Both the position numbers and the translations under genes were made by a program. From assembly GCA_973895155.1 (NCBI GenBank), contig OZ316895.1:13503186-13567185 (forward strand): DNA of 64,000 nucleotides. The letters are read 5' to 3'. How positions within the stretch are numbered: the stretch's first letter is position 1; every line of letters starts with the position of its first letter. Below the pieces are notes generated by a model. The model was not told the origin of the DNA. It was given only the letters and a program-made list of their open reading frames with translations, and made no database searches. Source of the DNA: Marsupella aquatica. Its lineage: Eukaryota; Plantae; Marchantiophyta. Of this stretch, positions 1 to 64,000 are shown piece by piece.

Positions 1-1287
1 AGTAGCTTCTCCTCTGATTTATGACTGAGTCCCTTCTAATTGTTGGGCTAAATTGTGATTGATTTGCTCAGGAGTAGCCATAGCTCACAACTGCTGTAAA
101 TTGTAGCAGCTGGTCAATTCTCAGCACATGGATTCTCAATTGCCAGCCATTCTCTTTTGAATTTACTCAGCACAAGCTTACCTACCCGCAGATTGAATCA
201 GCCAGCACATTGAATCAGCCAGTAGAGTGAATCAGCCAGCAACATCCATGTTTTCCTTGGCAGCAAGCTCTATAGTCTATGTAGTGCCTGCCCTTTCTCA
301 ATTTGTCAGCATCCAGGCAGAGATCACGTTTACTAGACAGCTGCTGCATCAATTTCACATTGCCTAAGTTAGCCGATCTCGTGCTGGAGCAACAATAGCC
401 CACCATAGATTTTCCACCATGTGATTTCATAGTCTAATCACTCAACTCGCAGCCGCCCTCGTGCTTAGACTCCTTCCTGCCTCGTGCTAGGCTCGTCGCA
501 GCCGCGTCGTCGCGTTTCCACACTTAGAAAAAATTTGGTTCTCTCGCGGGAGAAAACTTTGTACTAGCCCTTTTTAAAGCCATGGCACAAATCACCCATA
601 GGTCTAAAAGAACTTCCGAGCATAGTTATGGGATCCTTGGACATAGGACTCCCTCCTGAATTTGTCAAACGCACTAAATACCCCGCACTGACTTTTCTAA
701 AAATACCTAAGTTTGCCCATATCTATAGGTTGCATTACTTTTCCCAATCTTTGAGGTGCTCCCAAAAACTAACCAAAGTTGATAAACTACTTCTTAGACT
801 TTCAAGGGATATTATGGGCTATACTATACCCAATTTTAACCTCGAACCAAAAATATCTACCCCTTGGCTAATTTCTCCGGGACCCGCTAGATGGTTATTT
901 TAAGTTCAGCCAAAATACTCACAATTCCTAGGTTGAGATCCTACTTCACTTCATAATTTTGCAGGGTTCCCTAGGGACCTCCCCGCACCCATGGGAGAAA
1001 TATTAGCCAAAAATGAGATGTTAGGTGTTGGGTCATTTTCCGGTCCCGACTTAGTCGCCTATCCTAACTAAGGAAAGAATATTTGCTGCCCTACCATAAA
1101 GACCTCACTTATCCCTTTACATCTTCTTAGAACAACATATTTTTCCCTTCCATGATTCCCTACTATCCTTCCTTAGTGACTTAGGGTTGCAAACCCTAAG
1201 TACTTTACTAATGCTAAAATGTATTTCTTACTAACCTTGTACAAAAAGCAAAAAAAATGATGAGTTTCTTACATACCCTATTTTGAG

Positions 1288-2829
1288 CTAGTCCACACTT
1301 GGGGATGACTCAAGAGAATTATCATAAGATCTATAAGTTTCACCATCTGAGGGTGGATCAGAGTCTTCAGGTAGATCTTCTCTATCGTAAGGGTGGTCAT
1401 ATTGTGACCGATTGTAGGTGGGTCCTTCTGTGGGTTCGTAGTTGGAATCAGGGCTGTAAGGTTGCGAACCTGGGCTAGGAGTAGGACTAGCAGTTGGACA
1501 TTGTTGGATCAAGTTGCGGACCACAGATGCTATCTGTCGAGGTTCACACTATAGTATTTCTAACAAGTCATCCACATTGGCCACACAATTGGTACTATCT
1601 GCTAGTGGAACAGGTTCACTTGTTTCTAGGGGAGGGGGCTGTACAGTGACAGGAGTACAGATCACAAACTCCATTGGTGCTGGTTCTCTTGGGGAAGAGG
1701 TCATTCTGACAGGACTTAGCTGGTCATGAAATGGTGATCTCAAACTAACAGCCTCCATTCTCAAATTATTAACAGCATCATATAGTCCATCATCACTGCA
1801 ACTGAGGAGAGATGTCAACTTATCAATAAGCTGCTGATTTGACTCTCCCTTCGAAGGAGTGGACCTGGTGGTCTGATGGGGAGTAGCATCAGTTGGTGTA
1901 GCAACATCGTCTTGTTGATGAATGCTCCTTACTTCTTCAGCTTCTAGTGGATCTGCATCCATAGTCCGGCTAGGGAAATTCTCATTACTTATTGGATGAA
2001 AAACAACTTCCCTGTTATGCATAGGAGAATGTGTAGGAACTTCTAATGAAGCATCCTCCATAGGAACATCAGCATTCTCCTCAACGTTCTGATCATTCGA
2101 ATTCAAAGGGGTGACATGTACAATGTCGTCCATAGGAATTTCTTCTTCAATACCCAGGTCAATTAGGAGTAACCCCCTCTCTATCTCTTCCTCCAGATAT
2201 AAACAGTCATGGGTATAATAGAGCTGAGAGAGATAATTCTGTAAGCAAGTGGTCCTCCCCGCTTCCAAGCTCGTTACTTGATCCTTCATTACATTAAACA
2301 GAAGTAGGGCCCAATTTACTTTTATAGCTCCACTGTGAGCAGCTACAATGGTGTTAGCCAAGGCCACAGGACAGAGAGTTGGCTTTTTTGGATGAAGAAT
2401 GGGTACTAGGAATTCCATGAGCACTCTCAATTCAGGATAAGTACACTGGGACAAGTTCCAACCATTCTTGGCATTTCGAGTTCCTGAGAAGTATGGAGTA
2501 GATAAGTCCTGCTTCTTGGAATATAACGCCTCTCCTTCTGACGGGCATCCAAAGGCGTAAGCAATTTGCTCAACAGTCCACAGGCTGGGGTGAGCTCGAA
2601 TCGTTCGCCTGAATTCAATCGGAATGATAGTCCCCTTTACAAAATCCTGTAAGTATGAGTCGAGCTCAACATTCCAAGGAATCTTGAGTAAGCGTTCCAA
2701 TCCTAAGTGCTATAAAGAGTCTTGTAAATTAGAAAGACTATCAGGCGCTCGTGGTATACGAGTTGCCACTACTTTTGAGACTGCTGGAGCTTTAATTTGA
2801 TACTGTTTCTCAGCACCCAGGTTCGCCAT
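1288..2829 (-). pseudogene. Decayed accessory ORF of the type associated with bryophyte Ty3/gypsy LTR retrotransposons (~513 codons, two in-frame TAG stops)
   Basis: ORFs 2710..3072 (from ATG at 2829, MANLGAEKQ...), 1549..2700 and 1288..1524 are in one frame, separated only by TAG at 2710-2712 and 1549-1551. Motifs IRAHPSLWT, FSGTRNAKNGW, LMEFLVPILHPKKPT, ANTIVAAHSGAIKVNW and LSQLY resemble, from recall, multicopy TE-associated hypothetical proteins of Marchantia and mosses. Low-complexity acidic C-terminus, no introns. Confidence 0.6.
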
Positions 2830-5800
2830 AGCCACGACGGTGATTTGCGTGCTACAAAGGTTGCTTTTGAAGAGAAAGAGCAAGTGAATAGGGGTGGTGA
2901 AAATACAGGAGTGAGCGCCTGAACTCTCTGCTTGATTCCTATCAAGGTATGAAGTCCCCAATCCGTTTCTAAGTCCCGTTGCGAAGTTAGCCATAGCGCC
3001 GTAACGTACACTTTCCTTAAACGCGTAAGGTGTAGGCCGTAACCCCGTATCGGCATAAACACGTAAACCCATAAACCCGTAAACCCATAACGCTTATACG
3101 CGTAAATGCGTAATCCTGTTATAAAGTATACCCGTAGTTTACACTTGGCATTTTAACAGCAACAGCAGGCTTAAACACTGTAAAAAGTTTAAATTTTTCA
3201 GTAATTTCAGGTTTTCGGTATTACCCAATACTCACACAGTATGTTTGGTATGTGTGCTATATGAGCCGATAAGGTTCCGTTAGGTTTGTGTGAGAGGGTA
3301 CTTCTCATTTGTGAGGCATTGAAAGGTCATCTTTCAATGTTGAGCCTTGGAGAGAGAGGAGCTTGAGTGTGGCTATGGTGGCTGTGAGCTCCGCTTGTGT
3401 AACGTGGATTCCTTGAGTAGTGCAAGGTGCGTTGGCTTGACATACGTGTGTGATCGGATCGGTGCGGGATCGATGGGGTATTGTTGACCGGGATCGTTGT
3501 GCCGATTGTAGCAAGATTATTGTGGGTTTTGGACATGTGTGGACATGAGTTCCACTTGTATTCCATTCTCTTGTGTTTGTGATGTGACAGTGTGACTATG
3601 TTTGGATGTATGTGACAAGCGATGTATGTTGTGTAGCGATGTGTATACGCACGACAAACTTCTAGAATAAAAGTTTAATCCTTGGTTTAATTTGAACAGG
3701 CTAAGAGTGGGTTCCTACCTACAATATGCTCATAACTAGTATTGTTAAATGAAAAGATAACTAGCCGCAGGGTTCCCCTGGGTTCCCGCCGGCTCAAGTA
3801 GCTGGCTTAGTTAAAAGTCATACTAAAACTCAATAACTATTGCTAGTTAGAGTCAGATGCTGGGCGAGTACTTAACCAGAAAGTTAAGTGACTTGACTTT
3901 TTTCCCATATCCGAGAGGGTTTGCATCTTGTTGCCTGAGGTGCAAGCAAAATGGTGCGAGCAACGAGGATTTGCTTAGCTCTGTTAGATTTTGGTTTGTC
4001 GTATGCATTCAGGCAAACATTTGTAGCCAGGCAAGTCGTCTGGGATTCTCTGTTGACTGGCCTCATGGCAGCCCAAGGTTCAGTTTGCTATGGTTTATGG
4101 AAATTGCAAAGTTTGTCAAGTTTGTCAAAGTGAAGCCTACTGTTGTGAGCAGAGGAGGGGTCGGAGTAGGGCCAGTGGCAGGATCTCGTATGTGGAAGTG
4201 CTGCTACTGGGGCAATTAATTTGACAGGGAAAAGTGGAATTCTCCTGGTGATTTGGTTTTACAGGGATTGTTATCGCCACCTCTCGAAAGCTCACCTGAG
4301 TCTGTTAGTAACCTAAACAGGAGCTGTGGGACATGTAAAACTACCATTTGAAGAGAGTTGGAAATACTTGAGCTGAATTGAATTGAAAATGTTGATTGCT
4401 TTGAGAATGTGAAGGATCGTTGGGGAAAATAGAGCAAATGACCTATCAAGCAACAACAAAGGAAACTGAAGGTGAAACAACAAACAAAGTGCATATATGT
4501 ACATAAGAGATAGACTTTCAAACGAGTAAGGACTGAGATAGTTAACAAGAACACAAGCGAAGGAAGAAGAGATTCTGAGGTACAGCGCTATGAAGTAACG
4601 TTACCAAAATGCCATGAGATAAGGATTGAAAGGAGGATAAGAGGAATCAGGAAGGAAGGGACTCTTATGATCTTGAGAGATGAATGGCATTGAAGATAAA
4701 GAAAAGTAGGGAAGAGAGGGATTGAGAAATCGGGAATGACTTTTTTGAAGAGATTCAAATTAAGGAAAGGATCAAGAAGCGAGACACAAACCTCTTAAGA
4801 AAGTCAAATCAATCAATCCATTGTTGCCGTAGCCACTCAATCATTCTGCACACGATGAATGCACGCTGTGAGCTTCAGGCTGCATGATACTTTTCACCCT
4901 CCATCAGAGAACAAATTGATGGTAAATGTTGATATTTTTCACCCTCAGTCAAAGGACAAAAAATATTGATCTTGAAACTAGCAACCAGGTTAGGCCAAAA
5001 ATCCTGTTTGGAACACTTTTTAACTTCTTTAAAGTTAACTTTCCAGAATTCATGAGAGTTAACTCCCAGTCACTCTAAATATCCCTAACAGTGGATGGGA
5101 ACCTACCCTACCTCCCTTATTGATGAGTCAAACTGAATGAGAATTTGACCGATTGTATTCCTCATTGTTGAGTCATACCAAATGAGAATTTGACAGATTG
5201 TATTCTTCTTGCTGCTATCTTTCCCTTCTTCTTCCTGTGGGATTGTATTCAAATCACAATGTCATTTGAACACAGCGCCAGGTTGAAACAAGTTTTTGCT
5301 CATGGAAACCAAAAAAAATTCAATTTTTGAACACAACGTACACGATGTGTTGGGGGAAGACAGTAGTGCCATCCTGGTTCTGAGCATTGTGAGGTAGACA
5401 CTGACTTTTCAGTATAGTCTATATTCTTCTGTTTCTGGTGGTTGGACCTACTGTACCCTTTCACATTATTTCCATTTTCTCCTCTCCATTTTAATGAGGA
5501 CCCACTCACTTGCCCTCTCATGGAATCTAGCATTGTCCACTCCTTTACACAAGGGATATTCTTAAATCCAACCTCCTTTATGGCCAAATGTGATCACCGA
5601 ACTTGCTGGGATGGACTGTCCCAACTAGAATGGGGAGATTTGAAATATCACTTTTTACTTGCAGAGCATTTTACCTTTGTATAATGCTCACTTTTTTGGG
5701 CGTCCAAAAATGCTTGGTCCATTGGAGTCTTGAGATCAGACATTGTCGTTCACTTGAGCATCTGACTTGTCACTATTTTATTTAGGTTCGATTGGCCTTA

Positions 5801-8800
5801 TGACCTGTCACCCCTCAATTCTTCCATTTGGAAATTGCAGTTATATTTTTTGGAATATGCAAGTACAATGACAAGGCATGAAAAGAAAGCATAATGTAGG
5901 ACTACGTTAGGAACCACTCCCTGGTAGAAAGAGTACACTTGAGAGGCTATGACTGAGGTTTGAGCCAACCTAACGATGCTAAGCAAGGGTTTAGATCACT
6001 ATTCTATATTAGCTTGTGAGCTTTGTAGAAAGTTCCAGAAACTCATCTATTATTCTATTTGCAACCCAAATGTTGCATTGGTTCACTTGGCGAGGGGGCC
6101 TATAACTCACTTGTTAGCGGTTACTAAAGTTTTAATGCCCAAATTGCTTTTGCATAGGTCATATTTCTCGTTCACTTCTCCAGTAGGACTAAACCAATGA
6201 GTTCTTGTTTCCAAACTTACTACAAAAAACCAAGATCCTGGCGGGTTCTTGACTCAAGGGGTTAACTTAGTGTTCATGATTGCATGTGAAAGCCTTTGAA
6301 TTCAAACCCTCAACATTCCCGAATGTACCACGTAAAAGCAGATTTTGCTTGTCCACAAGATCTGTGTCACTTTTTGTCTCATTCTCAAATCAAAGGTCAG
6401 GACATAAAGGACTAGATCGTTTCAGGACTTTGCCCTTGGAACCCTCAATGATTGCCATGAGGACTGCCTGGGGAGGGGGATGAGGTATGAAAGTCTCACA
6501 TTCTTATGTTCATCAGTGTATTTAAAAGTCTGTTTTTTTAGGACCTTCTACATGCAAGGCAGCCTTTAGTGTGCACAGGTAGGATTGCTCTAAGAACAAT
6601 GCCATCATTTTGGCTGGATCACATATTTTAAAGTGTAGAAGGACAGCTCTACTCCTCAATTTTAAAATTCTTCTCCTTTCCTGAGAATCATGGACAAGTG
6701 CACTTCTGAACGCCTCAAGACTCCTGAAATTGAGGGGAAGGTGGGAAATGGTCAGAAAGAAAGATGTTGCATGATTGAAGTCCACTCTCACGCAAAACGT
6801 GGGTTATAAACTCTCTATATCGATTCTTTTTCTTGTTCTTTTTTTCGGTGTCGGAGTGTGTGTGTTAAACTTTCGATACTAACCGTCAAGGCCGTACCGG
6901 GGATAGGGCAGCTCCAATCAGGGTTGTACCGACCCGGAAGGAGGTACAGTAGCTGCCCCTCGGGACGAGCCGGTTTGCTGCCCGACGAAGCAACCCAGTT
7001 GGCCGCCCGTCGTCCCTGAGAAAACCGACTGCGAAAGTTTTTTCTGAAGCGGTGGCCTGACGTCGTCCACATGACCGTTAGGCTTCCTGCCTGCCAGCAT
7101 CAAAAACTTTCGCAATCATCACGAGATTCCGAAAAGTATGCTCCCATGGACCCCGCTCGTCAACCGTGCCTCCCCCATGGACCATGACGCGTTTTGCACC
7201 TTCGCCCGTTGACACCTTCTTGTTTCCCAAGAAACTTTCGAGAGTAAAATTTTGACTAATATAAGTGTTCGTATTCAATAATGGAACTGGGTCTTCTAGG
7301 GCTTTGTTAGAGCGGGTTCGAGATTTTTTCCAGCCAGGCTCGTATCCAATCCAATCCAATGATATATGATTTCTTTGATTTTTTCTGGAAACAGCTTCGA
7401 AAGATCTTTTGGATCTCTTAATCTCATCAAATTTGATTTAAACTTGTGAGATTGTGTTCTATTTTAATTTTAATTGTAAAGCTGTCTAATTTTCTTGGCA
7501 CATTTCATTCATTGGTGTAAAATGTATTAGATATGAACAGAAACCCATGTTTTGCTCCCATCCATCCCCAAAAATATATCCAAGAATTTTGGCAAAACAA
7601 TGGGGTCCATCTGGACTTCAATTTCCAAAATTCCTAACATATCCCCCACAGCTTGTAATTATATCAAAGCAATTAATTGGTAACCTAATCAGAGATGGTG
7701 AAACCTAATATTCTGGGAATCTAGAATGCACGTCGAGATTATCCGAAAAATTAGTTCGTGTTTTTCCTTCCTCTCGGAGCCAATCAACAACGCCCCAATA
7801 AAAGGGATTCGAAATCGAAATTCATTACCTGAGATTTCAGCCAGAGCGCTGGCCGTCGCCAATTGGCGAGCCGTCGTTGCGAACCGGAAGACACCGACGA
7901 AGGAGTTCAGAAGCGGCGGACGGCGGACGGCTGACTGGAAGACTCGGCACTCCGCCCGTAGGGCTGCCCGTCTGAACGCTGAACCAGCCTGCCTGCCTGC
8001 GTGCCTGCCTGCCTGAACAACCCAGTTGGCCGCCGGTCATTGCAAACCGGGACCACGCACGAAGGAGTTCAGAAGCGACGGACCTCAACACAGAGCTGAC
8101 TGCCCGCTTTCCTGCCCGATCTTCTTCCCGTCGAGACAAACTGCACTTGGGCAAGGGCAGCGTTTTGTCACTGACGAAACTCCCCTACATTCCACATTCA
8201 CTTTTGTGAAGATTCACTCGTTTGTTCAGTAGGTTTTCTGCCTTCAATTAGCCATGCATCTAACGGTCTTCCCTAAATACAGGGAAATCAGTCAGCTAAA
8301 ATCTAAAGGTCATCCTTAACTCTTGATTCTTGGAAGGTCCAATTCACTCTTGTACAGTAGCCTTTCTGGCATCAATTCGCCAGTTTTTCAAGTAGCAACA
8401 AACCCCACTAGCTAATACGGTCATTCTTAAATCTAGCGAGATCTGACAATAAGATAAAGTTAGATAGAGAATGTTTTTAGCATTTCACACATGGTTGGCG
8501 AAAAAGGAAAAATCGTAACCATTACGGCCGGGCAAACGGGCAGCGGAAGCGGAAGCGGGCAGGGGAGAGCACAGCGGCAGAGCGAGCGTGGGCTGGGGCA
8601 GACCGCACGCACTACCAGTACACAGTGCAGCACGGCAGGGTCGGGCAGGGAAGGGCAGGGCAGGGCAGGGCAAGGCGGGGAAAGGCAGGAGGACTGGAGG
8701 AGGTCCTCTCGTTGCGGTCACAGCTGAGCTGAGCTGCGAATGCCCGCGTGGCTGTCCGTCGGTCAATACTCGCCTCCCTTCACCACGCTGTTCTCGATCG

Positions 8801-9431
8801 ATCGACAGTGCGTGGCCCCGCTGTCAGAAAGTGAGCTCGATTCGGAAAGAACGGTCCGACCCAGAGGTCCGGGACCCATAATAATAAGTGTGCAGACGAG
8901 TCCTTGGTCTCTCATCAAGCGAAGCACCGCCAAGCAACGCTGAGAGAATCACCGCACAACGCAATCAGAGCGAGACAGACTCTCCACCTTCGACTTTGTG
9001 TATGTATATTACTACTGCACTGAACTCCTCTGGACCCTTCTACTCTTCTCTACTCTGCTGATGGCGGTGATTGATTTCGATTGAAGAAGTTTTTGCCAAC
9101 ATTCGTGGTGATTGTAATTTGTGTTGGTGGGTAGACGGTTGGCTGCAGGTACTCTTGTTGTGATTTGAATCTCGTGTGTGTACTGGTTGGTTGATTGAGT
9201 AAGACCCCGTCCGGCCGACATGGATTGATTGATGATTGATTGATTGATTTCGACAGAGGTTCTGGCAATTGTGCCGATAATGAGATTTCCGTTCGATAGA
9301 TGTGATTGATGGGGCTCAAGGTTTGTGATATTTATCGACAATTTTATTGACATTGTACAGAGATCTGTCATTTGTCTAGCTGAGGAGGACGCACAGCCAA
9401 CGGTAGGGCAAAGAAAGAGAGAGGCAGAGAA

Positions 9432-12217
9432 ATGGCAGCCAATGGCACCCATGCTAATGGGGAAACGAACGGCTACGTGAACTCTACGGGGTTCTACGAG
9501 GCCACCAATCTCGACAAGGAGACGTACTGGCCGGAGAAGAAGCTGAAGATTTGCGTCACAGGAGCCGGAGGGTTCATCGCGTCGCACATTGCCAAGAGGT
9601 TGAAGAGCGAGGGACATTATGTGGTTGCTGCAGATTGGAAGAAGAATGAGCACATGCCCGAGAACTTGTTCTGCGACGAGTTCCACCTGGTGGATCTGAG
9701 GGTGTTCGATAATTGCATGCTCGTCACCAAGGGTGTGGAGCATGTCTTCAACTTGGCCGCCGACATGGGGGGCATGGGCTTCATCCAATCGAATCATAGT
9801 GTTATCATGTACAACAACACTATGATCAGCTTCAACATGCTGGAAGCTGCTCGCATCAACGGCATTAAGAGGTTTCGTCTTCTCCAATTCCCGGTTCTTT
9901 CTATGTCATACTTTCATCTGGGCTTGCATCGGCCGGGCACTTTTAATTGATCTATGTGTGCTGGGTTCAGATGTATGTATTCCTCTGGCTTATTTTTTTA
10001 GTTCCGGATGTTGTTTATAGCTATGTACTTCTGTGTCTCACAGTTCAAGTGTCAGGTCTTACGGCTTCATTGAAGCTTGGTCAAACGCCCTTGTCATAGA
10101 GATTGTGTGGTGTAAACATTGGGGACTGTAGGGTTTTCAACCTTTTGGAAACTATGTTGGCGATGGCAGCCGTGATCTGCTTCCGAGGATGAATACTAGT
10201 TCTGACAAGGAACGTTGACTTTGTAAGATATTGTAATCATCCTCAATTGCAGTCTCGTGGACCGTGGTTGTTGTCCACATATTGCCTTCAGGGGAATGTA
10301 TATTGTCCTCGCGCGTGCCGTCCCAGGATGTTGCCTAGTTCGTACCATGGGAGTCTGGATCTACCCTTCCATGTCAATGTGGTTTCTTTAATAGTAGAGT
10401 GATTATACTTGGTTGGAACAGAAATATCTTGTCCTGGACGGGATCTTTATGTGGATTTTGTAGAGGATTGAATTCCCTTGCAGTTTGGAGACTGATTAAA
10501 ATCCGCCTTTTGGTAATGTGAACAGATTCTTCTATGCATCGAGTGCTTGCATTTACCCCGAGTACAAGCAGCTTGATACTGCTTGTGTCAGTCTTAAGGA
10601 GTCTGATGCGTGGCCCGCCGAGGTGCGTAAATTTCGAAGACTACTCAAGGCCGATCAAAGTAGGCCTTTCATGAGTCGAATCATAGCAGTGTTGACTACA
10701 GATTGTCAGAATATATTATAGTTAGGTGGTAAGTGCTTTTCGTTCTAGTGTGGATTGTTGGGCTTTGTCTCTACGATATTGGTACATTTCCTCCGATCCC
10801 GATCTTCTTTAGAAGAAGCGTAGCCTAACCTTGATGGGAGCGGCTACATTGTTTTACAGCCACAAGATGCATACGGTTTGGAGAAGTTGGCCACCGAAGA
10901 ATTGTGTAAACATTACACAAAGGACTTCGGTATGCAGTGCAGGATTGCCCGCTTCCACAACATCTATGGCCCATACGGAACCTGGAAGGGTGCGCTATCT
11001 AGAACCAACAAACTTTTGGCGTTGTGATGAGTTTTTTGTCAGTGGTCGATGATTGGAAAGTTTTAACTGCATCTTTGAGCATCTGGTTATCATTTTAGCT
11101 GAGTTTATGGCTCTTGTTTGGCGTCAAACCATCTTATTGACCTCTTCTGGGAGTATCTTCGTTATAAAATGGTTCTCACCACGTTGGAGTCTTTGATGTG
11201 CAGGTGGACGTGAGAAAGCTCCGGCTGCCTTCTCAAGGAAAGCAATTACCTCTACAGAGGTCTTTGAAATGTGGGGTGATGGCAAGCAGACTCGCTCCTT
11301 CACTTTTATTGATGAGTGTGTGGAGGGTGTTTTAAGGTATGCCAAGTTGCTCTGTCATTCGACAGTAATTACTTTCGTTGGACGATCCTTTTGATATTAT
11401 ATATCAAATGAAGCCCTGGATCTCAATCCCCCAAGAGCTACAGGAATAATCGAAGACGGCCATGCTATGCTGCTAAACTCTTTTAGTTAATGCTCGAAGT
11501 GCAGCTACAGGGAGTAGTTGTTTCATTATTAATCTGATGCACGTGCCACGCTTCAGGTTGACAAAGTCAGACTACTCGGAGCCTTTAAATCTAGGAAGTG
11601 ACGAGATGGTCAGCATGAACGAAATGGCAGAGATCGTTCTCGGCTTCGATGGTAAGAAGCTGCCGATCAAGCACATCCCTGGACCTGAGGGCGTTCGAGG
11701 ACGCAACTCTGACAACACTTTGATCAAGGAGAAGTTGGGGTGGGCTCCTTCAATGAAATTGAAGGTGAGCTTTTTTGTTTTTGAATGCGGAATAATTTGG
11801 TGTTTCTATCAAATGTACGTCAGCTGAGGTGCTCTTACCGATCTAGTTGAACTGACATTGGGGAGGTCTCTTTTCCCAATTAAGGTTATCGTCATGTCTC
11901 AATATTTGTAGTACGTAGCTTGCTTTTTTGCTACTATGCCTTTTAGAGATCTGAGGCAGAGAACGGGCTGTGATATGCTGTTACCAGCTTTGAGCTGTGT
12001 AGGTTATAAAGTCTGAACAACTGTGATGTCTATGATGTGAATGCAGGATGGCCTGAGAATTACCTACTACTGGATCAAGGAGCAGGTTGAGAAAGAGAAG
12101 GCAAAGGGAACTAGTTTGGATGTTTACGCCTCGTCTAAAATCGTGGGAACCCAAGCCCCAGTTTCGTTGGGTGCCCTGCGTGATGCAGATGGCAAGGAAG
12201 CTTTTGGAAAAGCCTAG
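9432..12217 (+). CDS. GME: GDP-D-mannose 3,5-epimerase (ascorbate and L-galactose pathway, extended SDR family)
   Basis: Coding exons 9432-9871, 10526-10622, 10860-10989, 11204-11336, 11557-11764 and 12047-12217, all GT-AG and frame-compatible. Motifs: GAGGFIASH NAD-binding, FNLAADMGGMGFIQSNH, YASSACIYPE (catalytic Cys), AYGLEK (YxxxK), GGREKAPAA (catalytic Lys), GVRGRNSDN, ending ...DADGKEAFGKA*. Probable 5'UTR intron ~9000-9360. Confidence 0.97.
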
Positions 12218-13124
12218 GAATTTTTAATGGAGTAGCTATTTGCCCTCAACATATTCATTTTGTTTACCTGAGATTGGCCTACACTAATTTCAGTCTCTTA
12301 CCGCTCTCGCACACAAGCGAGACTGAGACATTGAGGTCTTCCAAACTTCCATTTGTATATTCCAGATAAATTAGACGAGGAAGGGAGGAGGACGTGGCTT
12401 ATCATGCAGTGAATACGAAGTGCCGCTGGTTGGACGGTTCGCCAGTCGTGAAAGAATTCTGGATAAACCGGAGGAGCTACTCAGAGATCTTGTGATATAC
12501 TCTGGAGAGTACTTAACGAATTGTAGCTCTTACTCGAAATAGAGCATCCAATCTCTGAATCTTAATAAATAGCAAAGTTCCCGCATTGGGAGAATTTAGA
12601 TCATAGTTGAGATTTCATTGAAGCAAAAGTTCGACATATTGAACTTTTTGCACTTTCCAGAGTAAATGCTCGCGACGTTCCTATCAAATCAATTGTCATG
12701 AATTGCAAGCGAAATAGAAGATGTTCTTGACGGTATTGATCCGAGCACCAGTGATTATTTGAGTGCGGAAAATTCTTGAATGGGTGCGAAATTGGAGTTT
12801 GAACAGTCTGAGTTCAACAGTCTTATTATGGAGTTGCAATTTCAGAACAAATGTTGCAATCTCCCGATCAAATCCGTCGTCATGGAAAACAGAGCTTGCT
12901 TCCTGAGGAAATTGTTGAATTCCATGGGTGGAATTCAACAATTCTTGTCGGGTACCAAATATACTGAAATGCAGCAATAACACACGAGTGTTAGCTTCAA
13001 GTACCAGTGTACTGGTTCGCTCCAATAACACTGTTCCTACCTGCACAATGCTTCGCAACTTAAAACCTGTTGGTCCCACATTATACCCATTGAAATGGCC
13101 CCATATGCGTAAGCTATGCTCCCA

Positions 13125-13930
13125 AAATGCAAAGTGGAGCTGCCCATGTTTTGCACACCAAAGTATTTCGGTGGCACCGATTACACCCATTGAATCGGCC
13201 CACGTAAGTTGTTCTGGCCCATACGGAGTTCGACATCTCTCCACTGCAAAGTGGGGCTGCCCATGTTTTGCACATCAAAGTATTGAATCGGCTCACGTAA
13301 GTTTTGGCCCATACGGAGTCTCCACTGCAAAGTTGGGCTGCCCATGTTTTGCACGTCAAAATATTTAGGTGGCACAGATTACACCATTGAGTCGGCCTGA
13401 ATTGGCCCACGTAAGTTCTGGTCCATAAGGAGTGTTGTGGCCCATACTGAGTATGACATCTCCATACCATGATAAACTTAGTTATTTTCTTTAAATCAGT
13501 GAGTGCACACCTTATATTACCACATTTTGATGTGGGATTACCGGCAAGGCAAATTGTTAGTCTCCAGTGCAAAATCAGCCTACCCATGCTTTGCAGATTA
13601 TTTTGTTGCCCCAAAGAAAAACCCATTGAATCAGCCTCATTGGCGTGAGTGCACACCTTATATTACCACATTTTGATGTGGGATTACCGGCAGGGCAAAT
13701 TGTTAGTCTCCAGTGCAAAATCAGCCTACCCATGCTTTGCAGATTATTTTGTTGCCCCAAAGAAAAACCCATTGAATCAGCCTCATTGGCGTGCAACACA
13801 TGCTTTGCACATCAAAATCTTTTGATGGCCCACTTTATATCACATGCAATTGGCCCCATACAAGTAAGTCATGCCCCCCAAAATATTAGCCTCCACTGCA
13901 AGGACTGCCCTTGCTTTGCACATCCAACTA
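13125..13930. repeat. Degenerate minisatellite/satellite array containing a near-perfect 2 x 146-bp duplication
   Basis: The core CTCCAcTGCAAA..GCTGCCCATGTTTTGCACA..CCCATTGAATCGGC recurs about 6 times. 13499-13644 and 13645-13790 are almost identical. Confidence 0.85.
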
Positions 13931-15922
13931 TTTTGGTGCCTCGGAGTTATACCCCACGATTCAGCCTCAACCCCATGAGTTATACCCCAAAAGGTGAAGT
14001 CTAATCCACAGTAGAGTATGTTGCTAAACACAGGAGTAAGGTTAAGTCCATTCCACAGTACCCAAACACATGACTTACACCCTAAAAGGTAAGTCAGTTC
14101 TATGGTAAAGTATGTGGCTGAATAAGTGAGTAAGGTAGATTCCCTTTCAGAGTACAGTATGTCGTCAAACACATGAGTCACGCCCCCAAAGGTTAAGTCC
14201 CTACCACATTAGAGTGTGTCCCTGTTAACAGTTTAAATGATATGAGGGTGAGACTCAAATACTCTGTTACAGTGGTATGATGACTAATTGTGAAGTTAAA
14301 ACCGTTGTTAAGATATGTTTGCTGATTGCAAATTAAGAAACGTTTTGAAGGTAGTGTCTACTAATTGCCTACTTAACTCCTTTTTATAGTACCAATCATT
14401 AGTTTGTGTGACAGTGACTTCCATCACTACAATAGTAAAAAATTCTTGCATATGTTCTTAAACCACAAAGTCGACCCTACTTAAGAAACAGTAGGGTTAG
14501 GATTGAATTGATGCACACATAATAATAAAAATTACGCGAAAAACTGCATGGAAAGTGAGGACAGTCCAACACCCTATATTGCCTTATTCATCCAACAAGT
14601 TTTGTGACTCTATCTACGGACCCCCATGGGAAGTTCCTTTCAAAATTCCTGGAAGTTAGTGCACAGCCACATCAGCACTATTGGTCACAAACAAGAAAGA
14701 TTTGTTTCCCAAGAAGAACCAAGCCTATTTGTGTTTGAGGCAAAACAGTTCTATATTGTAACGTGTACAACAATGGAAAAACTGAATACCAACACTAATA
14801 TAAACAAAGAAAGGGATAAAAGAAAATAACCATTGAATGGGTTATGATTGGCATATTAGGGTTTTCTGCTAAATTGAATGTATTTTCTATTTCATTGACA
14901 AATTTTTGAAATAACCATGGGTAGAAAGAAACTCTTCAGCTACTGTAACATTTAGCAAAGAAACATAAGAAACCCTTTGGTTATTATGGATAGACAAATA
15001 CCAATGGAAATTAAGAAACCTTTTGGTTACTATGGACAGAGGAATAGCAAAGGAATGTAAAAACACCTTTGGCTTGTGTAACATTTTGCAGGTACTGTAT
15101 GGACATAGGAGTACCAAGCAAACCCTTTGCATGAGCTTTAACTGTCAAATGAATAATCTCCCTCCTCTCTTTTTTCCCTCATCTCCATATTCAAACCTAT
15201 TTCAGTATAAAACTCTTCATTGACTCTAACTCGTTGAATAACATCAAACTTACATAACCAAGGGGTCCTCTAGACAAACTAATTTATCTATATAGAGTAG
15301 TCAATATATGAAGTCTCCCAAGGAGTAATTGTTTCTAGTACAGGAAAAGATTTTCCCTTCAATGTGCATGTTTCATTTCGTACCTTTTAAGACCAGATAA
15401 TTTTACAACTCCCTCAAGAAAGTTCAAAACAAGCTTCTAATTCTCTTTTCATTATTTGGGAAAGTTTGGCAACCCTGTGAACAAAGTTAAAGTCACAATT
15501 CACAGACTTTCATGCCCCTCTAAATCTCGACCACAGTTTGAGTTCTCCTATTGAAGGAGAGCAGCTATGGACGTCCCATAGCCATAGCCACTGTTTGAAT
15601 CCACAATGTACATCACACAACCCTTAAACCAAAATGACATTTTGATATAAGTTACAAAATGTTAGCCACTGTCTATTTTATTTGCAAAAGTTTTCCTTAC
15701 TAGCCCCATGACCCATCCTTGAACGAAAATAGATCTAAAGAAAAATCTTGCACAATAAAATGTATATGCTATTTTAGTTAGTCTTTGCCCCATCCTTGTT
15801 TTTTGTCCATCCTCATTTCAGTTTTATCTTTATTTAGAGTCAATTTCACTTTTGTCCATCCTCCTTTAAAAGTTTGACCTTATTGGACCTCATTATCAGT
15901 TTTGTCTCTATTGGGAGTTATG

Positions 15923-15961
15923 GTCTAGAGGCTTCACTCTAGACTTAGGCCCTTAAGAGTA
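15923..15961. repeat. Dispersed hairpin-containing repeat, second copy at 45467-45505
   Basis: The 22-mer GTCTAGAG-GCTTCA-CTCTAGAC (8-bp perfect stem) is identical at 15923 and 45467. Both copies are followed by a similar GCCCTT[A/G]AGAGTA. Confidence 0.7.
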
Positions 15962-17676
15962 GGCTTCAATTGGCGCTTTTAGAGTAAGATATTGACATTC
16001 CTGCCCCTGCAATTATTTTTACTACCAAGCTTTCTCATGAAATTAGCTTACTAGTGTTAAACACTTGTAAGTAGTGTAATGATGCGTCCAACGCTAGTAG
16101 TGTGTTTTGAGAAACACAATTAGTAACTCTAAAACATTGATCGACCCGAAGTTTCAATGGCTATACAATTAGTCTTACTAAAGCTAATTGTGGTCTAAGT
16201 GGTGCCAACTGCGGTAAATGATGTAATACCTTGACAAATCAGGTGAGGGGTGGAAATGGGGTTCTAGTATTAATAATATTGTAAGCTAAATTGCACTTGG
16301 CATGTCCTTACCCTGTGAAGTGCATTTACAGTACAGGGCCACAGAGGTGTGGTGATGGTCACTGTTCTCTGGGCAATAAAGTACCAAAGTATGATCAGAT
16401 TCATAGAAAAACTAATTATTATTGAAAATTTCACTCCCTTAGAAAGTTTAGGTAGTGTTTGTGCAACTTGGAAAAAATTTACAATCTTAGCATTTTGATG
16501 TAAGACACTGATGTATCAGAGGATACCCTATACTCTAGAAAACATGAAACTCCTCTTAATGCCCTAATCCCCTCCTCCCCACTTGCCACCGCAGGCCTTG
16601 TATTGCTGCACCTTGCCCTGCAGGCCCTCCACCTTGCCCTGCCTTCACCCTGCCCTTGCCCTCCAGGGCTGATGCCTCCTTGGCGCTTGTTGTTGCCTCA
16701 CCCTCTATGCATGACGCCTTCCATTGCCTTGCCCTCTTGGGCGCCTCCCTTGCACAAGGAGGGAGAGGAGAGAAAGGGGAGGGGGAGGACAGGAGAAGGG
16801 TACAAGATTTTTTTGTGAAAACCTTCTCCTCCTTGTAGCGCTGTTGTTAGGAATTGACTTGAGTTGTTGTTTGGCCTTACTATGATTAGTTAACCCATGA
16901 TTACATTAGGATAAAATCTAAACTAAGCGGATTCTTCATGTGTACTCTCATATGCTATCAGATCCTACAGGAGTTTCTCCAGTTGTGGTGTCTTGTTTGT
17001 GTAGCGTGTGATCGAGAGTCTTTCTCATGTTCCACATTTGTTGTTGTCTAGTCTGAGCCGATGGTTTCTTACAACTAGCATTGCCCATTTCATGCTCCTC
17101 TGTGCCCTCCTGCGTCCTTGCTTGCCCCAACAACATCACTTTCACAACATTCAATAACATTAACCAAAATGACAATAGTAGCAACAACCACCCATCCCAA
17201 ATAACTACTTTTTCAAACCACAACATTATTGCACAGTTGAGGCAGCTGAAATAACAACACTTTTGCAACAAACACATGGCTGCAATGAAAACCCATATGA
17301 AACAACAATTGACTTCCACAACCACAACACAACCGCAATGATTAACCTGGCCACAACAACATACTTGCAATAATAACTGTAGATGTGCATTGGGCTCAAA
17401 ATATCACCTTGCCTCCACAATACATACGTGCCACAATGAATTCTTTGCCTCGAAGAGAGGTCATCCCTATGGTAAATTTACTTCACAGCCCCAACAAGTA
17501 ACATTTTGAGGGACTTTACTGCACGTAACTGTTAACTTGAACCTCTACTTAGCTTAACTGAACTCATGAGAACTATCCTTCCCTATCCACACAGAGGAAT
17601 TAGTCTCTTCAGTCTTTGCCTAAAGTGAGGTGGAATTCTTGTATATGAGTTTGCATTCTATCTTGCTTTAGTAGCC

Positions 17677-18010
17677 AAGGCAGTATCCATATATCACACT
17701 GCCAAAGGACAAAAGGTGCTAAACCCGGAGATGCAATCCCAAAGGCAAGAGACCCCACAATGGACCCAATAAAGGGGAGAGAACAAGGGAAAGTCCCCAG
17801 AAGACCGAAGAGCCAAGTAAAGCCTGAGAGTCTTAACAAAGGCAAAAAGAAAGGCAGTATCTATATATCACACATCCCAAGAACAAAAAGTGCTCAACCG
17901 GAAGAAGCTATCCCTAAGGCAAGAGATCCATAAAGGGGAGAAAACCAGTGGAATCATGGGAAAAGCCAAAGTGCCAAGTAGAGCCGAGAGTCCCAAGAAA
18001 GGCAAAAAGA
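17677..18010. repeat. Diverged tandem duplication, ~174-bp period
   Basis: AAGGCAGTATC..ATCACAC..CAAAAGGTGCT..CCC.AAGGCAAGAGA.CC..AAAGGGGAGA..GAGAGTC..AAAGGCAAAAAGAA starts at 17677 and again at 17851. Confidence 0.75.
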
Positions 18011-18415
18011 ACTAAAATACTGCTAAGTAGCAAACTAAACCCCTACTGGGCAGCAGTTGAAAAGCCTGGTCTGAAGATAACATGAATGTTAGCTGGGTCA
18101 GGTATGATGTGTATAGTCCTCCAGTAGCTCCTCTGCAGCTGCATTCTGTCCTCAGGTGATCTTTCCAGAGAGCTACAGTACCGTAGGAGTGAGATACGCA
18201 CCCTGCACGGGGAAGGGAGGGAGGTAGGGAGGGAGCGAGTCTGTGGCAAAGCTTTGCATCGATGCCATGAAGCTTTGAGATTGATTTCTTTGGTGAAACT
18301 GTTTGCCTTTAATAATTGCCCTCTCTCGTCCTCCTTCTTTCTATCAACGTTCACATCACAGGACAGCGTTGTCGATTCCCCAGCCACAAGTGTGGTGTAG
18401 AGCAGAGCTGAAGCC

Positions 18416-21400
18416 ATGGTGGTGGCAGCCCAATTCTGTGTTCTCCAATGTGGGCGTGGAGGAGTAGCAGCAGAATTAGAAGGTGCTGTGCCCAGCAGCA
18501 GCAGCGCTTCGTTTGTCTCCTCCTCCTCTCTCTCCTGGATCCGATTCCACGGCGACAGGGCGCAATTTCTGCCGAGGACCACCTGCCGAGGAGTTGCTGC
18601 AGCACCCAGCAGAGGCCGTCTGAGAATCGACTGCGTGGGATGGGTATGTCGCCATATCCCTGTAGTTTGGGCTCCTGAATTGTCCTGTCCGCTCTACAAA
18701 TGGAAAATTTGTTATATAAATGGAAAATCTGCTGCTAAGCGTTCCCCCTGTGTATTCTAGAATCGCAAGGGGCTGAAATGTAACGCAATGCAACGAATTC
18801 TTGTTGCATTGTGTGCTGGTCTCCTGTTTTCCCGGTATTTTTTACTGAATTTGTGGCCATCGATGGTCCCTATATCAGTGTTGTCCCTTAGAACTGCAAA
18901 TCTCCTTCATTTGAACACTCCTTGGACTTCATTTATATGGGCTTGACCGGCATATCTACTCATACTCCTACATTTGCTGTGGGCTATCGCTGCCGTAGTG
19001 CTAAACCTTGCGTTTATAGTTCATCCAGTCGTTCTCTCCTTGTGCCGATGGAATTAGGGGTTATTTATTCTTATCATTGTGCTGTAGTTGGGTTTAAGCT
19101 CCATATGAAAGCTAGTTTATCAGGAGATCTGCGACGGCTGTACCGGTGTCACATAGAGAGGGACAAGTGTACCCTCTTCTACCTTCAGTGCAGAAGTTCA
19201 CCACCTCTTCCTGGACGCCAACCATTCACTCCGTTTTTGGTCTCATCTGGAATTCAGTCGATTACTTCGTTGTACATCCTTTGGTAAAGGTTGGCACCTC
19301 AGGTGCCCACCTCTGAAGCTAGCTGTGCACTCTGGAACACGCATCGAATCTTCGGACTAGCCCTGTTAGGTATCAAGGATCCAAATCCCTTGTAATGGAC
19401 TGCCAGTTGCATATCCGATCATGCTTAGTTGGTGACCTTCGCAAGCTCCTTTCAGAACTCCGTTTGATTTTTTTTTGGATATTCCTATCTATGTTATGTG
19501 TGTTCTATTGTCCGGTAGTTGGATTTGTCATACGTCCTTATCAGATTCTCAGAAAGTCATGTGTGAGCTAAGTGAGGTAATGTATGAGTGATATCCTTTC
19601 CTGCTTGAGCTGCAGGACCCAGAGAATATTTTAGCCCCACCACAGCCTGGACATATATCCAGACGAAGTTTTGAGAAGAAATACCAGAATGAGGCGGAGC
19701 GTAAGATTGCCATGGAAGAGGCAGCCCATGAAGAACGCTTGAAACTAAGAGCGGCTAGAGAGGTACATGCGAAAAACTCCAGATCCTCCTCACATAGAGG
19801 GATGTGAGGAATGAATTGTCAAAAGCGACCTAGTCACATGTGTGAAAACTGCGCGAGAAACATCTAGCACCATTCATCATCGACACCAGACTAACATGGG
19901 TTCTATCAACATCAACAGGTTGTCCCATGGCAGTCTAATAGGCTAAGTTATAGGGGCATTTTCGATGAAAACTAATTTAACTACCAAAAATATGATTCAT
20001 AGGTAAGAATTCAACTCCAGACTGGTACAGTAAAAATGTCCATAAGCAGTCTATCTTGATCTGCAGCTCAAAATCGAGACCGTGATTAAATCTGAGACTT
20101 AATAAAAGAAGGGCTGTACATCATCTTTGGAGCAACAGGTAGCTTGATTCTTAGCATTGTGATAGCATCTGTTTACATGATTTCCTCTCCCCGTCAAGTC
20201 TGCTCTAGGATCACTTATTTTAGGTGTCATGGAGCGAGATAGATTTGAATTTTTTCAGGCTTGGCAGAGATTGACGTTCGCTTCGGGCCAAATGAATCGG
20301 CCCATGGCCATGAGTGCAGGCTCGCGTTGTTCCAGTAACGAATACAGGTCTAGTGGAGTTTTTCTTGGAAACCGATAAGCGCGAGATTGAATATGAGATC
20401 GCTCGATGCAGACCCAGGTGAGTAAAGTTGAGGCAGCAAGGTTTCGTTCAGTAATGGCCAACCTCACCCATGACTTTGACGCCTAAAATACTTGATTTTC
20501 CCTGACACTGTTCTCTCAACCACTGACGACGCCAGATTTAGAGTGTATATTCCACTTTGAATATATCTTGAAGAACGTTTTATCACAATGGCACAGTGAG
20601 GAAAGGTAATCAAGGTAGACGGGTCCTTAAAAGTTCTTTTTCAACTTACGATATTTGGGTTACACATCAATCAAGGAGTCATTGCTCAAAGAGTCTCACC
20701 TCACTAGGAAATTTGTTGGTATTATTTGTCTCTCCCAAACTATGGAATCTATTGTAGTTTTAAGGTGGATGACGCAAAAGGTGCTTAAAACTTGTCCAGA
20801 ATATGATATGGTTGAGAAGGATCGTTTGAGGGCATGGCTCACAACAAATTGTGCTATTTTTTGTTTTCAGTGTACAGCAAATGTAGTGGTTAAATTCTAA
20901 GTTTACTCTTGGTTTTCTCCAGACTGGACGAGATTTTCTTTAGCTTCCTAAGATCTGAAATAGGCCTCTTACGCTTTGGGGTCAATCCGGCGCAGGTTGG
21001 TTCCTAGCTGGAATTTATATCTCTTGTGGTCCATTGTGGAGGGGTTTCTGCATGTCATAGAAATGAGCTTATGGGCCGTCTGTTCTAGACTTCTTTGTCC
21101 CAGGTTTTCCCCTTATTTGATCGGAGGTTACCTTTGACTAAAAAGCTGAGTCGTTCTGTATTGGGTAATGACAACTCATCTCCATATGTTTAACTGTGTA
21201 TGCAATGAAGTCCAGTGAAGACTTTACCTGAGAAATTCGTGTTGAAGTCGACGATATATTCTCAAGGAGAGGCATCAGTTTGGAACCAGTGAAACTTCTG
21301 ATTTAGTTGTGTCTCTTGCTGTCTATTAGGGATCAGAAGACAGACTGGTGGAGCTCGAACAACTGCAAGAGTTGCTGACGCAAGGCGTTGGTAAGCCTCT

Positions 21401-22147
21401 GAACTGTTGTCGGGGTCTGCTGGAACTGCCTTCCAAACAGTAAGATTTTGTGCAGAGAATATTTCATAATATGGATTGATGCAACGTGGGAGTAACAATA
21501 GGTATGGATACCTGGTGATGCAGAAGCTTACGACAAATTGGCAGCAGATTTTACCGGTGCAAAGGAAGGATTGACGAGAATTCTGTCTTCCAAAGATAAG
21601 CGAGCGACTGTAAGTATTTGTATCATATGAAGTTATGAAGTAGTTCATGCCGGACAAGTCAAACGTAAACACTTCTATGTAATTAAACTGTGCAATGGTT
21701 GAGACCTTCTGCCTTATGTTGTTGCAGCTCTTGGAAATGGCTGGAGAGAATCAATTGAATATGCCTCTACTTGCCCTTCTGGATGAGAATATTGCTGCTG
21801 CTAGTGGTGCTGGCCAGGTACATACACTCGGGTCATCTGTTGTTCCAATTAGGTCTTTTAGCTGTGTTTGCAAAACCGCGGGTACAGTTCTTGCTCTGCT
21901 GGGATTAAGTGCAGCGCAAATCCTTTCCTTAGACACTGTTTAGAGACAATCATAAAATCTCTTTATATGAAGGTGGTGGTGTTTCGCCAGAGGCTCTATT
22001 TTATTGAATCCTGGCAAGAATTCCGCCCTGCTCTATGGCTCTTGGATATCCAAGTCTGATCATCTGCCTTGTTGTGGCATGCAGAAGGAAGCTGTCGAGT
22101 TCATGAGCAAAATTAGGGGTGGAATTTTGAAATACATGACCGTCTGA
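18416..22147 (+). CDS. Conserved plant plastid-targeted coiled-coil protein of unknown function
   Basis: Exons 18416-18643, 19616-19762, 20320-20417, 20923-20995, 21330-21390, 21524-21609, 21728-21817 and 22085-22147 have GT-AG boundaries and join in frame. A Ser/Arg-rich transit-peptide-like N-terminus is followed by CVGWDPENILAPPQPGHISRR...EIEYEIARCRPRLDEIFF...EDRLVELEQLQ...EAYDKL...LLALLDENIAAA...EFMSKIRGGILKYMTV*. This matches a conserved green-plant family as I recall it; no gene symbol is assigned. Confidence 0.9.
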
Positions 22148-24998
22148 TTCGATATGCTTGATGTATTAGGTACACAAATGATTCTGTCAATTTTAGGTTA
22201 ATTGATTAGAGATCTCCTTGATTTAGTGCTTAGACATCAAGGACACTCTAATGGCATTGAACCTTGACATCTAGAGTGACGAATCAAACAGTTTAGTAAG
22301 AGGAGAATCTTGTAGTTAGAAGAATTGCGAGATCTAGACACAGAGAGAGTAGCAATGGACCTTACTGTAAAGTGTCCTCGGATTGTGGACATTCCTTGTC
22401 AAGGTGTATATCAGTTTTTCCTGTCATCTTCAACGAATTGCGTTTGAAGTCATTCCAATGTCTTGTTCCCGAAAATTACTCCGTTTCTACTTCATTCGAG
22501 AAATCCATATTGTATAGATCAATACAGTGAAACGTCGTAGTTGGGTTGTCGCACTGGAGCTGGGCCTTGATCTAGAAGGTAGTTACCCCTTGCATAGCCT
22601 GGAGAGATTCTCATCCCCCAAAGCATGTGGTGTCTGGTTTTGTGAGACCCGTTTAAGTATCTTAGGTTGGAAGACTCTCTTAGTTTAATGTGATCCATGC
22701 CTCGAAACGACATCCATTACCTTCAGCCAAGACTAGATCCCATTTTAGCTGTCAATGTTGGAAGTCAGTTGGATCCCCGACAAATCCATCATAAGAGGTA
22801 AGAGAGGAAAAAGAAGCCCCAATCTTTCAACAGCTCCTTCTCTTTGTATATGGGCCCATCGATCAGCATGCAATCACGAACGTGTGAAGAGCTGATTAGC
22901 TCCTCCTCCCTATGAATATTGCCAAGATATATTCCGTAAAAAGGCCCGAGCTGTGGTAGCCTCTACAAGAATACCATGCTTACTAAGATGGTCCAATGAT
23001 GCGTGTCAAGAGTCACAGACAGGTCACAGTTAGGGCTTCCATGTTATCTTCAGCTAAGCCCTCCACATATCCAAACGTGGAGAAATTGTGTATGCTCTGT
23101 TTTCAATAAGGTTGCACCAGTTACAGTTCAAGCTGCCTCACGAGTTAGAAGTACAGCAACTGGGAAACTTTAGGTTTCAAGAGCTGGGACATTGACCAAC
23201 TCCAATATCTACAAGGACCGTTTATGGATAAAGTATGGTTCCAATAGGAAATAAATGCACCACATGGGATGTGGAGGATACAAAACCAAGCAAAATTCAC
23301 CACAAAACCTGTCATGATCTCACGAATTGGTGAATTAGCTCTTTTCCTCGTAAGCTCCCCTTTGCTTTCCCCCCTTTATCCTTGTGTCCTCCTACTTAAC
23401 CTTATTTCCTCCATCACCTTGCTGGGGTTCCTCTCAATACGGAAGCTGTTCTCGTTCGTTAATAACCCCGCCTCACTTTCTTGCAGCCCCGCAGACGTTT
23501 TCCCCAACCATGTTGATTTTCCTCTGAAAACTCTTACTCTTTCTCTGAACTGCGGTGGAGCCCAGGATTTTTCTCTTTGATTATCACCCCTGCAGCACAT
23601 TTGGGGAATCGCAAACATTATATTCATCATTGTTGAAATCTTGGCCTTCAGCGCCTTTCCCCCCAAAAAACAAACTCATAAATCGTTTGTCCTCTTTCGC
23701 TCAACCTCTTGATCACTGCAGCTCTCGCGTGATGAATCTGAGTGACCTCTATTGAACCCAGAGAATGGAAGCAAATGTAACGTGGGTGCCGTCACCCAAA
23801 AAAAATTGAAACGTAGCTGGGCGAATGAATTGTGTCGGATAATGAAGTTCAGAAAGCTTAAGTTCATCCAGAGAAGCTCATCATCTCTGTAGCTGGCGCT
23901 GGTTTGCAGGCTGGATGCACTCGATCCCCGAATACGATATGCACAAGGTAATGAAGAGTGTAGTGAGGACAGCACTTTTATGTCCATGATCCCGTGATCT
24001 GCTGCTGTTAATCCTGCAATGAAGTACAGTCCTGCCGCCTGTCACACACGGAGCAGGCAAAACTCACTATTCTAGTACTGTACAACGTCTTCACCAAATT
24101 CCAGCTTCTGTACTCCAGATGGGCGGTTCACATCGCTCTCACCACCATCGAAGGGCCAGCTCACAACAGCAATTGTTCATCCTGGCTCGACAGTCGTTAT
24201 CAAGTCGTTATCGAGTCGTGGAGAGCACATTGCGTTTGTCTGGCTCTGCCCCTCCAAGGCCAGTAGTACCGGAACCCAAAGCCCTCAAACATATGCAAAT
24301 GTTGAATTTCAGGGTCTTGCTGTGTCCTGCAAGGCAATTTTAGTCTCGCTTCATACAAATCCTCGTTTGAGACATAAATTATCAAAGTTGTTGTTAACTC
24401 TTGTTACAGGAATTTCAATTTCTGTCTTAGATTGAAAAACTCTCAGATAATTTGAGTAAAATCAAGGATGAGTCAATCTAATTACCAGCAAATGTATCTC
24501 TATGAGTTTCCTTTCGATCTCAGATCTGGACCGTTGACAGACCTCAGGGGGTAGATCAAGTAACAAGTTTCATTCTGGGAGTTGATCAAGCAAATACATC
24601 CTTCACAGCCTTTCCCAATTCCAAAACGATGATTTAGGAAACAAGATATTTATGTAACCCATAGTGATGGACCTCGTCACCCAGCGCCCTCACCAATCCC
24701 AGCACTTGCGCCTAAGTGCCCTTGATGCCCGAACGTCTCCACGGAATACCTCGAGCAAGCATGCAAGTACCTCTAGCACCACCTGCGGCCCCTCCCATAC
24801 GAAGCCGCACTTGCTTACCTACACGACCGCTACTCAATGGTCCTCACTATCTACACAAGCAACCAAGCACCTCGGTAAGTAACCCCACCGGATCTAGAAC
24901 TCGCCAAGTCTAGCACCCTAACTCAAGCTCAACAGATGTTGGTAAATAGGTCAGCGATAGGTCCTCCCGATGCCATAAGCCGGAACCAAAACCCACGC

Positions 24999-26484
24999 AG
25001 TCGCGGAACTCGACTACCTTAAGTAACACTTAGCTCCGGCGTCGCTGACTCCGACGCCGAGCTCCCTTATGGTCCAGGCCCGGATAGGCCATCCAGGGAG
25101 GACTTAGCATGGGGAGACTTGTGGGCAATGAGACGTGGCACTAGCGAGGCAAGGGGCCAAGTTGGGGACACACACTAAGGACTTGGACTAGCCTATGGCT
25201 GGTTAGGTCAAGGGGAAATGGGCCGGGCTCAAGGGTGGCCGTCCTATCGAATGGGCTTTGAGTTATGAGGGCTTGGGAGTGAGCTCCTCTTGGGCCCAAG
25301 GCCAATGGAGTTGACGCCATTGGCAACAGACGCTTGGGGCGCAAGTTGTGGCCCGATCCGGGTTGGGCCGGTCGGGGGCCCCGAGCGGCGATCAGACCCG
25401 AGGGCCTAGGCATGAGCACTGGGTCGGCCCGGTCACAACGGGCTAAGGCACTCCGCTTGCGGATGCCTGTCAAGAAAGTTATGAGCGTTGCCAGTTGGTG
25501 GCGCGCCCATTGTGCGCGATGGGATCCGGGTTGGGGGCCAAATGTTAGGGACCAAAGCTGGTCCGGGGGTGGCAGGTCTCGAGAAGCATATATGAGGGGA
25601 GTGGTGTCTCCCTGGGGGCTAAGGGCGAGCCGAAGTCATGAGCCGCGGCGGTCGCAACAATAAGGGAAACCGCCAAACGGAAATGGCGATATCTTCCCAA
25701 CGGGAAGTCCGTTGGAGGACTTCTTAGGTGCGTTGGAAAGCTCTTGAGGAGGGCTCCTGAGCTCAGCTAGGTCTGGGGGTGCCATGGGTTCTCGTGGTTT
25801 GCGGGTGTTAGCTCACCCATTTGCCAAATCCTGCCGAACAGCAGCCAAGCCGCGTTCAGCCTCCTAAGGGAACTTGCGTTGGGGAGGCAAGGCCAAGTAG
25901 GTATGGAGGCTGAGTCCCAAGGGCGCTCAGTCCTTAGACCATCAGTGGGGCAAACCGGGAGTCGGTGTTAGAGTCGGGGCCGTTCTAGTCCCGGCGTGTT
26001 GAGACAAGCTTGGGACAAGCTTTAGGACCAGCGACGCTACTTGGGCCATGAGCATGTTCTGAGGTCAGGGCGGTCAGTTGGTGATGGATAGGTACGAGGG
26101 GGAACCCGGGCCGCGCCCAAGAAAGGAGCTGTCTTGGACGGACAGTGGGTGTGGGTTCTGGTTCCGGCTTATGGCATCGGGAGGACCTATCGCTGACCTA
26201 TTTACCAACGTCTCTTGAGCTTGAGTTAGGATGCTAGACTTGGCGAGTTCTAGATCCGGTGGGGTTACTTACCGAGGTGCTTGGGTGTTTGTGCAGACAG
26301 TGAGGACCGTTGAGTAGCGGTCGTGTAGGTGAGCAAGTGCAGCTTCGTATGGGAGTGGCCGCGGGTGCTGCTAGAGGCATTTGGATGCTTGCTCAAGGTA
26401 TTCCGTGGAGGCGTTCGGGCATCAAGGGCACTTAGGCGCAAGTGCTGGGATTGGTGAGGGCGCTGGGTGGCGAGGTCCACCACT
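24999..26484 (+). mobile_element. Inner copy (1486 bp) of the same AGT...ACT element, inserted in opposite orientation into the outer copy
   Basis: Begins AGTCGCGGAACTCG and ends CGAGGTCCACCACT, with 5-bp TSD CACGC at 24994-24998 and 26485-26489. It is a reverse-complement match to the outer copy throughout (ORF pairs 24664+/26265- and 25334+/26971-). TATA-like GCATATATGAG at ~25587. Confidence 0.88.
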
Positions 26485-27551
26485 CACGCCCACTGTCCGT
26501 CCAAGACAGCTCCTTCCTTGGGCGCGGCCCGGGTTCCCCCTTGTACCTATCCATCACCAACTGACCGCCCTGACCTCAGGACATGCTCATGGCCCGAATA
26601 GCGTAGCTTGTCCTAAAGCTTGTCCCAACACGCCGGGACCAGAACGGCCCTGACTCTAACAACCGCTCCCGGTTCTCCCCATTGATGGTCTAGGGACCGA
26701 ACGCCCTCAGGACTTAGCCTCCCTACCTACTTGGCCTTGTCTCCCCAACGCAAGCTCCCTTGGGAGGCTGAACGGGGCTTGGCTGTTGTTCGACAGGATT
26801 TGGCAAGCGGGCGAGCTAACAACCGCAAACCACGAGAACCCATGGCACCCCCGGACCCATCTGAGCACAGGAGGGTGTAGCCCTCCTCAAGAGCTTTCCA
26901 ACGAACCCAAGAAGTCTTCCAACGGACTTCCTGTTGGGAAGATATCGCCATTTCTGTTTGACGGTTTCCCTTAGTGTCGCGACCGTCGCGGCTCACGACT
27001 TCGGCTTGCCCTTAGCCCCCAGGGAGACACCACTCCCCTCATATATGCTTCTGGAGACCTGACACCCCCGGACCAGCTTTGGTCCCTAACATTTGGCCCC
27101 CAACCCGGATCCCATCGAGCATAATGGACGCGCCACCAACTGGCAACGCCCATAACTTTCTTGATAGGCATCCGCAAGTGGAGTGCCTTAGCCCGTTGTG
27201 ACCGGGCCGACCCTGTGCTCATGCCTAGGCCCTCAGGTCTGATCGCCGTTCGGGGCCCCCGACCGGCCCAACCCGGATCGGGCCACAACTTGCGCCCCAA
27301 GCGTCCGTTGCCAATGGCGTCAACTCCATTGGCCTTGGGCCCAAGAGGAGCTCACTCCCAAGCCCTCAGAACTCAAAGTCCATCCGACAGTCCGGACGGT
27401 CCGGACGGCCATCCTTGAGCCCGGTCCATTTCCCCTTGACCCGACCAGCCATAGGCTAGTCCAAGTCCTTAGTGTGTGTTCCCAGCTTGGCCCCTTGCCT
27501 CGCCAGTGCCACGTCTCATTGCCCCCAAGTCTCCCCATGCTAAGTCCTCCC

Positions 27552-27853
27552 TGTTGAACTAAGACGTCATTCGCAACGACCATACAACCATGACTTATTC
27601 CATGCACACGTAGTCGACACAATCTCTACGTGGTTCACCTCTTCTCCAAGGCTACGTCCACACGAACACACATGCTCTCCCTCTTCCTCAAGTTGCTCCG
27701 TTATATTGAGTAAGCACCACACACCAGCGGCTTACACTAGCCTTGGTATATACAAGGTCATACACGACTAACCTAACCTCAGCTAAGACGCTAACTGTGG
27801 TTAGCCTAAGTGCTGTAACCTTTGAGTCACAAGACTAAGAGAAATCCTTAACA
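27552..27853 (-). repeat. Copia 3' LTR (302 bp)
   Basis: TGTTGAACT...CCTTAACA, near-identical to 34160-34483. Confidence 0.95.
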
Positions 27854-28057
27854 AACTCTCCCTTGACTCTAGTCTTGGGGACTGCAATTTCTACTATCCA
27901 TATGAGATACTCAGCGGGAAATTCTAGACAATCACCTAAAACCATAGGTGTCCCCCTAAAAACCATTTAAGGTTAACTAAGGGTTAACTAGAATTAAGCC
28001 GTAGCCATAACTGGATTGAGTAACCCATATACAGAAATTACATATTGTTAAGTTACT

Positions 28058-31000
28058 CTACTTGTGCTGCAAATGCAAAACCTGCAAAGTAGCACGGTGT
28101 CTTGAGTAACTCTCCAAAGGAATCACTTTGGTAAAAGCATCGGCCGGGTTGAGTTTTCCATCAATCTTGACTAGCTCAAACATTTTATCAGACACTGCTT
28201 GCCTAATAAAATGGTACCTGATGTCAACGTGCTTCACCATGCTATCCATAACCTGGTTAATAGCTAGATGAAGCGCACTCTAGCTGTCACAATGAAGAAC
28301 ATTTTTTCATGCTCCAATCCCATCTCAGTGACCAGCTTATCCAACCAAATTGCTTCCTTTGCTGCTTCTGCTGCTGCAACATATTCTGCTTCTGTAGTAG
28401 ACTGAGATACACACTTCTGCAAGGTAGATCTCCAACTTATGCATCCTCCTCCAAGAGTAAACACATACCCAATCGTTGACCTCCTTGTTTCCAGACAACC
28501 TCCGTAGTCAGAATCTACATAGCCAACCAAAGATTTGGTTTTGTTTGATCTACTATCAAATAACAGACCATAGTCTATGGTGCCCTTAAGATACCTGAGA
28601 ATCCACTTCACAGCCTCCCAGTGTACCTTCCCTGGATTTGACATGAATCTACTCACTTTGTCCATTGCTAGGGCTAGATCAGGTCTGGTACATGTCATCA
28701 AATACATTAGACTGCCCACTGCCTTCTCATAAGAAACCTTAGTCATCAAGCCTCTCTCCACTGGATTCGTGGGGCAGAAAGCCGATGATAACTTGAAATG
28801 TGGAGCCAAAGGAATACTTACTAGCTTACAATTCTCCATGTTGAATTTTGCAAGTACCTTTTCAGCATACTTACCTTGATTCAGCCACAACTGTCCAGTC
28901 TCAAAGTTCCTCGTAATCTCCATACCTAAGATCCTTTTGGTTTTCCCAAGATCCTTCATTCGAAATTCAGAACTCAGTTTTGCTTTGAGTTTGTCAACCT
29001 CAGATTGATCCTTAGCCACAATCAACATGTCATCCACATAGAGCACCAGAATGAGCAAACCAAACACACCATTCTTGACCAATTTTGTATACACACAAGG
29101 GTCATACACCATCCTAGTGAATCCTTGTGCAAGCATGAAATCATCAAACCGCTTGTTCCATTGCCGAGGAGCTTGCTTCAATCCATACAAGGACTTAAGC
29201 AACCTGCAAACTAAACTCTCTTGGCCCTTCTTCACAAAGCCCAGTGGTTGTCTCATGAAAATTTGTTCCTCCAAGGTGCCATAGAGAAATGCAGTAACAA
29301 CATCCATTTGATCTAACACCAGATCAAAAAACACAACAAGTTGACACAAAATTCGTATCGTGGAATACTTGGCAACTGGAGAGAAGACCTCATTGTAATC
29401 CACTCCCTTCTCCTGAGTGAATCCCTTAGCAACAAGCCTTGCCTTGTATATCTTGTCTCCTCCATCTGAAGAGTTATCCTTCAGCTTATAAATCCACTTG
29501 CTATCCACCACTTGTTGATCATTTGGCAGTTGCACCAGCTCCCATGTTTTGTTGTCACTTAAAGATTGCAACTCCCTCTGCATCGCTACATTCCATTCAT
29601 CTTTCTCGTCTGAAATGCACGCCTCATGATATGAAGAAGGTTCTCCTTCTTCCAAGATCAGTGCTATGTCATCATCATCAGGTGCAATGTCAACATCATC
29701 TAACCTTGATGAATCTATCCATTGTCCATACCTTGTAGGAGCTCGAGTAGTACGTCTTGATTTTCTAGCTGATGATTCTGGTTGATCTTGCTCTGTTGGT
29801 CGAATTTGAGGTATTCCAACAACAACCTGCTCCTCTTGTTCCATCACCGGAACCAACTCCATTATCGGAGCACCTCCTTCAACTATGTCATAAAAACCCT
29901 CATGACCAATCTCCCCCTCAACATGGTCCAGGATAGGAGATTTACCTTTGTCAGTACGGGAAGTCTGAGCATTCTCCCCCTCCTTTGATGATCTAGATTC
30001 ATTAAAGGATATATCTCTACTGACAAGCAACGTACAAGCTTCTGGATCCCATAGCCTGTAACCTTTCACACCTGGTTGATAACCAAGCAAAAGACACTTC
30101 TTGGAAGTAGAATCTAGTTTAGATCGATTCTGCTTAGGTGTGAGAGCATATGCATCACTTCCAAAGACTCTCAAAACCTGATAGTCTGCGTGCCGTCCAT
30201 ACCTCATTTCAAACGGCGTCTTGAAATTGATTGCACTTGAAGGAGAAAGATTTACTAAATAAGTTTTTGTATTTACAGCTTCAGCCCAAAATTCATGCGG
30301 TAAACCTGATTGGCTCAACATACTCCTTGATCGCTCCAATAGTATTCGGTTTAGCCGCTCACAAACACCATTCTGTTGAGGAGTATAAACTGTCGTGAGA
30401 TGACGAGTAATCCCTTGCTCTGCACAATATAGTTCAAATTCACTTGAACTGTACTCCCCACCGTTATCTGATCGCAGATATCTCACCTTGGATCCAGTCT
30501 AATTCTCAATTTGGGCTTTTCACTTCTTTAAAGTGCCAAAAACTTCAGACTTTGCGTGTAGAAATGTGATCCACACATACCGTGAGTAATCATCAATGAA
30601 CGTGACATAGTACAATTTTCCAGAAAGTGAGGGAGTTGGGGCGGACCCCACACATCACTATGTACATACTCAAGTATAGCTTTGGTATTGTGAGTTTCAA
30701 CACCAAAGGTTCTCCTGTGCTGCTTCCCAAGCACACAGTGTTCACAAAAATCTAGCTTAGTAGATTCCAAATTAGAAAGAAGTCATTTCTTGCGAAGTAC
30801 CACCAAACCCTTTTCACTCATGTGTCCCAATCTGCAGTGCCATAACTGAGTCATCTCGCCTTGAGATCTAGTTACATTGGCTTCTTCACAAATCACGTTG
30901 CCCTCCAACAAATATAGATTCCTGTGCCGCTTACCCTTCATGACAACCTTGCCTCCGGTTGACACTTGAAGAATATCATCAGCAGAACTCCACCGACATC

Positions 31001-32183
31001 CATTTGCTTCCAGCATTCTAAGAGAAATCAAGTTCTTTTTCATGTCAGGTATGTGTCTGACATTACTCACTGTTCGCACAGCTCCATCAAACATCCAAAT
31101 TTTCACGGATCTAATTCCAACAATTTGACAAGGATGATCATTTCCCATCAACACGGAACCGGTTGATACTGAGTAAGAAGTAAAAAACTCTTTCATACAA
31201 CAAATATGATAGGTACAGGCACAATCTAAAATCCATTCATCACCGTTGTTACTGGATGAAATGCAAAGGGCAACATCTGGACTTCACAAGATTTCATCAT
31301 CAAGCAAGTCAATCATATCAACATCAGTGGCTGCGTTCGCTGATGGTTGATGAGTCTGCTTGACTCGACAGTCTCGTTTCATGTGGCTAGGCTTGTTACA
31401 TTTCCAGCATATAATTGGTTTCTTTTCTAGAGATTTCTCTCTAGACCTGGATCTAGACTTAGACCGAACCTTCTCCTTGCCTCTATTCCGTGAGGGGTAT
31501 GTTTGTGAAAAAGACCTGTTTTTGCCAGTCATCCGTTGTTGAGTCCTCCCGCGGTTCACATTCAATGCACTACCAGATGAAGATGGTGTATGGGCATGAT
31601 CCAGTTTCTTCTGTGCATCATCTGACAGCAAAGAGCTTACCACCTCATCATATGAAATGGTTTTGAGGTCTCTATACAAGAGAACCTGCTCCAAACCTTG
31701 ATACGATGGGGGTAAGGAACTGAGAAGAAGCAATGCCTTATCTTCATCTTCCACTTCCTTGCCAAGATTTGACAAATCTACAGCTAGGCTATCGAATTCA
31801 TCCAAGTGATCTCGAAGCTTGCCTCCTTTTAGCCTCAAGCTCATCAAGAGAGACTTCTTGTACAACCGATCTGAGGCATCCTCTCGATAGTACTTCTCTC
31901 TGAGGGCCTTGAATAAGGTTACGCAATCCTCGTAGTCGTCCAACTTCTTAATGATATGTGGCTTCAGATACAGCATAACCGCATTCACAGCGATCACTTG
32001 CTCCTGCCTTCATTTTCTCAACGGGATCTCCTCCTCACTATTAGACTCCTATCGAGTCGATAATAGATGATCTAGGCCCATAGCACGAAGAATTCCGTTA
32101 ACCTGCTTCTTCCATAGCAAATAATCCGTGCGCCCATCATACTTTTCCACCTCAAACTTGACACCTCCAAACTTGGATGCCAT
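28058..32183 (-). pseudogene. Copia Gag-Pol polyprotein (gag, protease, integrase, RT, RNase H) with stops and frameshifts
   Basis: MASKFGGVKFEVEKYDG start at 32183. Zn knuckle CWKCNKPSHMKRDC; protease WILDCACTYHIC; LWHCRLGHMSEKG; CEHCVLGKQ; HSDVWGP; LRSDNGGEY; PQQNGVCER; YKARLVAKG; QMDVVTAFL; LYGLKQAPRQW; LYVDDM; GYVDSDY; STTEAEY; KHVDIRYHFIR. Split over six ORFs. Confidence 0.95.
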
Positions 32184-34145
32184 CGTTGTCCTCCCGACGT
32201 TCTCCACGTGCTATTTCTTTGTTGATCCCTATATCCTTTTGTCGCTTTTTCCTTCCTTCCGTCCCGTTGACTCAAATCCAAATCATGAAAAAATGTCGTT
32301 TTTCACAACTTTCCAAAAAACTTGAAACTTGTCACTGCCATGTAGCCCACCAGCCTAGCAAGCCAATGCTGAAATCCGAAATTGAAACCGAGTTCCGACG
32401 AAAAACTTTTTCACGTTTCGGTCGAGGTGGGTAAAACTCAAAAAATTCTCCCTCGTTTTGACCACCTCGGGGAATAAGAAAAATTCCAAGTACCACCCGT
32501 CGTCAGAAATGCAAATCAAGTGGTGCACCGCGTTGCTAGCTTCAGTGGCTACGTCCTCGCCAAAAAAGATCCGAAAAAAGTTACCGTTCGGATCTTGGAA
32601 TCTTCGACTAAAGGCCAAAAAACAGCTCTCTGTTTTTTCGGAATATTCCTTGGACTGTGCGGCAGGTCTCACAGGGGGCCGTTCCCCCTGTTGGAGCGGT
32701 TAATTCGGAGGGCAGCAGGTCCCGGGAAGCGGCACAACCAATGAGATGAAGAAGGAAAAATTAAAAAATTGAGCCTAAAGGGGGTTTAAGCCCCTTTAAC
32801 ATCTAAATACTGTCTACGCGAGACGGGCCAGGCAAGATACAGGGCGTCGAGGAGGGCGTATGGCCAGTACGCGCGACTGTTGCCGGTCGCAGCAGGGCCG
32901 GCTGTCTGGAAGAAAAAATGCGGCGGGCGCGGGCAGGTAGAGGCGTATGCGCAGGGCGGGGGCAGACCGCGGGCTTCAGGCGGCAACCGGAGGGTCGCGG
33001 GCGGGGTACGAAGCGCCGGCCGGCGCTGCAGGCCGCGTCCACGGCTGGTGTATTCGGCAGGAAGGGAGGAGTAAGTGCGGGGGTATGCGGGCTGGCCCCG
33101 TGTGTTATACACACACGATGATGGTGTGTGTTTAAACACACACAAGAGGTTTAACCCCCTTAAAAGGCAAAAAATTGACCCTAAAAAAAAGTTTCCCTTT
33201 TTACACACCTTGCCACTTGGTGAAGAAAAATGCCGCCGACAGGAAAAATTTGTTATTTTCTAAATAAATGAATTTTTCCCTGGTAACAATAGTTTAGGCT
33301 ACCCTCTTTCGTTTTATGATGAGAATAAACAATGCTTGTAGTGTTTGAACGATATATAAAAAAAAATACAGGTAATGTGAACAACATCAAACAAAAGAAC
33401 TCCACATCTAGACATTTACTTCGTGAAATGGCTCATGCATGTCTATAATAAAACTTTTTTTATTTTGAATTCAATGATAATTTAACTTTCCAAATTTTTC
33501 CTCCTTGCCGTCAGCAGGTCCAGCGGCACAAAACCTTTGTTGCGTCTCCCTCGCTTTGCGTCAAGTGCCAATCCCGGACTTAAAACGACCACCTCACCGC
33601 AATCTCTCCGTTGAACCGTTGCACTTCGCATTTCTTCCTCCAAGTCGGACGCAACGAAAAGAAACCCCGATTCAGTCAAAAGAAAACTCCATAGCCGGTC
33701 AGAAACTCAGAACGGCTCTTTTGCTCGGTACGTCGCACTCGCTACACCCTCGACAGCAAACTAGCTACCGAAACGATCATCTTCGCCCGATCTACGATGT
33801 GAGCTATAGGTTGTGACGCCTCACCCACCGCAAAGCTCACACCATCGAGTAAACAATCTCAGGTCCCCCCCCAAAAGAACTGTCAAAGAAAACCGTCGAA
33901 CACGAATCACATTTCACCAAAAAATCCAGAACGATGAGAACTTCGATTCCTTCACACCACGAACTCCAATCAGTGATTTTTTCGCACCGTTAGATAGCCC
34001 TTGCCCCGATCTATCCGTTGAGCTCAACACCTCCAAGTTTCATGCGACGGAACTCTGTGAAATCCACCGACTCTAACCGCTGGAAAAACCATCACCAACA
34101 CGTCACGAAATTTTGATCGTCACCTCAACGTCACCTCCCAGGCTT

Positions 34146-34157
34146 GCTCTGATACCA
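34146..34157 (-). other. Primer binding site for initiator Met-tRNA
   Basis: GCTCTGATACCA on +, which reads TGGTATCAGAGC on -, 2 nt from the 5' LTR. Confidence 0.93.
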
Positions 34158-34159
34158 AT

Positions 34160-34483
34160 TGTTGAACTAAGACGTCATTCGCAACGACCATGACTTATTC
34201 CATGCACACGTAGTCGACACAATCTCTACGTGGTTCACCTCTTCTCCAAGGCTATGTCCACATGAACACTCAAGCTTTACTTCAAGAGTAAACGAACACA
34301 CATGCTCTCCCTCTTCCTCAAGTTGCTCCGTTATATTGAGTAAGCACCACACACCAGCGGTTTACACTAGCCTTGGTATATACAAGGTCACACACGACTA
34401 ACCTAACCTCAGCTAAGACGCTAACTGTGGTTAGCCTAAGTGCCGTAACTTTTGAGTCACAAGACTAAGAGCAATCCTTAACA
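34160..34483 (-). repeat. Copia 5' LTR (324 bp)
   Basis: TGTTGAACT...CCTTAACA, adjacent to the PBS. Confidence 0.95.
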
Positions 34484-35719
34484 CTCCCTGGATGGCCTAT
34501 CCAGGCCTGAACCATAAGGGAGATCGGCGTCGGAGTCAACGACGCAGAAACTAAGTGTTAAGGTAGTCGAGTTCCGCGACTCCCATAAACCCGAGGCCTT
34601 CTCCCTGACCAGGAAATAGGAGAAATTGTTTTACATGAGTGTCTGCAGTGTTGTCAAGTTGGAGAGTCTTGCTAGCCTTTGAAAGACTCTTGCTAGTCCT
34701 TGAAAGACTTATGCTACGGTAGCCCTTGAAAGCTTCATGCAACCCTTGTGACTGGGAGCCCTTGTGACTGGGAAAATGGGAGAAGTGGTTGTCATATGGC
34801 TGTCATAATCCCCAAACCATACTTTTGACCCGGAAGAAATGTCTCATATTAGTGTATATGAGAAATGCTGTTGTTTCCATGATCTGTTGACGCTTGATAT
34901 ACGCACGAATTTTCATAGTACAAAAGAAATGTCATTGGCTCAGGTATACTGATGGAAGGAAGATTAATTTGGTAACCAACCCTCACTGACTGAATGACTG
35001 ACTGGCTCGGAGAGAGCCCTTGACCCCTTGTTGTAATTAATTTGAACTGTTCTTCGGGCTCCACGAGACCATGATCCCCTGCCGAGTGGCTGTACTGGGT
35101 TGTACAGTACTGGAGTTACGCTCTTTTAAAAGGACTACCCAGCCAAAGGGTGACTCATGTTACAGTAAGGGGGTGACTGGGTGCGGGAATCGGCGGTCAT
35201 TACGACCCTCTTCAGTCTAGAATCGCCACCATCATCATCGTCGATCGAAGCATCATCAGCGATAGCAAGACATTATGCTATCCGGATCTTGAAGTGTTTC
35301 GTGAGGTGGAGTTAATGACGATATCCTTCTCTCAGAAATTATTACTGTACTGAACGGAGCGCAATAGCGCATGACAGGAAACATCATCCATTCATCAGGA
35401 TTGCATTGGACTGGCTGGACTCATTAGGCATGAATCTGGACTCCCACGTCAAGTCATTACGAAGGCCCAAGAGAGAGAGACACAGCAGCGGCCGGCCGGC
35501 CATCAGTACAATTTTTTTAAGTCGTAGGCAAAAACTGAGTGGATAAATTAATGACCGACCCCAGGCGGGGTTGCAAGATACGGCAAGTTATGGTACTGTT
35601 GCTGCTGTAGTGTACTTCATACGGTTTCAAGCTCCGGTATAGTCGTCTGGGTGTTTTACCTGCTTGTGTACTCTTACTGCAGTCTGCGATTTGATGGATT
35701 CCATTCTGTTCAACTCAAT

Positions 35720-35906
35720 CCAGCTCAAGAAAAGCATCCATGATCACTGAACCTCGTTACATTGATTTCCATACAATTACTGAGCCCAGCTCAAGAAAAA
35801 CATCCATGTTCACTGATCCTCGTTACATTGATTCCCGTACAATCACTCAACCCAGCTCAAGAAGAACATCCATGATCACTGATACTCGTTACATTGATTC
35901 CCATAC
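35720..35906. repeat. Tandem repeat, ~3 x 66 bp
   Basis: CCAGCTCAAGAA..CATCCATG.TCACTGA..CTCGTTACATTGATT at 35720, 35786 and 35852. Confidence 0.9.
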
Positions 35907-38900
35907 TATTGTAAACAATCGAAACCCTCAACGCAAGCTTCTGGAAATATTTTGGCCATTCAGGTCAGCTCAACGGGCCAATAAACTTTCCCATTTCTAT
36001 TTTCCACTTGTTTGCATACAAGACTCCCTTCAATTTCCTATGCTCGATGAAAGAATCCCTTATCCTCGATTCCATGCCCTGCTGTGCCGTTGTGCAGAAC
36101 TCCGCTCAACGCAGGACGTAAGTGACCCAGTTCTTCAGTCCCATGCAACTCGAGGCAAGTATGCATCAGATCCTACAGGAGTTCCATTCCTGAACTCAAT
36201 TCAATCTCAGGATGAACGTGGTATTAATTCGCGATTGATATGTCAGGTCAACAAGAATTCTATCGATTCCATTCAAACCCAACCAACTCAATCCCAAGAC
36301 AGACTCGAAACAGCACTCCTGTAATTATGGAGGTAACGAGGGCAACAAAGACAAGCCTCACCAGCTCTCCCTGATTCCAAATCAATTCAACCCAATCCAA
36401 CCGAGTCAATTTTATAAACAAAGTAAGAATAAATTAGAAAATTATTTGTAATTTGTATCTCATTTTTGTTTGGTTGATATTGTAAATCTCAAAGCTAGGT
36501 TGGCATGCACTTTTATTCTCTTGAACTGTAATACAAAATTCTATCAAGTGCAAAAACATACAATGAGGGGGAAGCTTGCCAAGTGAGACACAGCCCGGTG
36601 GAGAAATTAAAAAAAAAACCTATTATCCTTCTACAAGTAGACTGAAGTTCACCTACTAGAAGTATACTAACTTAGGTCTTCTCGCCTAATCGAGCATGAT
36701 CAAACTGTGAGGAAATGAGAAATCCCCCATACACCAGTGAGAATGCATGTAAAATGAACAGAATTCAGCAGACAAAGCGCCTAATCATTGGAAGATGTCC
36801 TGCTCCAGGACGATTTTCCCTTTCTAAAAAGAAAAGCTGGAAAAACCTAGGGTGGGAATTTCCTCCTCCCTCAAAAACGAAAAGAAAACAAGCTACAAGA
36901 AAACACCAAAGGAGGCTTTTGGCATGAGATTTGAGAAGAGGGCCTTTTGCATGAGTGAAGTGGAGCAACAATGAGTGAGACAACGTTACCAACGGCTTGA
37001 CCAAAACACGAGGGAAGCTCCTGATTGTCCACCCTTCCAACCCCATCAATCAGGCAGCATGATTGGCTGATTGCTCGTGACACCAGAGGTGTTGAATCGC
37101 CCAGACAAACTCAGCAGTAGGCCGGCACTTTTTCAGGTCAGGGAGGCCTTTAGAGAGTTGCTGTCGCACCTAACTCCAACCAAATTTATCATTGGAAAAA
37201 GAAATATCAAGGGGAAAATGGAAGCGACTAGAAGAGAAAGCAGCCCTGCAATGATACTTCCAATAAGTTGAGGCCTGGATGGACGAGCCCCATTCAACCG
37301 CCATGGATTGGATGGTGACACCCTTTACACTTTCACTGATTGACACCTTTCTCATTTCTGAAAAGTTTTTTAACAGCAAAATTTGAGTTTCAATATCTCT
37401 CGTGATATCCAATGGATTCAGAAGGAGGAAAGATATTTTCAAAGAGTCTAATATGGCTAGCTTCCATGAAGAGTTGCGAAAGCTATGAATCTCTTGAACT
37501 CATTCCACTATCCACATTTGCACTGTGAAAAGTTGTTTAATAACTAACTTTGATATCAATATTTCGCCCTATATCCAATGGAATAGAATGGTTTGGGGCG
37601 TCTTAGAATAGCCTTGGAAAGATCTCGTCAAAGAACCAAATGTGGATTGGTTCTTTGAGAAATTCCATTGAGAAATGAGACACCCTACTATTTCCAAAGA
37701 TGGATTTAAAACTTTCTTGTCACATTTTAGTCACAGGTGTAATATGTAACACATAAGCAGACAAGAGGGTTTCCCTACAGTCCACCCCGGTTGCAACAGT
37801 TCATTTGAGCCCTTGGCAAACTCCGTCCATAGGGGCTTCAATTTCATTCTACTCTCAAATCCCTAGGTTGACTTCGCTACAAATTCAAGAGTCTATTGTG
37901 TCATTTCACTCATAGGTGTAACATGCACCGCATGAAGCTTCATCTTCTCTACTTTCAAATCCCAAGAATTCAATTTAGCTTTGCTACAAATCCAAAAGTT
38001 TATTTTGTCAGACATGTCAGGCCTCTGATTGATGGCATGCTCCCCATAAAATGCGCCAGACACATGTCCCACAACTCATCAATTGAATGATACAAACTCT
38101 TCAACTGTAGTGAACTAGTGACTATTGTGGGTGTGAGACTGTCGAGAGAGCCTTTTATGGGCCTGAAACGAGCACTTTACCGAGCAATGAAGAGTCAAAC
38201 AGGTGGTCAGAAAGAGAGAAATTAATGAGAATAGAAAATGGGCCCTGCGGCCCTGCCTGAATGAAATTGAGGGTCGGTAGTGGAACGGTATCTCGTTTTG
38301 ACAGTTCGATGCCAGCCCGATTCAATGCGCGCACCTTTCGGAACGATTATTGGTTCGAGCGAGCAAAGCCGATGGTTCTCGCCATCTCCTCCCGTACTCC
38401 CGTAGCTTGTAGCATCATGCATTGATTTCATTTTGTACTCTCATCAGCGTACTACTACTGAATTCAGAGTCAACTGATCGGTCCGTCCATCTGTGGGTCA
38501 CTCACTCACAGACTCACTCGATCAGTCAGAGACAAACCGAGATCTAAATTACACAGAGCGCTGAATGGTGATTTGGTTAGTGACCGACCGACCGACACAT
38601 AGAACGACCGACTCTTTTGGACAGATCAACTGATTGCGCATTGGGCATGCGGCCATCGATTCGCATCGCTTACAGCATTGTCAGCTGGGAATGTTGCGCT
38701 GAGTTGAATGGAATCCAGTTTCAACGAGACGTCGGGACTCGGGCCGCCAGCGATAAATTGTATTGCATGGGGGATGCGAAATTCGGAGTCCGAAACAACA
38801 CCGGTCTCGAGGAAAGGAGCCGCAATGGTAAAGATTATTGGAGTCCTGATTTGGAACCGATCGAGGTCGCTTTTTCTTTTTAGGGACAAAAGAGCGGAAT

Positions 38901-39043
38901 CTCTTTTTACGTCACAAAAGAGTGCAGTTTCCATAGGGAATCTCTTTACGGGAGAGCTCCGTGGGTGTGCACCTTTCCGCAATCCTCGCTAATGGAAGGG
39001 AAAGAAAGGACCGCCAGCATTGCTGTCTTTCTCGGTGCCCCTG

Positions 39044-39142
39044 TTTCTTTGCGAAACCTTCTGAAAGTCCTACTGGGAGAGCATCTCCAAACTTTTCTTT
39101 GCGAAACCTTCTGAAAGTCCTACTGGGAGAGCATTTCCAAAC
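39044..39142. repeat. Tandem duplication, 2 x 50 bp
   Basis: TTTCTTTGCGAAACCTTCTGAAAGTCCTACTGGGAGAGCAT[C/T]TCCAAAC occurs twice. Confidence 0.9.
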
Positions 39143-39910
39143 GTTAGTGGGGTTTGGGGGGGGGGGGGGTTGGCAGGGGCATAATGCTTTGTTATTGATG
39201 CACCAGAAATGTATGCTCTATGTGAAACTAATGCTTATGATGGTTCCGTGTCTACATTGTGATCCATTTGACCATTGTCATACCTGAACGAATCTCTAAA
39301 TAGTTTAGTAGTCAACATTAATGACTGGGTTTTTGTAACAGATTTGGGGGAAAATAAGAGAGGCAACTAAAACTCATGAAGTTTAAACCTAGTGCGTGTG
39401 AGCTTGACCTCAACCAAGCAATACTAAAAGATTAGTTCATAGAGATTTAAATCCCACTAGATATTTGTGCTTGGCCCCAACAATACAGGGTAAGGGAAGT
39501 CGTCATAGACACAAAGGTTGGTTTTGGAGACGTGGAGGAACATCCTGAAAGCAAGACTTGTAACACAGGAGCACAGTACTAATTTAATGCTACGGGATGC
39601 TATTTTAATTAATTTAACAAAGTAGAGAAGAGTGTGTGTACATTAACCCTGGCCTGTTTTGGTCTGGTCCTCGTTCCCTATATTTTGAAGTTTACTTCCC
39701 ATGTAAGTAGCAAAGCGTTCCCATCAAATATATTTAAAACAAAATCTTCAACCTGTATACGAGGATAGGGTCAGGAACATACAGCATATACTCACAACTG
39801 TCTGCCTTCCGAGGTAGTGGTGAGTGGCAGAAAATACAAGAGAGGAAGGGAGGAGGGAGCACAACATATATTTTAGTATGATTTTTGGAGACAATCATGA
39901 TTCGCTCAAT

Positions 39911-39967
39911 CTTCATGTGACCCAAGTCAATCGTCATGTGACCCAATTCAATCGTCATGTGACCCAA
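39911..39967. repeat. Tandem repeat, ~3 x 21 bp
   Basis: TCATGTGACCCAA.TCAATCG units, with a further partial copy at ~40048. Confidence 0.85.
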
Positions 39968-42516
39968 GAACTCTTTGATATTTTTTATATTGGACTTGCT
40001 TCAAGCCTCTTTGCCCTGTTTTAATAACTGGCATGCGTAATTAAGTCTTCATGTGACCCTAGGACTCTTTAATCGTGGACCTTGAGTCAACCCTCCATCC
40101 TAATATATAGCATGTATAGCTTGAGGCAAGGGGTCTTTGATCATGGAGCTTGCTTGAACCTTCTCAGCCCTGTTTTAGTAAATCGCATGCACAGAAGAGA
40201 ACGAGGAGGCAATGGACCTGCCGCCATTACTGACTACAGTTGTAAGGGCGCTATCCTACTATACAGTCTGTAAAATGGTCAAATTCATGTAAAGTAGACC
40301 CACTTGGAGCCATCCCAATTACAATACAGTAGTACTTCTAAAGGCAGCGCACCACTAAGCATGGCACAAATTAGTCAGTTGCACTACTTAACGACTCCGA
40401 ACTACTGGACAATACTTCTAAAGCCATTGAGCCCACAAAAAGTGGTTATCCTACACTAAAACCACTCAAATCCGTGGCCTGACCGCCAAACTGTCTCTCC
40501 TCCAATTTGGAGGAAAAACCAAGTGGGTAGTGTACTATCGGTTCCTTGAAGACAATAGTAGATCAGCGGATGACAATGACAAACTTACGGTAACAAAAAT
40601 GATTTATTATGTGAACAGTATTTTTCACTTTAGGTTAAGCTTGTTTTCCATTGGCTAGTTTCTCACCTACACACTTACCCTTTAGCCTGAATCTAACTGT
40701 CAATCTCAATCTAGGAAGATCTGACGATCAGGATAAATTTGAGAATTATGAAAATAGTAGCATTGAAATTCTTGGTCATCGATCCGAGATTCCCGCCGTC
40801 CGTCCTTCCGCCTCCGAATCTGCGGACCGGACCCTGGTCGGGTGTTCATCCAGACTGTCGGTTCTGTAGCAGCGAGCTCTTTTGACCGGAGGTACAACAT
40901 CATCGTGAAGACGTGCCCAGTCCGGTACAACGGCACAGTCACAAACAGACTCCCGTACCCGTAGCCCGTATTCGTGGCCACCACATTTCCCGCCGCAAAC
41001 CTCATTCATACGCGCGGTCCACCTGGCCGTATCCAGTCGCCGCCCTTGAATCACAGAGGCCGTCGATCGGGATATCGGACGGACATGCGTCAGTATTCTG
41101 TCCGAGGGCCGTGAATGACATCCTGGCCAAGTAATTACTGGAAACGAATGAAGCAGTCCACTTATTTCGGGTACTATTTTGAAGTACTGGACGAGAGCGA
41201 GAAAATTCCTGGAAAGCTCTAGTGCCTCAATCGTGACCGCTCGAAGGCACGATGTTCGCCCTAACAGAGCCCTTCATAAGGGACACCAAACAAATAGCCC
41301 ACGGAATAACGGGCCTGGATACCGGGCTGTAATTAACGAACTCCTGTCTCCAGGTATTGAAAACGGTAATGTTGTTAAAACAATGAGGAGTTGTGAAGTG
41401 GCTCCCCAGGATCATCATAACCTTACCCACATGGTGAAAGTAGGGTGCCAGTGAGCTCGTTCTCACATTCTGGATGCAAGGTTAGAGCACCTCCAACCCC
41501 TCTGGGTTTTTCCTGGCTCAATACATTTAATACAATGCAAAGTCATAACTGTTATTGACATGCGCTAAATGCTTAAAGGGGTTTGTCATAGAGCAACCCC
41601 ACCCTTACGGGATAGTTTTGGTGAGTATGACTCCTTGTCGCCAAGGAGCTCCTTCCCGCACGAAGCGAGGCCAGCCCAGGACGGTCCAATCTTCATCTAG
41701 GGAAACTCCATCAAAGCAAAAGTAATCCTGTCAATGTGGTATTGCAGCAGTCTTTTACCATTCCCCTAAGGAAGGGACCGGGTTTCAGAAATTGACAATA
41801 GCATTACAGTGAACCCAATTGGCTTGCATTTTTTACTCCAACTTACTGGGTTTGGCCCAAACTCTGTTAGTGTAAGTGCACCACGTATGTGTTGGAGATG
41901 CTCTTATAGACAATAAATGCTGCCCATACATTGGTTTTTCTCCTATAATTTATGGCCATAGCAGCATTGAAGAAATTGTTACCATTAACCTTTGCTCTCT
42001 TCAAGATTTATGGACAAGCCACACATACATGCAAGTGCTGAGTGCGTTGAATAATACATAAATTTGAAGATGCAAGATTAAGAAGGGGTCTACATTGGTA
42101 GCAACGTCAACATTCTCACCTCAAGCTCTAATGTGCAAAGTAGACAACACTGGTGCCACCAACTCCCATTACTTGACTTGAGTAAAGAGATGCATTGAAC
42201 CTAGCCCAGGTCAACCCATCCTTGCTCAAACCATTCACCCTTTCAACACACTTCCACAAACATACAAACACTTTCACACAAATAATAAGCTAGTATACCC
42301 CTCTCAAAAGCAAACACTTCAACATCTTTTTTCACTTTGTTCAAGATGTCCTAGGAATATAGATTAATACTTCCTTCATTTCCATGATAGGATAGATTCA
42401 TAGAATTCATTTTGTAATTTCTATGATGTCTTGTGATCATGCTTAGTATAATGTCCATAGTTCCTACTGCAATATTCTCTCAGTCAAGATGTATCACAAT
42501 CTTGGCAACAGTTTGG

Positions 42517-43287
42517 ATGTAATATGCACAATGTTAAGTAGGTTGATTTACAAGGGGACTACTCACGGTTTGGAATCATGATGCTGCACCAAAAGATGCC
42601 CTGCTTTTCTAGCTCTTGTTACCCTGACTTGCTTGCCCCTAGTTAGAAAGCAATAGTCCATGTTTCCACTATCTTGTTTGACTTGAACATGAGGTGGATT
42701 TTGGTTCCCTATGATTGCGGTCTAATGTTCAATGCTAACTACACGGATAAACCTGGTTAGAGTAAAATATGTCCTTTCGTCACAGAAAATTGTTGTGGTA
42801 ACTCGAGTCTGGAATGAAGGTTTTCATCAGCAATATCCTGTAAGCATGAGGAATGGGGCAGCAAATCATGGGTGGGATTTTCACAAGACTCTCTTGATTA
42901 AGATGTGTCCGAACGTCCCTTGGCAGCATTTTCTAGGTAGTATGCACATTGTTGCACAAATTTGAGTAGGTTGATTCCAACTGGGATGCTTTAACTATTT
43001 GGAATCACACTTTGGCCAGAATGTGCTCTGTATTTGTTGCTCTTGTTATCCTAACTTGCATACCCTTCTTTGAGAAGCAAAAGTCCAAGTTTAGCTCTTC
43101 TTTGAGGTTGAACAAGAGGTGTGTTTTGGTTCCCTATGAGTGTGGTCTAACAATTCTATGCTAACCCCGTGATCTATGGCAAACCTCGTTAGAGGCACAT
43201 AGGTCCTTTCTGCACTACAAGTTTTTTGCTAACACGATGCTTGCATGAAGGGTTTAAGCATCCACAAACTGAAAGCATGAGGAATCT
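42517..43287. repeat. Old direct duplication (~340-bp unit, ~420-430-bp spacing)
   Basis: Collinear shared blocks TATGCACA, AGTAGGTTGATT, TTTGGAATCA, GCTCTTGTTA, AAGCAA.AGTCCA, TTTTGGTTCCCTATGA, AAACCT.GTTAGAG, GTCCTTTC and AAGCATGAGGAAT at 42517-42855 and 42937-43287. Confidence 0.75.
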
Positions 43288-46200
43288 CTCAAGGATTGCG
43301 GGAGCACATCATGATTGGATCATGGGTGGGATGTCACATGTTGAGGCTGAGGTTGGGGAGGAGCCCACGGTAATTGTGAGTGATTGTTGCAGTGAATTAG
43401 TGCCGGTAGTGTCTCTCAACATGAATACGGTACGTGTGTTATTCGTCTGAGAGATCCTCAAGGTCAGTTTGTTGGGACCATTTCATGATTGTCTAGGCGA
43501 ATATAGATTGAAGGAAATGAATATTAATTTGGTGGACCCTAGTACCAAAGATCTACACACTTACACAGATAATGGAGAAGAGCAGCACACCAAACACACA
43601 TTCGCAGGAACCAAGTCTCTATTGGGGCTCAGATATTGTGAGAGCTGAGATACTGTATTGTAATTCCAACTACTGTAGGCCATTGTAGCAAATATTGTGA
43701 TCAAGAGGCTGAACATAAAACTGAAGCCACGATGGGACACCATAGTGGGACACCATAGTGCTCCCGTGGTCCACATTTTGGTGGTCAGTGTAAATTGGGG
43801 TCCATAATTTGATGACTATGAGTCCTAAGATAAGTTTCAGTTTTGCACTGGCAAGGCAACTAGAGAAGGAAGAGACATGAAAAAACACAAGCTCAAATAG
43901 TTATCAGAATGAAAATTAATGCAATGAAATTTATCTTCTCCTCCCCATAACTTAGAAATATTTGAACTCGTGAATATCAAGTTATTACAATATCACTCAA
44001 TTTCTGAGAAATGTTGTCCATGGGAATTTGAAATACCAACCTTGTGGTCCATAGGGCCCTTCAAATTTGGCTGAACACACATACTTGTTTTGACCATACA
44101 ATGTATTCTGAGAAAACATTCTGATAATACATTCTGAGCTCAACTTTTGGGATCATTCGCAGGCCCATCAGAACACTGTTTAACTCACAATAATTAAGAT
44201 TGTAGGAGTGACTGTTTTTTTTTAGAGTGGTTGTGAACAGCCTAATCTTGGCCAGTCTGATCAATGTACCTTGTGTGAAGGAGAAGATGCTACAAATATT
44301 CCTTCCCAAATTTTCCTAGAATAGCTGTTGACTGTCAGATCTCCCTAGATTCAAGATTATCCATTAGATTCTGGATAATGGGGTTTCTAGTGAGGTGGGA
44401 AAACAGGCTACTGAAAAAAAAAAAATGTAGCCAAGTTTTGCCCCAGTGGGTAAGACTCTTTATCGAAGTGGCAAAATTTCCTCTCTAAAAACTAAAAGAA
44501 AGGTTTGCTTGTGAATACTCAAAAAGAACTTGGTACAAGTAAGGAAGATTTTTAAACATGTTGTTGCAAACACTTTCAGTTGTATATAATATTTTCCTGT
44601 AAAAACTAGAAACGAAGACAGCAGTTGGAATGTTCTTGAAGCCCATCGTATCAAGGCTTGTGAGACTTTCGGAAATCAATATCTTTTCCTAAATTGACAC
44701 TGATTCGGGATCAAAGGATATCGCTATCTACCGTATGTCATTTCCATATGTTTGTAGTGCATAGCAGCCCATGTCCTGTCTCCTTTGTCTGGTATTGAAA
44801 TTCTTGGAGGTGGTAGGTCGAGATTGGCATGACCTCGTACAAACATTTTCTAGTTCGCCAATTTAACCAAAACCTGACGTCCTCCAACTATTGACGAACG
44901 AATCACACAACTCGGGGGAAAATAGTCAAAGTTAGATTCGTCGGATCTTTGAAGATCTGACTGCTTTCTCCAGAACCTTATATTTATAAATATTATTGGG
45001 CGGGCCCCACAAAATTTCCCTCTTTAAACTCTTGACACATGCGCCAGTGAACTTTCTCATAAAATACTTAAAGAAATGAGTGAAGGGCACTGCAGTTTTG
45101 GGAGTCGCCAAAGTTTGGCTCTGACCGTCTGAGGGCTGGAAACATATAAAATCAATGAGTCTCACTCGGGCCGCGACTCTTATAGGAAAGTCAACAAAAT
45201 AGGGATAGGGAATTAGGGATAAGTCATCTCCATATCATTTTGTCGGCATAGCTCCGCCATGGCGAGAGTTTGGGACTCTTCTATGCAGCGAGTGTATTTT
45301 GTAGAGGTTTTACTCTGAACCAAAAAACAAATCTTGCAAAAACAATTTAATTTATATATTATCTCCCTTTTAACTGCCCTTTCCCCATTTTTTCTCAAAG
45401 TCCAACTTGTCTAGAGTCAAATTTTGTCCTATTTGACTCCAGCTTTTGGATTTTTATTGAGACACTGTCTAGAGGCTTCACTCTAGACCCTAGCCCTTGA
45501 GAGTAACTTAAGTTTACAATTTATTAGCAAGACACTAGGAATATTTGAAAAATATGCTCACTCAAAAGAAACGAACAAACGAGATAGAATAATAGAGTAA
45601 TTCGTATTTTTTATTGTGACATTTTGAGTAAAATGCTGTCCATTTGCGTTGTAAAAATCTATGGGGACAATTGACAAAGCTAGCGGTCTATCCTGTTCAG
45701 GAATATTCATTATCTGATTTTCCTAGACTATCAGATCTCCCTAGATAGCCACTAGATTGTGGCATAGTGGGGCTGACAAACCTAGCCAATCTTGACCAAA
45801 CCTGACTAATACTCTTTATAGAGGTGAAAGCTATTGAATTTTAGCTACACCTTTATAAAAACAATGATGGTCCTGAGTTCTGCCAGAAACATGAAACTAA
45901 TTATTCTTTTCTTCTTGAAAGGAGCAGTTTACTCAACCGGGAAGTAAAATCCAAAAAAGCCAGGGAATCACCAGCCAGACCCAAACAATGGACAAAGACC
46001 AACAACCACTCAAAGACCAGACACATCCAGTCAAGAGGGCAAAGGATAAACTGCATAGTGAAAAGTAATCTAACATCACCCACCACAAAAAATAATGATC
46101 CAGCACAAACATGAGGGCCAACTCACACCCAAGTCCAGGGAGAGAACCAGCCAAATCACTGAAATCTGAAACACTGAACTTGGATGAAAATCCACATAAA

Positions 46201-46535
46201 TGGATTATATCCATCCTCAAAGATCCTTAGCTTCCAGACCAGGAGACAACGCCAAAAAGCAAAGCCCAGTCAAAGGAAGAACAACTAATCAGATCAAAGA
46301 ACCATAAAGGCCTAACATCGACCAAGAAATATCCATCCTGCAAACAGTAAGACCTCCATTACACCCAAAATCAAGTTGCATCTTTCCTATCAGCTTCATC
46401 CTGCATTGCCCCTCCATCAAGACCTGAGCCCAACCCTATTCCAAGCAATTTTCATATTCAGTCTGAGCTCATGCCAAATTTTGAATTGAATCCTCACAGT
46501 TGAGATGCACAGCTGCTTGTTTTCCAATGAGCATT

Positions 46536-46683
46536 GAGCTTTCCAAAGCTGCCAGCAACTAATCCCTCGAGCAATGTTCCAAAGCTTAATAGGGAGGTCC
46601 CTCTCACCGTCATTGCACCGAGCTTTCCAAAGCTGCCAGCAAGTAATACTCGAGAAGTTTCAAAGCTTAATAGGGAAGTCCCT
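46536..46683. repeat. Tandem duplication, 84-bp period
   Basis: GAGCTTTCCAAAGCTGCCAGCAA.TAAT..CTCGAG..CAAAGCTTAATAGGGA.GTCCCT at 46536 and 46620. Confidence 0.85.
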
Positions 46684-46739
46684 TGTTGGAGAACCCAAAA
46701 GAGCCTGCACAGCATCAATGTGGAAATGCAGTGCCCAAG

Positions 46740-46930
46740 ACCTAGTTGCCTGAAAAATAACTCTTTGTAACCAACTCCATATCCTCTATGAATCTGGGCA
46801 AATCCATAAACAGTGAATTATGACATTACTATCACATCTCCAGCACCACCATTCTTCATCACCAGGTGCAAAAGGAATATTTGCGCCAGCCTCATCTCTG
46901 CTCCACCAAGCCTCCCAATATAATGTTTCG
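46740..46930 (-). mobile_element. L1-type LINE ORF2 C-terminal remnant (CCHC zinc knuckle)
   Basis: The minus strand from 46860 reads DEEWWCWRCDSNVIIHCLWICPDS*RIWSWLQRVIF, the C-x2-C...H-x4-C-P...IW pattern of the L1 zf-RVT region. It carries an in-frame stop, and its true limits are unknown. Confidence 0.65.
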
Positions 46931-48965
46931 TGGCAATAATTAGCTGTGACACTTGCCATAAGAAAAAAATCGTTCTTCTTTTAAAAAATTAATTATTCTC
47001 CACTTGGAGTCGAGTCCACGACTCCAGAGCTAGGAATATTATTTATCGTTAGATTCCGGCTAATCTAGCCAGGCCAATGGTAACCAGAAAATCTAGACAA
47101 TTTTAGCCGAAGTGATTGACTTTTTAGAAAGTTGGAATCTACTGTACCCAATTTTCGTCACTACAAATAAACACTGCTTGTGGGTCCCGCACTTCCGCTA
47201 TACTAACCACCGCACCAACTTCGCCTCTTCTTTCAGCTCTAACCTAATCCAACAGTCCGTCCGCTTCGACGAAACCATCCCCAAAGCGGCAAAGGCCAAG
47301 AAATTTGGAGCCCACGTGATCCCCCCCGCCAAGGCTGCCGCCAAACTGCCCCAAGAATGAATCATGATCAGTTCTGCCAAACGCTCCGCTCCCGCAACCT
47401 CAATTGCGCTGTCACTCACCGTACCCGCTCCACAGTTACCGTAACCAACCGGGAGGGTTAGCGATGCGTCACTGACTCACTGATTGCAGGATCTTAGTTA
47501 CGTTTCCGGAAGATTATTTAGAAGTTTCCGATCTCAGGGATCCAGAATCGACCGTCCATCTAGAGGCAGCAGCGGGCAGGCTGGACTGCTGGTCTGCTGG
47601 AGATGGAGGTCGTGTCAGGGCGAGGCAGCCATTATTCATTATTAATGATGATGATGATTCCATGCTTCCGGGCTGGTCGGTTTGCGGAACGAACAAAAAG
47701 AGATGGAGCGCAGTGTGTTGTAAGTAGTAGTAGTAGAGAGTGGGCCATGGTTGTTGCAGTAGTAGCTGCCCTGCCCTGCCAGTTTGCCACGCTGCTTTCC
47801 CCACACGCGCATGCAGAGACCGCCTGCCCGACTGCCCGACTGCCCGAGCTGACGACGAGGAAGGCGGAAAGCGCGGACGCGAGAGGGCAGCGGGACGCCA
47901 AAACAATTGAAATGGTCGATCGTTGCAATTCGCTCCATTATTGAACCGACTCGACGTCACGTAGCTCTGGAGAATTTCAGTCGAGCTCCTTCTCGAAGAG
48001 AGTGCATCATCACTGGTATAGCGAACTCAGGGAGTGAAGAATTGAGTAGTAAATGCAGAGCGAAGGAGGTCGACGAGTTGAGAAGGTTTGTGGGCTGGAT
48101 CGATCGCGGAGCTCGTTCAAGAAGGGAAGAACGAAGCGGTCGATGAAAAGGAAGGGAGAAGGACAAAACATGAGGAGAAAGAACGAGACGGAGGTGCGGG
48201 ATCTGTACGCTATGAGACTAGCTAGATTTTGGCTGTAATAAACAAAGCGCACCAGCTTGACCTGCATCGGCGATCGCCAAGTAGATTGGTGAAAGGGGAC
48301 TCGAGGAAGTAAGGAAGGAAGGGAGAGGGAGGGACTCATCACGTAGACTTATTCGTCGGGCGAAACCTGGGAAGTAGATATTCCGAAGGAATTTGTCTGC
48401 GGAATGACATGTCCAATGTTGGTTGAGTGAGATTCGTTGGAATACCGCGTTAGAAGAGGCTGAAGTACGCGACCGAAGGATCGACGAAGTTGGAGAGTGG
48501 CGGATTGATGCTCGGACACGCAGCCTTGTTTCCTGGGAAGGGAGGTGCTGTGGCAGGAGTGTGTCTTTCGATTTGTGTTTCGGTCGCCCAGTTGTGGTGT
48601 GACAGGACCCGGGGGGCTTTTAGTTGTAGTTGTAGTTGTTCTGTTGATATGGGCGCAACTATTACGCTCAGAATCGCTGGTCAATCCACTGTCCAAGTCG
48701 GTGGCGGGAGGGGTGACATTTGTAATCCATGATGAGTACGCGCAAAGACGTTTTGGGAGGAAGGAATCGGTACTGGAACTAATGAAGTTGTTGTCCACTC
48801 CTTGGGATTCATATCCGAAGTGTAGATGTGTTCGCCGCTTGATGTAAATTGTCGAAAGGTACGCAATTCGTGTTCGATATCTTGTTGGCAGTGGAAACTT
48901 TGAAAGTAGAGTAGGGAAGACAGGACAGGTTACCCTGGAGGAAGATTTTTGTATAGACGGAATCG

Positions 48966-50287
48966 ATGGATTGTATATCTGGTGCTCCTCCGACTCCTGA
49001 CGCCAATGCCGCTCCCGGAGAAGAGTGGCAGTCTGTTCCACTAGAAGATTCGTCGCGATCGGAGACGGAGTCTCTTTTTATATGGAACCAGGGGAAGCAG
49101 ATGAGAGAGACACCTAGAAATTTGAATTATTCCCTGTGCGGACTCTCGAAACTTACGAGCTGGTATGCTAGCGACGAGACCAATGCCTCGAAGGTAGACT
49201 GCCAGTACATCACCAGTAAGGCGTCGGAAGACTACAGTGGAGTGGATGAGGTGCGATTATCCATCCATGGACTGGAGGATCCCAAAATATGTTCCGAAAA
49301 TGCGGTCTGCAAGACCGGAAATAAGGTAATTATGGACCCTGGCCCTGTCCTTGAACCTGGCGACGACGAATGCCTTCCGCTGCTCCAGCAAGTCCGGGCT
49401 TTCATCAAAGGCGCCAAGCTTTCTTGTACAGGGCTTCTATCTGGGGATGGTAAGTCTATTTTCAATGGTTGGAACTCTTTGCTGCAACGAAGCTTCTCCT
49501 TCAAGTCGTCTGAGACATCATCCGAGGGGGAGCTTCTTTGCAAGAAGAGGAATTGTTCCGGAATTTCGAGAACCACGTCCTCGCCGATGCCTGCATCCAC
49601 AATTTTCAGCACTGCTGCAGCCGACACAGTTAAGGCAAAGACTTTACTGGCAAGGGATCCGGCGTCTAGGGCGGAGGCGTTGCCCCTTGCTCACTATCGA
49701 CCTACCGACGGAGGAGTCTGGAAAGAGGGGGATGCGAAGACAGGGCAGTCTACAGCATCCGCCCAATCGCCTGTTAATGTGAATAGCAAGAAACCTCCCA
49801 AACCGCCGAGGCATCCAGGGAGATCGGTGTCAATGGACAGCGCTACTATTGCTTCTCAACGCGCTGCGAAGAGAATCAGGGACAGGGCGTCAGCGAAACG
49901 AAAATCGAGGGGTGCTGCTAATGCTGCTGCTAGCGCTGGTCTGACTCCACTCGTCGCGCTTGTCCTCACGATTGGATTTGGCGTCCTCATGGTCTTCCAA
50001 GGTTTGTTACAGACTTCTCGTTGTGTATCCTCGTATTTCTCTCTTTTAGTGACGTATGTAGTATGTGGTGCCAATCGCTGTCAATGTAGCTGGCAGAGCT
50101 TGGTCTGCCTACAGAGTAGTCGTTCAGTTTTCGATAATGTTGAGATTCCACCCACCTTATTTCTGGTGTTTCCTGTCTTCTCCTTGATAGTGTGGTTAGG
50201 CGATAACTTACAGCAGATTACCCTTGCATTGCAGGTGTTTTCGTTCAAACTAACGTGTCCTATGGTAGAAATACCGATAGCGATGCC
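48966..50287 (+). CDS. Plant-specific protein with a disordered N-terminus, KKPPKPPR motif and C-terminal transmembrane helix (unknown function)
   Basis: The large exon 48966-50001 ends KKPPKPPRHPGRSVSMDSA...basic stretch...LVALVLTIGFGVLMVFQ-G|GTTTGT. This layout matches a family of uncharacterised plant membrane proteins (KKPPKPPRPP..SLD..TM..FQG). Probable next exon 50235-50287; the final exon (~50528-50670) is not resolved. The 441-aa ORF runs into the intron. Confidence 0.75.
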
Positions 50288-51354
50288 GTAAGCGTTGCTG
50301 CCAATTCTCAATTTTCATTACCTGTCAACAAAGCTGGCTCGTTTGTCAGTCGTCATCCAATGTAAGGACGTGACCCAGTTGATCAATTTTAGGATTAAGT
50401 CAACTTTGACGCTCTAAGCTTTTGGTGAAACTCTGATCTTCCGGCTGTAGAAGTCTATTGTGTGGCAGTCATATTGCATTGTAGGTCTCTAGTACCTTTG
50501 TACCTGACTCTTCGTTTCACGTTGCAGAGACCCAAATTTACCAGCCTCTATAAATGTCGACGTGAGCGATTCTGAAGCGATCCTCAGCGGTGCATTGCAG
50601 AAGTCGATGACAGATCTTCCTTGGTCACGGAGTTCGTTATTTTCACAAGTGAAATCCGCGTCAGGATGACCCACTTGGACCCTTTTTGTCCTTACACCTG
50701 TACGAGGCCTGTCCAGAGTGATTGCCCTACTGGAGTGGATGTTAACATTCTTAGAACGATTCTTTACCTTCGATCGACTGGAGGAGGTCGGCACATTATA
50801 TACATCAGCGTGGTTTAGCTCATTTTTCCCACAAGCTCTGAACTTAACGTTTTACATATGTAACTCGTGATGAAGGGTATCAGGTGAGAATTGGCGACGT
50901 GGCTCAACTTTCCTTGGTTTCCTTCGCTTCTGACGTTTCTTAACTTACATTGATTGCGCACGAGGGTAATGTCATGGTCGATGCCATAATTTGACTGCCA
51001 GCTCGCTAACCTTTCTGTTGTCTGCTGACTCAGGTCTTCTTTGCCTATTTGGGAGGAGCTCGACCACCCTTTGTACAGGTGTAAATTGCCTGGTTTAACT
51101 CAATTCTTACGGCTTCGGAAGACTGAATAGTAGAACAGAGTAGAGTAGAATAGGAAGAATGGATGGATGGAGCCGAAATCAGGTACCAGTCTGTCTTGTA
51201 TATGTTAGTACAGTTTTGAATACCCTGTAACATAACTAATCCTTCATCGATTCTGAACGAGGGAACGAAACCCTCCGCATGCTGCTTCTCTGGGTATATC
51301 ACGGCAATAAGTTTGGCGTGTTAGGTATTGTTGCGCCCGCCGGTGATTCCCTGG

Positions 51355-51478
51355 AGGCGCATTTCTTACTCTTTCGTGTATCGAGAAATTATAGCTTATG
51401 AGTGACAAGTTATTTAGAGAAAAGGCGCATTTCTTACTCTTTCGTGTAGCGAGAAATTGAACTTATGAGTGACATGTT
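51355..51478. repeat. Tandem duplication, 68-bp period
   Basis: AGGCGCATTTCTTACTCTTTCGTGTA.CGAGAAATT...CTTATGAGTGACA.GTT at 51355 and 51423. Confidence 0.85.
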
Positions 51479-53689
51479 TAGGGAAGTGGCAACTCATGGC
51501 AAGTGTGCTGCTCAGTGCCATTCCATGTTAGTGCACGTGAAAGCGCCCAATTGAACTCATGTGGAGTCCAATTTGTGCTGAGGTGATACTAGCAAAGGTA
51601 CTATTGACCATAGGCAAAACCTCGTGGTATGCCGGAATAAATTGCGGCGGGAAATTCGCCTCAAATTTACTGAACTGTCTCCATTTCTCCGGTCATTTCT
51701 GTACGGCGGGTTAGGTACTTGTGTTTTTTCGATTGGATCGTTGGACTGTGTTTCGTTGTTTCCTTTTGTCTACCTCTCGTGCTTTGTACTTCAAATTTGT
51801 GTTTCCTATGTAGAGTTGCACCACTAAACAGTATTAGCAGACCGTTAGTGTTGCACAATTCCGGGAACGGTCCTCAGCAGAATTAGAAAAGGATTTGAGT
51901 TTTCATATTCTTCCCGTGTTACGGGGTCATCTGATACTCATGAGCATTGCGAGATCTGCGACTCAGATCCATTCGCACGGCCGGTTTGTCTTAAAATGGA
52001 GCTTTCCCTCGTGTCCTCGCTCACAATGTAGTAGTCTATTCGTTCTGTTTTGTTATTAGCAGACGGAAATATTGTGGCATATGGCGTGACTATCGAATTC
52101 TATGGGAGAACGAACATTTATACTGAAGGTTACGCTGACTCCTCTCAAGTGAGCTGATTCCCCTCACTGTGCATCCAATGGGGGATCCAAAGATGGGAGA
52201 CATTCCAAGGCAAGCTTCTCGGGAGTAGTGCGACGTGTCGTTCAGACCCACTGAGTCTTGCTTAGTTTTAAGCTCGCCTCAATTGCTTGCCAGATAAGGA
52301 TGCCTCGTGATCCGACCTAGTTTTACTCTGAAATTATCGATCCTCACATACGCGTATGAGTAGAGTTTTTGAACGTCAGAAAGAAACTCATGTCGATGAC
52401 CACCAGCGAAGCACCTGAGCGTAGAATCCCTAGCTGATGTGTCCTAGGGCTTGAGAATTTGATGTCGGTTTTGTAGACATTACGTAAGCTGTGATCGTCT
52501 ATGTAGGGTGGTACTACTGTTAATTTTTTAGTTTTGGAGCGTGGTATCCGTCTTTAACTGTAATTGTCAGTGGCATATCGTTGGTTGGCCGTCTCGTAGC
52601 CTCTCCATAACATCACCGGACAAGAGAACTTTGTGGCTCTAACATGCTCAACTGGGGTTCTTGTCCTTTCGTGGTATCCTTTTCCCCTTGTTTGAAGTTG
52701 GTGCCAGCGAATCGAGACCTTAGAACCCGTCTGATTCGCTGGTCAGTTGGCTCTTTTCGTTTTAGATGCTTGGCCGTCTTTGGAACATTAGGGGACTAAT
52801 TCAACCTTGATTATCACCTCGGTGGCATCTAACCGTTTGAAATCAACAGCACTTCGGAAGAATGCCGTGCTTTATGGCTTCAGTCTCGATGCTGTGAGAT
52901 TCCTGATGATCCTTAATCAGCTTGTACACTTGCCTCACGAATAATGTTCCACCCTATGTAACTCAAATAGCAGCGACCTGGTGAGGTTCAATCTGCTATG
53001 TGTGGCCCATTCAACGCCCCATCAGCTTTCTTGGTTGTCGATGAATCCTCTCACGCTCATTCGATTCAATTGTTCGATTCAATTGTGATGACATTTCATG
53101 CTCCCTTGGACTTGCTTGTTGAATTCCGTCAGACGGACTCTTCAATTAGAGGATAGGCATAGCATGTTCACGCCTACTTGTGTTTGCTCATTGATCCCTC
53201 CCCTGGAGCATGCCTGATCATCAGCATAGGTTCGTCCCTGTCGGCGTACCCTAGCATTCGACGGTTTTATTTCACGTTAAACCAACCATATCCATTCCTT
53301 GCGTAGGAAATCTGTAGAGTAGAAACGCGAAGGAAATCTCCATGATCTTCCGAATATTAAATTTGCTTAATGACGGCACAACAGATTGGTGATTTCCCAG
53401 CTAACGCTCAAGATGAGGAACGCTTTGGAAATTTACTGTTCTCTGAAGTGTCGTTTTGAAGTTAGAAATTTCTCAACCTTACTGTGCATTTATGTGTCGA
53501 TTGATAGTGTTCATCGAAAGCTTAAAAATGTCTTCCCTTCTGACTGTAGTGCAAACTATCTTGGTATTTTAAAGGAAAACCCAGCCCTCTATTGCGTGAT
53601 TTCAGGCGAGGATGATTTTAAGCCAAAGAAACGAAATAACCCTCGTTACCTAAAGCGTTGGTGCGATGGCCAACAGACAGATCTATTGG

Positions 53690-54300
53690 CCTCTCATATA
53701 CTCTTGAAGCGAATGTATTTGCAGTGCCCATGTGACCAATGCTTTTGAAGATTGATGGCCAATGGCACATAGAAACTTAGTAGCCAGAAAGGATTTAATT
53801 GCAGAATTCCTCAGCGCCTTGAAGGCCCTGTGACATCTTCCTGATCTGATATGTTCGAATGTATTTGCAGTGTTCATGTGAAATCTTCTGAGTAGCCAGA
53901 CAGGATTTGATAGCAGAATCCCCCAACACGCTGAGCTATGATATCGTCCTGATCTCATATGGTCTTGAAGCGAATCTACTGCAGCGCCCATGTCATCAAT
54001 GTCGTTGAAGCTTGATGGCCAATGGCACATGGAAACTTCTGAGTAGCCAGACAAGGTGTGATAGCAGAATCTATTAATAGCTTGAGGGCCCTGTGATTCC
54101 TTCCTAATCTGTGATCCAATTGGCAATTCAGGTGCATAAGAAGCTTTCTAATTCAGAAAGTAGGCCAAAGCCAATGAGAGCTTGTTTGCACGAAGAAAAG
54201 GAACTGAAAATGCGCAATTCATGTACATTAAGCGCCTTTCTGATCCAGAATTAGGCCAAGCCAATGAGAGCTTGTTTGCAACAAGGAAAGGAACTGGAAC
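53690..54300. repeat. Patchwork of diverged local duplications
   Basis: CTTGAAGCGAAT..GCAG.GCCCATGT..TTGATGGCCAATGGCACAT.GAAACTT..GTAGCCAGA occurs 2-3 times (53703, partial 53860, 53963). TAGGCCAA(A)GCCAATGAGAGCTTGTTTGCA..AAAGGAACTG occurs at 54161 and 54252. Confidence 0.75.
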
Positions 54301-54950
54301 ATTTCTGCATTACAGACCAACCAGATTGGAGCCGAGAATTCTAAACTATGATAAAGGATTAAAATCAACCAGGAAGCCAGAACGCATCCAACTAAAATTG
54401 AAGCTTCCCTAATAGCTTGTAGCCTTCATTCTTCAGTATTCACGAGAATTTAATTTTGCCCCAACTAAACTCTTCTCAGCTGAAATTCAATCCATTGCAG
54501 TCCGGGGCATTTGAAATCCGTGATTGTCGGCCAGGTAAACTCATTAAAGGTGTGGATGGGATGGAATGGGCAACAGGGCAGATAGTGGATGGGTCTTCCA
54601 CAACAGCTTTCTCTGGAGCTTTCGAATTGTTGGCTGGCATTGGCGAACATCCTTGAACAAGGGTTTCTAGTGACAGTTCTGGCACTTCCATTGGCATGGG
54701 TGCAATTTCTTTGAAGAAAAACTGAGTGAAGGGGTGAAAGTTGTTCAGTTTTTGGTGTATACACTCAACTTCCGCCCCCAACAATTGTTTTTCAATTTCC
54801 CACTGCAGCACCTGCAAGGCATTTGGGCATATTTCTAAAGGTTTAGGGGGAGTAAAGGCATGTTTGTGCATATTTTGAAAGGTCCATGCCAAGACCCTTT
54901 TGTGAGGTCCATGGTGTTTCAAATTATAATTTGTTTATTTTGCAAAGAAG

Positions 54951-56357
54951 GAATATATACTGGAAACTAAAGCCCGGATGTACCCTCCACTTTGTCTATG
55001 AAGCCTAGATGTACTTGCAAAGCTTGGATGGACTTGCTCAAAACATTTAAATTAACTCAGATAACATTGTTTACACTTTTGACTGAAATGTGACCTGTAA
55101 ATGTCTCCTTATCATTTGCAGCCAAAATTCATTACTGTATCAAACTTGTTTGCTTAGTAACTTAACGTCTTGACTACCTTGAACCTGCAATACGTCAAGA
55201 CCGTCATGTCATTACTCAGGATCACCATGACATCTTTATTACTTTCTCCCCAAGGTAATCAAAGTTGTTAACTGTGATCCGCAAGTTTTTATTTTTGGTG
55301 TAAAAATAACAATTGTTTTAAGCAGTCCATTGGGATGGGCAGGGACAATGTCTCTGTCCATCCTGGCTTTTGTTTCTATATACTAAAACAATGCTTCTTA
55401 TTGTGGTTTCCACCTGGTTTGAATGGGACAATTTGACAAACCAAAATATATATTGTAGATATAATTCTGGTTTGGCAAAGACATAAAACTTATCTTTTTG
55501 AGGAAAACAGTGGACTGGAAAGATATGCATGCATGCAGTGTACGGGGAGTGCATCACATTCCAGGCACGACAGCCTGAAAACTTCATATGAGGCCCACAA
55601 ACAGTGTTATCTTTTGCCAATTGGTTGCACACACGTGGTCTGGCTAGGTATAAATATAACACCAGGAGAAACAACTCAGAACAAACTTTAGTTGGTAAAA
55701 GTTTTGATGGCGATCCACCAGAGTCTGGAAGTAAATCAAATTAATGATATCAGATCCCCCCATTCTGGATGAAAGTCTGTTTACAAAATGTCATATGGGC
55801 AGGAATAAATCATGTTTGCTGGCTGAAACAAAATGAAAACTCCAATACTATTTGATCGGCCAGAAAGACCTCTCCATGCAATCCCCCCCTATGCACGCCT
55901 TGGCCTCCCCCTCTGCACCTCACTAATCATGCAACGCAAAAGAATCCGGCTAATATAAATAGGCAGCCTTTTGGCAAGGCCAGTATGAATATAAGAAACT
56001 AGAGCCCGGAGCATCTATGAAGCCCAGATAGACTGGCAAAGCTTGGATGGACTTGCTCAGAAAATTTAAACCGACTCAAATAACACTGTTTACATTTTTG
56101 ATTGAAATGTGACCTGTAAACAATCTCCTTACTATTTGCAGTTATTTCAATTACATTACCCACCCCATATTCAACCCCGTATTCAGACTACTTCACTACC
56201 TTGAACCTCAAAGACTTCATTACCCAGTATCACCATGAGATCTTGATTACTTTCTCCCCAATGTAGTCAACTTCATCAATTGCAACCTGCAACCAGTTCA
56301 TGGGCAAGGGACAATGTTTGGGTCCATCCGTGCTTTTGTTTCATAAATATAAATACA
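54951..56357. repeat. Diverged direct duplication of ~400 bp at ~1.0 kb spacing
   Basis: 54951-55390 and 55988-56357 share CTATGAAGCC.AGAT, GCAAAGCTTGGATGGACTTGCTCA, TGAAATGTGACCTGTAAA, ACTACCTTGAACCT, ATCACCATGA, TTACTTTCTCCCCAA and GGGACAATGT..GTCCATCC. Confidence 0.8.
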
Positions 56358-56520
56358 GCCTTTTTGCAAATGAGAATCGCAACCCAAGTTATACCACGGC
56401 GGGAAAGGCCAATCGCCCACCGCGAAACTGAGAAAGTTTGTAGCGACAGTTTACCGTTGCGGTTTGGAGGGGCAAGATGAGAGATTGTGGACAGCGGCGG
56501 CATCATGGCGGTTTACTCGC

Positions 56521-56718
56521 GTCCCTATAACTGGAGACGCGGGCAGCCCTTCGCCTTCTACAACCCATCGGGCAGTTTGCATCGCGTATTATTCTTGGAG
56601 TCTCTGTTGTTACAGGACTCGCGGACTCGCGGGCAGCCCCACCGATATGATTTTATTCGGTCCCTGTTTCTGGAGCCGCGGGCAGCCCTTCGCCTTCCAG
56701 AACCTATCGGGCAGTTTG
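56521..56718. repeat. GC-rich direct repeats upstream of the recombinase gene
   Basis: CTGGAG.CGCGGGCAGCCCTTCGCCTTC...AACC.ATCGGGCAGTTTG at 56531 and 56670, with a partial CGCGGGCAGCCC at ~56628. Confidence 0.8.
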
Positions 56719-56970
56719 GCGGTTTAGCGGTTGAGAAGCGAGGGCTAAACCCATGGCGAAGGCGAAATTGCGATAATTTTACTCTTTTTGTAATTTTGCT
56801 CTTGTTCGAGTCCAAAATAATCCTAAAATAGTGCCTAAACTAGGATAACCCTCCAAGAGTAGCTAGGGGGCCAAATTCTCATAACCCCCAGGGCAGACTA
56901 GCTCGGGAGTTATGGCTCACAGATAAAAAAATATGAAGAAAACACTACAGCAGGAGATTATGTATACGGT

Positions 56971-57104
56971 TAAGGACCCGGGGTCTCCCTTAATGAGATA
57001 TAAAGGCAACCGTATATACGGGCGACCTGCATATGCGGGGAGACCGTACCTACGGTATCTATGGGAGACTTTTTATCCCATTAAGGGAAGACACCAGGTT
57101 CTTA
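56971..57104. repeat. Branched palindrome: ~35-bp imperfect stem enclosing three short hairpins
   Basis: TAAGGACCCGGGGTCTCCCTTAATGAGATATAAAG pairs with CTTTTTATCCCATTAAGGGAAGACACCAGGTTCTTA. The loop holds CCGTATATACGG, CCTGCATATGCGGG and ACCGTACCTACGGT. Confidence 0.8.
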
Positions 57105-57644
57105 GTTGTTCGTTAAGGTCATTAAACACTGATAAAACTCATTTTAGTATGCGCGCCTTCCTTGCATGCACATCCAGTCCGTCTGTTTTTGAATTTAGGG
57201 TGACCATGTTGAATCTACGGCCCACATTAGCCGTGGATTAGGGCTCCGGAAGGCAGTATACCGTGGAGGGAGTACCTAGTTCCGCTCATTGAGCATTCGT
57301 CTCGCTCTCATCCGGCTGTCTTGTTGTGCCGCAGTGCCGCTGCTCCCCCGTCTTCGATACGCTCATCGATGCTTGCTCGTCGTTTCGTGTTCGCTGCTGC
57401 TCGCCGTCTCGTGTTCGCTGCTGCTGCGCTGCTCGCCATCTCGTGTTCGCTGCATTGCTTTTCGACATCCCGCTAGTCGCTGTTGCTGCACTGCTTTTGA
57501 CATCCTGCTGCTTGCTATTGCGCTCTGTCCAGCTTTCATTACTCGCCGTCTTGCCACTTGCATTGTTCATCACGTCCCGCTATTTGCATTCTTCCCGCCA
57601 TACTGCTACTCGCTCAGACATTTGGTGTTTTAGCTTTCTGGTCG

Positions 57645-57783
57645 CTGCTCAGTCTTTGCTTTCGCTGATATAGCGGTGCTGTATTAGATCTTGCGTTGCC
57701 ATTGCTCCACAATATCTGCTCAGTCTTTGCTTTTGCTGATATAGCGGTGTTGTATTAGATCTTGCGTTGCCATTGCTCCACAA
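57645..57783. repeat. Tandem duplication, 2 x 71 bp, in the presumed 5' leader of the recombinase gene
   Basis: CTGCTCAGTCTTTGCTTT.GCTGATATAGCGGTG.TGTATTAGATCTTGCGTTGCCATTGCTCCACAA occurs twice, followed by a CAG|GTGAGT donor at 57790. Confidence 0.85.
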
Positions 57784-58329
57784 CATCAGGTGAGTATTCT
57801 ATCCTTTAATGTTGGTAATGTTGCCTTGGTTCTCAACTTCTGCTTCATTTGATGTCTTTGGCAGGTTTTCCTTTGAAATTCCTTCTCGTTTATGTTTGTT
57901 TCACTTAAACTGACTTTGCATGTCTGGTTATTATGCTACAGTCTGATACCTACCAGCATGAGCCTATGACTTCAAAACTGCATTGCGACCTTGCGAATCT
58001 GACTCCTCTGATAGTTACAGGGTCGCTCATCTTTTTTGGATCAAAGCAACCATCGCCCTCTCTTGGTTGGTGACTTTGTGTTCGTTATTTGTATTCTAAC
58101 TCCTGATCTATGAGTCCGTGGTGTACTTCAATCATTTAGTTATGTCTCACTGCCATCTTATTCGCCTGGTACAATATTCAAATCGTTCTCACCACCTTGC
58201 GTTGTCGCCACCATGCGTTCTCATACAACACCGAATTATCTGTAACTCGTTACATTCAATGGTGCGATTTTATTGTTTCAACGGGATATGTCCTCTCCAT
58301 CGTTCAACATTGGTTTGATTGCTTATGCC

Positions 58330-60724
58330 ATGGCTGCAAGTGCAAGCGACAGTGGCAAAGAGGCCAGTTCAGGTGGGAAGCTGATACTTCAGGAGCCTTC
58401 TTCGTTGTTGCCCAGTAGTTCAAACAGTGCAGACCTGCAGTCGCTAGATCATGCTTTTTCCGACCTGTTTAACAATCCGAATGTCAAAGAGCAGACATGC
58501 ACCTCATAGATGCTCTGCATTTAGACCTTGAATCTACAAAGCTCGAGGAAGGTCCGGTAGTGCCGAGCCAGGTTGTAGTAACTGTTGAAGGAGGACCATC
58601 TTTCGAGTTCCTAGCTGAGGATGAATCTTTTCAGCGTACGCTTGCTGATGGTGGAGTGAATGCATCGGCATCTGTTGACAAGTGGGCTAGGAATCGCTTG
58701 AACAAGTTTTGTGTGTTTAAGAGCCTGATAGAAGTCACTATTTTACTCGAGGACGTCCCACCGCATGATTGTAGTGTCCTGCTAACCAAGTTCTTTGAGC
58801 AAGTAACTAAAAAAGATGGAGCTTTGTACCCAAGTCAGACGCTTATGGGTCTGTACCGTGCATTCCACCAAATCCTACGGCAAAAGCAAGAAGCTCAAAT
58901 CCAGCAGACCGGTAAGGATGAGCCAATTTTTTGTATGAGGACTAGTCCTGTGTTCAAGCAGGTTGGTGTTTCATGTATCTTGGCCATGGAACGCTCTAGA
59001 AGAGGAGGCACAAACCAGCCTCGAAAGAAGGCTGCTGTCATCACTCTCACTGATGAGCACACTATTCTTTCTCACACTTGCACAAGTGTGTCACACCCAA
59101 GGGGCTTGTAGCGTAGAGCTGTCTTTTATTTGCTCTATCAATTTGCCATCCGTGGAGGGTCTGAGTTATACAACTTGGGAAAGAAAGAGTTCAGGTTTGG
59201 TGAAGACGAAGCTCAAAGGTTTGTACAATATGATGAGCGTTTGTCAAAAAATTACAAAGTGTCCTTGGATCGATACCAAGATGAACACTTCCATCCTGCA
59301 GTGACTGAACACGATCAGGATATGGTCAAAACACTTCAGACCCTGTTTGATCACCTTCTTGTGTCAGCCCGTGTGTCAGGTACCTTCCTGTTCTATCAGT
59401 GCATCGACAATTCTAGAACTCATGCTTGGTTTTCAACTTTATGTGTTTCTGCCAAGAAGTTAACCGGGTGCATGAAGGAAATTCATCAAGAATGCGGCCT
59501 CTTGACTGAGAGTATCACCAATAAGTCTGGGCGAACCACTTGTGTGACACGAATGTGTTTGGAGGGCGTTCCTTTGAATGTTGGCATGCAAATCACTGGT
59601 CACAAGAGCCAAGGGGCATATACTCGATATGACAGGTCGATTGAGGCTCAATTTTGTGCTGGTCAACGGTGTGCGAGAGACGGCAGTGTGTGTGAGGACA
59701 CTGTGAGGGAAGAGACCGACCTGTTTAAGAATAAAGTAATTAATGGTAAATTCCTTGTAGCAGAGGATGATGATGAGCTCGCCTACAAAGAAGTCTAAAC
59801 TCAACTCGGATGGCGCATTCATTGGTAAGTTGACTTTGTTTGTATCTTGAAATTTTGAACACTTAAGATTTTTCAGCTATTAACTCTCTTAGTTACTTTT
59901 TTGGTTACAGATCGAAGCAAGTCAAAGGAGACACCAATCGAGGCACCAATCGAGGTGCCAAAGCAGCTAGTTCAAGTTCCAGGCATTCCACCAGTGCCAC
60001 TTCCAGTGGTCTCTACGGATACAGTCGTCGAGAACTCTACAATGAATACGAAGCAGGTTCAAATAATCCTACTCTATGCTTGTTAGATATTGCTCTAGTC
60101 TTGTGACTCATGAGCTAACTACAGTTAGGCTAACTCGGGTTAGGACTTAGCTAATGTTAGCGGTAGTGCTGTTGTGCATATAGCCAGGGCTGATGCCAGA
60201 CCCTGGGTGGAACTTAGGCTCATTGTTACAGAGCTAGTTGAGAGATAGGGAGAGCTTGTGCTGTGGATGCTTGGTATGGCCAGTCGGCCTAGAGTGCAGT
60301 AAAGCTCTTGTGTGTTCCCGTGGACGTAGCCTCATGTAGAGGTGAACCATGTATCTCTCTGTGTCGACTATTGTGCGTTGGATGGTTCATGGGCTTGCCG
60401 TTGCGAATGTCATCTATGCTCAACAATGCTATCCATTTTCCTGATTGGTTTTTGAGTGACAGAATTATATATTAATACTCACATGCAATTGATGTGGAGG
60501 ATTGTGACACTCAGTCAGGAAAGGAAGACTTTGTTGTGTTCAAGGGTGCTAAAGAAGATCCTCTGATGAGAGATATTGATTGGAAGGACTAGGACAACTT
60601 TGGTGTCTGGTGGGACAAAAAGAGCAAAGTGCAAAATATCAATCCACTTTTTGCAGTTCTCGGACATATCGGGTCTCTGAATAACTATACACTCAATATT
60701 AGTATTGGGAATCTGAATAATTGA
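58330..60724 (+). pseudogene. Crypton/DUF3504-like tyrosine recombinase, copy 1 (spliced, disrupted)
   Basis: N-domain LLTKFFEQVTKKDGALYPSQTL..LYRAFHQIL. Catalytic motifs FAIRGGSEL (R), YDERLSKN (K), ITNKSGRTTCVTRM (K-x-x-R), ITGHKS (H) and AYTRYDR (Y). Frameshift ~58497, TAG at 59109, frameshift ~59780. Intron ~59825-59910 (GTAAG..TTACAG); a second intron from ~60057 holds a solo LTR. The last exon ends GSLNNYTLNISIGNLNN* at 60724. Confidence 0.85.
60081..60425 (+). mobile_element. Copia solo LTR (345 bp), related to the LTRs at 27552 and 34160
   Basis: TGTTAG...CTCAACA with TSD ATGCT at 60076-60080 and 60426-60430. It shares TAGTCTTGTGACTCA, TTAGGCTAAC, AGGGAGAGC, TGTGTGTTC..GTGGACGTAGCCT, AGAGGTGAACCA, TGTGTCGACTA and CGTTGCGAATG with the reverse complement of the Copia LTR. 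Confidence 0.92.
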
Positions 60725-61787
60725 GTCTAGATGATAGATTTTGTTCATTGAGACTAGTTAGATCTCACAGTAGGATAGTATATAGGTTAGCCATTGAGCC
60801 TGCATGGCACACTTGGATGACTTAGATTTAAGAAGTTATGAGGCCAACATAGCTTGCGAGGCTCTAGTTAAAGGCAAGTTGCGAGGCTCTGGCTGTTGTG
60901 CTATTGTCCATGATTTTGTTACATATTAAATAAAGTTTTTGTGCCCACAGTGGCAATTCATCATTTATTATAAAAGCTTGCTTCTCTAAAATTTGAATTT
61001 GCATTTTGTTACCACAGTTCCACGTCGTAAAGACAATCACCTCAAAAACTATGTATACCTTGCAGACGGTATGTTTATACGGTTTGTTTTTAATGATATA
61101 TAATCCTAAAAAAAAGTGCTTACATGTCAACATGTGAGTGAACCAAAAACTGAATGAAAGACCAGACGTCCTTAACAATGTTAGAATAACTGGTTTCTCG
61201 GTCTGCAATGGGTGTGATCCATTTTGTTAAGGTCGATTGGTGGTGTTAAGTTCTTTCAGTCCATTCAGTGATTGACACGTTTGCACTTTTTGGGTTGATA
61301 ATATCTCATGATTTTACACCGTATGTTAATATGGTATGTTCATTATCACATACGGTCACATTCTCAATAATGACGCGCCCTCAACAGAACCGATCCAAAT
61401 TGAACACGTTATCAATGGCGCGCCCATAGTGAAGACTGTAAACAATGGTGAATCTCCCACAGTGGAGAGTCTAAACTTTATTTACATGATAAAAAAATTA
61501 CAATGGGATTATCTCATCAAGTAGATCTATCTATTGATAATTCCCGTGTTTGTATAAAAAGAATGCCTGTAAAGAAGGGACGTCTGATCAATTCCCGTGT
61601 CGGTAAGAAAGAATGTTGTGAAATGTCTATGAATGATGAATGTGCATAACGTGAATGTCTAATTCTGCGGATAAATGCCTAACCGCCTTACTAATATGCA
61701 ACGCAAGTGCCTCTTGGGCTACAATCTACAACTAATTACAGTGCTCCTATCAAGTCTGCCTCCGCTGCTCCATGTCAAGTACTTACA

Positions 61788-63657
61788 CTAGCCACCAAAT
61801 TTACCAATGTTAATGGAGATAGTGCAATTGTTGAGTGATTGCACTTGGTGAAGAGTGCTTGAACTGGATTCACAATCACAACCCTACCACCTTGATGCAA
61901 GTTCTGGAAATGATCGTCCCAATCATACTTCTCGCCCAATCATCAGAAAACCAGTCAACCTGACTAGTATCAACATTCAGAATAGGACTTCCATCACTTT
62001 GAGCAGCGTCTTCAACAGCTACCACCTCAATCTCCATGGGCATCAATCCACCAGTCGCCTCTTCAACTTGTGTTGGGCCTAAATTGTGGATTACAGTTGC
62101 AGGAGCCACTGCTTCAACACCCTGAGGACTGACATCTTCAGCTCCATCAAGTCCTGGTCGAGAGTACATGTTGGTCACAATCGACTCATCTGTTACAAGC
62201 ATCAACCGGAAAACATCAGAAATTGTCTCAATTGCAAAGTTGTCAAGCAATAATTGCAGAATGGGACTAAGAACATATTTAACTTCGTCTGCCTTTGGCC
62301 TTTTGTTTGGTGATAAATCATCCTCAAGGCCTTGGATGACCTTCTTCTTGAACCGATCCGTTTCTTCCTGACATTTGCCTTGAAAATCTGAGGACCCGTT
62401 GGTACAATTTTGGGCAGCCCTTACCTTGGAGTCTGTGCTGCGATCATACCAAGCATAAGCACCCTGGCATTTATGCCCAACTTATTAGCATGCCAATAGG
62501 TGCCGGCACTCCTTCAGTAGCCATACGTGTAACACAAGTGGTTCTACCGGACTTATTTGATACGCCTTCCATCAATAGACCACATTCTATGTGAATCTCT
62601 TTCACTATGCCACTTAAGTTTTTGACTGACACGCGTTGTGTTGAATACCAAGCATGCGTACGTGGACTGTCGATGCACTGATAGAACAGAAACAAACCAG
62701 CAATAGGTAAATGAGATATTAGTCTTTCTCATTGTGGAAACCATGTCAGGATCGTAGCTCGTTATAGCTGGGAAGAAATGCTCATCTTGATAGCGTTCAA
62801 GACCAACTTGGTAATTCTTTGAGAGTCTCTCATTGTATCTCACGTAATGCCCATTGTCATCAGTACCCAAAAGAAAGTCGCTCTTAGCAAGCAGATGTAG
62901 CTCAACACCTCCTCGAATGGCAAACCAAAATAACAGAAGGTATACTGCCCAACGTTGAAGGCCTTGGGGATGAACAATGGCTATGCATTCATGAATGAGT
63001 CCATATCGTGGCCTCATCAACTAACAAAATTATAGATGCCTTCTTCCGAGGCATATTCGCACCATTCCTCCTCAATTGTTCCATAGCTAAAACACAAGCA
63101 ACCCCTACGTGCTTGAATAGAGGACTCTCGCGCATGTGGAAGACAGGTTTGTCTTGTCCGCTTTCACTTACTCTGACTTCTTGTCTTTGTCTAATGACTC
63201 TATGGAAAGCGCGATATAATCCCATAAGAGTTTGAGTTGGATAGAGAGTCTCGTCTTTCTTACAAACCTGCTCAAAAAAATTTGTCAGCATCTTGTTGCA
63301 TTCGTGTGCAAGGAGATCCTCAAAGCGAACACTACTGTCCCAGCCTTTAAACTCTCAAAAATGATTCACTCTATTGATTGCCCATTGATCGACAGCTGTG
63401 CTTGGATTTGAACCACCCTCGGCAAGGGACTTCTGGAAATTTGGATCCTCCTCCAAAAACTCAATAGGCGCTTGACCAGGCACAATAATAACGAGAGGTA
63501 CCTTCTTTGGACGCTCATCCACATGCAGGGAATCAAGAGTGGCATTAAGCTGCAGCAGCTCTGCCTCACATTCATCTATGTTGACCGCATTGCTCATCGA
63601 CGAGATGCTAGACTTATCATCCTCCTCTGGGTCTGCAATGCCCTTCAACTTGGACAT
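61788..63657 (-). pseudogene. Crypton/DUF3504-like tyrosine recombinase, copy 2 (diverged paralog, disrupted)
   Basis: MLTNFFEQVCKKDETLYPTQTLMGLYRAFHRVI; WFAIRGGVEL; YNERLSKNY; VSNKSGRTTCVTRM; GHKCQGAYAWYDR (after a frameshift); C-terminal SLNNCTISINIGKFGG* ending at 61788. TGA at 63355-63357, several frameshifts, and a probable intron ~62191-62282. Confidence 0.85.
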
Positions 63658-64000
63658 ACCAATACTAAATGATGCGTGAACCATAATCGATCACGGAAAT
63701 TCAAAGGCGCGCAAAAGGCAAGGCATCAGAATCTCCCCTGACAAATTGATGACAAAAGTGCCAAACGCATGGCGTCGATTGAGTTGACTGAAATCGAGCA
63801 AGTTGAGAGAGAGCAAACCTGCTAACAGAGAGTGCACACAAAGTCACAAACTCAATGCACACACCGACGCCAACAAAAAGTTTGTGAAGTGGATTCAGGT
63901 GGTCCATCTTCCCTGCCTTATAGAAAGCCACGTTGCCTGCAGCCGGGACAGAAATGACCATCACCGTTAGATCAAGACCATGTAGCCGCCTTCCAATCCA

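What the first reader, a model, noticed from the sequence alone, without database searches (positions are those of the whole stretch)
56390..64000. Tail-to-tail pair of diverged Crypton-like tyrosine recombinase genes in a land-plant genome: a possible two-recombinase mobile element
Seen: two homologous tyrosine recombinase (YR) genes, 58330-60724 (+) and 61788-63657 (-), converge across ~1.06 kb. They keep the same blocks (EFLxED..FQ..LAxGG, KKDxxLYPxQTL, AIRGG, ERLSKNY, YQDEHF, NKSGRTTCVTRM, GHK..AY..YDR) but differ widely elsewhere, so this is an old paralog pair and not a recent inverted duplication. No RT, RNase H or gag is nearby, which argues against DIRS/Ngaro. Established: intron-containing, YR-only DNA transposons are Cryptons (fungi, oomycetes, diatoms, animals; the source of DUF3504 in ZMYM, QRICH1 and KCTD1), and related YRs mobilise fungal Starships. 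I do not know of a well-described land-plant Crypton lineage or of Cryptons carrying two YRs. Inference: this may be a plant Crypton-like element, possibly using two recombinases in the XerC/XerD manner, that extends beyond the window end.
Basis: partly seen in the sequence, partly recalled or inferred. Interest (0 to 1): 0.85.

Follow-up and report, generated by a model that had tools for sequence, protein, structure and literature searches.

The report
Two back-to-back liverwort Crypton transposons
Two broken jumping genes of a recombinase-carrying (Crypton-type) family sit tail to tail, 51 bases apart, in what is likely a leafy liverwort; each has its own end and also occurs elsewhere without the other, so they are two separate elements rather than one two-enzyme element, and they show the TTAA-bounded ends of a land-plant lineage that I found in no paper searched.

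Summary
The two tyrosine-recombinase (YR) genes are real, convergent, 56% identical and both broken. The two-recombinase reading is not supported. The 1-kb gap holds two homologous 3' ends facing each other, each closing in CC-TTAA (61172-61175 and 61227-61230), 51 bp apart. In sequencing-run contigs, other copies stop matching at exactly these two places and continue into unrelated flanks; no second pair was seen. So these are two single-YR elements. A (56970-61175) is complete, TTAA at both ends; B runs off the window. The protein folds like Cre and belongs to a clade of liverworts, mosses, ferns and lycophytes nearest to DUF3504/CryptonA, marked by Lys instead of His in H-x-x-R. Likely mechanism: excision as a circle and integration at TTAA (inferred). 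This scan had already noted plant Crypton relics on other DNA (two notes); new here are the mapped ends and target. The 51-bp spacing is unexplained. Side lead: probable domesticated copies in Marchantia and in lycophytes, the latter fused to an XRCC4-like head.

The parts
56970..61175 (+). Element A: complete, decayed single-YR Crypton-type transposon, 4206 bp including the solo LTR, TTAA at both ends
   Evidence: sequence; right end from contig break points; left end from symmetry with the right end and one empty-site-like joint 56962->61181 in run X4
56970..56986 (+). Left terminus of A: TTAA plus a 13-bp arm, imperfectly inverted to the right arm (9 of 13)
   Evidence: (I19); the inverted repeat alone is not beyond chance (17 of 11013 TTAA pairs score 9 or more)
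56976..57100 (.). Long imperfect palindrome just inside the left end of A
   Evidence: DNA fold -29.9 kcal/mol, z -6.4, 0 of 200 shuffles; I1
57645..57786 (+). 71-bp tandem duplication in the 5' leader of A
   Evidence: D3, 96% identical
58288..60724 (+). YR1 pseudogene; catalytic R, K, K-x-x-R, H, Y all present; one frameshift, three internal stops
   Evidence: model folds like Cre
60081..60425 (.). Solo LTR-like insertion (345 bp, TG...CA, 5-bp duplication ATGCT) inside YR1; very high copy number
   Evidence: summed contig depth over 50,000 against about 25 for single copy in X1, and a related copy without it (joint 60066->60426)
60913..61175 (+). 3' trailer and right terminus of A (ends CC-TTAA at 61172-61175)
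   Evidence: homologous to the trailer of B; loose ends at 61175/61176 in all 4 runs
61176..61226 (.). 51-bp host spacer between the two 3' termini
   Evidence: bridged without differences by X2 record 10, 61138-61266
61227..61498 (-). 3' terminus (TTAA at 61227-61230) and trailer of element B
   Evidence: loose ends at 61226 in 3 of 4 runs among the rows shown
61788..63684 (-). YR2 pseudogene; same catalytic set; one internal stop, four frameshifts; no intron seen
61227..64000 (-). Element B: second single-YR element, 5' end beyond the window (expected near 65,000 if built like A; inferred)

Best explanation
The stretch holds two separate, decayed single-recombinase DNA transposons of a land-plant Crypton lineage, each ending in TTAA, which likely moved by recombinase-made excision as a circle and re-integration at a TTAA site and landed 51 bp apart at different times. 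Shown: the two 3' ends and their dispersed flanks, TTAA at both ends of A, the Cre-like predicted fold with a full catalytic set, the broken state of both genes. Inferred: four copies of one element's own YR bind the short imperfect inverted arms inside its two ends, recombine across the TTAA cores, release a circle whose junction is an imperfect palindrome around TTAA, and insert it at a genomic TTAA, preferably GTTAAC; one TTAA comes from the circle and one from the target, so the repeat is constant and is not a variable target duplication. The symmetric core would allow either orientation, which explains a convergent pair. Why B and A lie so close is not explained; a shared target preference plus local chromatin or capture near a relative's end are the candidates.
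For: Homologous trailers ending at the same motif: score 75 against null mean 28.9, max 51, 0 of 500 (first seen). Contigs leave the window sequence at 61175/61176 (X1 2, X2 2, X3 4+2, X4 2+2 contigs; agreement among flanks 0.59-0.83) and at 61226 (X1 3, X3 5, X4 4; agreement 0.51-0.59) (24 of 116 rows shown). An A-type copy aligns over 60428-61175 and then has 446 nt not on the laid stretch (X3 record 17, X4 record 25); a B-type copy has 230 nt on 61226-61455 and 1486 nt not on it (X1 record 2). None of the 6 joints listed links 61175 to 61226. X4 holds a joint 56962->61181 that lacks A. Model pLDDT 92.3, best matches Cre/Tre (E 1.7e-8), then Tn1549 integrase. Nearest non-plant relatives carry DUF3504+QRICH1+Phage_integrase. 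Short constant direct repeats and a circular intermediate are the published Crypton model (PMC3212892; PMC8969392).
Against: No circle junction or activity was seen; both copies are dead. A's left end rests on symmetry and one imprecise joint (13 bases short of a clean empty site, one run, table cut). The 13-bp inverted arm is not significant by itself. B's 5' end is outside the window, so an upstream RT or other gene in B is not excluded. A 51-bp spacing is unlikely under uniform insertion: about 0.04% to 1.3% genome-wide for 50-200 copies in an assumed 300-600 Mb genome (genome size and copy number assumed). The 1486-nt flank of X1 record 2 could lie on the window outside the laid stretch. 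Every run holds two haplotypes, so some flanks may be allelic rather than separate loci. The 4-bp core is shorter than the 6-8 bp spacer typical of YR sites (PMC3212892).
Confidence: 0.82

Rival explanations
1. One mobile element with two convergent recombinases that work as a XerC/XerD-like pair.
For: Convergent arrangement, old divergence (56% identity), both keep the catalytic set, and the closeness is hard to get by chance.
Against: Two complete homologous termini face each other in the middle; each end occurs with unrelated flanks and no second pair was seen; YR1 is closer to a Calypogeia protein (66%) and a Logan protein (78%) than to YR2, and the clade has at least three comparable branches, not two partner types; a joint lacking A exists.
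Confidence: 0.04
2. Two separate elements, but the adjacency is directed: an incoming element is captured next to the end of a resident relative because its recombinase binds the shared subterminal sites. Such pairs could later move as a composite using the outer ends.
For: Low copy number (about 2-6 related ends per run) yet 51 bp apart; both 3' ends share a subterminal motif (AAAAGTGC, then TGTCA) that also shows in a third subfamily's loose end; target-specific Cryptons are known (CryptonV in microsatellites, PMC8869645).
Against: Only one pair is known; the other ends seen have flanks of median 42-255 nt that lie on neither trailer; one coincidence among many scanned windows is what a genome scan would pick out; no composite copy was seen.
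Confidence: 0.2
3. An old inverted duplication of one element in place, followed by divergence, or a pair of domesticated host genes.
For: Homologous trailers and genes in inverted orientation. Probable domesticated relatives exist in Marchantia and lycophytes.
Against: Both genes are broken many times; copies 83-95% identical to each type exist elsewhere, so each belongs to its own recently spread subfamily; 40% DNA divergence between A and B is far older than the roughly 3% between host haplotypes; a joint lacking A exists.
Confidence: 0.03
4. The YR genes are the 3' genes of DIRS/Ngaro-type retrotransposons whose other genes decayed or lie outside the window.
For: In such elements the YR is often the last gene (recalled); B's upstream part is unseen; A's 5' palindrome echoes internal repeats.
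Against: A is complete and has only 1.3 kb before the start, without any Pfam hit; closest relatives are DUF3504 Crypton proteins; no long or split repeats.
Confidence: 0.03

Closest known systems
CryptonA / DUF3504 elements of animals (Kojima and Jurka 2011, PMC3212892)
   Same: Single YR, no RT; nearest non-plant sequences by HMMER, tree and Atlas; same R-G-x-x-E, K, G-H and Y spacing.
   Different: His of H-x-x-R is Lys (56 of 65 plant-side rows K, none H; 27 of 27 DUF3504-type rows H). Animal Cryptons were reported without terminal repeats; A has TTAA at both ends with short imperfect inverted arms. DUF3504 score stays under Pfam's cut-off. Extra C-terminal motif after a long linker.
Glomhoppers, CryptonA of Glomeromycota (PMC13465315)
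   Same: DUF3504-related YR with catalytic residues, mostly broken copies, found in a lineage that lives with bryophytes.
   Different: Boundaries and repeats could not be found there; here they are mapped. No sequence identified as a Glomhopper was in my tree, so the relation was not tested.
CryptonF and CryptonS (PMC3212892)
   Same: Short constant direct repeats at both ends (4-6 bp), proposed circle intermediate.
   Different: No GCR1_C or C48 peptidase hit; repeat is TTAA, not TATGG.
Cre/lox and Tn1549/Tn916 integrases
   Same: Predicted fold; arms around a short core; excision-integration through a circle (Tn1549 structures with circular intermediate).
   Different: 12-15% identity; eukaryotic, no excisionase or conjugation genes.
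XerC/XerD
   Same: Two related YRs.
   Different: No evidence for two partner types or a shared site; the genes belong to separate elements.
Starships (DUF3435 captains)
   Same: YR-driven DNA transposition with short direct repeats (PMC13465315 passages).
   Different: No DUF3435 hit for the 12 plant-side proteins of alignment A1; about 4 kb, no cargo, YR not at the 5' edge.

Membership tests
Crypton (order) | encodes a tyrosine recombinase | tested here: met
   Cre-like model, pLDDT 92.3, Foldseek E 1.7e-8; weak Phage_integrase hit E 3.6e-4
Crypton (order) | no RT, RNase H, gag or DDE transposase in the element | tested here: met
   met for complete element A; for B only the part inside the window was seen
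Crypton (order) | short constant direct repeat (4-6 bp) at both termini | tested here: met
   TTAA at 56970 and 61172; TTAA at B's 3' end; other copies align through it. Left end less firmly mapped
Crypton (order) | no terminal inverted repeats or long direct repeats | tested here: inconclusive
   no long repeats, but a 13-bp imperfect arm (9 of 13) lies inside A's ends; not beyond chance by itself
Crypton (order) | dispersed copies with unrelated flanks | tested here: met
Crypton (order) | excision as an extrachromosomal circle | not testable with these tools
   only contigs available; both copies are dead; no such joint among the rows shown
CryptonA | DUF3504 domain above the Pfam cut-off | tested here: not met
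   YR1 15 bits against 29.7; 4 of 12 members of A1 hit at E up to 0.1, best 4.4e-5; a Riccia and a Ceratodon relative do carry the family
CryptonA | R-H-R-Y tetrad | tested here: not met
   R-K-R-Y: His replaced by Lys across the plant clade
CryptonA | nested within the CryptonA clade | tested here: inconclusive
   plant rows (25) and DUF3504-type rows (28) are split by a branch with SH-aLRT 100, but the tree has no outgroup and is the quick search
Two-recombinase (XerC/XerD-like) element | both genes always travel together within one pair of ends | tested here: not met
Two-recombinase (XerC/XerD-like) element | two deep, reciprocally distinct recombinase types | tested here: not met
DIRS/Ngaro | RT-RNase H and long inverted or split direct repeats | tested here: not met
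   element A; B's 5' part not testable
Starship | DUF3435 captain at the 5' end of a large cargo element | tested here: not met
   A is 4.2 kb

The most novel reading that the evidence does not exclude
A land-plant Crypton lineage, ancient across liverworts, mosses, ferns and lycophytes, uses a topoisomerase-IB-like K-x-x-R active site and a lox-like TTAA-cored site, and homes to the ends of its own relatives, building tail-to-tail pairs that could move as composite two-recombinase units; the same lineage was domesticated at least twice in plants, once fused to an XRCC4-like DNA-repair head.
Probability: 0.15. Interest if true: 0.8.

Novelty: new variant of a known kind. Interest (0 to 1): 0.52.

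Why it matters
Cryptons are described from fungi, oomycetes, diatoms and animals, and for the closest group (CryptonA, Glomhoppers) no ends were found in the papers read. This locus gives concrete ends, a TTAA target and a diagnostic active-site change for a land-plant lineage, so the circle model becomes directly testable with unbroken relatives (Calypogeia, Riccia, Ceratodon proteins keep the motifs). A plant-native recombinase with a short target could interest genome engineering. The probable domesticated copies would be a plant parallel to ZMYM/KCTD1. The headline claim, a two-recombinase element, does not hold, and the family's presence in plants had been noted twice before by this scan and is visible in UniRef names.

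Tried and rejected
Nesting of A inside B's 3' flank was my first reading (note 1) and was dropped when B's own terminus appeared at 61227-61230. Related-locus scans found nothing: metagenome contigs 0 of 198 and 0 of 61 candidates, viral 0 of 12, prokaryote genomes 0 of 59; the patterns were narrow, so this shows no absence. Sequence search of the PDB gave 1 chance match at E 0.4. The first fold, from 8 sequences, was useless (pLDDT 44). Two VIA-align jobs got no answer because the machine was busy. No Rfam match in 52000-64000. No RNA holder listed: expression and the two candidate introns are untested. A hairpin at 56385-56450, considered as a terminus, is not significant (z -1.3); 56300-56969 shows no homology to either element end. 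Similarity between the 5' leaders of A and B did not exceed shuffles (38 against max 38). The careful tree search did not finish; the quick tree is used. Literature: 10 searches listed no paper describing land-plant Cryptons or Mp5g04240; listings were cut (20 of 1737, 30 of 211). Repbase, Goodwin 2003 and Kojima 2020 were not read, nor any supplement; Kojima and Jurka's additional file 1 (terminal repeats) could bear on whether TTAA ends are already known.
Full report
Observation. The window holds two homologous genes in convergent orientation, and a profile of the family finds no third copy. Read with X at their breaks they are 55.6% identical over 394 residues. Both are pseudogenes: YR1 (58288-60724, +) has one frameshift, three internal stops and a 345-bp solo LTR with a 5-bp duplication; YR2 (63684-61788, -) has one stop and four frameshifts. 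YR2 has no sign of an intron; two GT-AG candidates in the YR1 linker are untested.

Host. The ORF at 48957-50291 is 69% identical to a Calypogeia fissa protein and 39-43% to Marchantia and Riccia proteins (6 hits), so the host is likely a leafy liverwort. Contigs of four public runs tile the YR region without differences at the same depth as neighbouring host DNA (X1: 21-29), one bridges the left junction (56103-57709) and one the middle spacer (61138-61266). The locus is therefore neither contaminant nor chimeric. The four runs come from two studies, and the best may be the source of the window.

Protein. Pfam gives only weak hits (Phage_integrase E 3.6e-4, DUF3504 E 0.026). A model from 123 sequences has pLDDT 92.3 and matches Cre/Tre best (E 1.7e-8), then Tn1549 integrase and Xer proteins. 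HMMER over 1.84 billion representatives gave 623 hits, 150 listed. No seed-plant name appeared, but most hits are unnamed. The more distant hits carry DUF3504, QRICH1 and Phage_integrase, and the Atlas places the core with DUF3504/integrase clusters at 0.98. In a quick tree of 53 rows (of 189 proteins hit, 73 covered 230 residues or more; near-duplicate cluster members were dropped; no outgroup) 25 plant-side rows are separated from 28 DUF3504-type rows (SH-aLRT 100). Both window genes keep R, K, R, H and Y, but the His of H-x-x-R is Lys: 56 of 65 plant-side rows have K and none H, while 27 of 27 DUF3504-type rows have H; 31 of 123 rows have a gap there, and I set the groups by hand (10 by Pfam, 14 by tree, 3 by rank). 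Lys at this place is the state in topoisomerase IB and telomere resolvases (recalled), so it need not abolish activity.

One element or two. The 1-kb gap is not a linker. The last 263 bp before 61175 align with the reverse strand of 61227-61498 (score 75; null mean 28.9, max 51, 0 of 500), and both end in CC-TTAA followed by CAA. Two 3' termini thus face each other across 51 bp. Run contigs confirm both as boundaries (24 of 116 loose-end rows shown): related sequences leave the window at 61175/61176 in all four runs (2, 2, 4+2 and 2+2 contigs) and at 61226 in three (3, 5, 4 contigs), with low agreement among the flanks. An A-type copy aligns over 60428-61175 and then runs 446 nt off the stretch; a B-type copy has 230 nt on 61226-61455 and 1486 nt off it. 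None of six joints links the two ends. A's left end is placed at TTAA 56970 by a 9-of-13 inverted arm (not significant alone: 17 of 11013 TTAA pairs do as well) and by a joint 56962->61181 in X4 that lacks A but is 13 bases short of a clean empty site (table cut). In the tree YR1 pairs with a Calypogeia protein (66%), YR2 is one of several 44-58% branches; nothing suggests two partner types. Limits: each run holds two haplotypes at differing ratios, so flank counts are not locus counts; the 1486-nt flank might lie on the window outside the laid stretch; B's 5' end is unseen.

Mechanism. Published model: Cryptons have short direct repeats that serve as recombination substrates, excise as circles and integrate elsewhere (PMC3212892; the repeat is alike across copies, PMC8969392). 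Element A fits: TTAA at both ends, short imperfect arms inside, so that joining the ends would give a palindrome-like site around TTAA. The base outside TTAA is G on the left and C on the right at all three ends in the window; other copies keep it at 61226 and in some, not all, at 61176, so GTTAAC is a likely but not strict target. Circle formation and catalysis are inferred. A 125-nt palindrome inside A's left end (z -6.4) and a subterminal motif shared by A, B and a third subfamily are candidate protein-binding sites, untested.

Unexplained. Uniform insertion makes a pair within 100 bp unlikely (0.04-1.3% for 50-200 copies in an assumed 300-600 Mb). Directed insertion near a relative's end is possible (target-specific CryptonV is cited in PMC8869645), but there is one case only, picked from a large scan.

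What is known. Papers seen: PMC3212892 (parts 1-2 of 7 and passages): no land plants in its distribution table, no terminal repeats in animal Cryptons. PMC13465315 (abstract, sections 5-7, passages): Glomhoppers, boundaries not found. Passages only: PMC12130899, PMC10288648, PMC8371274, PMC8869645, PMC9033089 (a land-plant TE review with 0 occurrences of Crypton), PMC11630846, PMC8969392. Ten searches listed no description of land-plant Cryptons; Repbase and supplements were not seen. UniRef already labels some Marchantia, Ceratodon and Riccia proteins DUF3504, and two earlier notes of this scan report plant relics of the family; a search of those notes for TTAA termini found none.

Verdict. 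It works like a Crypton and meets the order's tested features; it fails two CryptonA marks (Pfam cut-off, R-H-R-Y), so I file it as a separate plant lineage next to CryptonA. New variant of a known kind; interest 0.52.

Noticed in passing
proteins P0047, P0049 (Selaginella LOC9657615, LOC9653486), P0060 (Diphasiastrum O6H91_21G046100), P0057 (unnamed): Lycophyte genes join a roughly 200-aa N-terminal domain to a YR of this family that has lost its catalytic residues. The Atlas places that domain nearest unnamed plant clusters (0.92, TM 0.80) and then XRCC4/XLF/PAXX heads (feature score 0.87, TM 0.62-0.68). A likely old domestication, fused to a DNA end-joining scaffold fold; possibly more interesting than the finding itself.
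   Followed up: partly
proteins P0027, P0205 (Marchantia polymorpha MPTK1_5g04240 / MARPO_0141s0031; M. paleacea Mapa_012797): Conserved between two Marchantia species within one 90% cluster, keeps the N-terminal and R-G-G-x-E parts but lacks the G-H motif and has R-P-G-R: likely a domesticated Crypton-derived gene. No paper names it.
   Followed up: partly
window 60081-60425: Solo LTR-like repeat of extremely high copy number in this genome (summed depth about 2000 times single copy).
   Followed up: partly
window 56976-57100: Long palindrome inside A's left end; its right arm resembles the element's 3' terminus.
   Followed up: partly
window 54995-55390 and 56014-56357: Two diverged copies (79-88%) of a moderately repeated sequence about 1 kb apart, left of element A; not identified.
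   Followed up: no
   Followed up: partly
window 24663-27853 and 34160-34581: Large GC-rich inverted repeat (about 1.07 kb, 91%) with pieces repeated at 34.2-34.6 kb, around a decayed copia element at about 28.2-32.0 kb; probably the LTRs with a rearranged or nested insertion.
   Followed up: no
window 1549-2709 (-): 386-aa ORF with no Pfam hit, transposon-like in appearance.
   Followed up: no
window 9384-9950 (+): First exon of an NAD-dependent epimerase gene, likely GDP-mannose 3,5-epimerase (name recalled).
   Followed up: no
window 48000-52000 in runs X1-X4: All four runs hold a second haplotype about 3% different, at ratios that differ between runs: polyploidy or mixed samples.
   Followed up: no
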